From sequence record OZ346205.1: a DNA stretch of 64,000 nucleotides. The stretch is one strand, 5' to 3'. Made by a program: the position numbers and the translations under genes. The stretch comes from a phage. The notes below the pieces were generated by a model, which was given only the letters and a program-made list of their open reading frames with translations, was not told the origin of the DNA and searched no databases. This document shows, one piece after another, positions 1 through 64,000 of the stretch; position 1 is the stretch's first letter; each line of letters opens with the position of its first letter.

Positions 1-45
1 CGAAAGTAATATAACTTTCCAACAAACTATTTAAGGCGGCGAGAT

Positions 46-732
46 ATGGCAGAGATTAAGTCGGATGTTAACCACATCCACACTCTGCCAGATTTTGTTC
101 AGGGAGGTCTTGACTACCTACCTGGAGATTTTCTGGCTGAGAAGGTTAATTTAGTCACATTCTTAACCGTATACCTTAAAAGGTTGGAGGATGTTGATAA
201 GATGCTGGTAGGTTTGGCTGAAGGAAGATTGCTTAACAATGCCAGCGGAAGATACCTTGACGAAGTTGGTAATCAACTTGGTATTCTTAGGAATGGACTT
301 TCAGATGCTGATTTTCGTGCCACACTAATTATTCAGCAGGCCGCAGCATCAAGGGGCGGGACTCGCGAAGATGTCATCTCCACCTTGCGACAATTGTTCG
401 GAAGAGACAATTTCGATACGTGGAAAGGAGACAACTTCAGGTTTGACATAAATATTAGAAAAACTTGCTTTGACATATTGCAGTCTATCGATCAGATCTT
501 AGATATGCTACCATTGCCTTGTCATTTGCGTCTTACAGAATCGCAAGGGCAAGCTTTTGGTTTTGAAGGGGACTCTACAGCTCTGGGCTTCGGATCAGTG
601 TGGGAAGAAAACCAATTCGGAGTTGGTGGGCTGGCTACTTTGCTATATGTTCCTGACGTAAGACCTGATTGGGACACCACAACCATTTATTGTGAAAGTA
701 TTACAGTAAACGCAACTAGACAGGAGGGTTAA
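46..732 (+). CDS. hypothetical virion-module protein (228 aa)
   Basis: Track ORF; first gene of a co-directional structural block; no motif recognised. Confidence 0.5.
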   Translation: MAEIKSDVNHIHTLPDFVQGGLDYLPGDFLAEKVNLVTFLTVYLKRLEDVDKMLVGLAEGRLLNNASGRYLDEVGNQLGILRNGLSDADFRATLIIQQAAASRGGTREDVISTLRQLFGRDNFDTWKGDNFRFDINIRKTCFDILQSIDQILDMLPLPCHLRLTESQGQAFGFEGDSTALGFGSVWEENQFGVGGLATLLYVPDVRPDWDTTTIYCESITVNATRQEG

Positions 733-2804
733 TGGCAACAGCTGTTTTTAAACCTTACCGTGATTACTCTACAATGGCTGCACAGTTTCATTACCGCACA
801 GTTCAGGATACTGCCGTTCCTGGTAGAGATTATGATCATGTTGAGGGCGATGTAACTATCCCAGTTGGGGCAACCAGTATTGAGATCCCAGTGGAAATTG
901 TTGACAAATTACCCAACAGGTTGCCAAGAAGCTTCTTTATGGAGTTTTCATCAAAATCTCAAGGAGTGATGATTGGAACACAAAGGGCGAAATGTACAAT
1001 AGTTTCAGATGAGAATCTTGACAGGATATCTTGGGATACTGTTGAGGAGAGAATGTTTCACCCAAGATATTGGGTTACAACCACTCAGCAGACTGAAAGT
1101 ACCTGTATTGTTGCAGATAACAACTGTTGTATTAACCGTTTAGTGTCAAGAACATATGGAGGTATGGCTGGGTGCATTTGGGAAACAGTTGACAAGTATG
1201 ACCATTTCGGTATTGGGTTTGATGATCACTATGAGATGAGAAACACCAAGCTTTGGTTCAGAATGTCAATAACCAACGCCAGCAACTTCTCCACTCCTGA
1301 AAAGATGATTATGACTGTAGACCTTGTTGATGGCACAATCATCTATGTTCCTTTAGCTCAATATGCTGTCAGCATCTCAGAGGATAAAAATGTTGCAGAA
1401 ATTCATATTGATTTTGAGGACTGCGTCGGGATGGACCAGAACAACAACATGATGGGTGTTGATCCTCGGCAGGTGAGAAGGATTTTAATACCACTTATGC
1501 CTAAAGACTGGGTAAGTAATAGCACAGATCCAAGAACGGAAAATGTAGAGTGTGAGTTGCGCCTAGATCTGCTTCAGCCAGACACAGGCTGGAAAATGAT
1601 GCAACTTAATAATATCCAGGTGAGAGAGCACGACGTTGGGATCTGCACCGCATATGACGATATGTGGAACGTGTCCCCTTTAAGGGTGTTGAACAATATC
1701 AAGCGTCTGGGCTATACCGGAACCATAAACCATTATGTTGGTATGAGTCATTATTATGACTACACATGGTCAGGAACCCAATGGTCTATAAACAGAACAG
1801 GAGCGCTAAACGCTGCAGCTTATAAATGGCATGATGATTTTATGTACAATGCCAAACGACATAACTTCGACGTTATGCAATCTGTAAGTTTTGAGCTTTT
1901 CAGCGATGCCTGCCCGTTGGAATGGACCCAAAGAGACTGGAACGATAACTACGCTAAAACAGGGTATACACCTTGTAGCTACCTCCTGTCTCCAACCATT
2001 GAAGAGGGTATGAATTTCCTTACTGCAGTATTTAAGAATTTTGCATCAGCCGCTATGAGAAACAACCTGCCAGTGATTATGCAGGTTGGTGAACCGTGGT
2101 GGTGGTACAATACCGATACTCGTAGACCTTGTATTTATGATTACCCTACAAAACAGGCGTTTTATGATGAGACAGGCGAGTATGCATTAGATATTGGGAC
2201 TATTGACGATCCTAAAACTGGCGGTGTTTACGATAAGTATGTAGCATTTTGTCGTGGTAAGCTTGGCGCTCGTATTGCGGCTATTTCAAAGGCAATAAAG
2301 GCACACGCTGCATCAGCTCAGATGACAGCTCTGCTGTTTTTCCCAACCATTATGGAAACCGAGCTTACGCAAAAGCTTAACCTTGCTGACCAATATAAAA
2401 AGGAAGCAGGTGCTCTTGATTTCTTCTGCACCGAGTGCTACGATTGGGTGATGCAGGGAGGTATTGAAAAGGCAAAAGAGTCTGTAAACATACCTATCGT
2501 TAAGTTAGGTTGGCAACCGTCTGAAATACAATACCTTGCAGGGTTCGTTCCTAGTAAAGAGCTTGCTCCGGTATATGGTTACGACCCAACCAGGAATTAC
2601 CAAGAATTTTTATGGAGATGTATTTGCGGAAACATGGCAACTATAGAGTATAGATATCCTGAGGTAAAACAGTATGTGTGGGCATACCCGCAAGTAATGT
2701 CTGACAGCATCACTGTTACCGCTAGAGATTCTACCGTGCTTCATATGGGGCAGGTTGCTCTGAAAGGGTATGTAGAAGATGTTGTCCCGCCAGACTTCTC
2801 ATAA
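732..2804 (+). CDS. hypothetical structural protein (690 aa)
   Basis: Track ORF; start overlaps upstream stop (ATGA-type coupling); no motif recognised. Confidence 0.55.
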   Translation: MATAVFKPYRDYSTMAAQFHYRTVQDTAVPGRDYDHVEGDVTIPVGATSIEIPVEIVDKLPNRLPRSFFMEFSSKSQGVMIGTQRAKCTIVSDENLDRISWDTVEERMFHPRYWVTTTQQTESTCIVADNNCCINRLVSRTYGGMAGCIWETVDKYDHFGIGFDDHYEMRNTKLWFRMSITNASNFSTPEKMIMTVDLVDGTIIYVPLAQYAVSISEDKNVAEIHIDFEDCVGMDQNNNMMGVDPRQVRRILIPLMPKDWVSNSTDPRTENVECELRLDLLQPDTGWKMMQLNNIQVREHDVGICTAYDDMWNVSPLRVLNNIKRLGYTGTINHYVGMSHYYDYTWSGTQWSINRTGALNAAAYKWHDDFMYNAKRHNFDVMQSVSFELFSDACPLEWTQRDWNDNYAKTGYTPCSYLLSPTIEEGMNFLTAVFKNFASAAMRNNLPVIMQVGEPWWWYNTDTRRPCIYDYPTKQAFYDETGEYALDIGTIDDPKTGGVYDKYVAFCRGKLGARIAAISKAIKAHAASAQMTALLFFPTIMETELTQKLNLADQYKKEAGALDFFCTECYDWVMQGGIEKAKESVNIPIVKLGWQPSEIQYLAGFVPSKELAPVYGYDPTRNYQEFLWRCICGNMATIEYRYPEVKQYVWAYPQVMSDSITVTARDSTVLHMGQVALKGYVEDVVPPDFS

Positions 2805-2816
2805 TCAGGAGATAAA

Positions 2817-3857
2817 ATGTCAAAACCTAGTTTTCCATTAGAGATTTGGGCAGAGGAGGATCAGGTTCTGCCTAACACCCACAGACAGAACAGGCTACGC
2901 CCGATTGATGATTTGTGGAGAAAAGGTTGGGATCTTGGTCAAAAGCCCTCATGTGAAGAACTTAACTATATTTTCAATATGCTCGGGACTTGGGCAAAAT
3001 ACATCGCTGACGAGCAGATCCCCGCTCAAGAAGGCCGTTATCTGGTACGTGATAATAACTTGAGTGATCTTTTGAACATTCCTGTTGCCCGTAGAAACCT
3101 TGGGATTATTACTAAGGAAGAGGCAGACGCCAGGTATGTAAAAGTTACAGGTGATACAATGACAGGCCCATTGGGTTTGCAACGTATCAACTTTAAAGCT
3201 GCCGAGTCAGATAAGGCTTGGATAGAGACAACTATTGGCCCAGATAAGACAACTCTCGACTTTGGGTTAAGTGATAATACCGGGTCGTTTGATGATGGTG
3301 GTACATCTACAGTGGATGCGTTCCGTTGGAGATTCCAGCCAACTCAGCCGGATATTAATCCAGAGTTCACTTTGATGTACCTTAACGCGATCACGGCTAA
3401 CCGTGCGCTGTTGAAAGTGGTAGGCAATGTTGAAGTTGTCGATAACATGAGGTGCAATAACCTTACTATCAGCAATACAGCGACATTCACCAACTGTAAT
3501 GTGGCTAGTCAGTTGACGGCTGGGTCAGTGTATGTTAATGGTGGTGCAAGTTGTGACAGTATGGTTGTAAGAAGCCAGCACTGTGTTGTCGGTAACAGAA
3601 ATGTGGTTCGCTCTGTGAACGGAGTGACGGCTAACGGTAACGGTGATGTAACGATCACTATCCCGCAGACAGGTGTGCAAGACATCAGAATCGGTGCAAG
3701 ACTTGTGGACGGAGTTTCTGAATCTCCAATCCGCAACGGCTACGTTGTCACAGGCTGGCATTTCGGTGACAAAAAAGAGATGCGTGGTTCAACCTACTGG
3801 GCAGGACCTTTACAAAAACTTGTAAATGGTCAATGGATCACTGTTAATTATGCATAG
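2817..3857 (+). CDS. tail fibre / receptor-binding protein, paralogue 1 (346 aa)
   Basis: Shares N-terminus (P..IWA..D.VL.NT...GW) and C-terminus (KLVNGQWIT.NYA) with the ORF at 4872-5915; divergent middle; RBS GGAGA upstream. Confidence 0.6.
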   Translation: MSKPSFPLEIWAEEDQVLPNTHRQNRLRPIDDLWRKGWDLGQKPSCEELNYIFNMLGTWAKYIADEQIPAQEGRYLVRDNNLSDLLNIPVARRNLGIITKEEADARYVKVTGDTMTGPLGLQRINFKAAESDKAWIETTIGPDKTTLDFGLSDNTGSFDDGGTSTVDAFRWRFQPTQPDINPEFTLMYLNAITANRALLKVVGNVEVVDNMRCNNLTISNTATFTNCNVASQLTAGSVYVNGGASCDSMVVRSQHCVVGNRNVVRSVNGVTANGNGDVTITIPQTGVQDIRIGARLVDGVSESPIRNGYVVTGWHFGDKKEMRGSTYWAGPLQKLVNGQWITVNYA

Positions 3858-3871
3858 ATCGGAGGACTAGC

Positions 3872-4456
3872 ATGAAAATACTTCAAGAGTTTAAACTTTA
3901 CCAACCGGGATCTGGCGAATACCGCACCAACAAGGAAACCAAGGAGCTGACCCCTCAAGAGGTTGAGGATTACACAGCATACACTGGGTATTTTTTACGT
4001 AATGATGATGGCGATTGGTATGTGCAGTCACGAACATTACGACAAGAAAATCCGGGGTGTATCTTCCTACTTGTTGACGAGAAGGGAATTCTTAAGACAT
4101 CTACAGAAGAACCTGATGCCTTATGGCCTGCTCCAGGTCTTCGTGTGGTTATCGCCAAAAAAGAAGAGGTACCAGAAAACATTATGCTTCACCACGACGC
4201 TTTGCGTTTAGTTGGTGATGAATTTGTCACAGACAATGAATTCTTTGTTCAACAGGCAGAGGGTGTCATAGAGACAGAACTTGCTTGGGCTACTGCTAGA
4301 ATTGGTGCCTATCAAGACATGATTGACCTTGAATATGATCTTACTGATGACCAGAAACGTAACATCAGAGATTTGAAAATGTACAGGGTAAAACTTCTTG
4401 AAATAGATACATCTAAAGCCCCTGACATTTTCTTCCCGGAGCGACCTACCCTCTAA
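3872..4456 (+). CDS. hypothetical protein (194 aa), possibly fibre-associated
   Basis: Track ORF between the two fibre paralogues; function inferred from position only. Confidence 0.45.
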   Translation: MKILQEFKLYQPGSGEYRTNKETKELTPQEVEDYTAYTGYFLRNDDGDWYVQSRTLRQENPGCIFLLVDEKGILKTSTEEPDALWPAPGLRVVIAKKEEVPENIMLHHDALRLVGDEFVTDNEFFVQQAEGVIETELAWATARIGAYQDMIDLEYDLTDDQKRNIRDLKMYRVKLLEIDTSKAPDIFFPERPTL

Positions 4457-4467
4457 GAGGAGGTGTT

Positions 4468-4782
4468 GTGGAGTTGGATTTGGCGGCATTGTACGGTATC
4501 TGCATGGGTACCGTTGTCCCGATCTGTGTATGGGCTTTCAACCAGTGGCACACCAAATGGAAAGGCATTTCCAAGAGGTTGGATGAACTGGAGAAAGACC
4601 TCATCTTAGTGAAAAACAGTATGGTTACAAAAGATAAACTTGATTCCGTTATCGAGACCCGGTTAAGTAAGCTAGAGGCCGATATTAACGACCTTAAGCA
4701 GGATGTCAGGACAGATGTCTCCGGTATCCGAGCTGATGTACAAAAGATTTTGCACATGCTCGTAGAGCATAGTAAAAGGTAA
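4468..4782 (+). CDS. hypothetical membrane/coiled-coil protein (104 aa)
   Basis: GTG start after RBS AAGAGGAGG; hydrophobic N-terminus then a charged heptad-like segment. Confidence 0.45.
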   Translation: MELDLAALYGICMGTVVPICVWAFNQWHTKWKGISKRLDELEKDLILVKNSMVTKDKLDSVIETRLSKLEADINDLKQDVRTDVSGIRADVQKILHMLVEHSKR

Positions 4783-4871
4783 ACAAAGGTCAGAACGGAA
4801 AGGACTCTGTTCTTGCATTTTGTTCCCTAAAGTGTTAAAATAGTCCTAAGGAATTTTCTCAGGAGAACGTG

Positions 4872-5915
4872 ATGACTAAACCAGTTATCCCTCTTGATAT
4901 TTGGGCCAATCAGGATGTTGTGCTTGAAAATACGGGAGAGTTGAATAAGTCTCAACCAAAAAAAGAAGAGAGATTGAAAGGTTGGGATATGACACAAAGA
5001 GTGGCATGTGAAGTTGTTAACTTTGAACTTCACATGCTTTCTGCGTGGTTGAAGCATTTAACAGAAGATGTTGTCCCAGGATGGGATAATAGATTCTTAA
5101 GGGTCACTAATAATCTAGCAGACGTTCCAGACAAAGCTGCTGCACGTCAAGTTCTCAATGTATACTCACCTGAAGAAATGGACGATCTATATGTTGACAA
5201 GTCTGGAGACATAATGACTCAGACTCAAACTTTAGGTCTTCAAAGAATCGAGTTTGCATCTGCGTCAACAGACAGTGCGGCAATATATACCACCATAACT
5301 CCAGACAAGACGACGATGGATTTCTGGATTATGGACAACATCGGTGGTGCTGACGGCACAGACCTTGATGATCCTTCTCACCAAATAGATGGGTTCCGTT
5401 GGAGATTTCAACCTTCTGGTGGGCAGCCTGTGTTTTCAGCTATGAAGCTCAATGCTATAACTGCCAACCGTGCAAGACTGGCTATCCAAGGAAATCTTGA
5501 ATGCAACGATGCAAAAAGTTCCTCTGCAAATGCCAATGCGGTCACGATACCAAGAGCCACTGTTAATGGACAACAATCCTGCGGAAGCGCTCAAATAGGT
5601 GGAAGAGTTGATTGTAACGATGAAACCGTCAGGGGCCAATATGCAACAGTTGGTGGAAGAAACGTGGTCCGCAGGGTAAATGGTAACGGCGCAGACAGTA
5701 GTGGTAACCTTACTATTCCTATGCCTAGCAGAGGGGTTGATGATGTAAGGATAGCAAACCGTTTCAAAACCACCTACAGAGAGTCAAGAGTCTACCCTGG
5801 ACATGTGATGTGCTCTGGTAACTACGCTTATAAACACCCTTATCAAGGTGATTACTGGACAGGTGCTATCCAAAAACTTGTAAATGGTCAATGGATCACT
5901 ATATCTTATGCTTAA
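4872..5915 (+). CDS. tail fibre / receptor-binding protein, paralogue 2 (347 aa)
   Basis: ATG at 4872 after AGGAGA; conserved termini shared with 2817-3857. Confidence 0.6.
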   Translation: MTKPVIPLDIWANQDVVLENTGELNKSQPKKEERLKGWDMTQRVACEVVNFELHMLSAWLKHLTEDVVPGWDNRFLRVTNNLADVPDKAAARQVLNVYSPEEMDDLYVDKSGDIMTQTQTLGLQRIEFASASTDSAAIYTTITPDKTTMDFWIMDNIGGADGTDLDDPSHQIDGFRWRFQPSGGQPVFSAMKLNAITANRARLAIQGNLECNDAKSSSANANAVTIPRATVNGQQSCGSAQIGGRVDCNDETVRGQYATVGGRNVVRRVNGNGADSSGNLTIPMPSRGVDDVRIANRFKTTYRESRVYPGHVMCSGNYAYKHPYQGDYWTGAIQKLVNGQWITISYA

Positions 5916-5926
5916 AAAGAGGGTAA

Positions 5927-6193
5927 ATGAAACTAACTCAGTTTTTATGGGGACTGGTTGCGGCATCTGATGACCCTACGAAAGTATCCCAAACTAAGCT
6001 ATGGTCGAACATAGGCATGGCGGTGATGACTGGGGTGTTTATTCATATGGGGTATAATGATACGCTTCCTGAATGGTATGCGTGGATATACGCGCCTTCA
6101 GTAGCTTGCCCCCAGCTTATTAGCAAATTCATCTCGCTCCGGTGGGGTTGCCAGCACCCTGACCACGTTAAAAACGAAGAGCAAAAAGCTTAA
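5927..6193 (+). CDS. hypothetical protein (88 aa)
   Basis: Track ORF with RBS GAGGG upstream; no motif. Confidence 0.4.
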   Translation: MKLTQFLWGLVAASDDPTKVSQTKLWSNIGMAVMTGVFIHMGYNDTLPEWYAWIYAPSVACPQLISKFISLRWGCQHPDHVKNEEQKA

Positions 6194-6202
6194 GGAGAAA
6201 TC

Positions 6203-7948
6203 ATGGCGCAAGACATGACAAGCTTTGAGCAGGCGGTAGATCAAGTAATTGTTGATTCTGAACGTTTGCACCTGATTGTCAACGGTAACGCTGTGGATGA
6301 AGTTGTCGTAGAGGATGGGACCACCATCCCTACGGTACGAAAAGCCATGCTTGACACCCTTTATTTTAAAACGCCACCGATCCCTTGGGCGTATGGTGCA
6401 TCCACAACAGTTTTTAACCAGCTGTACGAGTTTAAAGGGGACACAGGCCCTCAGTGGTGGTACGCTCCCGCAGCATCAAAATCTAACCCGGTTAGAATGC
6501 CAGCAGATCCTTCACAATCTCCAAACTGGAGATTATATACCGATTCTGCAGTAATGGCAAAATACTACGCAAAACTTAACAGTCCGAGGTTCGAAGGTGA
6601 CCCGCGAGTACCTACGCCTCCAATGGACGACAAATCCGAGTCTATAGCAAACACAGAGTTTGTTGTTGACTATGTGGATAGCATATTTGAAGCCATGGAG
6701 GGAATGAAAGTTACTGTAGGGTCTTTGGTGGTAAAAGGTCTTACAGAACTTGCTAACACTATAGTTGGTGGCACACTCACCTTACATGGGCCTGTTAATG
6801 GAGCAGATTCTACTGCACGCTTCAGGAACCTAATCCTCACGGCAAATACTTCTACACTTACTTTTGCGTGGAGTGATCCTAAGCATGCAGACTGGAGAAG
6901 CACAGAGCTGCAACCTCATGAAGTGTCCACCCACAGGGTTATAGCTGACACTATAACTTCTGGGAAACCAGTGGCTAATAATAACGATGTGCATTTTGAT
7001 GGTCTAGGTAATAACTTTTTTGACTACGTGTACATTCGTGGTAATGCCATGAAGGCAGCAACCGAACCGACATTGCAGGTAGATGGAACCACCAGGGTTA
7101 AGAACCTTGAGGTGACAGGCACTGTTACAGGGATAACATACTCTGTCGATGGCACCATGATCTACCCTAGCTATATTGAAAGCACGGGTGATGCATTGAT
7201 AAATGGCGATTTGGAGGTTGGCGGGTCTGTAGTTATTCGAGGTACAGCCTCTATCCAAAATATAGCTCTGAATACTCTAAGAGTCAATGAGCGTGCAACT
7301 TTTGAAGGAGAAGGGCTTACAGCCAATAAAGGTACAATTACCGAGCTGACCACCACCACTTTAACTGCAACAACTGCAAACTCTGAAAACTGCAACATTA
7401 CCAGAAACTTGCAGGTAAATGGAGATGTTAGTTTAAACGCCGCAGGGACTGGCACCACCTACCTTCACAATCTTGAAATATCCGGCACAGTGACCGGATG
7501 GCTGCCAGACTTCTCTAATGTCAACTTTGTCTGTAATGGCATTAACTCCAGTGGTAAGATAACCACCTCTCAAGAAATTGAGGCTGGTAAAACCATCACT
7601 GCCCCTACTTTCCACGCAGGAAAGGTAGATTTTGACTTAGAGGAGGTTGACGCGTCCAGTGGGACATGGACACCTAACGGGCAGGCCAGTATGTATGTTG
7701 TCCACGCTAAAGGGGATTTTACAATAGGTCAGTGGCCTGGGACATCAGCGGAAGATAAACCTTATCCATTCACTGCAGTTATCTATGTCATTCAGGATGC
7801 TGTAGGTCACAACGTGACTTTGCACGATAAGTATGCTATCCTGTCGGCAACACCTGTTATTAACAACAGGGCTAACAGTGTTACCTTGCTGCAATTAACG
7901 TATTGTGGTGTTGGTGATATTGTAGACGTAGTAATTGCACAACGTTAA
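6203..7948 (+). CDS. tail fibre / spike-like structural protein (581 aa)
   Basis: Long Thr/Gly/Asn-rich repetitive beta-type sequence typical of fibre shafts; position in the fibre module. Confidence 0.55.
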   Translation: MAQDMTSFEQAVDQVIVDSERLHLIVNGNAVDEVVVEDGTTIPTVRKAMLDTLYFKTPPIPWAYGASTTVFNQLYEFKGDTGPQWWYAPAASKSNPVRMPADPSQSPNWRLYTDSAVMAKYYAKLNSPRFEGDPRVPTPPMDDKSESIANTEFVVDYVDSIFEAMEGMKVTVGSLVVKGLTELANTIVGGTLTLHGPVNGADSTARFRNLILTANTSTLTFAWSDPKHADWRSTELQPHEVSTHRVIADTITSGKPVANNNDVHFDGLGNNFFDYVYIRGNAMKAATEPTLQVDGTTRVKNLEVTGTVTGITYSVDGTMIYPSYIESTGDALINGDLEVGGSVVIRGTASIQNIALNTLRVNERATFEGEGLTANKGTITELTTTTLTATTANSENCNITRNLQVNGDVSLNAAGTGTTYLHNLEISGTVTGWLPDFSNVNFVCNGINSSGKITTSQEIEAGKTITAPTFHAGKVDFDLEEVDASSGTWTPNGQASMYVVHAKGDFTIGQWPGTSAEDKPYPFTAVIYVIQDAVGHNVTLHDKYAILSATPVINNRANSVTLLQLTYCGVGDIVDVVIAQR

Positions 7949-7996
7949 TATATCTAACCGCTCCTGACGGGGCGGTTTTCTTATCTGGAGAACACA

Positions 7997-10900
7997 ATGC
8001 TTCCAATCCCTTTGCTAAAACTTGGTCGTCATTTCCTCGATAAGAGGGGTGGAATTAAGGAACTTGCTGTTCTGTCATACCCAATAGACAACAGTGATGG
8101 TACAAGCAACACAGTATCCTATGTAAATAGCTTGGCTATACTTTTTGATGATGGTCAGCTTAATATTACGGGCTATAACAAGTTCGGGGAGTGTCGCACT
8201 GGGGATCGTAACCCTATAAACTACCCAAGCGAAACAGCCTGGAATGTTGATCATGTGTGGAGAGCAGACCGTGCGTTTGTGATCCGGACTTTTGATAACC
8301 AGTTTTTCTACATCGGCTGCACTGCAGGTCTTATCGGATCCACTGCGGCAGGCGGTAATGATGTTTGCGTAAACGAGTGGACACCTCTTCCGGAACAGAT
8401 TGTTAAAGGGTTGCACCTTGACACCCACCCAGAGCGCCTTATTGAGGTGATGGGTGGTATTAACAACACTGTCTGGGTTATTGCAGAGGCAGAAGGCACT
8501 GGCATACTTAAACTATATGGATCTGGTAACAACACCTACGGATCTTTGCATGTAGATAAAAATCAGCATGCAACCCCTGTAAAGATTGGTGAGACATCGG
8601 AAAATCCGGAAACAGGTCCTTGGAAAAACCCAAGCATCAACTGCGAGGTGCATGACAACTCTGTTATTTTCGGTGGTCCTAGAGGCTTCTGGATTGCTGG
8701 ATACGACTTTCTAAGAAATAACAGTAGAAACGACCTTGTTTGGCCTCCTGTGCAGATTACTCGTAACGATTTGAGGGGCATTCCTGCAGATGAAGAGTGG
8801 AAAGGGTTTATGTGCGGTCCTAACGGGGCAATAATTGCCACACAGAGGATGCACAAACCAAATGACCAGCAGCTTGTTAACGTATTCTACGGGCAAGACG
8901 TTTGGGGAGATGACACGTGGCGTTCCTTAAATATCACCTACACCCATGAGGTGATAATGGCTCGTGGATACGGCACAAGTGGCATTTTCTTCAATAATGG
9001 CACTAAACAGTATCGTGGATTCTCTCGCAACTTGTGTAATGATATTGGTGCACAATCTGCAAACAATAGCCCTAGGGCTAATTTTATCCACTATCAGGCT
9101 CTTGCTACAGCTAAATATGTTGAGCAACGCCTGCCAGTTAGCTGGACAGAGAGTGTTTATTTCCAAGGCATCCACAGGGAAGGTTTCTTAGGAACCTTTA
9201 CTGTTGTTAATGGCAAACTTTGGTGGTCAGGCATCCCAAGGGGGAGTTTTGCAGGATCTAACAACCTCTTTGGCGGCAGACTTAACAGCCAAGGGTTCAC
9301 AGAGATTCCGGAGAATTGGTATAAAAATGTCCCGGTAGATAGCTGGGGTATCGAAGACATCTTTGATGTCAATGGTGTGAGCAATGTTAGCAACATTTAC
9401 ATCGGAGATACTGTCAAGATGAAATTGAAACCTCAGCCGGAGGGTGCTACGTTCATTATTGACAAGATTGAGTTGGTAAATGCTGCAGGCACTGTTGTTA
9501 CAGATGCAAACTATCAGTTCTCCACTAACTGGAACCATGGTGGTGCTAACGAAGTTGTGGTCACCCAGTATAACCGTAACATCAACAGACGTGGTTTGTA
9601 TTCTATCAAGATCACCTACCATGACAAGCATGGCACTGGAAGAACCTATACGACAAGAACTTTGAACTGGAACACTATAGTTCCTGCGTATCCGTCCAAC
9701 GGCAAGTGGCATACCGTTGGTAGAAACAAGCAGTTCCATGTTAACGATACTGTATACTTTGGGCTGAATGGGACCCAGCCTGCAGTAGAAGGGGATACAT
9801 CGTATATGGTCAGACTCCACAGAATGGATGCTGGATCAGTCACTTATGATGTGACCCAAGAGATCTACGATCAAAGACGTGCCACGTATGACAATATTGT
9901 AAAAACACAAGCCTTGTGGGAGTTCAATCCTAATGGCAAGGGTGGTAAAATGTTGCAGGTTAATGAGCAGAACGGAACGTCGTTGACTGTTCACGAACAC
10001 CCAGACCCTTGGCCTGATCCTGGAAAACCTCGCCCGGGAGCTCGTACACTGAAAATTGTCAGCCATGATGCAGGATATTTCGGAATACGCTGGGAAGCTA
10101 CAGTAAGATATGTCGACGGGACAACAAACAACATAGGGATTACACTTGGCGGCACTAGTGAAGATAACTCGCTGAAAATTGCCTACACGCCCAGAGGTAT
10201 CTCTATTGATAGTATGGATGTTGTTCGCAATGGCTACGGCGATGTGAATGTCAAAGTTACTCTTGGCGAACATCTTGGTGGGGAAAGGATCATCATGTAT
10301 ACCTTTGATCATGATCCACGCACCAATGGAACTTATGCAAATCAGGCATGGAGTTACCTGATAAATGCACCTGAGCCGAATACTAAAGAGTTCTACTATG
10401 GTATGAAGCGAGATGTGTGCAAGAAAACAGGAACACATGACTGGATTGCTATCTGCGTTAAAGATGAGCGCACAGCTTGGGATGAGCCTGTTAACAGATG
10501 GTTCATAGGTATTCCTACCAGAAGTGATAAGTATGTCGCAGAATATATTGTATGCATGGGCGGTACCAACCTAAACATGTGTTGGAACGAAGATGTAAAC
10601 AAATACTCTGATTATGACTATATGAGGGATTACTCTTGTAATTTGTGGTTTAACCAAACTACAGGTTACCCTCCAAGACAGGCGAGAGTAAACCCTGCAA
10701 TCTTCACAGACACGCAGGTTTTCTTGACAAAACAGGCCAACGAGGTTCAGACCTTCAAGAATAAATACGCTCCTAACAAGTGGTTCTACAACTGTTACGG
10801 CGCATTTTTCTGGGGACCTGGTGAGTTACCTGGTGGGGGATCTTGCTTGAATGAGGCAACTTACGCAAGTGACTACATCATGGGGCAGGTCAAGAAGTAT

Positions 10901-13633
10901 AAGATAATCCCCGGTCCTGAGACTTTGGGCAATGCCGTTGACCCTTATATCATCATGACTGCACTGAGATCAAACATGGATGGGACATCCATGTCCATGC
11001 AAATTCCGGTAACAAACGGATACAAACGTGTTGTGATGATCATTAAGTGCGACCTGATAGGTAAACAAGTTCTTGCAGAAAACGGGACATCCACACATCC
11101 TTTTGAGATCGCTCTGCACTATCAGTTTGCTGACTCACCTTTTGCAGGGGATAAGAGAATATCTGATACAGACGCACAGCGTTGTAAGAAAGTATTGTTG
11201 GGTGCAGGTTGGTGGTGGTATGAGTTTGATTTAACAGACAAATTCACCGACACGTCTAAAGTTGTAACAGGACTTCGTCTAGACCTTGGCGAGAACATGC
11301 ACAAAGCTGTTTGTGATGGCACCTATGGTGACCCTACAATATACCTAAAATATGTTTCTTTTGAGCATCCGGAAGATGTTGTCTACGGTCCAAAACTGAG
11401 ATTGTTTGGCAGCTGGATTGCAAAAGATAGGGTAGGCATGGGTAAGAAGGTAAGAGGGCTCTTGGTTGATGCAGGAACAGAAGACATGCTGGTTAATGCA
11501 GTGTGGCCTGAATTACCTGGGACTCAGTGGGACAACTCAGCCAAATCTATAAACTGGTTTAACATTCATAGGGCCATGTGGACCACTAACTGCTACTTGT
11601 GGAGAGAGCTTAACGATCAGGCCTTTGGATTCAGCGATGGTAGAAGGATGGCGATCATTTGCTGGACAACACTGCAAAGATGTTATGACCATGACTATGA
11701 GATTGGGGGCAGGGCATGGAAAAATATCAGGGATAGAATCATAACCAATTTTGCAGACGACAACGGTGGTGGAGCACATAACTTTGGCACAAGCCGACTC
11801 ATCCATTTGAACGGATCCTCAGCCTACAAGAAAGAAGGTTACTCTGGGTCTATGATCGAGTGGGGTCTGGTGAAAGATGCTCGCGTATTGATGGGCCAGC
11901 AACTTGCTGCCGCAATAGGTCCCAGCGCAGTGCAGTCGGTTAAACCAGCGTGGTTCGATATTCCATTGTGGTCACCCGGAACACCGGGAACTGCTGCAAT
12001 CAACCCTACCACTGGGGATCTAGAAATCTCCTGGGAGGACTTGAAGCAGGTCGGTGGTTGGGACAAAACAGGGTACCAGGTTCAGTGGTGGAGAGCTGAT
12101 GGATCTTTAGCTGCTGATGAGTTTGTTAAGGACAATTTCTACACTATGTCCTCTGCAAAAGCACAGCAATTATTTGGTCAGGCAACTCCGTCAACGATCA
12201 CCATGTCTATGTGCTGTAAAGACAACAGGACTGGAGCTTTGGGGCCAAGGGTTGCTAAAGTTTTCTCAGGTATTAAATGGAATCTACCTGTCCAAAGTAT
12301 TTCATGGAAGCAAATAGGTGATAACAAGCTGCTGGTTACCCCTGCCTGTCAGTTCAACGCAACTCTTAACGTTGATCCTGCTGTTGCGGCAAACTCAGCT
12401 AAAGCTTCTGACTTCTCTGTGTCTAACACTGCTATGGCAGATGTGAGGAAGATTGACACGCTGAACGCCAGAATTACCTGTAAAAACACTTATGGCACAT
12501 TCCAGATCATCAACAACTTCACAGATGCTGATTCTAAGGTAGTGAGGACAGCAAGCCAGACTTTGAGTTTAGGAACTCTGGCCTATGCGGCCCTAATCAC
12601 TGAACAGTCGGCAACACTCCAAGGAGGTGGTGTAGGCAAGTCCATTACAACACCTGTGTGGAAGCCAAATGAGTGGGTTGTGTTTGATTTGACTGTGGAC
12701 TTCTCCAGCGATAATAACTGGACATGGGTAAGGAATTGTTTGTCACAGTTGATGGGCGGTCCAAGCTCCGTTAGTGATAGTCACGACTCTACTGACCCGA
12801 GTGTGTTCCAGGTAGGTAAAACTCACCCAGAGACTGGAGAAACGTTGCCTGACAGGAAGTATGCTTTGGTTTGCATCTCTTACGGGAAGGCAGATGTCAC
12901 CTTCTCAGGGACACACACTTATAACGGAACCTACAACTTCTCAAGGAAGTATAGTCTCAAAGCAGGGAACATTATAGACGAGGTTGGTGTGCTGTATAAT
13001 CCGGGCAACGGCATAGGGATTGTTGGTGGTAAACTGCAGATGCAGGAACCTTCTATTACCCCTTCCAACGTATCCGGGATTAGAAAGACTTGGGAAAGTA
13101 GTAATACCAACATTGCAACAGTGGATGCCACCACAGGACTGGTAACATTTAAAGCTACTGGGAATGTCACCATAAAGTTTGTAGTTACAGATGATGCAGG
13201 GCGCAAAACGTCTTCAACATCTTTTACTGTCAAACAGATGGCACCACAGTGGAGAATGTGGATAGGTACAGCAACAAACGGGGCATACCCTAATCCGGCA
13301 GGTACTTCTGGTATGAAGACTTTCTCTACAAGCAAACCGATGGAGTACGGCAGCGGTCCTAAGGTAGGGCAGATGGTGTACTTTGGTGCGTATATTCCTG
13401 AAATTATAGGGCTTCCGAGAAGTCAGCTTCAGTTGCTGTTTGGGGCTGGTGTTGACGATCTTGCCACTTTCGGGTATAGCGACAACATCGAGGCTGCAAG
13501 GAGTTCAGGATGGGTAGGGTTCAGAATGGAGTCTGGAAAGGAAGGCAGGATTCTAGGGACAGCCTCTATAGGTGTTATGTTCCCTGGTGACCAGCAGTAT
13601 CGTCTAGAAGCCTACGCAACCTTTTCTCGTTAA
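7997..13633 (+). CDS. giant virion protein with Ig-like (Big_2) domain (1878 aa)
   Basis: Uninterrupted 5.6 kb ORF; C-terminal segment ...NIATVDATTGLVTFKATGNVTIKFVVTDDAGRK... matches the Big_2 pattern. Confidence 0.65.
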   Translation: MLPIPLLKLGRHFLDKRGGIKELAVLSYPIDNSDGTSNTVSYVNSLAILFDDGQLNITGYNKFGECRTGDRNPINYPSETAWNVDHVWRADRAFVIRTFDNQFFYIGCTAGLIGSTAAGGNDVCVNEWTPLPEQIVKGLHLDTHPERLIEVMGGINNTVWVIAEAEGTGILKLYGSGNNTYGSLHVDKNQHATPVKIGETSENPETGPWKNPSINCEVHDNSVIFGGPRGFWIAGYDFLRNNSRNDLVWPPVQITRNDLRGIPADEEWKGFMCGPNGAIIATQRMHKPNDQQLVNVFYGQDVWGDDTWRSLNITYTHEVIMARGYGTSGIFFNNGTKQYRGFSRNLCNDIGAQSANNSPRANFIHYQALATAKYVEQRLPVSWTESVYFQGIHREGFLGTFTVVNGKLWWSGIPRGSFAGSNNLFGGRLNSQGFTEIPENWYKNVPVDSWGIEDIFDVNGVSNVSNIYIGDTVKMKLKPQPEGATFIIDKIELVNAAGTVVTDANYQFSTNWNHGGANEVVVTQYNRNINRRGLYSIKITYHDKHGTGRTYTTRTLNWNTIVPAYPSNGKWHTVGRNKQFHVNDTVYFGLNGTQPAVEGDTSYMVRLHRMDAGSVTYDVTQEIYDQRRATYDNIVKTQALWEFNPNGKGGKMLQVNEQNGTSLTVHEHPDPWPDPGKPRPGARTLKIVSHDAGYFGIRWEATVRYVDGTTNNIGITLGGTSEDNSLKIAYTPRGISIDSMDVVRNGYGDVNVKVTLGEHLGGERIIMYTFDHDPRTNGTYANQAWSYLINAPEPNTKEFYYGMKRDVCKKTGTHDWIAICVKDERTAWDEPVNRWFIGIPTRSDKYVAEYIVCMGGTNLNMCWNEDVNKYSDYDYMRDYSCNLWFNQTTGYPPRQARVNPAIFTDTQVFLTKQANEVQTFKNKYAPNKWFYNCYGAFFWGPGELPGGGSCLNEATYASDYIMGQVKKYKIIPGPETLGNAVDPYIIMTALRSNMDGTSMSMQIPVTNGYKRVVMIIKCDLIGKQVLAENGTSTHPFEIALHYQFADSPFAGDKRISDTDAQRCKKVLLGAGWWWYEFDLTDKFTDTSKVVTGLRLDLGENMHKAVCDGTYGDPTIYLKYVSFEHPEDVVYGPKLRLFGSWIAKDRVGMGKKVRGLLVDAGTEDMLVNAVWPELPGTQWDNSAKSINWFNIHRAMWTTNCYLWRELNDQAFGFSDGRRMAIICWTTLQRCYDHDYEIGGRAWKNIRDRIITNFADDNGGGAHNFGTSRLIHLNGSSAYKKEGYSGSMIEWGLVKDARVLMGQQLAAAIGPSAVQSVKPAWFDIPLWSPGTPGTAAINPTTGDLEISWEDLKQVGGWDKTGYQVQWWRADGSLAADEFVKDNFYTMSSAKAQQLFGQATPSTITMSMCCKDNRTGALGPRVAKVFSGIKWNLPVQSISWKQIGDNKLLVTPACQFNATLNVDPAVAANSAKASDFSVSNTAMADVRKIDTLNARITCKNTYGTFQIINNFTDADSKVVRTASQTLSLGTLAYAALITEQSATLQGGGVGKSITTPVWKPNEWVVFDLTVDFSSDNNWTWVRNCLSQLMGGPSSVSDSHDSTDPSVFQVGKTHPETGETLPDRKYALVCISYGKADVTFSGTHTYNGTYNFSRKYSLKAGNIIDEVGVLYNPGNGIGIVGGKLQMQEPSITPSNVSGIRKTWESSNTNIATVDATTGLVTFKATGNVTIKFVVTDDAGRKTSSTSFTVKQMAPQWRMWIGTATNGAYPNPAGTSGMKTFSTSKPMEYGSGPKVGQMVYFGAYIPEIIGLPRSQLQLLFGAGVDDLATFGYSDNIEAARSSGWVGFRMESGKEGRILGTASIGVMFPGDQQYRLEAYATFSR

Positions 13634-13646
13634 CAAGGGGGTAAAT

Positions 13647-13678
13647 AAAAAGGGGCCAAACGGCCCCTTTCTTTTTAT
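13647..13678. terminator. bidirectional intrinsic terminator between convergent genes
   Basis: AAAAGGGGCC-aaac-GGCCCCTTT hairpin flanked by A-tract and T-tract. Confidence 0.6.
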
Positions 13679-13680
13679 AG

Positions 13681-13881
13681 TTAGTAATACTCCCAACATG
13701 CCCCATCTTCAGACGGCTTGACGCGCTTACCTTTATGGTCAACATAGGTATAGCCACAACCTTCACAAATAACAGGTGCTGCATAGCCTTCCTTCCACTG
13801 ATCCTCAGTGATCAATCCTTTCAGATCTCCGCAGTCACGACCAAACAACTCTTCAGAACAGTCTTTACAAAAATCAGCCAT
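13681..13881 (-). CDS. small Cys-rich (zinc-ribbon-like) protein (66 aa)
   Basis: Track ORF; CxxC...CxxC spacing. Confidence 0.45.
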   Translation of the reverse strand: MADFCKDCSEELFGRDCGDLKGLITEDQWKEGYAAPVICEGCGYTYVDHKGKRVKPSEDGACWEYY

Positions 13882-13950
13882 CTCTATCAGTCTCCATATT
13901 TAACCAATCTATATTACATATTGCCGAAGAAACAGTATTTCATTTCATCA

Positions 13951-14169
13951 TCACAGATCTCCAACAACTTCCCAAATACCCCAGTGAGCATCTATATCCT
14001 TGATAAAGTATCTTTCTCCACGGTTTGTCCACACACCTATCCCAACTTTACCATCTATCCCATTGTATACATCTGCCTCATACTCTTTGCCCGGTGTAAA
14101 GTGTACACCCATCATAAGGGCTGTTATTCCATTAGGATTTTTAAATTTAACAAATTTTACTTTGCTCAT
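13951..14169 (-). CDS. hypothetical protein (72 aa)
   Basis: Track ORF in co-directional minus block. Confidence 0.4.
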   Translation of the reverse strand: MSKVKFVKFKNPNGITALMMGVHFTPGKEYEADVYNGIDGKVGIGVWTNRGERYFIKDIDAHWGIWEVVGDL

Positions 14170-14170
14170 A

Positions 14171-14500
14171 TTACTTAATCCTTGCAGTTACAGTAGCGCT
14201 ATACCCCATGTAGTTATGAGACATAAAGAATGTAAGCCCTTTAAGTTCAGGATTCTTTCTAAGAAATCGTTTCAATTTTCGAATGCAATTAACACCATGA
14301 TCATAGTTTGAGAAATTAAATTTAATACCCTGCTCCATCATAGTGCACACTTCTCCATGGGTATGCCATTGTCTATCGTGGTCACAAAACCAGTAACCAA
14401 TACCTTCTTTTTCTTGGATATGCAATCCCCAAAATACTTTATGCATTGGATATTTTGGTTTTCTACCATGATAATGTAGTTTAATATTCACATGTGCCAT
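14171..14500 (-). CDS. hypothetical protein (109 aa)
   Basis: Track ORF, tightly packed with neighbours. Confidence 0.45.
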   Translation of the reverse strand: MAHVNIKLHYHGRKPKYPMHKVFWGLHIQEKEGIGYWFCDHDRQWHTHGEVCTMMEQGIKFNFSNYDHGVNCIRKLKRFLRKNPELKGLTFFMSHNYMGYSATVTARIK

Positions 14501-14669
14501 TTTTTTGTTACTCCGTTCTGTATCTGTGATAATGAGAATAGCAAACTGGGGTGTGTGCTGTCAACAACATTTTTAAGCGTTTTGGGGAAGTTTTTTGAAA
14601 GGTGGGTGTAATCACAAGAGAGGGTGGAGTTATTGAAGGCACAGGCCTCTTTTGAGGCCTTAAAATCGA

Positions 14670-15050
14670 TTATGACACTTTGACGTAGCGCTCTGACAGA
14701 GCTGGAAAGCCAAAAGCAGTACCTATACTACCGTATGCTACCCACCATTGAAGTTCATCGTGACACCATTTTCCGATCAGGAAGGTGCTGGAGTAGCGGG
14801 TCAGTATTTTGGCATAAGCTTTAGGGTCTGCATCTTCTGGGATAATGATACTTGGAACATCTTTGTTATGGCCACAGCAGCAGTTTAGAGTTTTCAATCC
14901 TGCCGCCCATAGACTCATGATAGGCTTAGCCATGCACTTATCAAGGCACACACGTTTTTTGCCGTCACGGAGCTTTTTAGGCACATCAACGATAACATTT
15001 TGATGCTTGGCACCTTTCACTTTCCAATTATAGGATTTACACTTGCACAT
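14670..15050 (-). CDS. hypothetical Cys-rich protein (126 aa)
   Basis: Track ORF; no confident family. Confidence 0.45.
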   Translation of the reverse strand: MCKCKSYNWKVKGAKHQNVIVDVPKKLRDGKKRVCLDKCMAKPIMSLWAAGLKTLNCCCGHNKDVPSIIIPEDADPKAYAKILTRYSSTFLIGKWCHDELQWWVAYGSIGTAFGFPALSERYVKVS

Positions 15051-15247
15051 TTAATCAGTCTCCATCTAGAAAGCAATACTTTACTTAAAATCTTTGTCAC
15101 CTATTACGATTGCACGAATCCACTCATTGTGATGTTCAATGGCGGTAAGGTGTAACATAATGCAGTGATTGTCATTACCAAACACGGTGCGGTAAGCTTT
15201 AGCAGCACCATGATATAACTTCCACATCAGGTAATGATATCTTCGCC

Positions 15248-15727
15248 TCATGGCTCTTTCTCCGGTTCAGGATCTGGGTAATCTTCAATAATAAAGGGCC
15301 ATCCGTTCCGCTTAGCCTCAGACTTGTACTCAATCTCCTTCATTGCAAACTCTAACTGATTTTTAGCCGGAATACATGCCGGAGAATCATCAACCCAGAT
15401 ATCTGGGTAGATATCAAACTGCGCCAGGTAGGATGCCTTCTGAACACCGCCAGTATAAAACACACCAACATCGAGCTCCTTGCGCCAATACTCAATGTCC
15501 ACATTGTCTTGAGTAATGAATCGGAAAGTCACAAGGTATACTGTCCACCCCTCCTTCTTCAGGTCCCTGATCAGGCGGGAGAAGATGAACGGACTCGCAT
15601 TGAACGTTCCATCAAAGTCAATGGCAATGATGTGTGTGCCGTGGCGAGTCTCATATGGATTGCTTGTGGTAAGATTGCTGTAGTTAAAAGGAACTTCTTC
15701 CCCGCAGTAGCTGTAGTCCATATTCAC
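15248..15727 (-). CDS. HAD-superfamily phosphatase / nucleotidase-like protein (159 aa)
   Basis: HAD motif I DFDGT (DxDxT) and motif IV WVDD present. Confidence 0.55.
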   Translation of the reverse strand: MNMDYSYCGEEVPFNYSNLTTSNPYETRHGTHIIAIDFDGTFNASPFIFSRLIRDLKKEGWTVYLVTFRFITQDNVDIEYWRKELDVGVFYTGGVQKASYLAQFDIYPDIWVDDSPACIPAKNQLEFAMKEIEYKSEAKRNGWPFIIEDYPDPEPEKEP

Positions 15728-15999
15728 ACCTTCTCGTTGATAAATTTACGGGCGGTTTGGTGAGTTGTTTCTGCTGTCTTCAGAATGATATTAATTTTAT
15801 TGTCAAGATCATTCATCTCTGCAGTTAATTCAGGAATCTCTCCGGCATGCATAGTGAAATCATACATAGACATGCCCAGAATCTCATTGATGCGGCGGTT
15901 GCATTCTGCAGCACGCTGGTTCATTTTCCAAGCTAACACCAAAGCCTCCTGCGTAGCCTCTAGTGCAAAATCTAATACATCGGCCTCTTCTTTCGTCAT
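15724..15999 (-). CDS. hypothetical protein (91 aa)
   Basis: Track ORF with overlapping stop/start to neighbour. Confidence 0.45.
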   Translation of the reverse strand: MTKEEADVLDFALEATQEALVLAWKMNQRAAECNRRINEILGMSMYDFTMHAGEIPELTAEMNDLDNKINIILKTAETTHQTARKFINEKV

Positions 16000-16054
16000 C
16001 TCAGTCTCTCCTGTTGTATTGTTGGTAGGTGCATGAACACCTTATATCTCACTT

Positions 16055-16621
16055 TTATTCAAACTGCAATAGTAAGTCCACCACCGCGCTAGGTCTGTCA
16101 ACAAATTCCCCAGGTCCACATGCCCACAGAGGGTATCCGTCTACATACCGCCAAATCCAACCTGCAGTGTGGAGTTCGAGCAGGGCAGTACCGTCCTTAC
16201 TGTCAACCACTCTTTCCCACAGTGTTGGGCAGCGAAGCTTGAGAATCGGATCACCTCCCTTATACCCGTCCATGTAGATACCCATTGCAAAGTTCAGCAT
16301 CATCTTTTTGTGCACTGATCTCTTACTGAGGGTGCTCATCACTTCCTCTTTGTGAATGTTTGTAAGCTTCTCTTTGGCTACCCGCAGATCGTTGCAACCA
16401 TTGTTCAGCAGATCTTCCAGACACTTGATCCGGAGGTCGTGAATGTCTTTGTCGTGTACCGTTGGCACAGGGTCGTAGCGGTATAGCACTGTTGATACAA
16501 GGTTGCTCGGGTGTGGGTCTGACAGCAACCCATAACCCCAATACTCTTCTGTATCTGAAAGGACAAGACACCCAATGTCTCTGTCAAGCTTTCCTGTGTT
16601 GTAAGCCACATTGACCGCCAT
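16055..16621 (-). CDS. hypothetical protein (188 aa)
   Basis: Track ORF. Confidence 0.5.
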   Translation of the reverse strand: MAVNVAYNTGKLDRDIGCLVLSDTEEYWGYGLLSDPHPSNLVSTVLYRYDPVPTVHDKDIHDLRIKCLEDLLNNGCNDLRVAKEKLTNIHKEEVMSTLSKRSVHKKMMLNFAMGIYMDGYKGGDPILKLRCPTLWERVVDSKDGTALLELHTAGWIWRYVDGYPLWACGPGEFVDRPSAVVDLLLQFE

Positions 16622-16623
16622 GA

Positions 16624-16869
16624 CTATAGCTCCACTAGCAAAGTGCTTTCAAAGTGCCGTTCATGCAGACCGTTGTAAGGGACCACTTCCACAACACCAT
16701 CACGGACATACGGGGCCATCATAGTGGTATAATCTCCAAACGGGTTGGTATTGTCACTAACCACAACCACCTTCTGCCCTTCCTTGGCAGAGTGCCAAAT
16801 AGATCTACACTTCATCAGGTGTTCGAGAGCTCCAGGTAAAATTTTGTTACGTTCTTTACGGGTCTTCAT
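16624..16869 (-). CDS. hypothetical protein (81 aa)
   Basis: Track ORF. Confidence 0.45.
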   Translation of the reverse strand: MKTRKERNKILPGALEHLMKCRSIWHSAKEGQKVVVVSDNTNPFGDYTTMMAPYVRDGVVEVVPYNGLHERHFESTLLVEL

Positions 16870-17315
16870 AACAGATATAGCTCCTTATGAAAGTGGTCTT
16901 TTAATTTCTCACTGAGAAACTTCTTGATACCTTCCTCTAAAGTGTTTTCGATGTAGTCCAGCTTAACTGCTTCGATGGACATATCATAGATTGCCAGCTC
17001 TAAGCTGTCAAGTCCCATCATAGCATGAACCATAAGATTTTCATCTTCAGATACATTCAGGGGACTTCCTATAACATCTGGAGGCAGAATAGTTTCCCAA
17101 TTATTCTGGGTGGTAGTTCTCCCGCCATCTACTTTACGGCGCAGTTCGAATGTGTTCTTAGTGTAGAACACTTCATAAGAAACGATACGACTGTCACTCT
17201 CATAATAAACGAAGTTCAGGTAGGAGCCTAGCCGCAGTCGGCAAACTTCCACCCCAAACCATTGTTTCTTATAAGAATTCAGGCTAATGCTGTCGCATTC
17301 ACGTTTGCTCAACAC
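16866..17315 (-). CDS. hypothetical protein (149 aa)
   Basis: GTG start after RBS AAAAGGAGA. Confidence 0.45.
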   Translation of the reverse strand: MLSKRECDSISLNSYKKQWFGVEVCRLRLGSYLNFVYYESDSRIVSYEVFYTKNTFELRRKVDGGRTTTQNNWETILPPDVIGSPLNVSEDENLMVHAMMGLDSLELAIYDMSIEAVKLDYIENTLEEGIKKFLSEKLKDHFHKELYLL

Positions 17316-17567
17316 GGCTATCTCCTTTTTGTTAATCTTCGTAAATCAGGATTTCTGCTTTAGGTTTTCGTGCTTTCAGGTCCAGCTCTATCCAGTGCAC
17401 CATAGCTGTTTCAAGAAAAACAGCTTGGATGCATCCGTCCTCAGCGTGCCCCCACCAACATAACGAGATCTTCACCTTCGTCATCTGCATCACGAACATA
17501 AAGAATCTCTCCAGATTCGAAGTCTTTCACAACCTGATTGCTAGATAATTTTCGAATTTTTGCCATA

Positions 17568-17831
17568 TCAGAAACCCTCTAAAAAGCTCTTGTAGAAAAC
17601 AATCTCAGTATCCACACCAGTCACAATCTTGTCGTTCCTGATTTCATCGGTAAGATAGGTGTCAAAACGCAGAACCTGTGTGGTGTTGTCACACATCCAC
17701 TCAGCTGTGACCATTGCGAAAATCTTAGCATCTTCATTATCTGGTGTGAATGTTACCACCTCACCGCACTTAAACTTTTCGATAGGCTGAGTGTTAGCTT
17801 TCGGTTCTGCGATAGTGATTTTTGTGGTCAT
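17568..17831 (-). CDS. 87-aa protein, tandem paralogue family A, copy 3
   Basis: One of three abutting 87-aa ORFs of equal length with shared N-terminal pattern. Confidence 0.5.
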   Translation of the reverse strand: MTTKITIAEPKANTQPIEKFKCGEVVTFTPDNEDAKIFAMVTAEWMCDNTTQVLRFDTYLTDEIRNDKIVTGVDTEIVFYKSFLEGF

Positions 17832-18094
17832 TATTCTCCTCCTTCTTTTGAATAGCTTGTCTCTCCAAGGATGGTAATTTTGGTGTCAAGCTCTGTAACT
17901 TTCATGTTTGGCGGCAGATCGTACAACTCATTATTTTCTAAATCGAACCCCCACACACAATGTTCTCCTGTTTTGACAATCATAACTATGTTTTGAATGC
18001 CGTCTCCGTCGCAACTTACCACGGTCCCACACGGAAAACTGTCTGCACGCTTTTTGTTCTTCACCTTAGAATTGAATACAATGCTGGTAGCCAT
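17831..18094 (-). CDS. 87-aa protein, tandem paralogue family A, copy 2
   Basis: As above; MAT...K.KK....GTVV pattern. Confidence 0.5.
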   Translation of the reverse strand: MATSIVFNSKVKNKKRADSFPCGTVVSCDGDGIQNIVMIVKTGEHCVWGFDLENNELYDLPPNMKVTELDTKITILGETSYSKEGGE

Positions 18095-18357
18095 TATTGT
18101 TCCTCCACCATAACTTCGCCAAGAATTTCTATGCAGGCATCCATTTCTGTAACAACCAAACTGTGAGGTAGTTCTACAAACACCTTTCTGAACAGGTCAA
18201 ATACCCCAACATATATGTTTGCAGGATGTGATTTTACAACAAGTGCTGTATTCACATCCCCAAGTTCATCAACAAACATCACCACAGTGCCCGGAGCTAC
18301 TGAGGACAGATACTTCTTAGTTTTACGGTTTGATGCAAATTTTAACTCTGTTGCCAT
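18094..18357 (-). CDS. 87-aa protein, tandem paralogue family A, copy 1
   Basis: As above. Confidence 0.5.
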   Translation of the reverse strand: MATELKFASNRKTKKYLSSVAPGTVVMFVDELGDVNTALVVKSHPANIYVGVFDLFRKVFVELPHSLVVTEMDACIEILGEVMVEEQ

Positions 18358-18372
18358 AAATAACCTCCTCTC

Positions 18373-19854
18373 TTACTTAGCGTACTCGATTAATTCCACA
18401 GTTTTCCCAAAGCTCGGGATATAATTTTTATTATACCCCTCAGTGAGGACCCATAGAGTATCGTACTTTTTCCACTTGTTGTCAACAACCTTTTGTTCAA
18501 AGTTATGCTCAAAGTATAGGTCGGTCAGGACGATGACATCTTTTGCATTAGGTATGTTGGCATCCAGATACTCGAACACGCAAGCAGCTGTTGTGCCCCA
18601 TGTTGAGTGGACCTCATAGTTGATCATCTCGTCTATGTTGCCGCGAGTGTATACTTTAACCTCTCCAACCTCAGTTGACCAACAGAACATTGTAACCTTA
18701 AACTCTTTATACAGATTGCACAATCCGGTGATTTCATTGAACATTTTCTTTAAAGTTCTTTGAGAGATCGAGCCAGAAACGTCTAAAGCCACCACAATAT
18801 CTATAGTGTTTTCCGGATTACGACCAGGAACAATAACGTGCTGGTTCTTGTTTATAGCCCCAACTTTTCGCATTGTGCTGGTCAAAGACCCAGATCGGCG
18901 ACCAGGTTTTCTGTAGGTCAGTTCGGCCTTTCTTTTAGACAACATACGTTGCTTAATGATGTCTATATAGTTGATTACAGGCTTACCTCTGTTCTTGACA
19001 AACTCACGCACCGCCTCAGGGCAACGGCCTCCGGACGCTTGCATTGCTGCCTCCAGCATATCACCAGAGTCCTGCATGGCCTGATCTTTATCAGATTGGC
19101 TGATTACAGGTTGTGGCTGATCATACCCCATAGCCTTTCCAAGATTATCACTGGTGCCACCGTTCCCACTCATGTGATCATCGGTTTGTCGCTTATCACT
19201 TTGAGAGTTCTCACCTTTACCGTTCTTACTTTTACCGTTATTCTGATCTCTTTGCTTATCAAGAACTGCATAAACGTTCTCAGCAATCCATCCATGAAAC
19301 TTCATGTCGCAGTAGCAGCTGGCTAAGAAGCCAAAAGGCTTACCTTTCATGAACGTAGTGCTTTTCCCCTTCGGGAAGAAAACACAAGGAGGTTTGCTAA
19401 AGTCAACCACAAGGCCTGTGTTGATAACGTGATCACAAGCAATATTGAACAGTTCCGGCTCAAAGCTTTTACCACGGACTAGGTGATCACAGATAATATG
19501 CCCCACCTCATGTGACAGAAGGAAGGCCACCTCTTTCACAGATTTTGGGGAATAGAAAACTTCAGCCATCTCAAACTGCTCGTCAGTTAGAGAAGCCTTA
19601 AGAATAGCCTTGCGTTCATCAGCCAATCCCATAATGAACTCAGGACTGTAATAGATGCGTTTATGGTCGGTTGCCATGGTGGAGCACCATGTGTGGTTTT
19701 CTACGAACTGCAACCCTGACAGTAGTGTGCCATAAAACGGCAGCTTTTCAAGGAGATACATACGTGCAGCCTGCAACATTCTCAGGGCATCATCTTTCTG
19801 CGAGGCAATGATTTCTGAACTTCTGCTATCCATTAAAACTCCAGAAGGGGCCAT
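18373..19854 (-). CDS. vWA-domain protein with zincin-like HExxH motif (493 aa)
   Basis: MIDAS motif in VVALDVSGSIS (DxSxS); HEVGH metallopeptidase-type motif; likely partner of the MoxR-like ATPase at 23485. Confidence 0.65.
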   Translation of the reverse strand: MAPSGVLMDSRSSEIIASQKDDALRMLQAARMYLLEKLPFYGTLLSGLQFVENHTWCSTMATDHKRIYYSPEFIMGLADERKAILKASLTDEQFEMAEVFYSPKSVKEVAFLLSHEVGHIICDHLVRGKSFEPELFNIACDHVINTGLVVDFSKPPCVFFPKGKSTTFMKGKPFGFLASCYCDMKFHGWIAENVYAVLDKQRDQNNGKSKNGKGENSQSDKRQTDDHMSGNGGTSDNLGKAMGYDQPQPVISQSDKDQAMQDSGDMLEAAMQASGGRCPEAVREFVKNRGKPVINYIDIIKQRMLSKRKAELTYRKPGRRSGSLTSTMRKVGAINKNQHVIVPGRNPENTIDIVVALDVSGSISQRTLKKMFNEITGLCNLYKEFKVTMFCWSTEVGEVKVYTRGNIDEMINYEVHSTWGTTAACVFEYLDANIPNAKDVIVLTDLYFEHNFEQKVVDNKWKKYDTLWVLTEGYNKNYIPSFGKTVELIEYAK

Positions 19855-19866
19855 TGGCCCCTGTCA

Positions 19867-20907
19867 TTATTTAACGTGTTTGAAAATACCTGCCAACTCG
19901 GTCATTGTCATGCGGGTGGTCTTCATAAGATCTGTCATAGCTTTCTCCATAATTGGAGATACTACCATAAAGTTTCCTTTAGTGAAACCTTTATTCCAGT
20001 CGGTCACCAACAGGGGTTTAAGTCCAGCTCCAAGACGTTCACCAGTTAAAGCACAGCATTTGCGAATATACGAACTCTTAAATTGGCTGAACGACAGATC
20101 AACTTTCATACCTACATCGTAGAACGTTTGACAATAGAAAGTGTAAGCTTTGGCAATCTCAACATCATCAGGTAGTGCAGGAACCTCTTCTGTAAGCTCC
20201 TCTTCGACCTCCTGAGTCTCTTTTTCCTCTTCATGCACCTGTTGCGTCATTTCTTCAATCTCTTCTGTGATAGGCTCGTTTACAATGTCGGAAATGTGCT
20301 TCTTGGGTGCACGATAAGTAACTTTAGACATCGGTAGCATATCTTCCTCCTCTTCTTCGTCAAAGAGTGCTAGTTTATCCTCTTCCGTTCCATATTGCAA
20401 GATGAAATCTTCAAAAGTATAATCACCTTTCAATTTCTCCATACGCTCTTCGCTCAGGTGGAGCATCATCTGCTGGACAATTTTTCGATCAGTTTCGTCT
20501 TTAATCAAGACTGCAGTCTTTTTATCTACCAGACAGTCCTTTAGAGAGTTGCATCTCAATCCCACCACACAACAGTTATCAACCGCATAAGGACCTTCAT
20601 CATCTATCCGCTCCAGAGATGGGTAGAAAGGATTCCCCAGCCCGTTTTCATCTGTGTGCATGTCAAAAGGTATAAGGGTATAGTCGCATACTCCATCTCC
20701 TAAAAGTTTTTTACCAAATAGGAGATATTCTTCCCATGACAGGTCGAACTCTATATCTCGTTTCCGTGCGTTATTCTGTTTGCGTCTATATTTTTTGAGC
20801 AAGCGCTCTAACTCTTCTGGTGTATAATATTTTTCAAGATTCATGAGTCGTCTCTCGTGCTCTGTAAGTGAAGAAATCGTATCAATTGTCTCAACAGATG
20901 TCAACAT
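19867..20907 (-). CDS. acidic hypothetical protein (about 346 aa)
   Basis: Track ORF; Glu-rich tracts; contains the MSKVTYRA segment also encoded at 22175. Confidence 0.5.
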   Translation of the reverse strand: MLTSVETIDTISSLTEHERRLMNLEKYYTPEELERLLKKYRRKQNNARKRDIEFDLSWEEYLLFGKKLLGDGVCDYTLIPFDMHTDENGLGNPFYPSLERIDDEGPYAVDNCCVVGLRCNSLKDCLVDKKTAVLIKDETDRKIVQQMMLHLSEERMEKLKGDYTFEDFILQYGTEEDKLALFDEEEEEDMLPMSKVTYRAPKKHISDIVNEPITEEIEEMTQQVHEEEKETQEVEEELTEEVPALPDDVEIAKAYTFYCQTFYDVGMKVDLSFSQFKSSYIRKCCALTGERLGAGLKPLLVTDWNKGFTKGNFMVVSPIMEKAMTDLMKTTRMTMTELAGIFKHVK

Positions 20908-20917
20908 CAAAAACGTG

Positions 20918-20946
20918 TTGACTTTACTCTAACTCCACAATATAGT
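20918..20946 (+). promoter_or_regulatory. sigma70-like promoter
   Basis: TTGACT, 17-nt spacer, TATAGT upstream of the plus-strand block. Confidence 0.5.
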
Positions 20947-20986
20947 GCACCCATTCGAAAGAAAACTAACATAGGAGCACTTACTT

Positions 20987-21886
20987 ATGGCAAATCTTAA
21001 CAGTTTTAGTACGCGGTGGAAACAGGACATAACAACCAATCTTTCAGCTGGGGACATCCTTTCTGCAATTTACGAGGCTTTAGATGATAAAGCTACTTCA
21101 AAAGCGGTTTGTACCAACCCATTAATTCCTATAGTGATGAAGGTTATTGAGCGTAGATTGGTATCTGGGTCTGATAAGTGGACATATTTAGATAATGAAG
21201 GACACACCTATTCCAATGGGTATGTCGATATAAAAGTAGAATACGCGGTATCATACCGCCGGAGCGGTTCTGTAACTTTCAACTTCTCTGGAGGTTTTCG
21301 ATCTCTGGCTACCTCACCTTTTGTTTCCTCAGAGGAGAAGTATGAGCTGCCATTTCTTTGGATGATGGCTAACGCGACAGGAAAAACCCCCGTTAGCATC
21401 CGAGTAAAATACAACTACAACGGATCTAGTAAGATCTATGCCGAAAGTGTCTCAGCAAGTTTTTATTTTGTGATGGGGGATGGAATCCTCAAACATATAA
21501 AGATGTGCGATATGCATGATGTTATAAATGAAGTGACTGATAAGAATGTTCTAGTGAAAGACCTCAACAATTTTTATACACCCGGAGACTATTACGTCAG
21601 CCGTCCACTGTGCATCTTTAATGCCGCACACCCTCTAGGTGAGTATTTGATCGCCAATAGCGATATTGCCAATAACCGCTTCGAGGTAGCAAGAGTTCAG
21701 AATGAGGTATTGACATCTTGCAAGAGCGGTGATAAGTTTACCGAAGAAGAGATGGGTGTTTTAGAAATGATGGGATATAAGTGTAGCCTTTGGGTAGATG
21801 AGGTGTTCAATGATTGCATCTATGGACAGGATATTTACCCATTAAAGAAGTATACTGATTCCAGTTTAATTTACGCGGAGATTTGA
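20987..21886 (+). CDS. hypothetical protein (299 aa)
   Basis: Track ORF with RBS AGGAG upstream. Confidence 0.5.
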   Translation: MANLNSFSTRWKQDITTNLSAGDILSAIYEALDDKATSKAVCTNPLIPIVMKVIERRLVSGSDKWTYLDNEGHTYSNGYVDIKVEYAVSYRRSGSVTFNFSGGFRSLATSPFVSSEEKYELPFLWMMANATGKTPVSIRVKYNYNGSSKIYAESVSASFYFVMGDGILKHIKMCDMHDVINEVTDKNVLVKDLNNFYTPGDYYVSRPLCIFNAAHPLGEYLIANSDIANNRFEVARVQNEVLTSCKSGDKFTEEEMGVLEMMGYKCSLWVDEVFNDCIYGQDIYPLKKYTDSSLIYAEI

Positions 21887-22161
21887 CTATGATGAAGTCA
21901 TGTGGTAGTGTATATTATGTTGGTGAGAATGTTCAGGCAGATAGTGTGTGGAAATCCATTAAGTCCACCACCGATGATGCCTTTCTGAGCGGGTTATGTT
22001 TTCCCAGCCCAGGGGACACTCTCCCTTACCCTGGAGATTTTGTTGTCAACAAGATGGACGGTTATACCGTGTGCCTGATGGTTGAAAAAATCTTTTTAGA
22101 CACTAGACACAATCACCGTCTTGTGTTAAAATTTCAAGAATGTAAAATGACAATTGCCTAA
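21883..22161 (+). CDS. hypothetical protein (92 aa)
   Basis: Track ORF; start overlaps upstream stop. Confidence 0.45.
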   Translation: MTMMKSCGSVYYVGENVQADSVWKSIKSTTDDAFLSGLCFPSPGDTLPYPGDFVVNKMDGYTVCLMVEKIFLDTRHNHRLVLKFQECKMTIA

Positions 22162-22174
22162 GGAGACCTTGCCG

Positions 22175-22531
22175 ATGTCTAAAGTTACTTATCGTGCAGC
22201 TATTTACTGCAATGAACACCCAATCAATAATGATGGTCACTGCCTTTTTAAAGAAAATCAATTGGGCTGTATTGTCCTCCCTGATGAAGGGGAAGGTTAT
22301 CTGATTGCGTTGACAGGGTTTGAACCTGAAGCTCTGGAAGCCAATCTTGACTACCTGGTAGAGGAGGGTGCTGCAGACCTGGTTGCCAATGGCCTCTCCA
22401 TAAGCCTTGACGAAGTGGAGCGCTTCATGGGCAATTACCGTGTAGTGCGTGAGTTTACTATCGAGGTGGAAACTCCCGAGTGGGGTAGCCATGAAACTAA
22501 TGCCGAAGAAAAAGAAGAGGAGGTAGAATAA
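22175..22531 (+). CDS. acidic hypothetical protein (118 aa)
   Basis: ATG after RBS AAGGAGA; N-terminus MSKVTYRA lies in the 27-bp inverted repeat. Confidence 0.5.
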   Translation: MSKVTYRAAIYCNEHPINNDGHCLFKENQLGCIVLPDEGEGYLIALTGFEPEALEANLDYLVEEGAADLVANGLSISLDEVERFMGNYRVVREFTIEVETPEWGSHETNAEEKEEEVE

Positions 22532-22788
22532 TGAAAGTGCAGATCTTGACTAATGCCGAGAAGATGTTTATTGAAGATACACCTTTTGAAGCTGGTGAGC
22601 TACAGTTCGTTTATTTTGTTGACTTAGATAAGGTGTTTCCTGCACTGAATCTAGGTTTGGATGAAGTTCCTCATAAGGTTTTGTGCCAAGTTGTTCGTGC
22701 CTTAGCGGCAGAGGGGGAGTTCCACACCCTTCAAGATATCCAGACCTACGGGTATCTTGAACTACAACGAGAAGAAGAGGTGGACTGA
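22531..22788 (+). CDS. hypothetical protein (85 aa)
   Basis: Track ORF; stop/start overlap. Confidence 0.45.
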   Translation: MKVQILTNAEKMFIEDTPFEAGELQFVYFVDLDKVFPALNLGLDEVPHKVLCQVVRALAAEGEFHTLQDIQTYGYLELQREEEVD

Positions 22789-22790
22789 TA

Positions 22791-23171
22791 ATGGCTCAGT
22801 GGAAGACAACAGTTGACCTTCATGATCAGTGGTTAGGACGCATCACTGAAGACGGGAAGCTAGTGGAGTGGGACAATAAGCATGTTAGCGAGTTGGCAAG
22901 TATTGTGGCTGGCAAGTTACGCTCCAAGTTCCCTGAACAACTGGATCCTGATAGTTCAAAGTTCGATCCTGAGTTAGAGGATGTTGTATACTACTTCGAC
23001 ACCGTTGATGACTACGACGCGTGGTTTGCAGCACGGGAGCTTTACCCACAAGGCTCTGCTATGCGCCAGATGGAAGAAGATTATCCTCCGTGTGAGCAAT
23101 TCAATAGTGCAATGACTTGCCTCTATGATTGGGCAGATAAGAACCTTGTCTGGATTCGGACTGCATTTTAG
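22791..23171 (+). CDS. hypothetical protein (126 aa)
   Basis: Track ORF. Confidence 0.5.
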   Translation: MAQWKTTVDLHDQWLGRITEDGKLVEWDNKHVSELASIVAGKLRSKFPEQLDPDSSKFDPELEDVVYYFDTVDDYDAWFAARELYPQGSAMRQMEEDYPPCEQFNSAMTCLYDWADKNLVWIRTAF

Positions 23172-23215
23172 TGGGCAGGAATGGCGGCAAGGATGCTGCT
23201 TAAGGAGTAGTAGAG

Positions 23216-23485
23216 ATGTTATACCAGCAATATGAACTTCGTGCAGAAAAAGAGTTAAATTTTGACAAAGATATTCACAGATATTATTATGGGAAAGTTA
23301 GAGGGCAAGCAAGAAAGTGTACTCCAACACTCTTTTATGCCAGCAGACGACTAGCGCCAGAAGAGGCAACAGCAGAAAGGGTTGCGTACAACTGGAGAGT
23401 CACGTATGATATTGACAGATTCGATGTGATATCTGTTTTGGAAAACTTTGAAAACACTTACACACAAGTAGAGGACTTTTACTAA
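23216..23485 (+). CDS. hypothetical protein (89 aa)
   Basis: Track ORF with RBS AGGAG. Confidence 0.45.
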   Translation: MLYQQYELRAEKELNFDKDIHRYYYGKVRGQARKCTPTLFYASRRLAPEEATAERVAYNWRVTYDIDRFDVISVLENFENTYTQVEDFY

Positions 23486-24669
23486 TGTCAAGAAACGTAT
23501 TCGAAAGTGGTCAAATCACTGTCCGTGAGTTGCCAGCTATTATTCAGTTTGCCCAACGTCATAGCCGATCTGTCCTAATTTTGGGACCAATGGGTGTGGG
23601 TAAAAGCCAGGTGATGAAGCAGATCGCTGATAATATGTTCGGTGAGCGAGATGACAACCTTGTTGACGTGCGACTGTCAGATAAAGATCCTGCCGACTTA
23701 TCTGGGCTACCTATCCCTGTAGAAGCGGATGGAACTACACGTACAGTGTTTGCAATTCCAGAATTTTGGCCTGCGGATCCTGACTGGAGCGGAATTATCT
23801 TTCTGGATGAGCTCACTCATGCAGATAACTACCTGCAAAAGGTTGCAATGCAAATTATGCTTGACCACAAGTGCGGCACCTATGCATTCCCTAAGGGTTC
23901 TGTTTTTGTGGCTGCGGGTAACCGTTCTACAGATGGTGCGGTTCTTTCGGCGCTCGAAGCCCCTCTGGCTAACCGTTTTATCATTGTAGAGGTTACAAGC
24001 AATGCAGAGGTGTTTATTGAGGACTACGCATTCCTCAACGGGGTTCACTCCTCTGTAATTGGGTATCTGAAAAGAGTTCCATCAGCTATTGATAATTATG
24101 AGGCTATGGCTGAGATTAATTGTCCATCTTTTGCCACACCACGATCTTGGGTTGCTGCATCTGACATCTTGCACGATTTTGACAGCGGTATTATTTCTGA
24201 CGCTATGGCCCGTGTTCTTCTACAAGGTGCTATTGGTCACACTGCAGCGGTAGAGATCTGGACTTACCACACCAAGAAACGTAATTTACCGGAAATCGGT
24301 CGGATTATGGCAGGTGGCTGCAAAGAATACGTAGGTCCTAAGCAGCCAGACATTTTGTGGATTCTTGGATCTGAAGGTTGTATCGCTATTCGCAATATGA
24401 TGGAAAATGCAAGTATCTCCGACGAAGATCTTGTTAGCTGTGTGGCAAACTTCCTCGATTTCCTTTGGGAAAATTTCAAGGACGAGAACCGAGATTTTGT
24501 ATTCTCAGTCTTTATGGCGATGATGAAACCTAACGCCTTAGGAAATGCCTTGCTTATCGGTAAAGGGCGTGACAAGATTGTTGCTCAGTTGATCAAAGCA
24601 TATCCAAACCTGATGAAGATTGTAAAAGAGTTTGGTGAAGAGTTTAGCGCCATTTTGGCTAAAGCTTAA
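23485..24669 (+). CDS. MoxR-like AAA+ ATPase (394 aa)
   Basis: Walker A GPMGVGKS; Walker B IIFLDELTHA; AAA_5-like layout. Confidence 0.75.
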   Translation: MSRNVFESGQITVRELPAIIQFAQRHSRSVLILGPMGVGKSQVMKQIADNMFGERDDNLVDVRLSDKDPADLSGLPIPVEADGTTRTVFAIPEFWPADPDWSGIIFLDELTHADNYLQKVAMQIMLDHKCGTYAFPKGSVFVAAGNRSTDGAVLSALEAPLANRFIIVEVTSNAEVFIEDYAFLNGVHSSVIGYLKRVPSAIDNYEAMAEINCPSFATPRSWVAASDILHDFDSGIISDAMARVLLQGAIGHTAAVEIWTYHTKKRNLPEIGRIMAGGCKEYVGPKQPDILWILGSEGCIAIRNMMENASISDEDLVSCVANFLDFLWENFKDENRDFVFSVFMAMMKPNALGNALLIGKGRDKIVAQLIKAYPNLMKIVKEFGEEFSAILAKA

Positions 24670-24678
24670 GGGGGTTGT

Positions 24679-25059
24679 ATGGCTAAAGTAGGTAAGCGGG
24701 GAAACTACCTGGTGGTATTGACCGAGGAGCCGGAGAAGGAGTACGAGTGCAGCTCCACTTGCGTGATCGATATCCGAGAAAAGGATGTGGATGAAATCTG
24801 GTTTGAAATATTAGACGCTTGCGACAGCAGTGATTATTTCTTCATCTATGTCAACGATAAGGCTGGATTCTTCCATGACGACGGAGAGTTGCCGTATGAA
24901 ATCTATGAACTTGTAGAGGCTTGCCATCGTGGAGATGCGGAGTTGTTTGGCCTACGGCTGAAAAGCGGTAAATTCTTCTATCAAGATGAGTGCATGAATC
25001 TTCATAACTTTGTAGAGGGAACTTGCAACGATGGAGAGATTTTGGCACACTACGATTAA
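24679..25059 (+). CDS. hypothetical protein (126 aa)
   Basis: Track ORF with RBS GGGGG upstream. Confidence 0.5.
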   Translation: MAKVGKRGNYLVVLTEEPEKEYECSSTCVIDIREKDVDEIWFEILDACDSSDYFFIYVNDKAGFFHDDGELPYEIYELVEACHRGDAELFGLRLKSGKFFYQDECMNLHNFVEGTCNDGEILAHYD

Positions 25060-25071
25060 TTTCTAAGACCT

Positions 25072-25098
25072 CCCCCGCTTCGGCGGGGATTTTCTATT
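25072..25098 (+). terminator. intrinsic terminator
   Basis: CCCCCGC-ttcg-GCGGGG hairpin followed by a T-tract. Confidence 0.55.
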
Positions 25099-25108
25099 TG
25101 GAGTCATT

Positions 25109-25609
25109 GTGAAAATTAAGATCTTTGCTATTATTTTGAGCGCACTTTTATCGCTGCCTGTTGTTGCAGCACCAAAACAAAAAGTATATCATACTTGCAA
25201 GCCATCAGATACTAAGGAAAACATTCTGGCATGCAATATCTACAGGGAAGCTAGAGGAGATGGCACGATGGGTATGCTGGCATCTGGGTTTGCCACACTA
25301 AACAGGAAATCCCACCCTAAATACCCAGACACTATAAGAAAGATTGTCTACCAACCTAACCAGTTTTCGTGGACAAACCACGGCAAAACTTTTAAGGTGA
25401 CAGAAAAAGATTCATGGGATCACGCTAAAAGTCTTGCAAAGATGCTTCTAAAGGTCTATAATAACAACCATGTTGCATACATGGCTATGGACATAACAGG
25501 TGGAGCAACACACTACCATACAACCAAAGTACGACCGAAATGGGCAAAAAAGATGCAGAGGACAGCTCAATTCGGGAGCCATATCTACTACAAGGAGCGC
25601 AATAAATGA
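25109..25609 (+). CDS. SleB/CwlJ-family cell-wall hydrolase with signal peptide (166 aa)
   Basis: GTG start; hydrophobic signal-like N-terminus; NIYREARGDG ... VYQPNQFSW matches Hydrolase_2 motifs. Confidence 0.65.
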   Translation: MKIKIFAIILSALLSLPVVAAPKQKVYHTCKPSDTKENILACNIYREARGDGTMGMLASGFATLNRKSHPKYPDTIRKIVYQPNQFSWTNHGKTFKVTEKDSWDHAKSLAKMLLKVYNNNHVAYMAMDITGGATHYHTTKVRPKWAKKMQRTAQFGSHIYYKERNK

Positions 25610-27588
25610 TCGTAAACAGTAATGAAACTAAAGCGGTACTAACCGGGAATATGGAGGTCACCAGGGGCTCAATTTCTCTGAACAAAGAGACTTTTGGGCT
25701 AATCATTAAAGGGATTTACGAAGATAAGGTGCTGGCAAGCTGCCGTGAACCAATCTTCAATGCCGTGGACTCCCATGTTGAGTCTGGACGGGGTGATGTA
25801 CCGATCATTATTCACTCTCCTACAGACCTTGAACCATACTTCTTTGTGCAGGACGTTGGATTGGGCATGTCAGAAGAGATGGTCCGCAACACTTTCATGA
25901 ACCTCGGGGAGTCAACCAAGCGCAACAGCAACGCTCTGGTAGGTAATAAAGGTGTTGGTTCAAAGGCTCCGTTCAGCATGGTGGACACTTTCGATGTTAT
26001 CAGTGTGCACAATGGTGTTGAAAGCACATATCTATTGTTCTTGGATCAGGGTATCCCAAACGTTACCAAGATCCGTGAGCGGAAGACTGAAGAGCACAAC
26101 GGGGTAAAAGTTCAGTTCCATGTTAAGAAAGAGCATGTCCTGAAATATCGCACTGCTATTGCATCGTGCTTACGCTATGCGAAGTTTCCGTTCATCGTCA
26201 CCGATCCTATGACCAGTAAGATGTTAGAAGGTGACAAGGTTGAGGCACAGTATCATTACGAGAAGGATGGCTGGAAAATGACCATCCTGAAAGGTTATAC
26301 CAGTTCTGATGAGAGCCGTGTTGTGATGGGTCACCAACCTTACCGCTCCAAGTTCCTGGAGACATTGACCGATTACCCTGCAATCTGCGTGGAAATTCCT
26401 ATTGGGGATTGCAATATTAACCCTGGGCGTGAATGGACCATAGAGGGCCATGACGACGGTGGATTCCAGGATCGCCTGGAGGCCTTTGTCAAAGAAGGTA
26501 TACGTCTTCGCGGGGCAGAAGTTGTTGCAGAACTGGAGACGGCAAAAACCTCCGCAGAAGCACGTGAAATGATGAAGAATAGTGGAGTGTTCGGACACAT
26601 CTTCGGCAAAAACTTTATGTGGAACCGTTGGGAAGAAACAGGGCTTGGCGACTTAGGCGATTGTGAAATTTTCGCTGGCGGCTTAAATAAAGGCCGCATA
26701 GGCTATGCTCGTTACGGAAAGTCGGAGTTCTTACGAGGTGTATACCTTGTATTTAACGACGGAGACGGCAAATATAACCGGAATAAGTGTAACTACTTAA
26801 GCGAGATCACCGGACGCAACGTTTTCTATTGCCGGAACACGGATCTGGTGAAAGAGTTTAAAGAGGCGGCACACCATCCGTTCTTTGCAGATACGGTCAA
26901 ATTGTTATCGGAGCTTCCACGCCGACCTGCGAAGAAAGGTGAAACCAAAACTCGTTACGAGCCAGGCTACTGGGTTAAGAAGCTTAGAGAGGATGGCTAC
27001 TTCCATCGTGAGCGCCTCACGAAGGCAGAGTTCAAGAAGATTAAGCATTGCATCCCTTATGAGGGGGATATCCAACGGGGAAGCTGCTGGCTGGGCCAGA
27101 TGAGTAACATCTACCAGCAAAATTATGACCGTGTGCGTGCGGCACTCCAGATTCCTGAAGGGGAAGACCTGTACCTGGTATCAGAATCCCGTCTGCTTTG
27201 GACTGATCCTGATTGCCAGTATGTTACAGAGAAAAATGTGGAACATTTGTTGAAAGAGGACGCCTGGAAATTCTTACTGACTCGCGCAGCAAATGAAACT
27301 TCATATGACAACCTGTATAGACAATTAGGGAAAATTATCCCCATGCAGGATTTTGGAAATTATCGGCCACATTTCCACAAGTGGGAAGGTAACACCGCGT
27401 GGAAGCACAGTGAGCTAAATCATCGTGCCAAAATCTTAATCGCCAACCGGGTTAAGTGCGGGAAGGCCTATATTGCAAGATTGGAAAAGAAATATCCACT
27501 TTTGAAGCATGTGGGCTTGAAATATTGGGACACTTCTGCTATGATTGAATACCGTGAACTGATCGATACAAAGAATAACATCAAATAA
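25606..27588 (+). CDS. rIIA: rIIA-like GHKL (HATPase_c) ATPase (660 aa)
   Basis: Bergerat-fold boxes: EPIFNAVDSH (N), VQDVGLGMS (G1), GNKGVGSKAPF (G2); followed by an rIIB-like gene. Confidence 0.7.
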   Translation: MIVNSNETKAVLTGNMEVTRGSISLNKETFGLIIKGIYEDKVLASCREPIFNAVDSHVESGRGDVPIIIHSPTDLEPYFFVQDVGLGMSEEMVRNTFMNLGESTKRNSNALVGNKGVGSKAPFSMVDTFDVISVHNGVESTYLLFLDQGIPNVTKIRERKTEEHNGVKVQFHVKKEHVLKYRTAIASCLRYAKFPFIVTDPMTSKMLEGDKVEAQYHYEKDGWKMTILKGYTSSDESRVVMGHQPYRSKFLETLTDYPAICVEIPIGDCNINPGREWTIEGHDDGGFQDRLEAFVKEGIRLRGAEVVAELETAKTSAEAREMMKNSGVFGHIFGKNFMWNRWEETGLGDLGDCEIFAGGLNKGRIGYARYGKSEFLRGVYLVFNDGDGKYNRNKCNYLSEITGRNVFYCRNTDLVKEFKEAAHHPFFADTVKLLSELPRRPAKKGETKTRYEPGYWVKKLREDGYFHRERLTKAEFKKIKHCIPYEGDIQRGSCWLGQMSNIYQQNYDRVRAALQIPEGEDLYLVSESRLLWTDPDCQYVTEKNVEHLLKEDAWKFLLTRAANETSYDNLYRQLGKIIPMQDFGNYRPHFHKWEGNTAWKHSELNHRAKILIANRVKCGKAYIARLEKKYPLLKHVGLKYWDTSAMIEYRELIDTKNNIK

Positions 27589-27598
27589 GGAGACCAAG

Positions 27599-28804
27599 AT
27601 GATTTTCATCTACGAACATTTCAAAACCCGTAAAGAAGCACGAGACCGCCGTGCAGAACTTGAGAAGAAGGGTTTCACATGTGCCATTGAGAAAGGCGAC
27701 ACAACCTGGACACTGGCAGTGGGTGCCCCAGAGTTGTTCGATCCTGACCGTGACAGCGTCTGCTACACCCGTGAGGATTTTGAAACCCGCGAAGAGGCCC
27801 GTTTATCCCGCTATGGATTGGAAGATAATGGTAAGTACGCCATGATCTTAGACTTAGGCGAAGGTTCCGTTAAACGTTGGGGCGTGGTATACCCACTGTG
27901 TGTTGTTCACGGTGTGGGGTTCACTGGGGTGGCAATCAAGTCAGAAGAACCTTTAGTAGAAGTTAAAGATCCGGTGCTGGAGGTGGTGAGCAGTGTGTCT
28001 CAGCAACAAACTCGAAGCATCGAGCCTTTGGTAGTTATTTGTGGGGAACTCCTCCAGATCACCTGCAACGAAGGCATTTTTGAAATTCGCCGCAGCGAAA
28101 GTGAGGAAGTTTACCAGAAAGTCTTCGACCATATCTCTGTTCAGGAATATGACGAGGCAATTGGTGAAATCCTTGTCTGGCTGGAACGCAAGAATGAGTT
28201 CACCACACTTGCAGACAACCTGATCATGAAAGATGGTAAGCTCTACTACTACGGTGTAGAGATGCGATCCACCATTGCAAAGAAAATTGAGAAAGATTAT
28301 GCAGACGGAACGCTGGATGACCGCTATGTGAAATTCCTCGTTCGCCTGCTACGCAATCCTTCTGCAAAATCTGTAAACATGCTCTACGATTTTATGCAGG
28401 CCAATGATATTCAGATTGCAGAAGATGGTCGAATCATTTGCTACAAAGGGGTTCAGTTTAACGGTAGCAAGTGGGTGGATTGGCACAGTGGTAAAGTCCC
28501 ACAATACCAAGGTGCTTTTGTATCCATGCCTCGTAACTTTGTAGAGGATGATCCTGAAGCTGCGTGCTCCTATGGCTTACACTGCGCCAGCAAAGAGTAT
28601 GCGAAGAGCTACGGCACTGTAATGCCTGTCATGGTTGACCCTGCAGATGTGGTTAGTGTGCCATACCAACACAATAGCGCTAAGTGCCGTGCATGCCGCT
28701 ATGAGATTGTGGTAGCTCCGGAAGCACGCAAGGACGGAGACCCGATTGAATACGTGGTTGACCGAGACGGTAACACTATCGACATTCTTTACGAGGAGGC
28801 GTAA
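27599..28804 (+). CDS. rIIB: rIIB-like protein (401 aa)
   Basis: C-terminal region (NDIQIAEDG..., MPRNFVEDD...GLHCASKEY, VDPADVVSVPY...CRYEIV) resembles T4 rIIB as recalled; synteny with rIIA-like gene. Confidence 0.6.
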   Translation: MIFIYEHFKTRKEARDRRAELEKKGFTCAIEKGDTTWTLAVGAPELFDPDRDSVCYTREDFETREEARLSRYGLEDNGKYAMILDLGEGSVKRWGVVYPLCVVHGVGFTGVAIKSEEPLVEVKDPVLEVVSSVSQQQTRSIEPLVVICGELLQITCNEGIFEIRRSESEEVYQKVFDHISVQEYDEAIGEILVWLERKNEFTTLADNLIMKDGKLYYYGVEMRSTIAKKIEKDYADGTLDDRYVKFLVRLLRNPSAKSVNMLYDFMQANDIQIAEDGRIICYKGVQFNGSKWVDWHSGKVPQYQGAFVSMPRNFVEDDPEAACSYGLHCASKEYAKSYGTVMPVMVDPADVVSVPYQHNSAKCRACRYEIVVAPEARKDGDPIEYVVDRDGNTIDILYEEA

Positions 28805-30174
28805 TGGAAAAAGGGCAGTATGATGTAGGCACAGATGCTGCCCTCGTTGCAATCATGAGCGGTGAGAATGTCTTCGTTTCAGGACCAGCAGGTTGTGGGA
28901 AGACGTACCTCATCAACATGATCCAGTCAATGTATGGAGACTCTTGCATAACGGTTGCCCCGACAGGGGTAGCCGCTTTAAACGTTAATGGAGCAACAGC
29001 ACACCGAACCTTCGATCTTGCAGCAGGTGTGAGCATGGAGTCAGACTGGACCGCAATAAGGGCAAAAACAGCAAAGCCTTTGAAAAGCAAGGCATTTACC
29101 ATCCTGATTATCGATGAAATCTCTATGATCCGTGCTGATAAGTTTATAGAGATGGATAGGAAACTTCGCTTCCTTCGAAAAAATGACAAACCTTTCGGAG
29201 GCATACAGGTCATATTGTTTGGCGATTTTTACCAGGCACCTCCTGTTGTCTCTTCTATGGAGAAGGAAGCCTACTTCAACTTCTACCATACAGACCTGTG
29301 TTGCTATACCGAATCTTGGAAAGAGCTTGACCTCCACAACATAGCCCTAATAGATCAGTTCCGACAGGAGTCTATTCGATTTGCCACAATGCTCAACTGT
29401 GTTCGTGAGGGTCGTCGCATAAAAGAGGTTGTAGCAGAACTTAATGCTCGCTGTTACAAAGGCGGTGTACCAACAGACGCTCTCACAATTTGCGCCACCA
29501 ACAAACAAGCAGAGGAAGTGAACAGAAGGTTCTATGATGCCATCAACGCCCCGGAGAAGGTATACACTGGGGAAATGAAGGGTAAGTTTCCCTCCACCCT
29601 GCCAGTTGAGCAGGAGATGAAGTTGAAAATTGGCATGAAAGTTATGATAACCGCCAACGATGTTGACCCGACGCACAAAGTACCTTATTATGTTAACGGA
29701 ACACGTGCCACAATTGTTAAATTTAAGAACAAGGCGGTGGTGGTAGAGCTTGAAGATGGAACACAGGTTGACATAGAGCAGAGGTTGTGGGAGAATAACG
29801 AGTATAAGCCATCTCAGAGATACAACATTGCAGAAAGGAAGATGGAGAAGTTTATAGAGAGGGTAGTGATTGGGTCATACAAGCAACTTCCTCTGAAATC
29901 TGGGTACGCCGTAACATCTCATAAAAGTCAAGGACTTACGCTAGATTGTTACAACCTAGACCTTGGAAAGAACGGAGCTTTCTCTCCTGGGATGACGTAT
30001 GTCGCTTTGAGCAGAGTTAAGACAATACAAGGAATAAACTTGTTGCGTCCACTAAGAGAAGTTGACATTATTGTTGACCCGCGAGTCGTAGAGTTTTACA
30101 ATACAACATTCCCTGACTTAGACAAAATTGTCAGGAAAGATTTTGAAACCAGAGCCGAAGAGGGGGGCGTATGA
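28804..30174 (+). CDS. SF1B helicase, Pif1/RecD/Dda-like (456 aa)
   Basis: Walker A GPAGCGKTY; Walker B IIDEISMI; late motif TSHKSQGLT. Confidence 0.75.
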   Translation: MEKGQYDVGTDAALVAIMSGENVFVSGPAGCGKTYLINMIQSMYGDSCITVAPTGVAALNVNGATAHRTFDLAAGVSMESDWTAIRAKTAKPLKSKAFTILIIDEISMIRADKFIEMDRKLRFLRKNDKPFGGIQVILFGDFYQAPPVVSSMEKEAYFNFYHTDLCCYTESWKELDLHNIALIDQFRQESIRFATMLNCVREGRRIKEVVAELNARCYKGGVPTDALTICATNKQAEEVNRRFYDAINAPEKVYTGEMKGKFPSTLPVEQEMKLKIGMKVMITANDVDPTHKVPYYVNGTRATIVKFKNKAVVVELEDGTQVDIEQRLWENNEYKPSQRYNIAERKMEKFIERVVIGSYKQLPLKSGYAVTSHKSQGLTLDCYNLDLGKNGAFSPGMTYVALSRVKTIQGINLLRPLREVDIIVDPRVVEFYNTTFPDLDKIVRKDFETRAEEGGV

Positions 30175-30512
30175 GTTTGTGGAGAAATATCGTTAACTAC
30201 GTGTGTGGCAATCCAACTCCTGAAGAGAAGGATGTTGTGATTCACGATTTTACTAAAAGATCTCGTGAAAAAGATCTACTGCTAACAAAGGTGACTGATA
30301 AAGATCCTGCAGTAGGGGACTGGGCAGGTTTTGCATTCACATCGGACAAATACACCTTTAACAAAGGTGACTACCTTGTTGTGGATTTTAACGAAGACAT
30401 CGAGGGTGCTGAACCTTACTATCAGACCCTTATTGTTGCAGGGTGTGTTGATCTCTCTGCAGGCATGCACAGTTTGATTCTTTTTGAGCTTGACTCTGAA
30501 GACCTTGAGTAG
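30171..30512 (+). CDS. hypothetical protein (113 aa)
   Basis: Track ORF; start overlaps helicase stop. Confidence 0.45.
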   Translation: MSLWRNIVNYVCGNPTPEEKDVVIHDFTKRSREKDLLLTKVTDKDPAVGDWAGFAFTSDKYTFNKGDYLVVDFNEDIEGAEPYYQTLIVAGCVDLSAGMHSLILFELDSEDLE

Positions 30513-30573
30513 TAAGATGTGAGTATAAAGGGGAGGCCTCCTCCCCACAAAAAACTAAGGAGAGCACCAAACG

Positions 30574-31902
30574 ATGAGCAAAACCAAATTAGAACTTACC
30601 TGGATAGGTAAAAACGAGCGCAAAAAATTAGAGCCACACATTTTGTTAGAAGACCCGAGCAAGTCTTATCACGCCAGCCAAAAAGTGACCGAAAACGATA
30701 TTTTTGATAATAAACTGATTTTTGGCGATAACTTATTAGCATTGAAGGCGCTAGAGCAAGAATATGCAGGCAAAGTGAAGTGTGTTTACATAGACCCACC
30801 ATTCAACACCGGGAGGGCTTTTGAGCACTACGATGATAGTCTGGAGCATTCCATTTGGCTGGGCTTAATGAGGGATAGGTTAGAAATAATTCGTAATCTT
30901 CTAAGTGATGACGGGGTAATATTCGTTCACTTAGATGATTGCGAAATGGCGTATTTAAAAGTTTTGATGGACGAGATTTTTGGTCGTGCAAATCAGTTAA
31001 ATACCATATCGATGACCACAAATTCCCCTTCGGGATTTAAGGCAACAGGAGCCACAGTTTTCTCCACAGCAAACTTTTTGCTTGTATATGCAAAAGATCG
31101 CACCCAGAAACCGCTTAACAAAATCTATATACCTAAAGGGTATGATACCGGATATAACAAATACCTATTAAACCCGGATGATCATTATAAAAATTGGACG
31201 TGGTGCGGTATTGCCGATGCGTTTGCAAAGGCCAATGGCTATAAAGATGCAAAAGAAGCCAAGAAAAAACTGCCTGACACATTCGATGATGAATTAGCAC
31301 AATTTGCAATTGATAATGCAGAACGTGTATTTCAATCTGTTGCAATTGGTGGTGGTGCTAAAATAAAGAGAAAAGAAACTATAGAGAAGTCAAAGAAAGA
31401 TAGGGATAAGGTTTATGTACATCCAAATGAGGATGTTGAAGGATTTTATATCGCAAATGGTAGGCAAATGGTCTTTTACTCCAACAGGCTTTTGGAAATT
31501 GACGGTGATATGCAACCTGCGGAACTAATAACTGATGTTTGGACAGACATTAGTTGGAATGGAATAGCAAATGAAGGCGGCGTTAGTTTCAAAAATGGGA
31601 AAAAACCAGAAGCGCTTTTGAAGCGGATTTTCGAAATGTGTACGCGAGAAGGTGATTTGGTATTGGATTCATTCGGTGGTTCGGGAACTACTGCCGCTGT
31701 AGCTCACAAGATGAAAAGACGTTGGATCTCCATCGAGATTGGTGATCATTGCCATACCCATATTATTCCGCGCTTGGAAAAAGTGATCGATGGGGAAGAT
31801 CAAGGTGGTATTTCTAAGTCTGTAAACTGGCAAGGTGGTGGTGGCTTCCGTTATTACAAACTTGCCCCGACCTTAATTGCGAAAGATAAGTCTGATCAAT
31901 AA
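30574..31902 (+). CDS. DNA N6-adenine/N4-cytosine methyltransferase, beta-class (442 aa)
   Basis: Motif IV VYIDPPF precedes motif I DSFGGSGTT (beta permutation). Confidence 0.75.
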   Translation: MSKTKLELTWIGKNERKKLEPHILLEDPSKSYHASQKVTENDIFDNKLIFGDNLLALKALEQEYAGKVKCVYIDPPFNTGRAFEHYDDSLEHSIWLGLMRDRLEIIRNLLSDDGVIFVHLDDCEMAYLKVLMDEIFGRANQLNTISMTTNSPSGFKATGATVFSTANFLLVYAKDRTQKPLNKIYIPKGYDTGYNKYLLNPDDHYKNWTWCGIADAFAKANGYKDAKEAKKKLPDTFDDELAQFAIDNAERVFQSVAIGGGAKIKRKETIEKSKKDRDKVYVHPNEDVEGFYIANGRQMVFYSNRLLEIDGDMQPAELITDVWTDISWNGIANEGGVSFKNGKKPEALLKRIFEMCTREGDLVLDSFGGSGTTAAVAHKMKRRWISIEIGDHCHTHIIPRLEKVIDGEDQGGISKSVNWQGGGGFRYYKLAPTLIAKDKSDQ

Positions 31903-31915
31903 AGAGTACAATCAA

Positions 31916-32221
31916 ATGATGAAACGTTATAAACCATACACTTTTGAAATCGATTTCGAACTTGACGATATGTTCACTGTAGAAGCTCAGGCAGTTGTCC
32001 AGTTGCCAGACCCGGAGTGCCGTGATTCTGATGTTGACTATTACGGATTTAGACAGATCACTGATGTGCATGTTTACCACAACGGTGAAGAGGTGGACTT
32101 CCACCAACTGCCAAACGATATTCGCCACTCAATTTACAAACGTGCAGCCCGTGAACTAGAGTCCTATCTGGATGCAGCGACGACAGCAGCTGCATTTGCC
32201 GAAGAAGTGGGAGGTTTCTGA
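31916..32221 (+). CDS. hypothetical protein (101 aa)
   Basis: In-frame ATG downstream of the methyltransferase stop; track ORF start trimmed. Confidence 0.45.
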   Translation: MMKRYKPYTFEIDFELDDMFTVEAQAVVQLPDPECRDSDVDYYGFRQITDVHVYHNGEEVDFHQLPNDIRHSIYKRAARELESYLDAATTAAAFAEEVGGF

Positions 32222-32619
32222 TGATTACAGGTGTGAAGATTCTCCAATACCACTTAACCAAATTGGAAGATGCTGAAAAAGAGCTTGCAGAAGTTCTGAA
32301 TAGTGGATATACTTTGCTATCATGCGCCTGCTCAGACACCTACGTTGTGTGGACACTTATCCGGAAGGAAGAGCCTGCAGGGATCTTGGTGCCAAACCCT
32401 AAGATTATTAGTGAGGTGGATGACTATTCCCAGGACGGCCTGCCAGAAGGCTGGGAAGTATGGGAAGGTGGTGAAAACCCTGCACCAGGTAAGTGGGTAA
32501 AATATAAACTACGTAGTGGTGCACAGTACGCTGACTACTCTGATGACCTAGACTGGAGTCATTCTTCACCAGGATCGTCTGCAAGTTCATATGATATCGT
32601 TGCTTTTCAGGAAGAATAA
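32221..32619 (+). CDS. hypothetical protein (132 aa)
   Basis: Track ORF; ATGA overlap. Confidence 0.45.
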   Translation: MITGVKILQYHLTKLEDAEKELAEVLNSGYTLLSCACSDTYVVWTLIRKEEPAGILVPNPKIISEVDDYSQDGLPEGWEVWEGGENPAPGKWVKYKLRSGAQYADYSDDLDWSHSSPGSSASSYDIVAFQEE

Positions 32620-32631
32620 GGAGATAGTGTT

Positions 32632-33114
32632 ATGTCAGCTTTTATGTGGAAAGTAGGTTACGCAGCTCCTGAAATGTGTGAGGCTTGCTTTGTGAAAATA
32701 GGCCGCGAGGATATCGACAAAGTGATCCTTAAGTTTCGTGATGTGGCTGTGATCGGCAACCGAGTGCTTAAGCACTTAAAGAATTTGAAGCTCACCAAAA
32801 AGAAATTCTTCGGGCTTTTCGAAGAGAAAGTTGATGCTTGGACCCATTGCATTCAGGAAGCTAAATCTCACTACAGCGCTATCGTTACCCCAGAACGGGT
32901 AGCCAAGATGGAAGGATTCATCAACAGCACAGAGTTTGAGTGCCTGAAAGCTGCACTTGATAGTTATCCGAAATGCCTCAAGCACTTGGACAAGTATGTA
33001 GAAAAGGATGGGGAAATGTACCTAACCCTGGACGCATATTATGAGATGCAAGAAATTTTAAATTTAGATTTGACATTGGTATCCACCGAGTATACAATAG
33101 GTATCCGGGTTTAA
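32632..33114 (+). CDS. hypothetical protein (160 aa)
   Basis: Track ORF with RBS AGGAGA. Confidence 0.5.
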   Translation: MSAFMWKVGYAAPEMCEACFVKIGREDIDKVILKFRDVAVIGNRVLKHLKNLKLTKKKFFGLFEEKVDAWTHCIQEAKSHYSAIVTPERVAKMEGFINSTEFECLKAALDSYPKCLKHLDKYVEKDGEMYLTLDAYYEMQEILNLDLTLVSTEYTIGIRV

Positions 33115-33120
33115 CACTAG

Positions 33121-33147
33121 GCCCTGCCCGAAAGGGTGGGGCTTTTT
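33121..33147 (+). terminator. intrinsic terminator (repeated module, copy 1)
   Basis: CCCTGCCC-gaaa-GGGTGGGG stem with GNRA loop then CTTTTT; same core at 43520. Confidence 0.55.
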
Positions 33148-33165
33148 GCATTAGGAGACAGCAAA

Positions 33166-33930
33166 TTGAAATTTATCTACAAAGAACACTACCACAAAGG
33201 TGTTGTGTGGAGCCTGTTTGACGGATCTGGTGGTGCAGTCATTGACTGGGCAAAAGCTGGGTATCTGTGCCTGTGCTTTAATGCAGAAGGTGCTGATCAC
33301 GGCAGTTATGCAGAGGTGATAACCGATCATCCCAACATTCACTATGTGGATTATTGGATTGACCCATGGTTCCCTCAGGAAACTTTTTGCATGTACCCAG
33401 CTCCAGACTTTATTCTTGCATTTCCTCCGTGCACGCATTTAGCGGTATCAGGTGCTGCACATTTTAAGAAAAAGCTGGCTAAGGATCCTTTGATCCAAAT
33501 TAATGCTGTAAAGGATGCTCGGGTTGCGGAAGAGTTGGGAGAGATTTACGATTGCCCGTGGCATGTAGAGAATCCTGTAGGGGTTATGTCCACACTGTGG
33601 CGAAAACCTGATTACCGTTTTCATCCTTCGGATTATGGTGGGTATTTACCGGAGGATGATGTAAACCCCTGGTTTCCTGAATTTATAGCTCCACGTGATG
33701 CCTATCCAAAAATAACTTGCGGCTGGATAGGCAATGGATTTATAATCCCGGCCACAAAACCTGTCCCGCAAATAGTTGACGCGGTTAGCGGGTATTCCAT
33801 GCAACACGCCAAGCTGGGTGGAAAGAGTGCAAGAACGAAGATGATCCGAAGCCTCACGCCACGTGGCTGGGCAAAAGCCGTATTCTTAGCAAACGAGCCT
33901 GTAGTAAGGAGCAGAATTAATGGGAAGTAA
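33166..33930 (+). CDS. cytosine-5 DNA methyltransferase-like protein (about 254 aa)
   Basis: TTG start after AGGAGA (track start lies inside the terminator); motif I FDGSGG, motif IV FPPC, motif VI ENPVG; short for a Dcm-type enzyme. Confidence 0.5.
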   Translation: MKFIYKEHYHKGVVWSLFDGSGGAVIDWAKAGYLCLCFNAEGADHGSYAEVITDHPNIHYVDYWIDPWFPQETFCMYPAPDFILAFPPCTHLAVSGAAHFKKKLAKDPLIQINAVKDARVAEELGEIYDCPWHVENPVGVMSTLWRKPDYRFHPSDYGGYLPEDDVNPWFPEFIAPRDAYPKITCGWIGNGFIIPATKPVPQIVDAVSGYSMQHAKLGGKSARTKMIRSLTPRGWAKAVFLANEPVVRSRINGK

Positions 33931-35998
33931 ATTTATGGCATCTGCATACAACCGTTTCGGTGAGCCAAACCCGAAAGCAACTAAGTATAAAAGTGGGGGA
34001 AGTGTGAAACGAGACTATCGTGATGAAAAAGAGGTTGAAACTGTAGAGACTGTTTTAGAAAATACTAAAATCGTCCCTGTCCCACAACAAAATATCGGTC
34101 TGATGGCTGCACAATATTTTGGTGTGCGATCAGCATTATCCCAAGAAGATGGTGTGACAGTCACTGCAACATATTTCCCATATTACGACCGCTACGGAAA
34201 TCTGTCCGGTTTCAAAAAGCGTGACTGGACGATTCCTAAAGAGCAAAGAGGCCATTTCTCCGTTGTTGGCATAGTAAAGGCTAACTCTCAGATGTTTGGT
34301 CAAAAGCTGTGTGCATCTTCCAACAACCGTAAGCAGATTAACGTTTGTGAGGGAGAAGGTGATGTTATTGCAGCATGGCAGGCTGCATATCAGATACAAG
34401 TAAAAGGGATTCTCACCAACGCTAAAGCCCCGGCAAAGGTGAAACAGTGGGCTAAAGAGGTCCAGGACGGGATCGATGCAGTTATCAACGGTGGCGATCT
34501 GGCAGGAAAACCATGCCTGCCTTTTGTTGGAATTAACTGTGGATGTGCAAACGCAGTAGATACTTTTGCAAACAATGAGAAGTTTATCCGTAGCTATGGA
34601 ACAGTTGTGCTGGCAATGGATAACGATGCAGCTAACGAGGTAGAGAAGCAAAAACACGTCATTAAAGGTGTTGAGGCCACGCACAATATCGCAGCATTTT
34701 TGATGGCTGATAACGTTTACCACGTAGAATACCCTGGTGAAGTAAATGACCCTGACGGGGTAAAAGATATCCGTGACATGCTGAAGGCTAAAAAGCTGGA
34801 AGATATTGTCAACATGTTCCGGCACCCTGTTAAATATGTGCCTGATGCTGTGTCGGATTTAGAAGACTTCTCTATCGAGTCTTTGCGGAAAAAGACTTCC
34901 AACGGGGTAGATATCAGCGCAGAGTTCCCAAAACTGCAAAAAATGCTAAAAGGCTTGCACAAAGGGACACTCGTAATGCTTACAGGGCCATCAGGGGGCG
35001 GTAAAACAACTGTAGCTAAAAAACTGGAACATTGTATTGCAAGATACCTAATGGACCCGACATGCCCGAAGGCTGATGACTATGAAGAGGATGATCGTCT
35101 ATGTATGATCCATCTTGAGGAGGACCCGGAGGAAGCAATTAACTCCTTGTATGCAAACCAGTTAGGGTTTGATGTTAAAGAGTTTGTTGAAGATCCTAGC
35201 CAGTTTTTAACTGATCAAGAACACGCAGAGATTCACCAATCATGGGCAAAAGCTGGAAAAATCAAAGTGTTCAAACATTTCGGATCTATTCCGGTGGACG
35301 AGTTGATTACCAAGCTTAAGCAAATGGTTTGCCTGTACCATTGCCGTTATATTGTGCTGGATCACCTGTCCATGGTAATTTCAGGGCTTAATGTTAAGGA
35401 TGAGCGAAAAGAACTGGACATGGCTATGACTCAGCTGGCTGCGTTTTGTAAGCAGTTTAACGTGTTTATCTTAGTGATCGCTCACCTCAAACGTACAGAG
35501 ATTGTGCCTCCTAAGGACAAGGATGGTAACCCGTTACCTTTCTGGTATCCTGTGCGAAAAGAGAATTTGCGAGGATCGGCGGGGCTTGAACAGTTGAGTT
35601 GGGTAGTCATAGGTGTCGAGGCCGAAGAAATGGTGGATCGTTCTCGTGGACGTGTCCGTCTGGTAGGTCTTAAAAACCGTCCAGCAAAAACTTTAGGTAT
35701 TGCTGACACTTTGGTTATGGACCCGCACACAGGTAAGTTCCATGATGCCAGTAATTGGTACTGGGACAAAGAAATGCAAATGTTTACAGACGGAGAAGGT
35801 GGGGAGGTTGTTTGGAGACCTCAGGCTATGTTTGAGGATCAGGAGCATGCAGTTGTAGAAACACCTATGGGCAAGGTTGTGGCTGATAAGGTTGTAACTC
35901 CTACTGTTAAGCCTGTTGACACGCAGGAAGACCTCCAGTACGATGATCCATCCTCTGACCCGGTCCCTGGTTTTGAGGATGATGAAACGCCTTTTTAA
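33920..35998 (+). CDS. bifunctional primase-helicase (toprim + SF4/DnaB-like), 692 aa
   Basis: Toprim acidic motifs CEGEGD and LAMDNDAANE; Walker A GPSGGGKTT; Walker B YIVLDH. Confidence 0.7.
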   Translation: MGSKFMASAYNRFGEPNPKATKYKSGGSVKRDYRDEKEVETVETVLENTKIVPVPQQNIGLMAAQYFGVRSALSQEDGVTVTATYFPYYDRYGNLSGFKKRDWTIPKEQRGHFSVVGIVKANSQMFGQKLCASSNNRKQINVCEGEGDVIAAWQAAYQIQVKGILTNAKAPAKVKQWAKEVQDGIDAVINGGDLAGKPCLPFVGINCGCANAVDTFANNEKFIRSYGTVVLAMDNDAANEVEKQKHVIKGVEATHNIAAFLMADNVYHVEYPGEVNDPDGVKDIRDMLKAKKLEDIVNMFRHPVKYVPDAVSDLEDFSIESLRKKTSNGVDISAEFPKLQKMLKGLHKGTLVMLTGPSGGGKTTVAKKLEHCIARYLMDPTCPKADDYEEDDRLCMIHLEEDPEEAINSLYANQLGFDVKEFVEDPSQFLTDQEHAEIHQSWAKAGKIKVFKHFGSIPVDELITKLKQMVCLYHCRYIVLDHLSMVISGLNVKDERKELDMAMTQLAAFCKQFNVFILVIAHLKRTEIVPPKDKDGNPLPFWYPVRKENLRGSAGLEQLSWVVIGVEAEEMVDRSRGRVRLVGLKNRPAKTLGIADTLVMDPHTGKFHDASNWYWDKEMQMFTDGEGGEVVWRPQAMFEDQEHAVVETPMGKVVADKVVTPTVKPVDTQEDLQYDDPSSDPVPGFEDDETPF

Positions 35999-36056
35999 TG
36001 TTTAACAAAGAGTGGGAGGGGTAGTACAACCGCCTCCCCTTTAAGGAGAACTGTAT

Positions 36057-38480
36057 ATGAGTATGTGGTCTTTCGATTTTGAGTCATCCGGTTTGCTGGA
36101 AGACCCAGATCTTTATTATCACTGCGGTCTGTTTAAAGAGCTGAATAAGAACCGTTTTATGCTGTTCCTTCCTCTAAATGACCGCACACACTACTCCGAG
36201 GAGGATATAGAAAAGGCTAAGAACTTCATTCTGTCAAAGAAAACTCTTTATAAAGATTTTGAAGTTCGCATAGCAGATTTTTCGGAGTTGGAAGGTTGGC
36301 TTACAGGCAATTCTGACTGGTCACCAACAGCTTTGAACTGCCATAACTGCTACAGTTATGACTTTATGCTAATGGAAAGATTATCCGGTATTCATTTTGA
36401 TATGTTCCGTGATCCTAAATGCATGGGGACTATCAACGACCACCAGGTTAACCTGTTTGATACGTTGGCTATGAGCCGAATCTTGTGGCCTGATCGCCCT
36501 TTACCAAAAGGTTGTCCGGACGCTGTATTCAACCCGGTTACTAAGAAAATGCAACCTGTTGGTCCTCACGGCCTTATGGCATGGGGCTACGCCCTTGGTA
36601 ACCAGAAAGTTCAAATTGATGACTGGCGCGATCTTCCGTTGTGGAAGTATGTGGATCGTGTATTCGAGGACGTTATCATCCAGGAGCTGCTCTGGAAAGA
36701 GCTGGTAGCGGAATCAAAAGGTGTATTCTACGGCAAATCTGACATGCAGAACTTTATGTACGATCCAGCCAAAGAGAAGCCGAAAGGGTTCAAGAAGATC
36801 ACCTGGAAGAACGCATTACGTCGAGGCATGCTGCAGCACTTCCTGATGGAGCTGCAGGCCCGTCAGGGTGTATACTTCGACATAGATGGAGCTATTGCTT
36901 TACGTGACCGTTGCGATGCGTGGATGAAAGAAATCGCTGATCGTGTTGAACCACAACTACCTTTAAAAGAGCTGTCAATGTCTCAGCGGCCCAAGTTCCC
37001 TGAAAAGCCGTTTAACCAAGACGGGACAATCTCTAATAATGGTTGGAAATGGTTAAAAGATAAGCTTGGCTATCCTGTAGACATGAGTGCTTTAGAGTTC
37101 AAAGCCCCGCCTAAGCGAGCATTTACCTCTACAGGAGATGTCAGCAAGATGGGGATAAAATGGTGTGAAGAGATGGGCTGCAAAGACCCCGATAAGATGG
37201 CTGATTTCTTGAGAGGCTATATTAAGGGCACCTCCACACCACAACCCTTACCTAAAGAGCTGATGGATCAGGCAATAAGTGATCTGCAGCAGAAGCGAAT
37301 GCCTGACTGCAAGATACCTATGAAAATCAGCAATCAGGACGACATCAAGCGATACCTAATCAGTGCTGGTTGGCTCCCAACAATGTGGAGAACTAAAGAT
37401 GTAACTAAAGACAGCAAGAAGAAAGCTTTACCTGATGCAGATGTTGATGCACGAGTATATGCATATATGGACGAGCTTTTGGAGTCAGAGTATTGTGACC
37501 TAATTATCAACTTCTGGAACAAAACTGATGCTAAGTTCCAGACAACCGTGCACAAGTTCCGAAGCTTTCCTAACTCCGAAAGGATTAAAAAGGAAGTATT
37601 CGGGAAAATACGTAGAAAAGCCAGGGCACTTATTACTTCTCCGCAACTGAAAGATACGTTTGGACACCTATGCCCAAATCTTGAAAAATTGAACGGAGAG
37701 ATGGCTAAAGATATCGTCTTGTGGTTATCATTGCGAAACCGCAGATCGGTCCTTGATCCAATCAAGGAGGATAAGGTTGATACTGGTCTTCTTAATCACC
37801 CACGTTTGAAGATTGACCATAAGCTTCCTGCTAAAAGCTCTGGATTAACAAACACTTCCAGACAGAAACACAGTATTTGTGCAAACATGCCTAAACCATC
37901 TCCTAAAGTGGTTATGGGTAAAGAGATGCGTAGTCTGTGGGGTGTTCCTCCGGGATACTTTGAGATCGGTATTGACGGGTCCAACTTAGAGCAGCTTATC
38001 GGGGCTTGGGGTGCCTTTGAGTTCGACAACGGCCTGTATTATGATGTTGTAAGTAACGGAGACGCACACCAAAACAATGCTGAGGCATATACAAAAGTGG
38101 CAGGCAGAGAGGTGTCCCGTAACGACGGTAAACCTATCACGTATGGGGTTATGTACGGGGCACAAAAAGATAAAGTTGCAGATATGTTGGACATCTCCCC
38201 AGAGTTGGGACAAAGGGTAATCGATGCACTCTGGGATGCCAACCCAGGTCTTAAGGGGCGCAAAGAGGATCTGGAGAAATTCTGGGAAGCAACAGGTAAG
38301 AAGTTTATCTACTCTTTTGATGGTCATGCTATCTGGACCCGATCTAAACACTCTTTACTTAATGCATACCAACAAAATGGCGGTGCATCGTTGTGTGACT
38401 TAGTTGGAATACTCATGCACCACCAGATGGTGAAGCGTGGGTGGTACGATGAAGGTGTTCGTCGTATTATTTATTACCAT
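36057..38480 (+). CDS. family A DNA polymerase, exon 1 (ends inside motif C at ...YYH)
   Basis: Exo motif FDFESSG; motif A IDGSNLEQL; motif B KPITYGVMYGAQ; frame terminates 2 codons after the His of the expected HDE motif. Confidence 0.8.
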
Positions 38481-38756
38481 AAATAACATTGTGGCTTCAT
38501 AGAGTAATCTATGTCGAATAACCTCTTTAACTGCGGGAAGCCTAAACCTTATGGCAAGGTAATCCGCAACGAAGCGCTCAAAAGAGCGAACGCTCAGAGG
38601 CCATTCCGAAAGGAAGTAGACCAGCAAGTGCGGTCGAAATGGGAGGATTCCTGTGGTTGCTTATCATAGGAATATGAGATGGTCCGATCCTACGTGAAAA
38701 CGTATGGCTATGCACGTAATGGTGCGGGGTAGCTTAACGACCTACCTGAACTATTG
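38481..38756 (+). ncRNA. putative group I-like self-splicing intron (no endonuclease ORF)
   Basis: 276-nt ORF-free insert between ...YYH and DEYQ...; exon ends in U with GUGG 11 nt downstream able to pair CCAU (P1-like); insert ends in G. Confidence 0.55.
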
Positions 38757-39110
38757 GATGAGTACCAACTTCAAGTGCCTGACACACCGAAGTATAAGAC
38801 TGTGTACACCTTCGACACAATTGAAGAACTGGAAGCATTTAAGGCAGAGCAGGAAGCCAAACTTCATGTGTTCGACGGTCATAAGTACAAAAAGGCACGC
38901 AAGGATGAGGACGGAAACGAAGTGGTTGACAGAGACGGAAACACGGTGTACGATCCTATCCTGAACGATGACGGAAAGCTTGAACTTATCTGGAGCCCTG
39001 TGGGTGAAATGGTGGTACATTGCTTCTGGCAAGCTTCTAAAATGATGGGAGTCCCGTTCCAGATCACAGGTGAATACTTGTGTGGTCGTAATTGGGGTGA
39101 TTGTCACTAA
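38757..39110 (+). CDS. family A DNA polymerase, exon 2 (motif C remainder to C-terminus)
   Basis: Begins DEYQ completing YHDEYQ; ends ...GRNWGDCH, matching the Pol I / T7 C-terminal G.NW..H pattern. Confidence 0.75.
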   Translation, partial: DEYQLQVPDTPKYKTVYTFDTIEELEAFKAEQEAKLHVFDGHKYKKARKDEDGNEVVDRDGNTVYDPILNDDGKLELIWSPVGEMVVHCFWQASKMMGVPFQITGEYLCGRNWGDCH

Positions 39111-39159
39111 TGTAAACTATCAACACATGGAAGTGTTGTTGAGCAAAGAGGAGACTTTT

Positions 39160-39444
39160 ATGGTAGTAGAACCAACAAAAACATTTACATCCATGACTAT
39201 CCCTGTTATTATGCAGGTGGAGTGTGTTCAGGTATCTCAAGTGTGGCCTGGCACCAAAATCCCAACAGGGCCTGATTTCTTTCAGGTTGGGAAAGTGTAC
39301 AATGTCTGGAAGGCACCAGATTGTTACCCTTTCATTAAAGATGACCGTGGGATGCTGTGGTATCTTGGAAATGACTTGACACTGCACCTTGGGAATGCTA
39401 TTATTGCAGTATTCAGACTTAACAAGAAGGAGACCGATCAATGA
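39160..39444 (+). CDS. hypothetical protein (94 aa)
   Basis: ATG after RBS AAGAGGAG; track ORF start trimmed. Confidence 0.4.
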   Translation: MVVEPTKTFTSMTIPVIMQVECVQVSQVWPGTKIPTGPDFFQVGKVYNVWKAPDCYPFIKDDRGMLWYLGNDLTLHLGNAIIAVFRLNKKETDQ

Positions 39445-39668
39445 CGACTTTGGTTAAAGCCACCTTTGTAGAAGAAAAGATGACAGACATGTCATTCTTT
39501 AAAGAAGGAAAGACCTACGAGGTTTATTACGATAAAGCTCGTGCAAACAAAATGATTAAAGACGAGGAAGGGGTTGACTGGTATATCTCTCACCTGGCAA
39601 ACGGTGAGTATCATATCTACGGAACCACTTTGCTTGCCAAGTTTGTAGTTGTTGAAGAGGACCTATGA
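39441..39668 (+). CDS. hypothetical protein (75 aa)
   Basis: Track ORF; ATGA overlap. Confidence 0.45.
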   Translation: MTTLVKATFVEEKMTDMSFFKEGKTYEVYYDKARANKMIKDEEGVDWYISHLANGEYHIYGTTLLAKFVVVEEDL

Positions 39669-39859
39669 AAGTAAAGTATCTTGCTGAAGGTATGAATAGG
39701 TATTTTACCCTTGGTGAAGAATATTGGCCCTTTACAAACAACGGCGATGTCTACGTGAAAGATAATTTCGGCACGCCGTGGTTTCTGCACTCTAATGGGC
39801 TGGGATACTCCATTTACTGCGGTGCAGTGAACAACACAACTCTTGCAGAGTTCGTTTAG
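39665..39859 (+). CDS. hypothetical protein (64 aa)
   Basis: Track ORF; ATGA overlap. Confidence 0.45.
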   Translation: MKVKYLAEGMNRYFTLGEEYWPFTNNGDVYVKDNFGTPWFLHSNGLGYSIYCGAVNNTTLAEFV

Positions 39860-39869
39860 AGGAGGTAGG

Positions 39870-40241
39870 ATGTTAGTAAAAGGTACCCACACAGTCAAAC
39901 AACGTATTGAAGTTGAGATTGATGATTGTGAGCTGAAGCATATTTTACGGTCATGCTCCAACGTTTTGCTCCTTAGTATTCTTCAGGAGCGAGCGGAGAA
40001 CGAGTTCTTAAATGCATTGGCAGGCCGTCCCGGTGACTTCTGTGTGCGTAAGCGTGGTGACAACAAGTCGTGGTTGTGGGAGATCGATGCCGACTGGGAT
40101 TACCACAAAAATGAGGGTATAGATGAGCCTATTCGTGAACTGACGGACAAAGAGATTCAGATGTACAATGAAGTTTGTCATTGGGCAACACGCCAACAAA
40201 TTTACCTAGACCCTGTGTGGCTGATTGAAAATAGTCGTTGA
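39870..40241 (+). CDS. hypothetical protein (123 aa)
   Basis: ATG after RBS GAGGAGG. Confidence 0.5.
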   Translation: MLVKGTHTVKQRIEVEIDDCELKHILRSCSNVLLLSILQERAENEFLNALAGRPGDFCVRKRGDNKSWLWEIDADWDYHKNEGIDEPIRELTDKEIQMYNEVCHWATRQQIYLDPVWLIENSR

Positions 40242-40266
40242 CAAGAAGTAAGGTTAGATGTAAGAT
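40238..40266 (+). promoter_or_regulatory. sigma70-like promoter
   Basis: TTGACA, 17-nt spacer, TAAGAT. Confidence 0.45.
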
Positions 40267-40317
40267 ACTCCTCACAAACAGAGTATTGATTGTTAAATAA
40301 TTAAGGAGACCTCTAAG

Positions 40318-40572
40318 ATGAAAATCATGTTGAAACCAGAATGCGTTGCAAACGACCGAGCTTTTAAAGATTGCACACTTGGCGCTACTTATGAAGCAGA
40401 GTTTTGTGAGAACCCTTTGGTAAAAGCCCTTTTGGAAGAAGGGGCCCCTCTATCACAAGAAGAGCTTGATGAGCTGGAAAACTCAGCACAGTGCCTTACC
40501 TTTAAAGATGATGAAGGAGACTCTGTCTGGTGCACTGTTAACGAAGTAGTTTTTGTAAAAACTGAACATTAA
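40318..40572 (+). CDS. small protein, paralogue family C (84 aa)
   Basis: RBS AAGGAGA; shares KP...D.AF.DCT...Y motif with 40636-40896. Confidence 0.5.
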   Translation: MKIMLKPECVANDRAFKDCTLGATYEAEFCENPLVKALLEEGAPLSQEELDELENSAQCLTFKDDEGDSVWCTVNEVVFVKTEH

Positions 40573-40575
40573 TAC

Positions 40576-40604
40576 TTGACAACAGCGATAGGACCTAATA
40601 CAAT
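40576..40604 (+). promoter_or_regulatory. sigma70-like promoter overlapping a palindrome
   Basis: TTGACA, 17-nt spacer, TACAAT; inverted repeat ATAGGACC...GGTCCTAT at 40588-40612. Confidence 0.45.
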
Positions 40605-40635
40605 GGTCCTATCAAAACGAAAGGGGACCACAGCA

Positions 40636-40896
40636 ATGACCAAACAATATCAACGAATTAAAGCCAAGGTTAAGCCAGACTATCTAGAGAAGGACTCTGC
40701 TTTTCGGGACTGCACAGCTGACAAAGTTTACACAGGGGCCGTCCTGTTGAACGATAAACTTGAAGTAGATGTGCTGGGTAAAGAGGCCGTTATCGAGGAT
40801 GACAACGGTGACTGTGTTTTCTGCACCACACGAGAGCTAGAAGTCTTAGAATATTTCGGTGAAATCTTCAACTCCTTAGACGACGAGGAAGCGTGA
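40636..40896 (+). CDS. small protein, paralogue family C (86 aa)
   Basis: ATG after AAAGGGGA; paralogue of 40318-40572. Confidence 0.5.
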   Translation: MTKQYQRIKAKVKPDYLEKDSAFRDCTADKVYTGAVLLNDKLEVDVLGKEAVIEDDNGDCVFCTTRELEVLEYFGEIFNSLDDEEA

Positions 40897-41285
40897 TGAA
40901 AAATATTTGGGATATCGATATCTTTGAAGCCTCTAAGCTTGACGGTGCTGATGGAGTGATTATGGTGTCTGATGGCAAGGCAACACTAACTTCCGGAGAT
41001 ATCATCTATGCCTTGGACGAGCTGGCGCTTCTGAAATCTACCGGTAACACTTTGGAGGAGCGTCTTCAAGGATTCGCTTTCAAAGAAGGTACAAATACAG
41101 CCATGATGTGCACCACACGGACAGTCCAGGTTGGTAACGGTGTCTATATGATTATTGCTGTGTGTCCTAAATTCAGCAACGTCAACAAAGATGATGCTGA
41201 CGCGGTCAACGATGTGGTTGTTCTCTTCGTGGGTGACGCTATGGCAGATCTGATGAATGCAGGAGAAGCAGCAAATGAAGACTGA
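40893..41285 (+). CDS. hypothetical protein (130 aa)
   Basis: Track ORF; stop/start overlap. Confidence 0.5.
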   Translation: MMKNIWDIDIFEASKLDGADGVIMVSDGKATLTSGDIIYALDELALLKSTGNTLEERLQGFAFKEGTNTAMMCTTRTVQVGNGVYMIIAVCPKFSNVNKDDADAVNDVVVLFVGDAMADLMNAGEAANED

Positions 41286-41577
41286 AAACATCACCCCAGC
41301 AGGGTTCTTAAAAGTATACCGTGAACTGCTATATACTACAGAGGACAGTGTTCTAGAGTATCCAGAATATCTTTTGCTGTATAAGTATCTGCAGGAGGCT
41401 GGTGAAAATCTGCCAGTTAGTGCAGAAGGTGGTCCAAACTGGATATACAGCGCATGGAGAAAGGTTGACATTCTCCCAAACCCAGGTAAAGATATGGTAG
41501 TTTGGCAGCTTATCAACAACATCGGGATTCCAATCTTTGATGAAGCTGTTAAAATCTATTTTGAACTTGACGATTAA
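41275..41577 (+). CDS. hypothetical protein (100 aa)
   Basis: ATG after AGGAGAA; track ORF start trimmed. Confidence 0.45.
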   Translation: MKTENITPAGFLKVYRELLYTTEDSVLEYPEYLLLYKYLQEAGENLPVSAEGGPNWIYSAWRKVDILPNPGKDMVVWQLINNIGIPIFDEAVKIYFELDD

Positions 41578-41594
41578 TATCAGGAGACCTTAAG

Positions 41595-41840
41595 ATGACT
41601 GAAGCAGTTGCTCGCGCAGGACAGAAAGTACGTTGTGTTGAAGTAGGTTTTGGTGGCAAAGGGTGTCAAAACTTGACTCAAGGCAAGGAATATGCTGTTA
41701 TCTCTGGTGGTGGCGACGAAAGTATTGTGTTCGAGGGTCACATCCTGGATGCTGAAAACTTTGAAATCTTTGACGACGATGGGGATCCGATCACCTGCCT
41801 GCTGGACGGGAATTGGGGAACTTTCGAAGTGATTGGCTAA
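41595..41840 (+). CDS. hypothetical protein (81 aa)
   Basis: RBS AGGAGA then ATG. Confidence 0.5.
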   Translation: MTEAVARAGQKVRCVEVGFGGKGCQNLTQGKEYAVISGGGDESIVFEGHILDAENFEIFDDDGDPITCLLDGNWGTFEVIG

Positions 41841-41923
41841 CAAATACCTATTGTAATTTACAGAAGGGGATGCTAAAATAGTGTCTCCTTCTATGTTGTT
41901 CAAATAAAATCGGAGATTCCATA

Positions 41924-42292
41924 ATGGAACAAATGAACGATCAAGAGTCGGTTGCGATGAACGAGCAAGAACAACCTCAAGAATTTTTCTTAGGGTTAAG
42001 TAAAGATCAAGTGTCTCTTTTGCTAGTGCTTTCTTCTTTCATGGGAAGACTTCAGGAGCTCACACAACAACCGGAGGCTGAACAATTATTTCAGGCTCTG
42101 CGTGAAGAAGAAAAATATCGTCGTTTGGACTATGCCTTAGGTTGGGTAGCTCAACAACGAGATATGCTGATGGCCCTCTCTGGGACCACAAGTTTTGCAA
42201 TGGGCCTGTTGGCTCAAGTTCAGGACAAATTAATTCAAGCAGGGTTTGCACACACGGCAAACACTAACGAAGAACAAGGAGACAAAGAATGA
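41924..42292 (+). CDS. hypothetical protein (122 aa)
   Basis: Track ORF. Confidence 0.5.
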   Translation: MEQMNDQESVAMNEQEQPQEFFLGLSKDQVSLLLVLSSFMGRLQELTQQPEAEQLFQALREEEKYRRLDYALGWVAQQRDMLMALSGTTSFAMGLLAQVQDKLIQAGFAHTANTNEEQGDKE

Positions 42293-43503
42293 GCGTTATT
42301 CAACAATTCGCTAACCCGATGAATCCGCGTGAAACTGTTTTACTGGCTCACGGCATGATTAAACGCGTCAGCATCAAGCCTATCAAAGGTGCTGATCCTA
42401 CAACAGGTATTAAAACCACTGTGTGGCAAGGTAAGAAAATTGAATCCAGCCACACCATCTCTTTACTGATTTCTGAACTGGATTCCTCTGATAACCTACT
42501 TCAAGGTGGTGAAGAAGTTTGGATCAGTATGGGCGATAAGCTGCTTAAACCGGGTCATCAAGACTCTGTCTCTGTTAAAATTGATGACAAGTGGGAAACC
42601 GTAACGCCAGGATGGATCGTAAATATTCCTTTGAAGGCAAACGAGCATAACGGTAAGACCTATTACAAAGGCTCACTGGCTAAGATGGTTAAGCTGGGTG
42701 TAGGAGAGGCTCCAGCAGCGACTCAGCAGCAAAAACAGCAACAAGGTGTACAATCACAAGGCCAGAAGCAGAATGCCAATCAGGACGTTTTACGCATCTA
42801 TGGCGATGTGACTCAGATTGTTGGCAACGTGGTTACTGTCAATGACCACAAGATTGGCGAAGGTGCTATGGTTGTCACCGATGAGCAGCTTAAAGATCTG
42901 GTGGTAGGTGGTCGTGTTGCAGCCATTGTTGACAAAGACACCGGAAACATTATCAGTGGTTTCAAAGCCTACCCCCCTAAGGCAGAGAACGGCACTCAAG
43001 GCTCCGGTGGCAAGCGTAAATCCTCTTACGACCCTATCGGTGTGGAAACGGGGCATAGCATCAATGCGTTGCAGATCATCCTGGATCGCGGGTTTAAGGT
43101 AGACGACCCACTGGGCGTGGCTAAAACACTGCACGTAGTCACCATTGAGCTTAAGAAAGAGTATGCTCAGGCCACCAACCGAACTGAAGATGAAGTAGGT
43201 GCCAGTGTCGGTAATGCGGTGTTGAACGCTTGTCGCCGTATTGACAAGAAAACGAAAGTTGATGATTTTGCAGCGGCAATTACTGCAGAAGCAAAAGATG
43301 TCTTGACTAATCTGGCTGAGCCGTTGTACGATTGGATCAAGAACGGTGCTGGGTCAACTGACCATCAAGAACCTCAGGCTACCAAACAGGAAGCAGCTCC
43401 ACAGCAAAACACTGTAGACGCTCCTCCTGTAAATGATGAGGAAGATGACCCAATGGATCAGAATCCAGCACAGTACTCCTTTGATGATGACATCCCTTTT
43501 TAA
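42289..43503 (+). CDS. ssb: single-stranded DNA-binding protein-like (404 aa)
   Basis: Q-rich flexible linker and canonical SSB C-terminal tip ...FDDDIPF; placed in the replication module. Confidence 0.6.
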   Translation: MSVIQQFANPMNPRETVLLAHGMIKRVSIKPIKGADPTTGIKTTVWQGKKIESSHTISLLISELDSSDNLLQGGEEVWISMGDKLLKPGHQDSVSVKIDDKWETVTPGWIVNIPLKANEHNGKTYYKGSLAKMVKLGVGEAPAATQQQKQQQGVQSQGQKQNANQDVLRIYGDVTQIVGNVVTVNDHKIGEGAMVVTDEQLKDLVVGGRVAAIVDKDTGNIISGFKAYPPKAENGTQGSGGKRKSSYDPIGVETGHSINALQIILDRGFKVDDPLGVAKTLHVVTIELKKEYAQATNRTEDEVGASVGNAVLNACRRIDKKTKVDDFAAAITAEAKDVLTNLAEPLYDWIKNGAGSTDHQEPQATKQEAAPQQNTVDAPPVNDEEDDPMDQNPAQYSFDDDIPF

Positions 43504-43518
43504 CAATTAGTTAACATA

Positions 43519-43548
43519 GCCCTGCCCGAAAGGGTGGGGCATTTTTAT
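43519..43548 (+). terminator. intrinsic terminator (repeated module, copy 2)
   Basis: Same CCCTGCCCGAAAGGGTGGGG hairpin as at 33121, followed by a T-tract. Confidence 0.55.
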
Positions 43549-43565
43549 ATAAGGAGATCTGAAAA

Positions 43566-43982
43566 ATGACATTAGAAGATATCATTGTTAAACCTGAGAA
43601 CTATGACCAATACAACCTGTCAACTCAATCTGTAGACCTTGGATGCGCCACGGTCAGTGCGTGGCCGGTTAACGGAAAAGAGCTAGATAAATGCTTAGAA
43701 GCTCACATGTCTATTAACAAGTTTCTGGATGAAAATACTCACTGGCTTGAGGGTGCAGGAGTATATGCTTCATGGTTGGAGAGTATGGGATTCGACTACC
43801 AATCTGAAGAAGGGTGGTGGAGCTATTTAGCTATCTGTCCAGAGACGCTACAATGCTTCATGAAATACTCTGAAGATTTAGAGTACCGGGCGGTGGTTGA
43901 TAGTGCTATTGCCCGTTATAGCCGTAAACCTTTTTCCCACGACATTAAAACTGTGGAAGAGTTTGTTGAAGTTTTCTGTTGA
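43566..43982 (+). CDS. hypothetical protein (138 aa)
   Basis: RBS AAGGAGA then ATG. Confidence 0.5.
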   Translation: MTLEDIIVKPENYDQYNLSTQSVDLGCATVSAWPVNGKELDKCLEAHMSINKFLDENTHWLEGAGVYASWLESMGFDYQSEEGWWSYLAICPETLQCFMKYSEDLEYRAVVDSAIARYSRKPFSHDIKTVEEFVEVFC

Positions 43983-44078
43983 CACAGGTTGAAAGGTGTG
44001 CAATTATAACTTCATATGACTGGAGGACGTGATGAACGAAGAAAACTGGGATGTATAACTAACAGGAGGCCACTGCCC

Positions 44079-44276
44079 ATGATTTATCGAATCCGTGTAA
44101 GAGAAGATGCACCAGGCTGTTACTTTGACTGGCGTGGGTGGTGGTTTCTCCACCCAATGGATGGACTCACAGATAGAATGCTGGATGCTGCCCTTTATAC
44201 AGATACCGACATAGAGTATAATCTCTATCTGAAGGACGGTATAGATAACGGCCTGTTTGAAGCAATTCCTGTGTAA
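44079..44276 (+). CDS. hypothetical protein (65 aa)
   Basis: ATG after AGGAGG; track ORF start trimmed. Confidence 0.45.
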   Translation: MIYRIRVREDAPGCYFDWRGWWFLHPMDGLTDRMLDAALYTDTDIEYNLYLKDGIDNGLFEAIPV

Positions 44277-44344
44277 GAGACTGTGATAGCTATGTTTTAT
44301 GATCTTCCTGTAGCGCCACCACCTGTTGAACCCGGAGAACTAAG

Positions 44345-44770
44345 ATGATCTATGAAATGCCAAAACTGATTCGTGACGATGCCCAAAACGCTCACACCAT
44401 TATTATGGGCAAACGCATGGATATTATTTGTCATAAAGATTTCTGGGAAGGAAGTTACTTCACAGAGTATTTTGGTAAACTGGATAATGGTCTGCTGATC
44501 CAGTTCTACACCGATGCGGAAAACAACATTCCCTGGGAGTTCGAAACTGAAGATATTCATAAACTTTTCACCTTCCTCGATATTAAGGTTAAGGCCAAGT
44601 TTGAAGAGGGTGAGTGCGACGATTGTGGATTTTATGAGGTAACAGATTTCTATCTTCCAAGTGGTAAGAACCTTTACTATGAAAGCCACTTCGGTAACTC
44701 AAATATGCCACAGTGCTGGACTGAGTTTTTTGAAATTGTGGAAGAGGAGCTGGCATATCGTGATTATTGA
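44345..44770 (+). CDS. hypothetical protein (141 aa)
   Basis: Track ORF. Confidence 0.5.
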   Translation: MIYEMPKLIRDDAQNAHTIIMGKRMDIICHKDFWEGSYFTEYFGKLDNGLLIQFYTDAENNIPWEFETEDIHKLFTFLDIKVKAKFEEGECDDCGFYEVTDFYLPSGKNLYYESHFGNSNMPQCWTEFFEIVEEELAYRDY

Positions 44771-45218
44771 TACTGTAGAGGGAGATTTAATCTCCCTTTT
44801 TAAGAGCGGTGCTGGTCACCTGATCCACGGTTGTAACTGCTTCCACACAATGGGTAAGGGTGTAGCAAAACAGATTGCCCGTGAGTTCCCTCAAGCATTG
44901 GAAGCTGATAAAATGACTATGCACGGTTGCCTAAGTAAACTGGGCGCGTTCTCCCGCTGGGAGCACTTATCTCCGAGAGGTATTGTCTACGGAATAAATC
45001 TGTATACTCAGTTCTACCCAGGGCCTAATGCTGAATATTTCTCAATACTGAAAGGCTTTGAGCGAGTCAATGAAGTATTTGAGGGGTCGATTTTACCATT
45101 CTACATCCCTAAGATCGGGTGCGGCATAGGTGGTTTGAAGTGGGAACATGTAGAGGACATTATTAACCTTGCCACTTTTGATATAGATATTATCGTGGTG
45201 GAGTACAAAGAGTGTTGA
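44760..45218 (+). CDS. macro-domain (ADP-ribose binding/processing) protein
   Basis: GDLISLFKSGAGHLIHGCNCFHTMGKGVAKQI and PKIGCGIGG resemble macro-domain glycine-rich motifs; GTG start inferred, uncertain. Confidence 0.5.
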   Translation: MIIDTVEGDLISLFKSGAGHLIHGCNCFHTMGKGVAKQIAREFPQALEADKMTMHGCLSKLGAFSRWEHLSPRGIVYGINLYTQFYPGPNAEYFSILKGFERVNEVFEGSILPFYIPKIGCGIGGLKWEHVEDIINLATFDIDIIVVEYKEC

Positions 45219-45243
45219 CAGCTATATTTTAAGATGGTATAGT
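45215..45243 (+). promoter_or_regulatory. sigma70-like promoter
   Basis: TTGACA, 17-nt spacer, TATAGT. Confidence 0.5.
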
Positions 45244-45272
45244 CGCCACAACGATTAAGACAGAGGAGCACT

Positions 45273-45467
45273 ATGGAGACTAAAATCTTAATTCTAGCTG
45301 TGATAGATACAACAGAAGGAGCCATGTTTGAATCTGCAGGAGGGTATTTCTACCTGCCCTATGGAAAAAGAACTTCCGAGCCGAGTAAAGATTCAATCCT
45401 TAAAGTGTTCCCGTGTGCTTTCTGGCTGGAGATCTTGGTAGAAGATTGCAGAGGACTAGGGAGATAA
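45273..45467 (+). CDS. hypothetical protein (64 aa)
   Basis: Track ORF with RBS GAGGAG. Confidence 0.4.
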   Translation: METKILILAVIDTTEGAMFESAGGYFYLPYGKRTSEPSKDSILKVFPCAFWLEILVEDCRGLGR

Positions 45468-45469
45468 TT

Positions 45470-45664
45470 ATGAGAAACAAGAAAGAGCTTTACTCTGGTG
45501 AGTGGATAAACGATCAACAGGTAGGAGAGGTAACCTGCTTCCGGTGCTTTACTAGGTACAATCTTAAAACTGCACCAAAAAGTGTTCCAAAGACTGACGG
45601 TTATTACATAAAAGAACCTCATTGCCCAAAATGCAAATGCCGATTATACTGGAGTAACCTGTAA
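45470..45664 (+). CDS. small zinc-ribbon-like protein (64 aa)
   Basis: ATG after GGGAGA; CFRC...CPKCKC pattern. Confidence 0.45.
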   Translation: MRNKKELYSGEWINDQQVGEVTCFRCFTRYNLKTAPKSVPKTDGYYIKEPHCPKCKCRLYWSNL

Positions 45665-45668
45665 AAGA

Positions 45669-45696
45669 TTGACATCTGAAAACTGCGGTGTATAAT
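45669..45696 (+). promoter_or_regulatory. sigma70 consensus promoter
   Basis: TTGACA, 16-nt spacer, TATAAT. Confidence 0.55.
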
Positions 45697-45727
45697 ATAA
45701 ACATAAACTAGCAGAGAGTGATATATT

Positions 45728-45919
45728 ATGGTAATTTTTAATCGAGACGGTATCATAGTTAGACAGCACCCATTCCTTGAATACTATCAAATTGAGCAAT
45801 GGTGCTACGGGGATTGCAGTCACTCCTATGGGCAAAGTTGGGGATATCGCACAGTTTTTGAATCAACAGATCTTGATAAGGTAAGACAGAAAGTTTTAGA
45901 ACTTATTAACAACAAGTGA
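45728..45919 (+). CDS. hypothetical protein (63 aa)
   Basis: Track ORF downstream of the consensus promoter. Confidence 0.45.
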   Translation: MVIFNRDGIIVRQHPFLEYYQIEQWCYGDCSHSYGQSWGYRTVFESTDLDKVRQKVLELINNK

Positions 45920-45926
45920 GTATGAT

Positions 45927-46262
45927 ATGGTAACATTAGAAAGACGTAAAGCTATCGCCGCCACACTGGCAGACATCTTTTGGGAGTGCAATTTAAAAGA
46001 TACCCGATATTGTGGCGCATCTGTAGATGCATTATTCCCACGGCCCACTATTGTTGCAATGGGAAACCTGTCAAACGTGGTGTATGGAGCATGGGACAAA
46101 GAAGGTGGATTTTATATCTGGCAACCTGACTACGGGACCTGGAAAGAGGTAAGGGGTGCGGATGACTTTGGGCCTGCAGTTGCCAAAACGATGGATGGCT
46201 GGAAAATCTATGTCGGTAACGACATGAAGCTGAAAGGCGAGATTGTTTACTGGTTACCTTAA
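45927..46262 (+). CDS. hypothetical protein (111 aa)
   Basis: Track ORF. Confidence 0.5.
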   Translation: MVTLERRKAIAATLADIFWECNLKDTRYCGASVDALFPRPTIVAMGNLSNVVYGAWDKEGGFYIWQPDYGTWKEVRGADDFGPAVAKTMDGWKIYVGNDMKLKGEIVYWLP

Positions 46263-46283
46263 TAAAACGCAGGAGATAAAGTT

Positions 46284-46529
46284 ATGAACAAAGGGTGGAC
46301 ATTTGTAGACGGCGTTAAAAACATGCCTCTAGGAAAGTATATTGTAGCCATGGCAGATGAGAATGGCAAGGTGGATTTCGGAGTTTGCGAGGTTGTTCTT
46401 GCAGGATCTGGTGACTATGCTCACAAAACTGGGATAATTAACGGTCATTTCTACTTTGATTACAACCCTGTTGTGGCGTATATGGCTATGCCAGAGTTCG
46501 AGCTCCCAAAGGAGGGTGCGGATGTTTAA
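46284..46529 (+). CDS. hypothetical protein (81 aa)
   Basis: RBS AGGAGA then ATG. Confidence 0.5.
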   Translation: MNKGWTFVDGVKNMPLGKYIVAMADENGKVDFGVCEVVLAGSGDYAHKTGIINGHFYFDYNPVVAYMAMPEFELPKEGADV

Positions 46530-46719
46530 GCTTAAATCTGCATGGAACATCGCTGTGGGGGACGAGATCCGCATCCCAGGTGGAAAGACCATTATGAAGA
46601 TATCTCGTATCGAGTACGAAGGTGATCGTGTATTTCATATCTTTGCAGAAGATGGTCGAGAAATTTATATACAGGCAGGCTCTCACATCTATATTCGTAA
46701 GAAAGGGGACGACAAATGA
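46522..46719 (+). CDS. hypothetical protein (65 aa)
   Basis: ATG after AAGGAGG; overlaps upstream stop. Confidence 0.45.
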   Translation: MFKLKSAWNIAVGDEIRIPGGKTIMKISRIEYEGDRVFHIFAEDGREIYIQAGSHIYIRKKGDDK

Positions 46720-47045
46720 CAGAGATCATCATTTCAACTGCAGGGTATGTGTTCCTGACAATCATTGCACTGACCATTCTGGTGGTGGTATATGGAATTG
46801 TTATTCTCCCTATTCTTGAGACAATTAGTTTGTGTCGGTGTTGGAGAAAGGCTTACGGTCCACAGCCGTGGAAGGACTGGCCCCACCTGGTGCACATAGC
46901 GTTCTCTTATGCTTATGATCACGCCAGCAGTGCATGCATAACCGGGTATCACGCCCACAACTGGAGCTGGGAAGGGTTGAGGAAATGGAATGTTACAAAG
47001 ACCATACCTCTGCGCATGTACAAACCTAAAAACAAAGACAGCTGA
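46716..47045 (+). CDS. hypothetical membrane protein (109 aa)
   Basis: Track ORF; hydrophobic N-terminal helix. Confidence 0.5.
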   Translation: MTEIIISTAGYVFLTIIALTILVVVYGIVILPILETISLCRCWRKAYGPQPWKDWPHLVHIAFSYAYDHASSACITGYHAHNWSWEGLRKWNVTKTIPLRMYKPKNKDS

Positions 47046-47359
47046 TACTTGAAAATCCCTGGCATATCAAGTGTAAGGAGGATTTCTAAAATGGATTTCC
47101 TCCTTTTGATATTTCACCGGGCCAGATATTTTAAAATTCTTAGAAAATCAGAAAATGGATCGAAAACTAAAATGGATTTTTCAAGACAGGCACGATAAGA
47201 TGTGCTGCTCATTCTATCGTTCGCACCGTACTTTAAGTCACTATTCCAGATTTTTCCGCACATACTCTCACCCTTCTACCAGAACTTTCCCAGCTTACCT
47301 CTGACCTTTTATAACAATAAGTCCATTATTATCAGAAAGTTTCGGCACATCTCTTTCGG

Positions 47360-47506
47360 TACTCGATCTGTTTTTCATTTCAAAGACCTGATTTTCTGAA
47401 AATTTTTCTCGATAAATTTCTTAGTACTCGATCTGTTTTTCATTTCAAAGACCTGATTTTCTGAAAATTTTTCTCGATAAATTTCTTAGTACTCGATCTG
47501 TTTTTC
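47360..47506. repeat. 65-bp tandem direct repeat, two exact copies plus a degenerate third
   Basis: Unit TACTCGATCTGTTTTTCATTTCAAAGACCTGATTTTCTGAAAATTTTTCTCGATAAATTTCTTAG at 47360-47424 and 47425-47489; third copy diverges after 17 nt. Confidence 0.85.
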
Positions 47507-47660
47507 GTTTTCTGAATCGGATTTTCTGGAAATCGTTCCAGCTCTCGACCTGAAATTTTTGGGGACGAAATCGATTTTTCGTTTTCAGAAATGGATTTTT
47601 AAAATTTCTATATGGGAATATTTTATGGGATACTGTTTTATAGGAAATTGTTACGGAGGG

Positions 47661-47678
47661 TAATTAGCATGCTAATTA
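47661..47678. repeat. perfect 18-bp palindrome (operator-like)
   Basis: TAATTAGCATGCTAATTA is its own reverse complement. Confidence 0.8.
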
Positions 47679-48127
47679 AATTTATTAAATGCGAGGAGTT
47701 CTCATTTAGAATTTTGAATGATAATCATTCTCGTTTGCAGAATAACGGGCAGGCCCGGTGATTGTCTCCCGGCCCCTACTGCCCCGGCTTGTTATTATAG
47801 TATCACACAGGACAAAGAAAGCAAGGATTTTTTGCATAAATTTTTAAATGATAATGATAACCGTTCTCATTTTATGCAGCGCCCATCCCCGGTGGTTGTC
47901 TCCCCCGTCACCGGTGCCTGCCGTCCTTTCGATAGGTATATCGTGCCACCTGGCGGGGCCGCTGTCAACACTTTTCAAAAAATTTTTCTAACCTGATGCG
48001 CTAACCGCTGCAACCTGGCGGGGTCAGCCTGGCAGGACCTAACTGACCGGGTAGGAGAGAATGAAGGCTTGTAAACCTGGTGGGCCTATGCTACAGGATA
48101 GGTAACAATTGAAGAGGAGGTACAAAA

Positions 48128-48295
48128 ATGAAAGGTAATATGATCCCCCTAGAAAATGTAGCTATTAATGACGCTGAGGCTATCGCCCTGGTTGAAAAGG
48201 CTATGGCGGGAGCGTTGGAACATAAAGAAGAGTACGAAAAATGGTGGTTAACCTGGCGGGGGCGGCAGGTGGATTCTATCATAAAAATAATTTAA
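48128..48295 (+). CDS. small hypothetical protein (55 aa)
   Basis: ORF below the track size cut-off; strong RBS GAAGAGGAGG 7 nt upstream. Confidence 0.35.
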   Translation: MKGNMIPLENVAINDAEAIALVEKAMAGALEHKEEYEKWWLTWRGRQVDSIIKII

Positions 48296-48303
48296 AATAG
48301 TCG

Positions 48304-48331
48304 TTGACAACAAGGTTAATCATGGTATTAT
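48304..48331 (+). promoter_or_regulatory. sigma70-like promoter (cassette)
   Basis: TTGACA, 16-nt spacer, TATTAT. Confidence 0.45.
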
Positions 48332-48381
48332 TACCCTACAAGGTGAACAACACCGCACTAACCAGTAAAGAGGATAAATTT

Positions 48382-48579
48382 ATGAACGCATACGGGATCA
48401 AAGTACGTCGCAACACTCGCCAGGTGGTCACCAATCAAGTGATTTGCCGGGTGGATGTAACCATCAACAACGGGCAAGGCCTTTATAAATTTCGTCGCGG
48501 TCATAGCTATACCCTGCAACAGCTTAATCGTTGCGCCCTGACAAAAGGTCAGATCAACCATTGGTTTAATAAAAAATAA
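48382..48579 (+). CDS. small hypothetical protein (65 aa)
   Basis: ATG after AAAGAGGA; track ORF start trimmed (upstream part overlaps the promoter). Confidence 0.5.
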   Translation: MNAYGIKVRRNTRQVVTNQVICRVDVTINNGQGLYKFRRGHSYTLQQLNRCALTKGQINHWFNKK

Positions 48580-48582
48580 GTA

Positions 48583-48611
48583 TTGACATACAGTCCGACA
48601 CCAAATACACT
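48583..48611 (+). promoter_or_regulatory. sigma70-like promoter (cassette)
   Basis: TTGACA, 17-nt spacer, TACACT. Confidence 0.45.
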
Positions 48612-48643
48612 AAAAGCACAAAAGACACTAAGAGGATAAAATC

Positions 48644-49042
48644 ATGAAAACCACTACCTTTAATTTTGATAATGCAGACTTTTCTTTTTCTGATGTCAAG
48701 AACTGCCGCCGTGATCGTGGATTTTACAAGGCTTATAATCTGGTGGGCCTGGACGATGACAATAATTTGCACGAAGTAGCTGAGATCCGGTATTATGCCG
48801 CCGCCAGCGGTAACACTAACTACTGCGTTTTTTGGATACACGACAACAAGAACAATAAGTACGGTTATACTGGTGGCAAGGCGAGCGGTCACGGTTACGA
48901 TAAAGCTAATGCAGCACTTGAGAGCGCATTAAATGCTATGGGGATCACTGCCAACGGCTGGATCTATGAAGAAGAGTTTTTGTCGGCACTTGCTGACCAC
49001 CTGGGCTATAAAAAGCACATTGTAACATGCGCCCACGAATAA
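48644..49042 (+). CDS. hypothetical protein (132 aa)
   Basis: RBS AAGAGGA then ATG. Confidence 0.55.
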   Translation: MKTTTFNFDNADFSFSDVKNCRRDRGFYKAYNLVGLDDDNNLHEVAEIRYYAAASGNTNYCVFWIHDNKNNKYGYTGGKASGHGYDKANAALESALNAMGITANGWIYEEEFLSALADHLGYKKHIVTCAHE

Positions 49043-49048
49043 AAATTG

Positions 49049-49105
49049 TTGACACGCTGCAAAATTCAAGTAAACTAGTCACAAAAGGCGGGAATGTTTC
49101 CCGCC
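49049..49105 (+). promoter_or_regulatory. sigma70-like promoter plus 5' leader hairpin (cassette)
   Basis: TTGACA, spacer, weak -10 (TAAACT); hairpin GGCGGGAA-tgt-TTCCCGCC then CAACACAAAGGAAAAAGATC ATG. Confidence 0.4.
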
Positions 49106-49124
49106 AACACAAAGGAAAAAGATC

Positions 49125-49529
49125 ATGAATAAGAACGTACGCCGCATCATGAACGAACTGGCAAACGATGAAAAAATTATTGACATGCATTTGATCAACA
49201 TTTGCCGCCGTTGTGTAACATACAACAACCGCGCCGCAAAAGCGCGTGAGATGAACGCAAAAGGCACCTTAAAGCCATTCCAGGTGGTGGTAAAGGCCAT
49301 TAAAGATGTAACTAATACGGCAAACCAGGTACAGGGGAACACCAACGAGAGTACCAATATTGATCCGGCTTACATCATGAAACGGATCCGGACCTGCAAG
49401 AACAAAGAGCAAGTGTATAATGTCATAGACTGGTTGGATTCTATGGGCGATGTGGTGTACAATAGATTCTCGGCAGCTATTGAGATCCAGCTTGACAGGT
49501 TAGACGGTAAAGTACTTAAAACTTACTAA
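49125..49529 (+). CDS. hypothetical protein (134 aa)
   Basis: Track ORF behind cassette leader. Confidence 0.55.
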   Translation: MNKNVRRIMNELANDEKIIDMHLINICRRCVTYNNRAAKAREMNAKGTLKPFQVVVKAIKDVTNTANQVQGNTNESTNIDPAYIMKRIRTCKNKEQVYNVIDWLDSMGDVVYNRFSAAIEIQLDRLDGKVLKTY

Positions 49530-49530
49530 A

Positions 49531-49576
49531 TTTATTTTTAGATGGCCTTGACTCCAGGGCCATCAATAAAGTAAAT
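49531..49576 (+). repeat. conserved about 45-bp palindromic element, copy 1
   Basis: TTTATTTTTA-GATGGCC-ttgactccag-GGCCATC-AATAAAGTAAA, immediately after a stop codon. Confidence 0.6.
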
Positions 49577-49609
49577 TAATCTCAGCTAAGCGAAAAAGGG
49601 GGCTTTAAG

Positions 49610-49729
49610 ATGAGCACTACACGCCAATACACAAAGGTAACTATTATCGCCTGCGTTGTCGGTTACATCCTGGCGCAAATGTTAATGAGTAGCGCTAACA
49701 GTTTTGCAAAATTTTTCTTAAATTTTTAA
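49610..49729 (+). CDS. small hydrophobic peptide (39 aa)
   Basis: ORF below the track cut-off; RBS AAAGGGGG; one predicted TM segment. Confidence 0.35.
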   Translation: MSTTRQYTKVTIIACVVGYILAQMLMSSANSFAKFFLNF

Positions 49730-49783
49730 TTGACAAGCTAACTTAGATTGATATACTTAAACACGTAAACGGGAAAACTTCCC
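49730..49783 (+). promoter_or_regulatory. sigma70-like promoter plus 5' leader hairpin (cassette)
   Basis: TTGACA, 16-17-nt spacer, TATACT; hairpin GGGAAAACTTCCC then ACACAAAAGGAGAAAACACC ATG. Confidence 0.5.
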
Positions 49784-49808
49784 AGAACACACAAAAGGAG
49801 AAAACACC

Positions 49809-50150
49809 ATGACTACTATGGCCGCCGCAGAAAAAGCTATTCAGATCGCCGCACTGAAAAAACAGATCGCAGACCTTGAGAACAAGATCGATAACTTTGA
49901 AATCGACGAGGACAAGTACGACGAAAACTATGATGAATGGTTAGACGAGATCTACGGCGAAATTATGATCGGAAACATTTCTTTTCTTCCGTCGCGTATC
50001 CTCAAGGAGCTAGATCCTATCGCTTACCGCTGCGGATTTAGCGACTACATCGACAGCCTGGATATTGAGGACGATGAAGAATACCAGGAATTACAGACAG
50101 AGTTAGAAGAAGCAAAAGAAGAGCTTGCAGAACTGGAAGAAAACGAGTAA
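49809..50150 (+). CDS. acidic coiled-coil-like protein (113 aa)
   Basis: Track ORF; Glu/Asp-rich with heptad-like pattern. Confidence 0.55.
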   Translation: MTTMAAAEKAIQIAALKKQIADLENKIDNFEIDEDKYDENYDEWLDEIYGEIMIGNISFLPSRILKELDPIAYRCGFSDYIDSLDIEDDEEYQELQTELEEAKEELAELEENE

Positions 50151-50163
50151 GATTATTTTTAGA

Positions 50164-50207
50164 TGGCCTTGACTCCAGGGCCATCAATAAAGTAAACTTT
50201 ATACTGT
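50164..50207 (+). repeat. conserved about 45-bp palindromic element, copy 2
   Basis: Near-identical to 49531-49576. Confidence 0.6.
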
Positions 50208-50239
50208 TAACACTGAACTAATGCATAGGAGTTAAAACC

Positions 50240-50485
50240 ATGGCAGCACTAATCACCAAATATTATGCCCCTACCAACACCAAAAGCGCCCGTATCATGG
50301 TAAAAGGCTTCGGACGTAAAAAGGTGTACACCTGGGATTATGCCTTAGACACGGAAGACAACTACACCAACGCGATGACCGATTTTATTAATGATCTGAA
50401 CACGCGGATCTTGACAAATTATAAAATTACCGATATTGCCTATATAGGGGAAGGCGGGATCTGTTTTGTCGGTATCGTCAAATAA
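50240..50485 (+). CDS. hypothetical protein (81 aa)
   Basis: RBS AGGAG then ATG. Confidence 0.5.
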   Translation: MAALITKYYAPTNTKSARIMVKGFGRKKVYTWDYALDTEDNYTNAMTDFINDLNTRILTNYKITDIAYIGEGGICFVGIVK

Positions 50486-50487
50486 GC

Positions 50488-50530
50488 TGTTTTTTCGGTG
50501 GTCCTGGTAGCAGGGCCATCTATAAAGATA
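50488..50530 (+). repeat. degenerate copy of the about 45-bp element
   Basis: TTTTTCGGTGGTCCTGGTAGCAGGGCCATCTATAAAGATAG; retains GGGCCATC.ATAAAG core. Confidence 0.4.
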
Positions 50531-50560
50531 GTTTATCAATACAATGAAAGGAGAAAGTAC

Positions 50561-50914
50561 ATGATCAGCGGGGCAAGTTTTATTATTGGCGCTATTGCTA
50601 CGGCTTTAATTGTAAACAAGATCCAATCTAAAAACGAAAAAGATAGCAACGCCCTTACAGAATACCCGTTTTGGGTATTCAACGACAATGAAGACTATAT
50701 TATCAAGTACAAGAATGAGAAGGGCGACCAGGTAACACCGCGACCGATCCCGGCTTACAAGATGCAAGAAACACTATACCGCCTAAAGGCTGGAGGCGCA
50801 AAAATCGTAGACTTTTGGGGATACGATCACACAGATCAGGAAGTTATAAAGCGCCGTATCCGGGCTATTCAGGCCAATATTGAAGTTAGCAAGGGGGGAA
50901 TATATGAAGATTAA
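50561..50914 (+). CDS. membrane-anchored hypothetical protein (117 aa)
   Basis: ATG after AAAGGAGAAAG; N-terminal TM helix. Confidence 0.5.
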   Translation: MISGASFIIGAIATALIVNKIQSKNEKDSNALTEYPFWVFNDNEDYIIKYKNEKGDQVTPRPIPAYKMQETLYRLKAGGAKIVDFWGYDHTDQEVIKRRIRAIQANIEVSKGGIYED

Positions 50915-51101
50915 TTTTGAGAAGATTGTAAAGCGATCTCATGCTTCCGAAGAGCTGCCGGAACGCCGCCAGCGCAACAATAAACTGAATAAGCCAAAAA
51001 GATTTGGGAAGATCTGGCGGAATCATTATGATCGCAAATTACCGGGCCTGCTTTTGGAACGTGAACGACAGGCGGAACGATACCGCCACAAAGGCAAATA
51101 A
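50904..51101 (+). CDS. small basic protein (65 aa)
   Basis: ATG after AAGGGGGG; Arg/Lys-rich. Confidence 0.45.
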   Translation: MKINFEKIVKRSHASEELPERRQRNNKLNKPKRFGKIWRNHYDRKLPGLLLERERQAERYRHKGK

Positions 51102-51109
51102 CAACCAAC

Positions 51110-51136
51110 GCCCCGCCATTGTGCGGGGCTTTTTAT
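51110..51136 (+). terminator. intrinsic terminator
   Basis: GCCCCGC-cattgt-GCGGGGC followed by TTTTTATTT. Confidence 0.6.
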
Positions 51137-51282
51137 TTCTATCCTACGAATAGCGCCCCTGGTTGGCCCTGTAAGCGCCAAAAAGGCCCCACCTATGCAA
51201 TCGCCCACCTTTAACCTGAAAACATCGCTTAGGGCCGTTTTATGGCGTTAAAAATATCATTGACAGTGATTTTATTTAAAGC

Positions 51283-51311
51283 TTGACATCTTAAACAGGT
51301 TAGCTATACTA
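51283..51311 (+). promoter_or_regulatory. sigma70-like promoter (cassette)
   Basis: TTGACA, 16-17-nt spacer, TATACT. Confidence 0.45.
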
Positions 51312-51344
51312 ACCACATCAAAGAGAGAGAAAGGAGTAAACGCC

Positions 51345-51605
51345 ATGCGTAAATTAAAAAATTTTGATAAAGTTGATGTTGTCCTGAATAATTTTTACTA
51401 CTGCAACAACAAGGCCATTTGGTGGCGTGATAGTTCCACCGATAAAGTCAAGGCGCGCTTTCTCCAGGGGCACTGGCAAGGCCGCCCAGTGATTAAAATC
51501 ATGGGGCAATTGGTAGCGTTTAAAAATTGCCGCCGTGTTGATGACGTTGAAGAGATCTTGAATATTTTACGCCACAATAATTTAAAAAATAGTGTTGACA
51601 AGTAA
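51345..51605 (+). CDS. hypothetical protein (86 aa)
   Basis: RBS AAAGGAG then ATG. Confidence 0.5.
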   Translation: MRKLKNFDKVDVVLNNFYYCNNKAIWWRDSSTDKVKARFLQGHWQGRPVIKIMGQLVAFKNCRRVDDVEEILNILRHNNLKNSVDK

Positions 51606-51652
51606 ATCTCAATAAGTATACTTAAGCACACAGGCGGGAAGTTTTCCCGCCA
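51595..51652 (+). promoter_or_regulatory. sigma70-like promoter plus 5' leader hairpin (cassette)
   Basis: TTGACA, 16-17-nt spacer, TATACT; hairpin GGCGGGAA-gtt-TTCCCGCC then leader. Confidence 0.5.
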
Positions 51653-51679
51653 CTAACAAAGAAAATAGGAGAAAATATC

Positions 51680-52303
51680 ATGACCACCGTTAACATTACC
51701 ACAGGTTGCAATTTATCTTTCGACGTGCTGACCGACGAACAAAAAGAAAAAGCTGTTGAAATGGTCCGCGAAAGAGAAGAACACAGCGGGGATAACTTTT
51801 TTGCAGAAAGTGTAATTGAATACTATAAAGAATATGTTTTTCCAGAGTACGGGCTTGAAGATACCAAGGTACAGTGGTCCGGCTTTTGGTGTCAAGGCGA
51901 CGGCGCATCAATTAGCGCTGAAAATGTAAACTTAGAAAAATTCTTGCGTAAGGTTAAAGCGCTTACAAAATTTCGCTCAATTAGACACTTGTTCGGCACA
52001 ATGCACGATGGCGAACTATCAGCCAGCGTTGAACGTATCCCGTTTAGCCATTATCATCACGAAAACACAATAGGCGGGTGCATCGATACCAACTGGCTAG
52101 ACCTGACCACCAAGCAAGAGGATAAAATTGAAGAGCTGGAAGAGCTGATCACCGAGACGGTACGGGAGCTATCCCGCAAGGTTTACGTAGACCTGGAGCA
52201 GGCCTATCTTGAACAATTCACTACCGAAAACCTGATCGGCCTTATCGAGGCCAATGATTGGCGGTTTGATGTGGATGAGTATGGCGAGATGACTTTTTCA
52301 TAA
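51680..52303 (+). CDS. hypothetical protein (207 aa)
   Basis: Track ORF behind cassette leader; no motif recognised. Confidence 0.55.
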   Translation: MTTVNITTGCNLSFDVLTDEQKEKAVEMVREREEHSGDNFFAESVIEYYKEYVFPEYGLEDTKVQWSGFWCQGDGASISAENVNLEKFLRKVKALTKFRSIRHLFGTMHDGELSASVERIPFSHYHHENTIGGCIDTNWLDLTTKQEDKIEELEELITETVRELSRKVYVDLEQAYLEQFTTENLIGLIEANDWRFDVDEYGEMTFS

Positions 52304-52311
52304 ATAAAGTG

Positions 52312-52367
52312 TTGCAATAACCTAAAAACCTGCTATATTAAAACTCAAGGGGCAAGACGTTTGCCCC
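52312..52367 (+). promoter_or_regulatory. sigma70-like promoter plus 5' leader hairpin (cassette)
   Basis: TTGCAA, spacer, TATATT; hairpin GGGGCAAGACGTTTGCCCC then CACACAAAACAAAGAGGAAAACATC ATG. Confidence 0.45.
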
Positions 52368-52392
52368 CACACAAAACAAAGAGGAAAACATC

Positions 52393-52773
52393 ATGAAAAA
52401 CACTACTAAAGCTATTGACACCGTTATGTTTAACCTGGTTACCTTTCGCGAGGATATGAAAGATCTTCCACGTGAAACAGTGTGCGATCACATTGAAAAC
52501 TATCGCAAACTAATCAAAGAGTTGCCTTTAAAACGTGACCAGTATGCGGCTAACGCCATGCTTAATGCCATGATCAAAAAGATGATTCAGTGTGATTTAA
52601 CTCTGGCCTATGACTATGCGGGTGGTCGTTTTGCAGTATACAATCAGCCCGTGCCCGGTATGGGCACCACCGAAGAATTGCACGCGCTCAATCTAAAACA
52701 AGACGTATGGGATAACATGCCCCGCGTGGTGGTGTGGGCAGAAAGCGGAAAGATTTACGGCGATAATTTTTAA
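52393..52773 (+). CDS. hypothetical protein (126 aa)
   Basis: Track ORF behind cassette leader. Confidence 0.55.
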   Translation: MKNTTKAIDTVMFNLVTFREDMKDLPRETVCDHIENYRKLIKELPLKRDQYAANAMLNAMIKKMIQCDLTLAYDYAGGRFAVYNQPVPGMGTTEELHALNLKQDVWDNMPRVVVWAESGKIYGDNF

Positions 52774-52783
52774 TCAGGTAACA

Positions 52784-52809
52784 GGCGGCATATTTGCCGC
52801 CTTATTGTT
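52784..52809 (+). terminator. intrinsic terminator
   Basis: GGCGGCA-tatt-TGCCGCC followed by TTATTGTT. Confidence 0.5.
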
Positions 52810-52837
52810 AAACAGAGTTGCAAAAGAGGTACATAGA

Positions 52838-53209
52838 ATGGAATTTATTATTTTGGCTGTAGTAGTTGCCTTGTTCAACGCCTGGATCGCTGGCAAGATG
52901 GGTAGATCCGCCTTTTTATGGTTTATTATATCTATTTTCCTGGGGGTGGTTGCAACTATTGTACTTGTTATCCTTGCAATTGTTGACAAGGGGAATAATA
53001 GAAAGGGTAAAGTATTTTCAGACCTGTACGACGCTCAAACGTTTGTCAACGCCTATTATAGTGATCTTCCAGTCTCCCTACGCTGCAGCCTGGCACAACA
53101 AGTTTTCGATGAGGCTAAAACCAGAGATCAAGCCCATGAGATATGTTTAACTGAGGCGGATCGCCTATTTGAGAGGAATAGAAAATATGTGGGCCAACCG
53201 TTTAAATAA
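52838..53209 (+). CDS. two-TM membrane protein (123 aa)
   Basis: ATG after AAAGAGG; two hydrophobic helices. Confidence 0.5.
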   Translation: MEFIILAVVVALFNAWIAGKMGRSAFLWFIISIFLGVVATIVLVILAIVDKGNNRKGKVFSDLYDAQTFVNAYYSDLPVSLRCSLAQQVFDEAKTRDQAHEICLTEADRLFERNRKYVGQPFK

Positions 53210-53432
53210 TGCCACGTTAATTAATCCCTTTAGTGAAGATTTGAAGCCAGCCGCCTGGCGTGATGGATTCAATAACGAACGCTTTATTTTCAAGCCTGAT
53301 CTTGAGGAATTTTATAACAATGGATCGAACAACAGCGGAGATAATTTTTCTTGGGATGTGCGTGGTGATGGTACTCCTGGGGGCCATTGTAAACCACGTC
53401 ACTACTACCAGGAGGAAAGAGGGAGACGATGA
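53187..53432 (+). CDS. hypothetical protein (81 aa)
   Basis: ATG after GAGAGGAA; overlaps upstream gene end in another frame. Confidence 0.4.
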   Translation: MWANRLNNATLINPFSEDLKPAAWRDGFNNERFIFKPDLEEFYNNGSNNSGDNFSWDVRGDGTPGGHCKPRHYYQEERGRR

Positions 53433-53548
53433 CAACCAAGGATAAGCCCCGTACCGATAAGGCGCGCCGGGTTATGGTATGGCTTGAGATCATCGCCCTT
53501 GAAATATTGCTAGGCGTAGGGATGTACTTTATCGCTGTAAGTAACTAA
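53429..53548 (+). CDS. small membrane peptide (39 aa)
   Basis: ORF below the track cut-off; RBS AGGAGGAAAGAGGGAG; hydrophobic C-terminal half. Confidence 0.3.
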   Translation: MTTKDKPRTDKARRVMVWLEIIALEILLGVGMYFIAVSN

Positions 53549-53551
53549 GAG

Positions 53552-53582
53552 CGGCCCCCGATCATGGGGGCCTATCTTTTAA
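53552..53582 (+). terminator. intrinsic terminator
   Basis: GGCCCCCGATCATGGGGGCC hairpin followed by TATCTTTT. Confidence 0.55.
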
Positions 53583-53602
53583 AAAATTTTTCTTCCGGGG
53601 TG

Positions 53603-53655
53603 TTGCAATCCGGTCCGGAATGTGGATAATAACAATCAACGGGGAGCTAATCCCC
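53603..53655 (+). promoter_or_regulatory. sigma70-like promoter plus 5' leader hairpin (cassette)
   Basis: TTGCAA, spacer, TAATAA; hairpin GGGGAGCTAATCCCC then leader. Confidence 0.45.
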
Positions 53656-53686
53656 ACCACCACAAAAACCAGAAAGGAGAAACAAA

Positions 53687-53887
53687 ATGAGCAACAATAT
53701 CCGCGTTATTAACTTCAAAAAAGAAGAAAAAATTGCCGTGCTGATTGACGGTCAAGAAATCTTCAAGGGCGACTATGAAGATCATCAAACGGCGATTAGT
53801 ATCACTCGCGTGATTGGTTATCATAATTTCTACCCCCAAGGCGCTGAGGCAGCAGTTAAACGAATCAAAGAGATTGTAGGCCTGTAA
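53687..53887 (+). CDS. hypothetical protein (66 aa)
   Basis: Track ORF behind cassette leader. Confidence 0.5.
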   Translation: MSNNIRVINFKKEEKIAVLIDGQEIFKGDYEDHQTAISITRVIGYHNFYPQGAEAAVKRIKEIVGL

Positions 53888-53888
53888 A

Positions 53889-53935
53889 ATTTATTTTTAG
53901 ATGGCCTTGACTTCAGGGCCATCGATAAAGTAAAT
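53889..53935 (+). repeat. conserved about 45-bp palindromic element, copy 3
   Basis: TTATTTTTAGATGGCCTTGACTTCAGGGCCATCGATAAAGTAAA. Confidence 0.6.
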
Positions 53936-53980
53936 TTAAACCCTGTTAAAATACCACGCAGTTAACAAGGAGTGATAGAC

Positions 53981-54280
53981 ATGTTTATCCAGGCTAATAA
54001 TCTTTATTTCTTTGATGGTCAGATCGTAGATGGTGTGGAAGTGGAGATCACCGGGTGCCCTGGCGGTCAGGCTATGACTTTTCGGAATAATGCCTTTGAT
54101 GATTCTCATATCGTTATGAGAATGGAAGTTACGAAGCTGGACGACAAGAAAACACTTATTGACTATTCTGTGAAAGATCATCCAGACTACCGCATGATCC
54201 ATGGTGATTTGTGCATTGTTGACCGTGACAAGGTGGGCGGCATTGTGATCGCTATTGTGAACGATGTTTTCTCAAACTAA
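53981..54280 (+). CDS. hypothetical protein (99 aa)
   Basis: ATG after AAGGAG. Confidence 0.5.
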   Translation: MFIQANNLYFFDGQIVDGVEVEITGCPGGQAMTFRNNAFDDSHIVMRMEVTKLDDKKTLIDYSVKDHPDYRMIHGDLCIVDRDKVGGIVIAIVNDVFSN

Positions 54281-54297
54281 TTTCAGCAGGCGATTTT

Positions 54298-54648
54298 ATG
54301 AAAGTCAAACTATATTACCTTAATGAGCTTAACCCCCTTGCCCAGGTCCGCGCCCTAGCTAATACCTTGATTTGTGAGAAATCTGTATATTGTGTTGAGC
54401 TTAACGCCATGCGTGAACGTCTCAAAGGTGGTTACTTTGACATCCATGCTGCAATCAACGGCCTGAATATGGAATTTATACGCTTACGTAACAGCCGCCG
54501 GAATCTGGCAAGAATGGAACAAGATCCGGCCCACCTTCGTAAGCTGGTTATTGAAAATCATCTGATGTTTAATGCCGAGGGTGATTATTACCATTTTCAC
54601 CGCAAACGCTGGTACCGTGGCGGCAATACAGGCAAGAATGCAAAATAA
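54298..54648 (+). CDS. hypothetical protein (116 aa)
   Basis: Track ORF. Confidence 0.5.
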   Translation: MKVKLYYLNELNPLAQVRALANTLICEKSVYCVELNAMRERLKGGYFDIHAAINGLNMEFIRLRNSRRNLARMEQDPAHLRKLVIENHLMFNAEGDYYHFHRKRWYRGGNTGKNAK

Positions 54649-54683
54649 GGCCCCTAGCAGGGCCTGCAGCAATATAATCACAT

Positions 54684-54717
54684 AAAGGCCATGCGGTTGC
54701 ATGGCCTTTATTATTTT
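54684..54717 (+). terminator. intrinsic terminator
   Basis: AAAGGCCATGC-ggt-TGCATGGCCTTT hairpin followed by ATTATTTT. Confidence 0.55.
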
Positions 54718-54765
54718 GGCGTTACAACGGCATACGGGGCGCTTAAAAAATTTTTAAAGAAGTAC

Positions 54766-54818
54766 TTGCATCATTCCCGACAATATGGATAATAAGAGTT
54801 GTCGAGGGGGAGGCCCCC
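54766..54818 (+). promoter_or_regulatory. sigma70-like promoter plus 5' leader hairpin (cassette)
   Basis: TTGCAT, 17-nt spacer, ATAATA; hairpin GGGGGAGGCCCCC. Confidence 0.45.
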
Positions 54819-54850
54819 AATCGTTGACCAGATAGATAGGAGTTAAAATC

Positions 54851-55135
54851 ATGGCTATTGTTACCGCTGGCGATGTAGTAGAAATGGAAGCAAAATACTT
54901 AAAAGCGGGTATGCACATCCTACGGAATGATCAAGAGCTATTATTAACGATGGTTGACTATAATCACGGCCAGGATTATCCAAGCATCGACTACTTTTTT
55001 GAGTATGTTGATGAAGAGTTGAAAGAGGATGAGGCCTATTGCGGTGAGTTCTGCAACTTCTTTTGTCCTGATGAGGTTGTAAAGGTTATTTATCAACCTG
55101 GCGTAGCTTTCCCGCTGCACGCTATCAATAAATAA
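54851..55135 (+). CDS. hypothetical protein (94 aa)
   Basis: RBS AGGAG then ATG. Confidence 0.5.
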   Translation: MAIVTAGDVVEMEAKYLKAGMHILRNDQELLLTMVDYNHGQDYPSIDYFFEYVDEELKEDEAYCGEFCNFFCPDEVVKVIYQPGVAFPLHAINK

Positions 55136-55190
55136 ACCTGGCGGGGCCGAAAAGGCCCCCAATTATGAAAATAAAGAGAGGCAAATCATC

Positions 55191-55424
55191 ATGATGGAAC
55201 AAATTAAACGCGCCGAGGCTATTAATGGCAACGTGATCTATTTTGTCAGCAAAAACGAAAAAGGCGTACCATATGCGGCAGTAATAGTACAACCTGACGG
55301 CGATTATTGGTTTACTGTGTACGGCGCTTATTCTTTTGGGCGTCCAGTGCATGATAAAATTTTGAAAGTAGCGAACCCTACCGGGAAGAATATCACAGCA
55401 GAAAAATTTTTTGAAAATAGTTGA
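55191..55424 (+). CDS. hypothetical protein (77 aa)
   Basis: Preceded by hairpin GGGGCCGAAAAGGCCCC and RBS AGAGAGG. Confidence 0.5.
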   Translation: MMEQIKRAEAINGNVIYFVSKNEKGVPYAAVIVQPDGDYWFTVYGAYSFGRPVHDKILKVANPTGKNITAEKFFENS

Positions 55425-55474
55425 CATGACCATATAAGACTGTAATATATAAATCAAAGGGGGCAACGAACCCC
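55421..55474 (+). promoter_or_regulatory. sigma70-like promoter plus leader hairpin (cassette)
   Basis: TTGACA, spacer, TAATAT; short GGGG-caacgaa-CCCC stem. Confidence 0.45.
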
Positions 55475-55499
55475 ACCAACTACAAAGAGGATAAAAATC

Positions 55500-55679
55500 A
55501 TGGCTATTATTGCAAAGACTGAGATCATAGGCTTAGATTCTATTCTCCTCGCATATGAGGAAGCTATAGAAATGTATGTGGTTTCCTATGGTGAGTATAT
55601 CCGTGAATATAAATCTATTGATCTGGCTTTTGAATGTTATATCCGCCAGGTTAATAAAGCGTACGATGATTATCGTTAA
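55500..55679 (+). CDS. small hypothetical protein (59 aa)
   Basis: ORF just below the track cut-off; cassette leader CAAAGAGGATAAAAATC ATG. Confidence 0.4.
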   Translation: MAIIAKTEIIGLDSILLAYEEAIEMYVVSYGEYIREYKSIDLAFECYIRQVNKAYDDYR

Positions 55680-55685
55680 AATAGT

Positions 55686-55739
55686 TTGACAACAGCCATC
55701 TTACAAAGCATAATACATAAGGCGGTGGAATGGTCCGCC
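55686..55739 (+). promoter_or_regulatory. sigma70-like promoter plus 5' leader hairpin (cassette)
   Basis: TTGACA, spacer, CATAAT; hairpin GGCGGTGGAATGGTCCGCC. Confidence 0.45.
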
Positions 55740-55766
55740 ACCTGGAACAAAGAAGAGGTAAACACC

Positions 55767-56012
55767 ATGAAAAGCAATAAAGGTTATAACGGTTACAAAA
55801 ACAAAACTCATTGGAATGTAAGCCTTTGGATTAATAACGATGAGTCATTGTACCGGTTGGCCCAAGGCTTTATTAACGCCAATGCTAATCGTAATGATGC
55901 GGCGCGGGATATGATGCTTTTTCTGGAGCTAACCGGACAAGATAAGACCCTGGACGGCTTCAAGTACAGCACTACGGCGATCCGTGCCGCGATGGTTGGA
56001 ATGAAACACTAA
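55767..56012 (+). CDS. hypothetical protein (81 aa)
   Basis: ATG after AAGAAGAGG; last clear plus-strand gene before the strand switch. Confidence 0.5.
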   Translation: MKSNKGYNGYKNKTHWNVSLWINNDESLYRLAQGFINANANRNDAARDMMLFLELTGQDKTLDGFKYSTTAIRAAMVGMKH

Positions 56013-56067
56013 AAGCACATAGCTGCCTTACCCTGGGGCTGTGGTAGCGGCCCCATGAATAAGGTTA

Positions 56068-56550
56068 CTAACAGAAGAGAATAAACACCATGAAACAGAA
56101 ATTAATCGATGCAGTGATCTTGGTTATTGCCCTGGGTATTGGCCTGATTGCAACCATGTCTAATATGATCTTGTCTTCCAACGGTATCGGGTGAGGTTGG
56201 CAAATGATCACTAACAAAACAGGCAAAACGGAATTTTTACGCAACTTACAGATCGGCAAGCCTGAGATCTGGTACTGCACTAAAACACCGCGTGACGAAA
56301 TGGCTTCAAAAGGGGTCATGAACGAATAAACGGCATCATCATCTGCTTCAGGGAATGCTCCCAAAGACTTCATGTCTGAGCCCTTGACAAATACAAGGTT
56401 TTGATCAAAAGCTTCTTGGGGATCAATCCGATACATATTTCGTAGAATATCGCTTACCTCCTCATCAAGAGGTGAGTATGCTGTGCACGTTTTTCCGATC
56501 AAGCTTTGAGAATCAGGGTATCCACCTGAAGTTTTAAAATAAACAATCAT
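56068..56550 (-). CDS. hypothetical protein; 3' extent uncertain
   Basis: RBS GAGGTGA before the ATG at 56550; N-terminal about 75 residues look protein-like, the remainder is Cys/Pro-rich and overlaps plus-strand small ORFs. Confidence 0.35.
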   Translation of the reverse strand: MIVYFKTSGGYPDSQSLIGKTCTAYSPLDEEVSDILRNMYRIDPQEAFDQNLVFVKGSDMKSLGAFPEADDDAVYSFMTPFEAISSRGVLVQYQISGLPICKLRKNSVLPVLLVIICQPHPIPLEDKIILDMVAIRPIPRAITKITASINFCFMVFILFC

Positions 56551-56640
56551 ATAGTATCACCTCTGGTAAGAGATGGGATTCCTTTCCCACAAATAATTAC
56601 AAACCTTCCTTATCGAGGAAGTATGCTAATCCAAGCAGGA

Positions 56641-56910
56641 TTATTCCTCTACAATCTCATACACATCAGGAGTTACAATCAACTCTTCTCCGTTACCCGG
56701 TGCAATAAACACCACCAAACCTTCAGGTGTGTGCTTTTTAGCCATCTCGATAACATCTTCCCGCAGGGCTGGCTCCATCAGATCAAAACCTTCACCCAGG
56801 GCATCACGAACCACCTTCATATAGTCCACTGGTTGTGCTTCAACAATCATGCCTTCAACCAGACCACAATTTTTGTCTGCCAGCTCAGTTTTGAATAATT
56901 TAATTTTCAT
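56641..56910 (-). CDS. hypothetical acidic protein (89 aa)
   Basis: RBS GAGGAGACC before the start. Confidence 0.5.
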   Translation of the reverse strand: MKIKLFKTELADKNCGLVEGMIVEAQPVDYMKVVRDALGEGFDLMEPALREDVIEMAKKHTPEGLVVFIAPGNGEELIVTPDVYEIVEE

Positions 56911-57047
56911 TTAGAGGTCTCCTCAATTATTTGATATTAATAGCCGTAACCTAACACATTAACTACAACTGCGATTGCAAACATAATTTCAAAGCATGCA
57001 ATCTCTACATTTGGGACTAATTTCTTGATCACACCCATTGTAGCACC

Positions 57048-57365
57048 TCATTCTCTAAAGTCAATCTTTACTTTGCCTTTCCCCTTACCTTTCTTTCCAC
57101 CGCATTTAGCCAGTTGACGTGCTGCAACATCTACCATACGGTCAGTTGCCTCGTAAGCATCACTGCCTTTAGCTTTGGCAATAACTTCTTTTCCAGAATT
57201 GTCAAAAATGAACGCCATAACTTCCTGGTGATCATTTTCAACTTTTACACTCACACGTGCATAGTTGGCAGAGGGATGCAAACGCTCCAGCTTAGACATT
57301 TTGTGGGAAATGAAAGACACCATACCTTCAGGGATTTCTACGTTGCCAGTGATTTCAATTTGCAT
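57048..57365 (-). CDS. hpf: ribosome hibernation promoting factor / RaiA (YfiA)-like protein (105 aa)
   Basis: MQIEITGN.VEI...KLE...V.VKVE...G.EVIAKAKG.D.Y.A.D...ARQL.K aligns along its length with the bacterial HPF/YfiA pattern as recalled. Confidence 0.7.
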   Translation of the reverse strand: MQIEITGNVEIPEGMVSFISHKMSKLERLHPSANYARVSVKVENDHQEVMAFIFDNSGKEVIAKAKGSDAYEATDRMVDVAARQLAKCGGKKGKGKGKVKIDFRE

Positions 57366-57447
57366 AACGTGTTCCTTTTAAAGAAGAGGGAACCAAACCC
57401 TCTTTGAAAACAATGATACTAAATCTGAAGCGTTGTGTCAACAGTTT

Positions 57448-57738
57448 TTACAGATTGTTGTCGATAGTTTTTAAAATATCCACAGCAAGATCTGCCATTT
57501 TTCGAACATACTCTGCAAACTCAACAGGATCCTTGATCAAAGAATTCACAGGGTCGTACCCTAGAGCGTTCAAAATGGCTGCAGCATCTACAACCTTCTC
57601 ATCATTTGCGAAGATCTCTCCATCAAACTTGTAGGTCCATTTTGAGTCAATCTTGGCAGGGAATGATTGGTCAACGCTTGTTACACCATCCTTTTTAAAC
57701 GCTCCGGTGTTATCAGTGTCTAGAACTAAATCCATCAT
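57448..57738 (-). CDS. hypothetical protein (96 aa)
   Basis: Track ORF. Confidence 0.45.
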   Translation of the reverse strand: MMDLVLDTDNTGAFKKDGVTSVDQSFPAKIDSKWTYKFDGEIFANDEKVVDAAAILNALGYDPVNSLIKDPVEFAEYVRKMADLAVDILKTIDNNL

Positions 57739-57755
57739 GTTAGTACCTCACCGTT

Positions 57756-58154
57756 TCAGTTTAGCTTTTCTTCAACAACCCCATAGCTCGGGACAGAGTC
57801 AAGAGCTTTCTGGTTTAAAAGTGGTGTAGCAGAATCTGCAAACGGTGTCCAAGTTTTTGTTCTGGCGTTCCAGTAATGCTTCACTCTGGAATCTGGATGC
57901 ACTATAACAAAAACTTTTTCACTTGTCAACACATTAATTTCTTCCACACCCCTGCTGATAATTTCTCCGTCATATCCCCCGGTCTGGTATCCTTCGTACC
58001 AGGTTCTTGCATAGGCATAGCCAGCCTGCCAGCATGCAGCCTCCTCCGAGGTGGAGACTACGTAGAAGTCTTTCTCAAATTCTGGGATACGCCCTTGCTT
58101 TACGCTCCAAGCTCCGCGAATTTTCATTGTAACTTTGAATAGTTTATTTTTCAC
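57756..58154 (-). CDS. hypothetical protein (132 aa)
   Basis: Track ORF. Confidence 0.5.
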   Translation of the reverse strand: MKNKLFKVTMKIRGAWSVKQGRIPEFEKDFYVVSTSEEAACWQAGYAYARTWYEGYQTGGYDGEIISRGVEEINVLTSEKVFVIVHPDSRVKHYWNARTKTWTPFADSATPLLNQKALDSVPSYGVVEEKLN

Positions 58155-58166
58155 AACGGTTACCCA

Positions 58167-58421
58167 TCACAGTTCTACAATATCTGCATCTGACCCTGCC
58201 CCAAAGGCATAATAGGACTCTTCCCCGAAATAATATTCCGGTGCACCAGCAGCGATCAGGTCTGATCCCAAAATGAATACCACGTTGTGGCCTACATAGC
58301 TGTGATTTTGCCGCACAGGATCATCCCACGGCAACCCTTCGAAGTATACCGCAGGGACGACCTTTCCTTTCAGGAAGGATTGCCCCAAGTAGACGTTAGA
58401 ATCAAGAATTTTAACCTTCAT
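58167..58421 (-). CDS. small protein, paralogue family B (84 aa)
   Basis: MKVK.L...G...GKV...DLIAAGA... acidic C-terminus; paralogue of 58411-58638 and 62068-62301. Confidence 0.5.
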   Translation of the reverse strand: MKVKILDSNVYLGQSFLKGKVVPAVYFEGLPWDDPVRQNHSYVGHNVVFILGSDLIAAGAPEYYFGEESYYAFGAGSDADIVEL

Positions 58422-58638
58422 GATCGTCCTCCACTATCTCTACATCCTCACCTAGGGCAAAGTTGTAGGTCCACTGACTGTCAAAGCATTCCTGAGATGC
58501 ACCAGCGGCAATAAGATCTGCCCCTTTTATTTTTAAAAGGTCAGGGTAATCTTCGTTAGGGACAGCAGTAAACACTTTCCCTACTAAAGGCTCCTGACCA
58601 ATATAGAAGCTTGAATCTAAAACTTTAACTTTCATCAA
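58411..58638 (-). CDS. small protein, paralogue family B (75 aa)
   Basis: Shares MKVKVL and DLIAAGA motifs. Confidence 0.5.
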   Translation of the reverse strand: MMKVKVLDSSFYIGQEPLVGKVFTAVPNEDYPDLLKIKGADLIAAGASQECFDSQWTYNFALGEDVEIVEDDHEG

Positions 58639-58922
58639 CGGTCTCCATCAGGTGGTTGTGGGACGTAAACACTGTTACGAATATCGTCCGCAGTATAGTA
58701 ATAAGTGTCTCCAACCCTATCTCTGGCTGCAATGTACTCTGCTATACCAATAAGTGCCATTGATTTGGTGGCGTATCTTCCCCACTCGTTAGCTCCCCAG
58801 TAGAATTTAGACCAGTAGGGAATAATACCGAACAAATATACCTTTTGACGAACTTCCCAGTAAGTGCCTTTTCCGACAAGTTTAAACTCTACTTCACTAC
58901 TGTTAATCTTTTTCATTATCAA
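58635..58922 (-). CDS. hypothetical protein (95 aa)
   Basis: Track ORF; ATGA overlap. Confidence 0.45.
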   Translation of the reverse strand: MIMKKINSSEVEFKLVGKGTYWEVRQKVYLFGIIPYWSKFYWGANEWGRYATKSMALIGIAEYIAARDRVGDTYYYTADDIRNSVYVPQPPDGDR

Positions 58923-59215
58923 TCTCCCTCTACCGTGGTCGGATTGTCAGTAAGAAATTGAGCATTGGCTGGAGGCACGCCTGACATTTTCCACACAACC
59001 ATAAGTTTGTAACCAGGAACTCTATTAAGTGCAGATCGAGTAGAGTTTGTGCACGTATACTTTCGCTTTCCAAACCCGTTCTCCATCATAATCCAGTACC
59101 CAGTATCTTTGTCACCAGGTATCGGTAGACCACCTTCATCAACCCACTGAATGGACCACGGCACGATGGCTACAGCTTTATATTTAAACTTTTTAAACCA
59201 CTCAAAAAGTTTCAT
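58919..59215 (-). CDS. hypothetical protein (98 aa)
   Basis: Track ORF. Confidence 0.45.
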   Translation of the reverse strand: MKLFEWFKKFKYKAVAIVPWSIQWVDEGGLPIPGDKDTGYWIMMENGFGKRKYTCTNSTRSALNRVPGYKLMVVWKMSGVPPANAQFLTDNPTTVEGD

Positions 59216-59310
59216 AATTCAGCCTCGCATAGACATAATCACTATAAACAGGCAAACAATGAATCCGAATGCCACGCCACCCATAAACGTTAATATTGAT
59301 GCAATCATAG

Positions 59311-59508
59311 TCAATCAGCCTCGCTTGGCAACTCTTCTACCTTAACATGCCGAAAAGTGTTACCGTAATGGTTGATCCATGACATCAGCTCGCTTTCTTG
59401 CTCTTCCTCTGGGATGAACTCTCGAATGCTGACAAGTTTTAAGAAAACCCAATCACAATCTGCACCCATTCTACCAGACAGGCAATAGTGCTTCATAAAA
59501 CCCCCCAC
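59311..59508 (-). CDS. hypothetical protein (65 aa)
   Basis: Track ORF. Confidence 0.4.
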   Translation of the reverse strand: MGGFMKHYCLSGRMGADCDWVFLKLVSIREFIPEEEQESELMSWINHYGNTFRHVKVEELPSEAD

Positions 59509-59513
59509 CTGGT

Positions 59514-59708
59514 TTAGAATATTGCTTCTTCCATTGCACCTGAGAGCAACAAAGAGGTGATCTGGCTAACATTCATCTCAGACTCTACTTCCTCCCCTTT
59601 GAAAGGTTCGCGGCAGAATAGGACTGTTTCAGGACTTTTACTTCGAACAATATAATACAAATCATTCAATGTGTTGTAGTAATAAGTGTTAAAACGTAAG
59701 TTTTTCAT
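59514..59708 (-). CDS. hypothetical protein (64 aa)
   Basis: Track ORF. Confidence 0.4.
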   Translation of the reverse strand: MKNLRFNTYYYNTLNDLYYIVRSKSPETVLFCREPFKGEEVESEMNVSQITSLLLSGAMEEAIF

Positions 59709-59992
59709 TTTCTAGTCCCCTTCTTAGATTTTTGTGTAGAAACGCTTTCTGCAATACGAGACAAACGTTCTTCTGAAGCCTTGCCTATTCCAGGTTTTTT
59801 GAGTGGGTTATCTTTATGACCACAATCCAATTGGATATTGGATACCTCTCCAACCTTGTAAGTCAATTCTAGCAAAAGGTTGTCGTCCTTGTCAAATGTT
59901 CTTACGATAAATTTTTTATCGTTCTCCTGAACTTCGTATCGGGTACCCGCAGTATACAGCATGGTGCCATCCGCATAGGATATCCAGATCAT
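59705..59992 (-). CDS. hypothetical protein (95 aa)
   Basis: Track ORF; overlapping stop/start. Confidence 0.45.
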   Translation of the reverse strand: MIWISYADGTMLYTAGTRYEVQENDKKFIVRTFDKDDNLLLELTYKVGEVSNIQLDCGHKDNPLKKPGIGKASEERLSRIAESVSTQKSKKGTRK

Positions 59993-60336
59993 TGAACCTC
60001 CTTCTGCTGCAACAGCATTAACTCTTTGTTGGAGATTTTTACTGCTGTTTTTATTGTTCCATCTTCACGAAACCACGACCAGAACTCTACAGTGTCACCA
60101 CTATCAAGTAAAGCATGCCCATGGTAAAAATCTTTGTCCTTAGACAGTTTCTCATCTATATCTGCATCAACACATTCGTGATCCATAGCATTTTGCCTGA
60201 ACGCATCGGTTATGCCAATGCACGCCTTGCTCTCAAGACTGGTATATCCGATATCTTTTAATTCAGTTTCCCAAGTCCAGTACCCTATAAAAGCTAAAAC
60301 AGCTACCCACAGTAATAACGTTTTAATCTTTGGCAT
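59989..60336 (-). CDS. secreted or membrane-anchored hypothetical protein (115 aa)
   Basis: N-terminal hydrophobic signal/anchor KTLLLWVAVLAFIGYWTW. Confidence 0.5.
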   Translation of the reverse strand: MPKIKTLLLWVAVLAFIGYWTWETELKDIGYTSLESKACIGITDAFRQNAMDHECVDADIDEKLSKDKDFYHGHALLDSGDTVEFWSWFREDGTIKTAVKISNKELMLLQQKEVQ

Positions 60337-60398
60337 TCTCTCTACCTCTTTCTTAGTTTATTTCACTATGGCACATCCTTTGTGCCATATCTCAACTA

Positions 60399-60869
60399 CT
60401 ACTTAAATAGTAGTTCAAAATAGTGCAAAATTAACAGAAGTTGAACTACACCTAGTGCAACGGCGAGTATGTTAATCTTAGAATCGAAAAACTTCTTAAC
60501 TTTTACTCTAAAAGGTTCCTTAATGTCCTTTACGATCCTATCTATAGATGACCTCATATCTCTGATTACCATCCTGAACATTAAAGACGGATGCTCCCCC
60601 ATCTCTGTAACGGAATCAAAAACATACTCTCTTCGGTCATAAGGGCCGCCAGCTCTGCGTATTAACCTCTCCACAGAGACTTCGAACGTCACACCTGTAA
60701 CGTAATCATCTATAACAAGTCGTGACGGGTCTTTACCTTTACTATCAAGAGGTATCAAAGTTATCTTTCCAGATTTTGTTAAAATTTCCCCTTTTTCAAG
60801 CAAGGTGTACCAATGCTCTCTGCCAAGACTGTTGAGGCACGTTTTTACATATTTAACAAACATCGTCAC
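60399..60869 (-). CDS. hypothetical protein (156 aa)
   Basis: Track ORF. Confidence 0.5.
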   Translation of the reverse strand: MTMFVKYVKTCLNSLGREHWYTLLEKGEILTKSGKITLIPLDSKGKDPSRLVIDDYVTGVTFEVSVERLIRRAGGPYDRREYVFDSVTEMGEHPSLMFRMVIRDMRSSIDRIVKDIKEPFRVKVKKFFDSKINILAVALGVVQLLLILHYFELLFK

Positions 60870-61069
60870 CCCTCATCGCACGTCTGATATAACCACTCTA
60901 TAAAATCTTGATACCATTCGCCCTCTGAGCGCTCCGTAGGCCAATAATCTTCACCCTCTCGTGCATTAAAATCTGAGTATTCAACTTTCCACTCCTTTAC
61001 CAGCTCGTGGAGAAGGTTTTCAGCCTGCTCTAAAGATTTATTTTTTACCATTGCTGTCTCCTTTTTCAA
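60866..61069 (-). CDS. hypothetical protein (67 aa)
   Basis: RBS AAGGAGA before start. Confidence 0.45.
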   Translation of the reverse strand: MKKETAMVKNKSLEQAENLLHELVKEWKVEYSDFNAREGEDYWPTERSEGEWYQDFIEWLYQTCDEG

Positions 61070-61134
61070 GATAGTTATACATCAGAACTGCACCACCTAA
61101 GATGGCTACCAGTAACAATACCCCAGATAGCATC

Positions 61135-61287
61135 TCAATAAACATGGCTTGAAACACTGGAAGGCCTCCCTAAATTAACGCACCATTTTAAATACATGCT
61201 CTTTTCCCATAAAGGTGCCTGGCTAAGATCTGCGTAGAACGCAATCTCTTTAAGAACAGTATAAACAGTTTTAGGTGCGGTCTCCAT
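61135..61287 (-). CDS. small hypothetical protein (50 aa)
   Basis: Internal ATG of a track ORF preceded by strong RBS AAGGAGG. Confidence 0.4.
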   Translation of the reverse strand: METAPKTVYTVLKEIAFYADLSQAPLWEKSMYLKWCVNLGRPSSVSSHVY

Positions 61288-61507
61288 CCCTACCCTCCTT
61301 TTTCTCCTTCCTGATATTCTTGTAGTAATCAACTAGGCACATTATTACGATGAAGATAACAACAGGCCAAAAAGGTGCAGCAGTGATGATGGTGATAAAA
61401 TCATCAAACTTCACCCTTCGTCTGGACACGATGCATACACCTGTCAAGAATACCGCTGTTATAACGGACATTACCAGGTAACCTATTAGCACAACATTTA
61501 TACTCAT
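61271..61507 (-). CDS. small membrane protein (78 aa)
   Basis: RBS GGGAGG; two hydrophobic helices. Confidence 0.45.
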   Translation of the reverse strand: MSINVVLIGYLVMSVITAVFLTGVCIVSRRRVKFDDFITIITAAPFWPVVIFIVIMCLVDYYKNIRKEKKEGRDGDRT

Positions 61508-61537
61508 TGGTCCTCCCTTTGTAGGTTAAATTGTATA

Positions 61538-62071
61538 CTACAAATGGTCGCTGAGGGTGTCAAGAAAATTATCCCGTTCTTTCTCAGAGTTTTCATGTGT
61601 GTAGCTGAAAAACATATCGAGAATAACCTTATTGATATATTCCAGCTCCTCTGTGTTCAGATGCTTAGCAGGATCTACAATGACATCCCAAATATCATAC
61701 AGACCACACTCATGATACCCATAACGCCACTCAATTGTCAAGCTGAGCGGCAAATCTTTACCTTCACAAACAACCTTCCATCTACATATGTTGGTATCTG
61801 GTCGTACCTGTGCACGGTACACCTGCACAAAATCCAATTTGAATTTGAGGTACTCGTCATACAATTTAAGCACAAAGCTCTCGATTTGTGGAGACACTTT
61901 TGCAGCAAACTGTGCGTATTTGTACTTGCACTGGATGATCTTTCTGCGTTTTGCAGTTAAATTTTTTGCCGCCAGTTGTTCTTCAGTGTATCTCCACCTA
62001 CGATCAACAAACGCAACAGGGTCTTTGTCCCCATAGAGGTCTTCCCAGTTAATCAGAAGCATACCTGTCAC
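61538..62071 (-). CDS. hypothetical protein (177 aa)
   Basis: Track ORF. Confidence 0.5.
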   Translation of the reverse strand: MTGMLLINWEDLYGDKDPVAFVDRRWRYTEEQLAAKNLTAKRRKIIQCKYKYAQFAAKVSPQIESFVLKLYDEYLKFKLDFVQVYRAQVRPDTNICRWKVVCEGKDLPLSLTIEWRYGYHECGLYDIWDVIVDPAKHLNTEELEYINKVILDMFFSYTHENSEKERDNFLDTLSDHL

Positions 62072-62301
62072 TCCTCCACAACTTCAAGGCCTTTACCGCC
62101 TCGCTCTGGCAGATTACTTAAAGATAGGTAATACATATAATCAGGAGAGATCCTGCCAGACTCTGCACCTGCAGCTAGTAAATCCTTCCCTTTAACCAGG
62201 ACAACATTCTCGTTTGCAGATAGCCGTTTTGCTTCCACAATTTTACCAACACAGTCAACCAAGGAAGGGTACCCTAAATCTGTAAGAAATTTAACTTTCA
62301 T
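62068..62301 (-). CDS. small protein, paralogue family B (77 aa)
   Basis: MKVKFL...GK...KGKDLLAAGA...EVVEE. Confidence 0.5.
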   Translation of the reverse strand: MKVKFLTDLGYPSLVDCVGKIVEAKRLSANENVVLVKGKDLLAAGAESGRISPDYMYYLSLSNLPERGGKGLEVVEE

Positions 62302-62338
62302 GCTACCTCCTACCTACCGTCCCTGGTAAGATAAATTA

Positions 62339-62737
62339 TTACTGAACAGAGCGCGGTGCTGGGAAGGATAACTCTTCTAAAGAGAAGATTTCATTTCCTA
62401 CCACCCAAGTTGCTGGGTCATCTGGATCAACAGGTTGGATAATCATTACCTCATCCGCCTCGCACACACGTTTCCCACCCATAGTAGCGTCAGCCACTAA
62501 CATACGCGGCTCTTCAGAAATGCACAGGTAGCCACCTCGGCCCACTGTTCCTTCCACGGGATCCTGCCCTTTGACCACAATGAATACCTTCTCTCCTGTG
62601 GAGATATTACTTTTCACACTAACAGTTTGACCAACTTTAGATGTACCGATCTTGGTGGCTTCAAACATTAAATCCCGAATTACTGTTGCATAGTTGCCGG
62701 ACACTTTCTTACCTTCTTTAGTAATCTCAATCTTCAT
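62339..62737 (-). CDS. hypothetical protein (132 aa)
   Basis: Track ORF. Confidence 0.5.
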   Translation of the reverse strand: MKIEITKEGKKVSGNYATVIRDLMFEATKIGTSKVGQTVSVKSNISTGEKVFIVVKGQDPVEGTVGRGGYLCISEEPRMLVADATMGGKRVCEADEVMIIQPVDPDDPATWVVGNEIFSLEELSFPAPRSVQ

Positions 62738-63009
62738 AATCTAGGCTCCTTAAATGAATCTATGTAATCAATTAAATCCCAAGCATCGCGATGGGCTGTC
62801 AGAGGGTATACTTCTCCGAGAGGGATCATAGCAATAAGTCTATCAAAAACCCAGTCTGGACGCAACATTTTATGGTGATATTCCCACTCACCTTCCACAG
62901 ATTTTTTCTGAGTGATCAGGATCTCTGTGTAGTGTTTCGCCTGTCTTGAGTAGATTGAAAATGACTTGTACATAAATGACCCCCTCTTGTTGAAAACAAC
63001 AATACACAA
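62734..63009 (-). CDS. hypothetical protein (91 aa)
   Basis: Track ORF. Confidence 0.45.
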   Translation of the reverse strand: MCIVVFNKRGSFMYKSFSIYSRQAKHYTEILITQKKSVEGEWEYHHKMLRPDWVFDRLIAMIPLGEVYPLTAHRDAWDLIDYIDSFKEPRL

Positions 63010-63324
63010 CTACCAGGTTACTGTCAAGTAGGCAACCGTATTATTTTTCTCTGGGGAGATGCCAACAACATCTACCTGCAGACCTCCTGCCCTTAAATCT
63101 CCAACAATGTGCGGGAAGTAATCTGAGAGATGCGAGGGTAGATTTATCGAAAATCCGCACCCCAGAAAGCCTGCTAACGCTTTATTTTGTATCTCCCCTA
63201 CAATCGCATCATAAATGGAGTTAAGCTCGTCAGGGAGTGTTACAGGGCGTTTTAGCGCTAGCTGGTGTAATTTGTCCTTAGCACTCATTTTCATTTCAGG
63301 TCTACCTCTGGGGGTGCCAACCAC
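63010..63324 (-). CDS. hypothetical protein (104 aa)
   Basis: Track ORF. Confidence 0.45.
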   Translation of the reverse strand: MVGTPRGRPEMKMSAKDKLHQLALKRPVTLPDELNSIYDAIVGEIQNKALAGFLGCGFSINLPSHLSDYFPHIVGDLRAGGLQVDVVGISPEKNNTVAYLTVTW

Positions 63325-63824
63325 ATAAACGGCGGCAAGTCTAAACGGTTTTTCTTATCCCACACAAAATATGCATATGCTTGCCCGTCAGTTCTGCCGT
63401 TTGATTGAAATGATGGACGCTTAGATATTGTGATCACAGTAGTAGGTGCATTATCAAGCCACCATTCAAATCTGGCTTTGCTTTCCAGAAAATTAAGACG
63501 CAAAAGCATAATAACTACGTCAGCATCTTTCAACGCCTTGTCTACAAACTCACGAGCCAGGCTGTATGGTGGGTTGGTGATAATACAGTCAACATGGTTG
63601 TATTCTGTATTCAGATAGTCAACACCTTCTTGTATTTCTCCCCATGCAGATCCTAACGGCATACGGGAGTAGAACACACCTGAGGCACTATTCCTGCAAG
63701 GCTCTAAGTAGGTCCAGTCTTCTGGGAACGGAATAAGGTCATACAGCCCTTCTGCACACCACTCCGGTGTCACATACTCATCGTAGGCGTTACGTTGTTC
63801 ATCAGGTTTTCTAGCACAAGTCAT
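63291..63824 (-). CDS. small N6-adenine DNA methyltransferase-like protein (177 aa)
   Basis: DCIITNPPYS (NPPY catalytic motif) and N-terminal YVTPEW. Confidence 0.55.
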   Translation of the reverse strand: MTCARKPDEQRNAYDEYVTPEWCAEGLYDLIPFPEDWTYLEPCRNSASGVFYSRMPLGSAWGEIQEGVDYLNTEYNHVDCIITNPPYSLAREFVDKALKDADVVIMLLRLNFLESKARFEWWLDNAPTTVITISKRPSFQSNGRTDGQAYAYFVWDKKNRLDLPPFMWLAPPEVDLK

Positions 63825-63842
63825 GCAAATCTCCAGATCATA

Positions 63843-63864
63843 AAAGCCCTCCGAAGAGGGCTTT
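63843..63864 (-). terminator. hairpin terminator between consecutive minus-strand genes
   Basis: AAAGCCCTC-cgaa-GAGGGCTTT. Confidence 0.5.
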
Positions 63865-63875
63865 AGAATTAATGT

Positions 63876-64000
63876 TTAAGCTTCTTCGACAATTCCTGCA
63901 CCCAGGATTTTTTCATTGAGCTCTTTTGCTGTTTTAATAATATTGTCCACCAGACGCTTGCGAGTCTTATCTTTCACCTTAACCTCTTCACCGCCGTTCA
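63876..64000 (-). CDS. partial CDS (C-terminal part only; gene continues beyond the window)
   Basis: Open minus-strand frame from the window edge to a stop at 63876-63878. Confidence 0.4.
   Translation of the reverse strand, partial: NGGEEVKVKDKTRKRLVDNIIKTAKELNEKILGAGIVEEA

Follow-up and report, generated by a model that had tools for sequence, protein, structure and literature searches.

Among described systems, the promoter-early stem-loops (PeSLs) of T4-type phages (Arbiol et al., 2010, PMC2839356; Comeau et al., 2014, PMC4122927) and the RNase III signals of phage T7 come closest to the repeated element reported here. PeSLs are repeated cassettes that reach from a stop codon to the next Shine-Dalgarno sequence or ATG and comprise an AT-rich tract, sigma70-like -35 and -10 hexamers and a stem-loop, which overlaps the -35 in one published subclass (PMC2839356); they are surrounded by small, variable early genes, and recombination between copies deletes or moves ORFs. 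They have strong promoters close to the consensus, and termination of transcription at their stem-loops has been demonstrated. The literature places them in T4-like phages only, and no paper linking them to rV5-like phages was found. The T7 signals (R0.3, R0.5, R1, R1.1, R1.3 and others) are intercistronic, lie on the sense strand, begin at the upstream stop codon or beside it and reach ~22 bp with a 9-10-bp GC-rich upper stem, a 4-5-nt loop adjoined by U:A and U.G pairs and, below an asymmetric internal loop, an AU-rich lower stem. Several similar copies occur per genome, and they are situated beside or over promoters, as exemplified by the E. coli C promoter, whose start at 3113 is inside the R1 hairpin. 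RNase III substrates are intramolecular duplexes of ~22 bp, about two helical turns (PMC1540722, PMC6212723), whose proximal box has no G:C or C:G at position 2 and preferably reads G:C, W:W', A:U, W:W' (PMC1540722), and an internal loop at the target site leads to a single-strand cut with a stabilising 3' hairpin (PMC3867540).

The window, by which we mean the entire 64,000-nt stretch of OZ346205.1 that was analysed, belongs to a Vequintavirus (rV5-like E. coli phage), a myovirus unrelated to T7 and without an RNA polymerase of its own. It contains an intergenic element of ~50 nt that shares the layout, gene surroundings and recombination of PeSLs, though with promoter-like hexamers of weaker match, as well as the features listed for the T7 signals and, judged by analogy, appears to be a composite cassette resembling both the PeSLs and the promoter/RNase III regions of T7. 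Three near-identical copies (1, 2, 4) and a diverged one (copy 3), all on the sense strand, each span the gap from a stop codon to the next ribosome-binding site. GATGGCC-N10-GGCCATC has exact matches at 49541-49564, 50162-50185 and 53900-53923, plus one with two mismatches at 50497-50520, a match count never equalled in shuffles of the window, and a covariance model built from the four copies scored them at 72-81 bits (E 1e-13 to 1e-16) and no other site in the window above 14 bits. The three good copies and one degenerate copy of the original prediction were thus borne out, and a near-complete relative genome held the same four only, in syntenic positions. As to where copies start, the second begins at ~50151/50152 and not at 50164, which is inside the stem, the fourth at 53890 instead of 53889 and the degenerate one at 50487 instead of 50488. 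Stop codons (49527-29, 50148-50, 50483-85, 53885-87) do lie just upstream, at the base of the lower stem, but at 0-2 nt and hence closer than the 2-14 nt proposed; the next ATGs (49610, 50240, 50562, 53981) follow 30-46 nt 3' of ATAAAGTAAA, as had been claimed. The bacterial genomes searched lacked the element, and no copy reached the gathering thresholds of Rfam 15 (best sub-threshold match rhtB, 23.1 bits against a threshold of 55, E 1.3). The copies and their surroundings are given below, with scores from the covariance model and from a second model, for which five T7 early RNase III sites were the sole input (T7-site model).

49049..49076, + strand: canonical early promoter TTGACA-16-TAAACT (consensus match only)
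49529..49577, + strand: copy 1, two-tier hairpin (dG -22.7, z -6.9; covariance model 81.4 bits; T7-site model 21.5 bits); lower stem 49529-49538/49568-49577, internal loop 49539-40 and 49565-67, upper stem 49541-49550/49555-49564, tetraloop ACTC 49551-54; promoter-like -35 TTGACT 49548-53 and -10 TAAATT 49572-77; predicted RNase III cut between 49567 and 49568 (AAU^AAAG)
49730..49757, + strand: canonical early promoter TTGACA-16-TATACT, then a 5' hairpin; homology with KKE7M begins here
50150..50198, + strand: copy 2, architecture as copy 1 (upper stem 50162-50185; dG -21.8, z -5.4; 79.4 bits; T7-site model 21.1 bits); promoter-like -35 TTGACT 50169-74 and -10 TAAACT 50193-98; predicted RNase III cut 50188^50189
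50485..50533, + strand: copy 3, the degenerate one, hairpin only (dG -28.2, z -6.8; 71.9 bits; T7-site model 13.6 bits); upper stem GGUGGUCCUG/CAGGGCCAUC 50497-50520 with two G.U pairs, loop GUAG; lower stem of different sequence, reaching 50482-50536; no -35 (CCTGGT) and a poor -10; predicted RNase III cut 50523^50524
51110..51129, + strand: intrinsic-terminator-like hairpin with U-tract, closing the operon of copies 2 and 3
53603..53630, + strand: promoter-like site TTGCAA-16-GATAAT with 5' hairpin
53888..53936, + strand: copy 4, architecture as copy 1 (upper stem 53900-53923, loop ACTT; dG -24.7, z -7.1; 80.3 bits; T7-site model 20.0 bits); promoter-like -35 TTGACT 53907-12 and -10 TAAATT 53931-36; predicted RNase III cut 53926^53927
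49730, 51595, 52312, 53603 and 55421: cassettes of canonical sigma70 promoter plus 5' hairpin in the same region

Every copy is located inside a predicted promoter-to-terminator unit, and the flanking genes are all on the + strand. A transcript from the promoter at 49049 would run through the gene at 49125-49529 into copy 1; the operon from 49730 comprises the gene at 49809-50150, copy 2, the gene at 50240-50485, copy 3, the genes at 50562-51101 and the terminator, and that from 53603 the gene at 53687-53887, copy 4 and the genes at 53981-54648.

On the + (coding) strand, one two-tier RNA fold is common to the four copies (z -5.4 to -7.1), compared with poor folding of the - strand (z about -2.2 to -2.7). 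The fold has a 10-bp AU lower stem, an internal loop of 2 nt (5') and 3 nt (3'; 4 nt in two variants) and a 10-bp GC upper stem capped by a tetraloop. The A/T-rich 3' flank had already been recognised, but its base pairing with the 5' flank (TTTATTTT/AAAGTAAA), which creates the lower stem, had been missed; likewise, of the TTGACT assigned to the loop, TTG is paired within the stem and the loop is ACTC only. Among 43 copies (30 distinct) from 14 loci, 98.8% of the cells were paired, compared with 94.8% in shuffles (0/500 reached 98.8%) and 36-55% with partners slid. Both-sided changes were found at four lower-stem pairs, and upper-stem changes were all one-sided transitions which keep pairing via G.U and hence pair on the + strand only. 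The 3' half-site and ATAAAG are invariant across the 43 copies, insertions of 1-2 nt in natural variants leave the fold intact, and copies 1, 2 and 4 never deviate at the first two loop bases (AC of TTGAC), with loop bases 3-4 freely variable. Copy 3 is the most stable copy as RNA (-28.2), and with DNA parameters the two-tier fold is not its minimum-energy structure; its three upper-stem differences are G.U-preserving transitions. That its sequence diverged while compensatory changes kept the structure requires selection on pairing.

T7 early RNase III sites fold like the element. Over the 128 kb searched for the window, the T7-site model ranked the copies 2nd, 3rd, 4th and 7th (21.5, 21.1, 20.0 and 13.6 bits), full-length and with no broken pairs; the E-values of 0.003-0.008 are rough, the three good copies lack independence, and the model favours any two-tier hairpin of such a shape. 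The best match in the window was a terminator-like hairpin on the antisense strand (54670-54718). Held-out T7 late sites scored 39.2, 36.7, 18.9 and 13.8 bits with one missed (range 13.8-39.2), the copies (13.6-21.5) scoring like these genuine sites, and no other T7 match exceeded 11 bits in 33 kb. For the T7 cleavage coordinates we presumed those of Dunn & Studier (1983). On the sense strand only, each of the four copies offers a duplex of 10 + 10 bp around the 2/3-nt internal loop, and the asymmetry of this loop is that of T7-type substrates. Counted from the loop inward, the closing G:C, U:A and U.G form the canonical distal box, and after seven more pairs an A x A mismatch is reached at position 11, as in native R1.1. 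In the proximal box, whose register was assumed by analogy, A:U at position 2 means that no antideterminant is present there; position 4 is mismatched, as it is in native R1.1, whereas U:A and G:C at positions 1 and 3 deviate from the optimum (G:C, A:U). In copy 3, C:G replaces U.G, so that the distal box is only partly canonical, and with G.U at proximal-box position 2 its reactivity could be low. T7 R1 resembles the element in having GGCCUG-AAU-AGG at the place of its GGCCAUC-AAU-AAAG. Further differences from the T7 signals are the smaller internal loop (2/3 vs about 4/5 nt) and the longer lower stem (10 bp), and common ancestry was not detectable (reverse search not significant, E above 1). 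Owing to the sense-strand fold, the covariation and the match to the T7-site model, the hairpin is best read as an RNA processing site, one of the options originally proposed; that RNase III cleaves it, and where, is predicted by analogy with T7.

Copies 1, 2 and 4 read TTGACT-18-TAAAYT, with TTTATTTTTA upstream, a 9/12 match, a level that chance alone should reach about 28 times in 12 kb, and with an 18-nt spacer, compared with 16 nt in all canonical promoters nearby. TAAACT would serve as a -10 hexamer in this genome, since the promoter at 49049 has it by consensus match. In KKE7M, the TTGACT-18-TAAATT of the element is in register with TTGACA/TTGCAA-16-TAAACT of the relatives muut and JLBYU50; the sequence of the locus is identical from the -10 onward, and 'AATAAAGTAAACT' is shared by JLBYU50. 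The ATAAAGTAAA flank corresponds to the spacer end plus -10 hexamer and is identical to that part of the canonical early promoter of JLBYU50; with the 5' flank it forms covarying base pairs as well. In phage Gotham, an automated tool called a promoter at the element. From these sequence matches, copies 1, 2 and 4 plausibly carry a weak promoter, as the original prediction considered, although of ordinary sigma70 type and not of a phage-specific class. The suggested likeness to T4 late promoters did not hold: the gp55-dependent T4 type (TATAAATA) is not matched by the element (AATAAAGTAAAT), and rV5 has a late-gene motif TggTAaAAtA and no homologues of T4 gp33/45/55 (PMC3606486). Nor is the element distinct from the sigma70-plus-hairpin cassettes, as had been supposed. 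It has in common with them the intergenic slot, the AT-rich upstream tract, a TTGAC -35, a TAnnnT -10 and the distance to the ribosome-binding site, and the two are interchangeable at one locus (KKE7M, muut), whereas the cassettes have the 16-nt spacer and a stronger -10. The element is a variant of this design in which the hairpin wraps the -35 instead of following the -10; the short hairpin of the canonical cassettes, downstream of the start site, is in the 5' UTR, whereas that of the element, upstream of it, is present only in read-through RNA. An intrinsic terminator was rejected, in agreement with the original prediction: neither the GC-rich upper stem nor the entire hairpin is followed by a U-tract on either strand (3' flank AAUAAAGUAAA on +, UAAAAAUAAA on -), and the element was absent from the terminator scan output.

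As in PeSLs, the repeats recombine and flanked ORFs are deleted or exchanged. In contig L021 a deletion hybrid joins the left flank of copy 1 to the right flank of copy 2, and the 39-aa and 113-aa genes in between are missing. KKE7M represents a cross-subfamily cassette transfer, sharing exactly promoter, gene and element (window 49729-50196, 95%), with copy 2 as the 3' boundary of the block. In Gotham a small deletion destroys copy 1, and single copies are therefore dispensable. Loop variants tend to be common to the copies of one genome (e.g., ACAC in both JEP1 copies), and the near-identity of copies 1, 2 and 4 may in part reflect gene conversion rather than selection.

Several other explanations have to be weighed against a processed hairpin with a weak promoter. 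The element could act in the manner of a PeSL, mainly as an early sigma70 promoter whose hairpin attenuates or terminates upstream read-through with no part for RNase III. The AT-rich tract, the -35/-10, the stem-loop over the -35, the span from stop codon to Shine-Dalgarno sequence and the recombining copies (PMC2839356) all speak for this, as does the promoter call in Gotham. However, neither the upper stem nor the full hairpin has a U-tract on either strand, copy 3 possesses the hairpin but no -35, and termination needs no two-tier ~22-bp geometry with internal loop, a stem unlike those of PeSLs; we regard this as unlikely. A hairpin left uncut by RNase III might instead stabilise mRNA passively, blocking 3'-to-5' exonucleases once the AU-rich spacer has been cut elsewhere (e.g., by RNase E) and lengthening the half-life of the upstream cistron, like REP and other intercistronic hairpins. 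A stable sense-strand hairpin immediately 3' of the stop codon fits this, covariation supports RNA structure but does not specify the enzyme, and the single-stranded AU-rich spacer downstream could, from its sequence, be an RNase E substrate. Since a simple GC stem would suffice, the conserved asymmetric internal loop, the lower stem, the UA/UG distal box and the match to the T7-site model would be left unexplained, and this explanation, too, seems doubtful.

A DNA operator or a mere recombination linker is very unlikely to account for the element. In the operator reading, a dimeric phage or host regulator would bind GATGGCC-N10-GGCCATC, a 7-bp inverted repeat with the -35 at its centre, and turn these three or four weak promoters on or off. 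The dyad does overlap the -35/spacer, the 3' half-site and ATAAAG are invariant, and the phage genome encodes a putative transcriptional regulator. Yet compensatory lower-stem changes 40 nt apart and the three G.U-preserving transitions of copy 3 find no explanation, the half-sites are 17 bp apart centre to centre and hence off the helical repeat, and copy 3 has no promoter to regulate. Least credible of all is a recombination linker or selfish repeat, persisting mainly by cassette exchange and gene conversion with no role in expression: the L021 hybrid, the KKE7M boundary at the 3' end of the element and the shared loop variants would be expected of it, but not the compensatory changes in copy 3, the fixed orientation and register to stop codons, or just four copies, all syntenic and absent from bacterial genomes.

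With a probability of roughly 0.5, we thus favour the view that early operons of rV5-like phages (Vequintavirus) carry a composite control cassette between genes, made up of an RNA hairpin and a weak promoter. In read-through transcripts from the upstream promoter, the element would fold into the ~22-bp hairpin starting at the stop codon, and host RNase III would most likely nick the internal loop on its 3' side (predicted ...GGGCCAUC-AAU^AAAG...), which would separate the cistrons and leave the upstream mRNA with a protective 3' hairpin, with probable consequences for mRNA stability. At the DNA level, copies 1, 2 and 4 would present the weak sigma70-type promoter, the -35 TTGACT straddling stem and loop, followed by the 18-nt spacer, and the -10 TAAAYT lying within the 3' strand of the lower stem; copy 3 would have kept only the hairpin. 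The downstream gene could in this way receive both processed read-through RNA and fresh initiation ~16 nt further on, and as a side effect the repeats would act as recombination linkers for early-gene cassettes. Promoter and hairpin together would represent a familiar kind of phage control cassette, which was not described before for rV5-like phages.

Phages of the rV5 type find wide use in collections for phage therapy and for biocontrol of E. coli O157, and to our knowledge their gene regulation is known solely from promoter and terminator predictions. By these predictions the element, an intergenic hairpin repeat of about 50 nt, was overlooked: it is not among the promoters and terminators of the rV5 genome paper, and its motif is absent from Table S4. 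The 'promoter' feature found at the element in the record of phage Gotham is an automated PhagePromoter call, and the searchable literature yielded no transcriptomic work on these phages. The window shares about 97% identity with rV5-like E. coli myophages (Vequintavirus), its closest match being rV5_ev168, and contains the element as follows.

49529, + strand: copy 1, hairpin with TTGACT-18-TAAAYT
50150, + strand: copy 2, near-identical to copy 1
50485, + strand: copy 3, the degenerate copy, hairpin only
53888, + strand: copy 4, near-identical to copies 1 and 2

The repeated palindrome of the original prediction was borne out, GATGGCC-N10-GGCCATC being exact at 49541, 50162 and 53900 and present with two mismatches at 50497; the start proposed for the second copy, 50164, lies about 12 nt too far to the right, and instead of a gap of 2-14 nt to the upstream stop codon, the stops adjoin the element (0-2 nt). 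With a covariance model built from the four copies, these score 72-81 bits and the rest of the window at most 14 bits, and a scan of the window with this model yielded no additional copies. A search of the relative rV5_ev168 (positions 1-136375 of 138171) retrieved only the four syntenic copies, in sense orientation and within 4.4 kb of small-gene early region. The annotation of rV5_ev168 shows a stretch of about 2.5 kb without annotated genes at 29817-32375 (by offset about 58.8-61.4 kb of the window), situated between converging + and - early units and equivalent to the 'non-coding' box of the rV5 genome paper.

FV3, VB-EcoM-WM, JEP1 and several metagenomic contigs carry the element at the same four sites. 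It is present in 121 of 50,697 phage records, namely 120 of Vequintavirus type and KKE7M, a Justusliebigvirus related to phi92 in which it occurs once. Pattern scans of IMG/VR and metagenomes added only Vequintavirus contigs as genuine cases, the remaining matches being due to chance. A set of 5,426 E. coli genomes had no match to the element. Among 185,579 bacterial species genomes, just eight single matches were obtained with a loose pattern, in unrelated MAGs and judged to be chance, and Rfam contains no family for it, either at gathering thresholds or at E up to 10. A Group I catalytic intron (RF00028) was detected at 38471-38706 (+) of the window with the full-length model (64.7 bits versus a gathering threshold of 50, E 4e-14), presumably within a replication or nucleotide-metabolism gene. 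Seventeen 'Campylobacter phage' records (MG0656xx, host C. jejuni) share about 94% identity over 5.5 kb with E. coli rV5-like phages and have the look of Vequintavirus sequence, mislabelled or contaminating, and not of genuine Campylobacter phages.

On folding, the element forms a two-tier hairpin, in which two 10-bp stems, lower and upper, are separated by an internal loop (2 nt on the 5' side, 3 nt on the 3' side) and a tetraloop caps the upper stem. The flank UUUAUUUU pairs with the flank AAAGUAAA in the lower stem and GAUGGCCUUG with CAGGGCCAUC in the upper one, each including one U.G pair; the 7-bp palindrome with A/T-rich flanks described originally was hence seen but incomplete, as the stem comprises 10 bp and the flanks pair together. 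The free energies of the copies lie between -22 and -28 kcal/mol, and their z values between -5.4 and -7.1. On the complementary strand the wobble pairs turn into C.A mismatches, and for this reason it folds much worse (z about -2.2 to -2.7). Since the genes flanking the copies are on the + strand throughout, the strand with the good fold is the mRNA strand. With DNA folding parameters the two-tier fold of copy 3 is not the minimum-energy structure, which favours RNA; on this ground and because the - strand folds worse, a DNA cruciform or ssDNA hairpin was rejected. An intrinsic terminator was likewise rejected, in agreement with the original prediction, because a U-tract is absent on both strands, and the supposed likeness to T4 late promoters failed, fitting neither the sequence nor the gene content of the phage. 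The terminator scan of the window also contained a long AU-rich hairpin of 16 pairs, ATTTTTGGGGACGAAA...TTTCGTTTTCAGAAAT, at 47555-47592 (+).

Covariation was assessed in 43 copies, 30 of them distinct, aligned to the model of the element. Paired cells amounted to 98.8%, compared with 94.8% in column shuffles (0/500 shuffles reached the observed value), and pairing dropped to 36-55% when partners were displaced by 1-3 columns. In the lower stem, four pairs display both-sided changes (A-U/G-C, U-A/C-G, U-A/A-U, A-U/U-A). Copy 3 is the informative copy for selection on structure: its lower-stem and loop sequence is divergent, yet it has the best fold of the four copies, and the three differences in its upper stem are all 5'-strand transitions, with pairing kept only via G.U. 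The last two bases of the tetraloop vary freely and natural variants with insertions of 1-2 nt retain the fold; the 3' strand CAGGGCCAUC, the subsequent nAUAAAG and the U5 run opposite to it are invariant in essentially all copies. More distant orthologues were sought for this alignment, and the flanking proteins were either Vequintavirus-specific or scattered among unrelated phages. Altogether it is very probable that the RNA structure of the element is under selection. Copy 1 of Gotham (vB_EcoM_Gotham, MT682716, our L002; 1640-1690) has a 5-6-nt deletion changing CCAGGGCCATC to CCAATC, with loss of the upper stem (dG -8.9, z -2.0) and a spacer of 13 nt in the putative promoter; single copies can therefore be lost, and the Murica lineage can do without copy 1.

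The hairpin is located within predicted promoter-to-terminator units, immediately 3' of the first or second cistron. This operon layout is the same as that of the early RNase III processing sites of T7, and five T7 early intercistronic regions, when folded, have the architecture of the element. E. coli RNase III needs an 11-bp helix from cut to loop, a distal box (U:A, then U.G) beside the loop, a proximal box that has neither G:C nor C:G at its position 2, and about 22 bp for full contacts, the loop sequence being irrelevant (PMC1540722). Read from the loop inward, the pairs of the element are G:C, U:A, U.G, C:G, C:G, G:C, G:C, U:A, A:U, G:C, followed by an A x A mismatch, which makes the distal box canonical; in the proximal box, position 2 carries a permitted pair, position 4 is mismatched like that of native T7 R1.1, and positions 1 and 3 depart from the optimum. 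The 3'-strand cut is predicted, by an assumed register, at CAUC-AAU^AAAG, aligned with what we take to be the T7 cuts, R1.1 CCUU-UAU^GAUUG and R1 CCUG-AAU^AGG. The coordinates of these cuts are those reportedly given by Dunn & Studier in 1983; the annotations NC_001604 and V01146 do not contain RNase III sites.

An independent test model, built solely from the five T7 early sites and searched on both window strands, ranked the copies 2nd, 3rd, 4th and 7th in the window (21.5, 21.1, 20.0 and 13.6 bits; E 0.003-0.7, a rough measure), with full-length matches and 14/14 modelled pairs intact. In the T7 late region (33 kb), on which it had not been trained, the model recovered R4.7 (39.2 bits), R18.5 (36.7), R6.5 (18.9) and R3.8 (13.8), missed R13 and gave no other match above 11 bits; since the scores of the copies are comparable to these, the element scores like a genuine site. 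Its own model, applied to T7, had its best matches on R1, R1.1 and R0.3, which were not significant. Where an internal loop lies at the target, cleavage is confined to a single strand and a stabilising 3' hairpin is left (PMC3867540). By analogy with T7, host RNase III may cleave the element, a prediction held tentatively and at slightly less than even odds. Other matches of the T7-site model in the window included the following.

54682-54711 (region 54670-54720), both strands: perfect 13-bp palindrome ATAAAGGCCATGC-GGTT-GCATGGCCTTTAT, 3' of the last gene in the copy-4 operon; best match of the model, scoring 23.9 bits on the - strand, where GGCCUUUAUGUGAUUAU closely resembles T7 R0.5/R1.1, and 16.8 bits on the + strand, where it is intrinsic-terminator-like with the tail TATTTTGG; GGCCAT and ATAAAG of the element recur in it, differently ordered
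47673-47716, - strand: antisense match of 15 bits

The early region also contains canonical early cassettes, ordered as AT-rich tract, TTGACA, 16-nt spacer, TAnnnT, about 10 nt, short GC hairpin (e.g. GGCGGGAA...TTCCCGCC) and RBS. Justusliebigvirus phages show the same design with near-identical hairpins, and several other early cassettes, in shuffled order, are common to KKE7M (L043) and the window.

49730-49800, 51595-51680, 52312-52392, 53603-53686 and 55421-55500: canonical early cassettes, a design present also in intergenic spacers of phage muut (L075)
52426-52759: cassette shared with KKE7M 3758-4091
55481-55681: cassette shared with KKE7M 5270-5468
56139-56302: cassette shared with KKE7M 11118-11282

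The KKE7M block bearing the element corresponds exactly to window 49729-50196 (95% identity), starting at the -35 of a canonical promoter, including the 113-aa gene and ending where copy 2 ends on its 3' side. The 5' hairpin, RBS and gene that follow in KKE7M are all present in its relatives muut and JLBYU50, where that gene is preceded by the canonical promoters TTGACA-16-TAAACT and TTGCAA-16-TAAACT. At this position KKE7M has TTGACT-18-TAAATT of the element; its -10 hexamer is exactly in register with theirs, the sequence beyond is identical, and the JLBYU50 promoter shares AATAAAGTAAACT with the element. Because of this comparison TTGACT was taken as part of a promoter; TAAACT also serves as -10 of the canonical promoter at 49049. 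In copies 1, 2 and 4 loop bases 1-2 (AC of TTGAC) are invariant and bases 3-4 variable, as predicted by a -35 constraint. The hexamers match at 9/12 and are 18 nt apart, compared with 16 nt in neighbouring promoters, three natural variants have a spacing of 19-20 nt with the hairpin kept, and copy 3 is without a -35; the hairpin therefore serves a purpose of its own, to which three copies add a promoter that is probably weak. Its predicted activity in copies 1, 2 and 4 is rated somewhat better than even. Since transcripts from it would begin 3' of the hairpin, the RNA structure can act only on read-through RNA.

The promoter-gene-element cassette of KKE7M was acquired across subfamilies. In the IMG/VR contig IMGVR_UViG_2051223002_000007 (L021, 214-267) a hybrid element combines the left flank of copy 1 with the right flank of copy 2; it lacks the 39-aa and 113-aa genes that lie between these copies, and copy 3 still follows at the usual distance of 335 nt. 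A mere recombination repeat, which would be marked by such products, explains less of the evidence, covariation included, than a composite cassette. The same recombination behaviour is known from T4-type PeSLs, promoter-early stem-loop cassettes, which are repeated, extend from stop codon to ATG and in some cases have the stem-loop over the -35 (PMC2839356, PMC4122927); no paper connecting them with rV5-like phages was found in the literature search. A PeSL-type attenuator, close as it is in layout, leaves more unexplained than the composite cassette, and so does a passive exonuclease barrier, which would need the stable fold and not the likeness to T7 sites. A DNA operator would suit the invariant 3' strand and again covers less of the evidence, which comprises the strand-specific fold. 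We give a probability of about 0.5 to the composite cassette, in which a hairpin for RNase III processing, of the kind found in T7, and for mRNA stability is joined by weak sigma70 promoters in three copies and serves as recombination linker.

A more far-reaching combination of these roles is considered unlikely as a whole. The 50-nt sequence would be read twice, as DNA in the form of a weak early promoter and as RNA from upstream transcripts in the form of an RNase III site. With the cut AAU^AAAG about 16 nt upstream of the start of the embedded promoter, read-through and fresh initiation would give nearly identical mRNA for the downstream part, and a 3' hairpin would seal the mRNA from the upstream part. 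The module may moreover be a portable boundary on the right-hand side of early-gene cassettes moving from Vequintavirinae to Stephanstirmvirinae, and its invariant 3' strand CAGGGCCAUCnAUAAAG could also serve as recognition site for a putative phage factor.

The element is new as a variant, belonging to kinds of phage control element that are already known. If the composite reading is true, it would be the first evidence in a large myovirus of host RNase III processing early polycistronic mRNAs beyond T7, T3 and lambda, and the PeSL idea of a regulatory cassette as recombination linker would extend past T4-like phages. It would also supply a defined 50-nt part, acting as insulator, processing site and weak promoter, for phage engineers to preserve when moving early genes.

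What the first reader, a model, noticed from the sequence alone, without database searches (positions are those of the whole stretch)
57048..57365. Phage-encoded ribosome hibernation factor (HPF/RaiA-like)
The 105-aa product aligns along its whole length with the bacterial HPF/YfiA pattern (MQ.NITG..VEI...KLE...V.VKVE...G.E..A.A.G.D.Y.A.D...ARQL.K) and has a short Lys/Gly-rich tail. A phage-borne HPF would let the phage stabilise or silence host ribosomes during infection; it sits in a block of small, probably early, genes.
Basis: partly seen in the sequence, partly recalled or inferred. Interest (0 to 1): 0.6.

Follow-up and report, generated by a model that had tools for sequence, protein, structure and literature searches.

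The report
Known phage ribosome-hibernation-factor homolog (rV5)
This is a real gene for a homolog of the bacterial ribosome hibernation factor HPF, carried by an rV5-like E. coli phage, but it has been annotated since 2008 and was published and tested in 2019, so only its role in infection remains unknown.

Summary
ORF 57048..57365 (minus strand) encodes a 105-aa protein. It passes the curated cut-offs of Pfam PF02482 (Ribosomal_S30AE) and TIGR00741 (HPF/YfiA family). It is 43% identical to E. coli HPF and 25% to RaiA, and it is predicted to adopt the beta-alpha-beta-beta-beta-alpha HPF fold with a disordered Lys/Gly tail.

The window comes from an rV5-like Vequintavirus. All 118 phage records that hold this local region also hold the gene, many under HPF, RaiA or sigma-54-modulation names. 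Mizuno et al. 2019 (PMC6375957) described rV5 HPF and expressed it in E. coli. They did not find it in salt-washed 70S/100S ribosomes and saw no effect on 100S.

New here, all incremental:
- The gene is under purifying selection (dN/dS 0.05-0.27).
- It is syntenic in a second, 64%-identical rV5-like lineage.
- Its base composition matches the surrounding phage genes.
- A conserved sigma-70-type promoter lies directly upstream.
- Both lineages replaced several conserved ribosome-contact residues (R17, T53, H55, K80, K89). They kept K23, K26, R83 and K87 and have basic tails.

Verdict: already known; a divergent HPF-family member whose mechanism is unresolved. Low interest.

The parts
57048..57365 (-). 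hpf-like gene (105 aa; ortholog of rV5 gp139/ORF144). Residues 1-89 form the HPF/YfiA core domain; residues 90-105 form a disordered Lys/Gly-rich tail.
   Evidence: ORF; Pfam, NCBIfam, PHROG and PDB matches; predicted structure and fold search; 98% identical to rV5 YP_002003641.
57048..57098 (-). Coding region of the C-terminal tail (GGKKGKGKGKVKIDFRE plus the stop codon). It is built on an AAR/GGN repeat that is prone to single-base frameshifts.
   Evidence: pLDDT below 50 for residues 90-105. Natural variants are truncated or frameshifted here (Murica, APECc02, IMGVR_b). Net charge of the tail is +5.
57413..57441 (-). Sigma-70-type promoter-like site, TTGACA-17 nt-TATCAT (11 of 12 matches); corresponds to the promoter P144 annotated in rV5.
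   Evidence: Consensus scan; annotated promoter in NC_011041; the -35 TTGACA is conserved in all alleles, including the divergent P0123 lineage. Predicted only, with no expression data.
57366..57408 (-). 5' leader with a small hairpin (AAGAGGG/CCCUCUU, 7-nt loop) and a Shine-Dalgarno-like AAGGAA 8 nt before the ATG.
   Evidence: Fold of -9.9 kcal/mol but z = -0.94, so not exceptional. The roughly 26-nt segment that makes the 3' arm and the new SD is absent in the P0123 lineage. Significance is uncertain.

Best explanation
The gene encodes a genuine but divergent member of the HPF/YfiA (Ribosomal_S30AE) family. An ancestor of the rV5-like phages captured it from a gammaproteobacterial host long ago, and it has since been inherited vertically as a core gene of the genus. 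It is probably transcribed by host sigma-70 RNA polymerase from its own promoter within the array of small genes. Most likely mechanism (inferred, not shown): the core domain binds vacant host ribosomes in the 30S channel between head and body, where A- and P-site tRNA and mRNA lie, as cellular HPF and YfiA do. It would use the retained basic residues K22, K25, R83, K87 and K91 (phage numbering) plus the flexible polylysine tail. Several conserved contacts are replaced (R17V, T53F, H55F, K80V, K89G in E. coli numbering), so binding is expected to be altered or more salt-labile than that of host HPF. The tail emerges where YfiA's RMF-excluding tail emerges. My preferred reading is therefore that the protein holds idle ribosomes as protected 70S monomers that are easy to reactivate, in competition with host HPF/RMF/RaiA. 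I consider this more likely than the protein driving 100S dimer formation. Whether the net effect is protection, silencing or anti-hibernation is not established.
For: Family membership: PF02482 at 46 bits (cut-off 23.7) and TIGR00741 at 44.3 bits (cut-off 40.9); best PDB sequence matches are E. coli HPF. Fold: AF2 model with pLDDT 84 and elements E2-7, H13-29, E33-42, E47-55, E60-67, H70-89; Foldseek TM 0.87-0.94 to V. cholerae and E. coli HPF, with the top 37 hits all hibernation factors. HPF type: 43% identity to HPF versus 25% to RaiA. Maintained function: dN/dS 0.05-0.27 over the core among 13 alleles; against the second lineage, dS is saturated and dN is 0.28. The gene is present in all 118 phage records that hold the local region. 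It is syntenic in a lineage whose neighbouring genes are 42-83% identical. Old acquisition: GC 42.1% against 42.4% for the surrounding array; only 38-44% identity to enterobacterial HPFs. Promoter. Contact-residue map: contact list from bioRxiv 10.1101/2025.10.07.680626, mapped onto the alignment. Basic tails in both lineages, +5 and +3. Role of the YfiA tail in blocking RMF: as cited in PMC7764885.
Against: The one direct experiment is negative. rV5 HPF expressed from pBAD24 in E. coli was found in crude extract but not in 70S or 100S fractions after high-salt washing, and 100S levels did not change (PMC6375957). The authors themselves list genuine loss of ribosome binding as one possible explanation. 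Three positions that are basic in more than 97% of the enterobacterial HPFs compared are not basic in either phage lineage (R17, K80, K89; R17 and K80 are also basic in the RaiAs). The protein scores far below the HPF and RaiA equivalog cut-offs: 52 against 125, and 14 against 158. Natural alleles with truncated tails exist, so the last 6-10 residues are not essential. No expression-timing data were found.
Confidence: 0.55

Rival explanations
1. Classical short-HPF function: the phage protein cooperates with host RMF to convert 70S (90S) ribosomes into 100S dimers. This would silence and preserve host ribosomes, which is the first reader's 'stabilise or silence' idea.
For: The core is closer to HPF than to RaiA (43% versus 25%). 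NF007780 (HPF) is the best NCBIfam hit. The closest structures are short HPFs.
Against: Expression in E. coli had no discernible effect on 100S, and the protein was absent from 100S fractions (PMC6375957). The window has no RMF homolog. The protein has a C-terminal extension that short HPFs lack, at the position where YfiA's tail antagonises RMF. Shutting down ribosomes early in a lytic cycle has no obvious benefit (inference).
Confidence: 0.15
2. Anti-hibernation competitor, as proposed by Mizuno et al.: a weak or rapidly exchanging binder that displaces or excludes host HPF, RaiA and RMF. This would keep or return ribosomes to a translatable state so the phage can replicate in slow-growing or stationary hosts.
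For: Conserved contact residues are replaced in both lineages while the fold stays under purifying selection. Association appears salt-labile or undetectable. A basic tail lies at the YfiA-tail position. The hypothesis is stated in PMC6375957. This overlaps with the variant preferred under the best explanation.
Against: A weaker binder cannot outcompete tighter host factors unless it is abundant. There are no expression or phenotype data. Mizuno et al. saw no change in 100S, although their cells had few 100S to begin with.
Confidence: 0.2
3. Neofunctionalised RNA-binding protein: the HPF fold is retained, but the protein no longer binds the ribosomal decoding centre and acts on another RNA or protein target.
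For: The protein was not detected on ribosomes. R17, T53, H55, K80 and K89 are lost in both lineages. New basic residues (R37, K59, K64, K66, R76) and a basic tail give pI 9.0 against 6.5 for E. coli HPF.
Against: R83, K87, K23 and K26 are retained, and these contact m4C1402 and the m3U1498 region in cellular HPF/YfiA. Some cellular family members among the distant representatives also lack K80 or carry F at position 55. No alternative target is suggested by the gene's context, since the neighbours have no known domains.
Confidence: 0.1
4. Decaying passenger gene with no function.
For: Some alleles carry tail frameshifts, and one (inoa) has a 6-residue N-terminal deletion.
Against: dN/dS is 0.05-0.27. 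The gene is present and intact in all 118 records with the region and in a lineage with saturated synonymous divergence. The promoter is conserved.
Confidence: 0.02

Closest known systems
rV5 gp139 / ORF144 (YP_002003641, ABI79209), the 'HPF' of Escherichia phage rV5 and other Vequintavirus phages
   Same: Orthologous gene: 98% amino-acid identity, same length, same neighbours and the same annotated upstream promoter. It is described as a phage HPF in PMC6375957 and PMC6969025.
   Different: The window allele has two private substitutions, T12P and G104R. T12 is T in all other phage alleles examined and in 97-100% of the cellular homologs compared. This exact sequence is not in the 15-billion-protein collection.
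E. coli short HPF (YhbH; PDB 2RQL, 4V8H, 6H4N)
   Same: Same fold and length class; 43% identity. K23, K26, E44, G59, A63, D69, Y71, A73, D75, D79, R83, Q84, L85, K87 and K91 are retained.
   Different: Scores 52 bits against the equivalog cut-off of 125. R17V, T53F, H55F, H62I, K80V and K89G substitutions. A tail about 10 residues longer and Lys/Gly-rich; pI 9.0 against 6.5. Not located in an rpoN operon, based on my own knowledge of the bacterial context; the phage context is. No 100S effect or stable ribosome association was detected experimentally.
E. coli YfiA/RaiA (pY)
   Same: Same fold. Both have a C-terminal extension beyond helix alpha2, which in YfiA blocks RMF binding and 100S formation.
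   Different: Only 25% identity; 14 bits against the 158-bit equivalog cut-off. The phage tail is basic (+5) whereas the YfiA tail is acidic (-4), and the two are unrelated in sequence.
HPF/RaiA homologs of jumbo phages (Xanthomonas phage XaC1 gp256; Cronobacter phage GAP32, reported by Mizuno et al.)
   Same: Phage-borne Ribosomal_S30AE proteins.
   Different: Independent acquisitions. XaC1 is 22% identical, 129 aa long, has an acidic YfiA-like tail and retains K80. GAP32 was not recovered by tblastn here.

Membership tests
HPF/YfiA family (Pfam PF02482 Ribosomal_S30AE; TIGR00741) | Profile match above the curated whole-protein cut-off | tested here: met
   PF02482: 46 bits against 23.7, E=9e-12, profile positions 1-83 of 88. 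TIGR00741: 44.3 bits against 40.9.
HPF/YfiA family (Pfam PF02482 Ribosomal_S30AE; TIGR00741) | [quoted passage not shown] | tested here: met
   AF2 model with pLDDT 84 has exactly this order of elements. Foldseek against the PDB: the top 37 hits are all HPF, YfiA/pY or long-HPF N-terminal domains, with TM up to 0.94 and rmsd 1.0 A to 4HEI. This is a predicted structure, not a solved one.
HPF/YfiA family (Pfam PF02482 Ribosomal_S30AE; TIGR00741) | Conserved basic residues of helix alpha2 and alpha1 that contact 16S rRNA (K80, R83, K87, K89, K91; K26) | tested here: inconclusive
   R83, K87, K91 and K26 are retained. K80 is V (T in the second lineage) and K89 is G (S); R17 is also V (contact list from bioRxiv 10.1101/2025.10.07.680626). 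Four of 11 distant cellular representatives also lack K80.
HPF/YfiA family (Pfam PF02482 Ribosomal_S30AE; TIGR00741) | Binding to the 30S decoding-centre channel of vacant ribosomes | not testable with these tools
   The published test was negative under high-salt ribosome preparation: rV5 HPF was found in extract but not in 70S or 100S fractions (PMC6375957).
Enterobacterial short HPF equivalog (NCBIfam NF007780) | Score at or above the equivalog cut-off | tested here: not met
   52.3 bits against a cut-off of 125.
Enterobacterial short HPF equivalog (NCBIfam NF007780) | Promotes RMF-dependent 100S formation | not testable with these tools
   Mizuno et al. saw no discernible effect on 100S. 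There is no RMF homolog in the window.
RaiA/YfiA equivalog (NCBIfam NF007654) | Score at or above the equivalog cut-off | tested here: not met
   14.4 bits against a cut-off of 158 and 25% identity. The RefSeq product name 'RaiA' for this gene therefore names the wrong subfamily.
Long HPF (Gram-positive type) | C-terminal dimerisation domain | tested here: not met
   The protein ends 16 residues after helix alpha2, in a disordered tail.

The most novel reading that the evidence does not exclude
The rV5-type HPF is not a hibernation factor in the cellular sense but a phage-adapted 'placeholder' or anti-hibernation factor. Under this reading it is a deliberately weakened, fast-exchanging occupant of the HPF site, and its polylysine tail excludes RMF. 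Together these would prevent or reverse host 100S/RaiA hibernation and let the phage replicate in slow-growing or stationary E. coli. The replacement of R17, T53, H55, K80 and K89 in two lineages under purifying selection would then be adaptive rather than decay.
Probability: 0.2. Interest if true: 0.65.

Novelty: already known. Interest (0 to 1): 0.2.

Why it matters
Phage manipulation of host ribosome hibernation bears on how virulent phages infect slow-growing or dormant bacteria, which matters for phage therapy. However, this gene has been annotated since the rV5 genome record and was analysed and expressed by Mizuno et al. in 2019. Rediscovering it adds nothing new. What remains open is the mechanism. 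The residue-level differences from cellular HPF and the second lineage reported here could guide a binding or deletion experiment, but they are incremental.

Tried and rejected
- The first indexed homolog search with the phage protein alone returned only the phage cluster. I had to seed the search with E. coli HPF and YfiA to reach cellular homologs.
- The exhaustive phmmer scan gave only 14 hits at E<=1e-3 because the library is so large. One of them (P0124, 1160 aa) is a repeat protein that scored through eight weak stretches, so I rejected it as spurious.
- The P0123 lineage was not found in IMG/VR or in JGI metagenome contigs. It was located only through the exact-sequence look-ups.
- The 89-aa gene two positions downstream, labelled 'sigma 54 modulation factor' in several records, was tested as a possible second HPF-like gene. 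It has no Pfam hit, so I rejected it as annotation carry-over.
- The 5' leader hairpin was considered as a regulatory element or terminator. Its stability is not exceptional (z = -0.94), so I did not pursue it.
- A search for a phage RMF partner found only chance-level matches.
- I looked for shared 'phage-specific' HPF features by comparing with the jumbo phage XaC1. There are none, and XaC1 is an independent acquisition.
- Polikanov et al. 2012 could not be read. Contact residues were taken from a 2025 preprint instead.
- Four literature searches for functional follow-up of phage HPF found nothing beyond Mizuno 2019 in the held library.

Full report
**Observation.** The ORF at 57048..57365 exists on the minus strand, runs ATG to TGA, and encodes 105 aa (sequence).

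**Identity.**
- Pfam PF02482 (Ribosomal_S30AE) matches at E=9e-12 and 46 bits, above the gathering score of 23.7, covering residues 3-88.
- NCBIfam TIGR00741 (HPF/YfiA family) scores 44.3 against a cut-off of 40.9. The narrower equivalog models are not reached: HPF NF007780 scores 52.3 against 125, and RaiA NF007654 scores 14.4 against 158.
- PHROGs places the protein in phrog_12469 ('unknown function', E=1e-69), with a weaker match to the S30AE phrog_8990.
- The best PDB sequence matches are E. coli HPF chains (2RQL, 4V8H, 6H4N; E about 1e-11 to 1e-10, residues 1-89).
- A three-way alignment gives 43% identity to E. coli HPF and 25% to YfiA/RaiA. Enterobacterial HPFs are 36-41% identical in the multiple alignment (38-44% by BLASTP) and RaiAs 20-28%.
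- An AlphaFold2 model built on a 36-sequence alignment has mean pLDDT 84. Its elements are E2-7, H13-29, E33-42, E47-55, E60-67 and H70-89, which is the beta-alpha-beta-beta-beta-alpha order. Residues 90-105 are disordered.
- Foldseek against the PDB returns only hibernation factors in its first 37 hits. The best are V. cholerae HPF 4HEI (TM 0.93, rmsd 1.0 A) and E. coli HPF.

**Source and prior knowledge.**
- The region is 99% identical to Escherichia phages WalterGehring and JohannBauhin and 96-98% identical to rV5 and its relatives (genus Vequintavirus).
- tblastn finds the protein at more than 90% identity in 118 phage records; the 119th record is a Salmonella genome with its own hpf.
- Annotators have called it 'ribosome hibernation factor', 'hpf', 'sigma 54 modulation factor' and 'RaiA'. 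A few records wrongly call it 'ATP-dependent protease La type I'.
- In the rV5 reference it is gp139/ORF144, with an annotated sigma-70 promoter P144 directly upstream.
- Mizuno et al. 2019 (PMC6375957) listed rV5 HPF among virus-encoded ribosomal proteins and placed it among gammaproteobacterial sequences. They proposed that it might compete with the cellular factors and prevent dimer formation.
- The same authors expressed it from pBAD24 in E. coli. Mass spectrometry found it in crude extract but not in 70S or 100S fractions prepared under high-stringency salt, and 100S levels did not change. They named growth phase, genuine loss of binding, or dissociation during the washes as possible reasons.
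- Mathieu et al. 2020 (PMC6969025) repeat the hpf annotation for five gut rV5-like phages.
- Further searches found no later functional work in the held library.

The finding is therefore already known.

**What the present analysis adds.**

1. *The gene is maintained.* Nei-Gojobori dN/dS over the core (residues 1-89), between the window allele and 13 others, is 0.05-0.27. Every record that holds the local 1.6-kb region also holds hpf (118 of 118).

2. *There is a second lineage.* The exhaustive representative search found P0123 (103 aa, 64% identical, different tail).
   - It is deposited as 'RaiA [Escherichia coli]' but lies on contigs of up to 136.8 kb from E. coli assemblies and Logan runs. 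It sits in the same small-gene array downstream of PhoH-like and ClpP-like genes.
   - That contig is colinear with the window, and its neighbouring genes are 42-83% identical at the protein level, so hpf's 63% is typical for the lineage.
   - Synonymous sites between the two lineages are saturated, while dN is 0.28.
   - hpf was therefore present in the common ancestor and has been inherited vertically.
   - Its GC content (42.1%) matches the surrounding array (42.4%). Together with about 40% identity to any cellular HPF, this argues against the 'relatively recent' transfer suggested in 2019.

3. *Expression signals.* A TTGACA-17-TATCAT site lies at 57441..57413 (minus strand). The -35 element is conserved in both lineages. 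The rV5 lineage has an extra segment of about 26 nt in the leader, which creates a small hairpin and a new Shine-Dalgarno sequence. The hairpin is not unusually stable (z = -0.94). No timing data exist: the rV5 genome paper only predicts promoters and describes 88 mostly small ORFs in this part of the genome.

4. *The binding surface has changed.* A 2025 cryo-EM preprint (10.1101/2025.10.07.680626) lists the conserved contacts of Gram-negative HPF/YfiA:
   - K80, R83, K87, K89 and K91 on helix alpha2;
   - T53 and residue 62 against m2G966;
   - H55/E60 against the uS9 C-terminus;
   - K26/Q29 near m3U1498.

   I mapped these onto an alignment with 39 HPFs, 61 RaiAs and 11 distant representatives.
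   - Both phage lineages keep K23, K26, R83 and K87; K91 is kept in the rV5 lineage only.
   - Both replace R17 (V/V), T53 (F/R), H55 (F/F), K80 (V/T) and K89 (G/S).
   - They gain R at position 29 and K at 64 and 66 (both lineages) and R76 (rV5 lineage only) in E. coli numbering, plus R37 and K59 (phage numbering) and basic tails (+5 and +3), giving pI 9.0-9.4 against 6.5 for E. coli HPF.
   - Some distant cellular members also lack K80 or carry F at position 55, so this does not disqualify the protein. It does give a concrete, testable reason for the salt-labile or absent ribosome association seen in 2019.

5. *The tail is variable.* Its DNA is an AAR/GGN repeat. Murica and APECc02 carry single-base frameshifts that truncate or replace the last residues, and one metagenomic allele adds a Gly-Lys unit. 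The Lys/Gly portion is always kept. By position it corresponds to the YfiA tail, which blocks RMF binding, but it is basic where YfiA's tail is acidic.

6. *No partner, and no shared phage signature.* The window has no RMF homolog and no tRNA genes. The neighbouring small genes have no Pfam domains. Other phage HPF homologs are independent acquisitions. XaC1's is 22% identical, has an acidic tail and retains K80.

**Mechanism.**
- Shown: family membership by sequence, predicted fold, purifying selection, synteny across two lineages, and a conserved promoter-like site.
- Inferred: binding to the canonical 30S site through the retained R83/K87/K26 cluster and the basic tail, and altered or weaker affinity caused by the substitutions.
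- Speculative: the direction of the effect. I favour a role as a monomeric 70S 'placeholder' that competes with host HPF/RMF/RaiA, over classical promotion of 100S. My reasons are the C-terminal extension, the lack of a 100S effect in the published experiment, and the lack of any obvious benefit to a lytic phage from silencing ribosomes.
- A neofunctionalised RNA-binding protein remains possible. A decaying passenger gene is effectively excluded.

**Verdict.** The remaining open question, what the protein does during infection, is of moderate interest to specialists. The present data sharpen that question but do not answer it.

Noticed in passing
window 38471-38706 (+): Rfam group I intron (RF00028, 64.7 bits against a gathering score of 50, full-length model match). 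It starts at the end of the 809-aa DNA-polymerase-like ORF 36057..38486 (+). A downstream ORF at 38754..39110 (+) may be the second exon.
   Followed up: partly
window ~49100-51560: About 2.5 kb with no annotated genes in the closest relative (WalterGehring 93911-96377), lying between convergent gene arrays. The rV5 paper also reports a stretch with 'no observable ORFs' (rV5 coordinates 104013-106618). Several chance-length ORFs exist here, but I did not evaluate them or look for RNAs or repeats beyond the Rfam gathering scan, which found nothing.
   Followed up: no
window 56641-56910 (-): An 89-aa gene two positions downstream of hpf is labelled 'sigma 54 modulation factor' in several GenBank records (inoa_99, APCEc02 gp082, A6-1 and the MN8506xx series). 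It has no Pfam hit at E<=0.1, so this is probably annotation carry-over from its neighbour. Conversely, hpf itself is labelled 'ATP-dependent protease La type I' in the bov10K2 and NWU phage records.
   Followed up: yes
window ~56000-56550: Mosaic junction. The closest relatives stop matching to the left of about 56300. The window has a 160-aa ORF at 56068..56550 (-) where WalterGehring has an 87-aa gene.
   Followed up: no
window 57048-57365 (-), codons 12 and 104: This allele has two private substitutions, T12P and G104R. T12 is T in every other phage allele examined and in 97-100% of the cellular HPF/RaiA sequences compared. The exact protein is absent from the 15-billion-sequence collection.
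   Followed up: partly
L009 (phage inoa) 301-600: The inoa allele lacks six residues near the N-terminus (MQIEITGNVEITEG becomes MQIEITEG), apparently through deletion between the EIT...EIT direct repeats. This would shorten strand beta1 and its loop; it may be a defective allele or an assembly artefact.
   Followed up: no
L004-L007 (e.g. AATLQU010000010.1, 136.8 kb, GCA_012894635.1): A divergent rV5-like phage lineage is seen only as phage-sized contigs in E. coli genome assemblies and Logan runs. It is absent from the INPHARED phage collection, IMG/VR and the JGI metagenome contigs searched. It is colinear with the window. About 22% of the 16-kb locus aligns at the DNA level, at about 72% identity, and neighbouring proteins are 42-83% identical.
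   Followed up: partly
public records MG0656xx (e.g. L017): Eighteen 'Campylobacter phage' records marked UNVERIFIED are Vequintavirus genomes whose hpf region is 94-98% identical to that of the E. coli phages, so the host label is doubtful.
   Followed up: no
window 57366-57408 (-) versus L005 7975-8000: The rV5 lineage has an insertion of about 26 nt in the hpf leader relative to the P0123 lineage. The ancestral Shine-Dalgarno sequence (GAGGGA) becomes the 5' arm of a hairpin, and a new AAGGAA Shine-Dalgarno sequence follows. The hairpin is not statistically unusual.
   Followed up: partly
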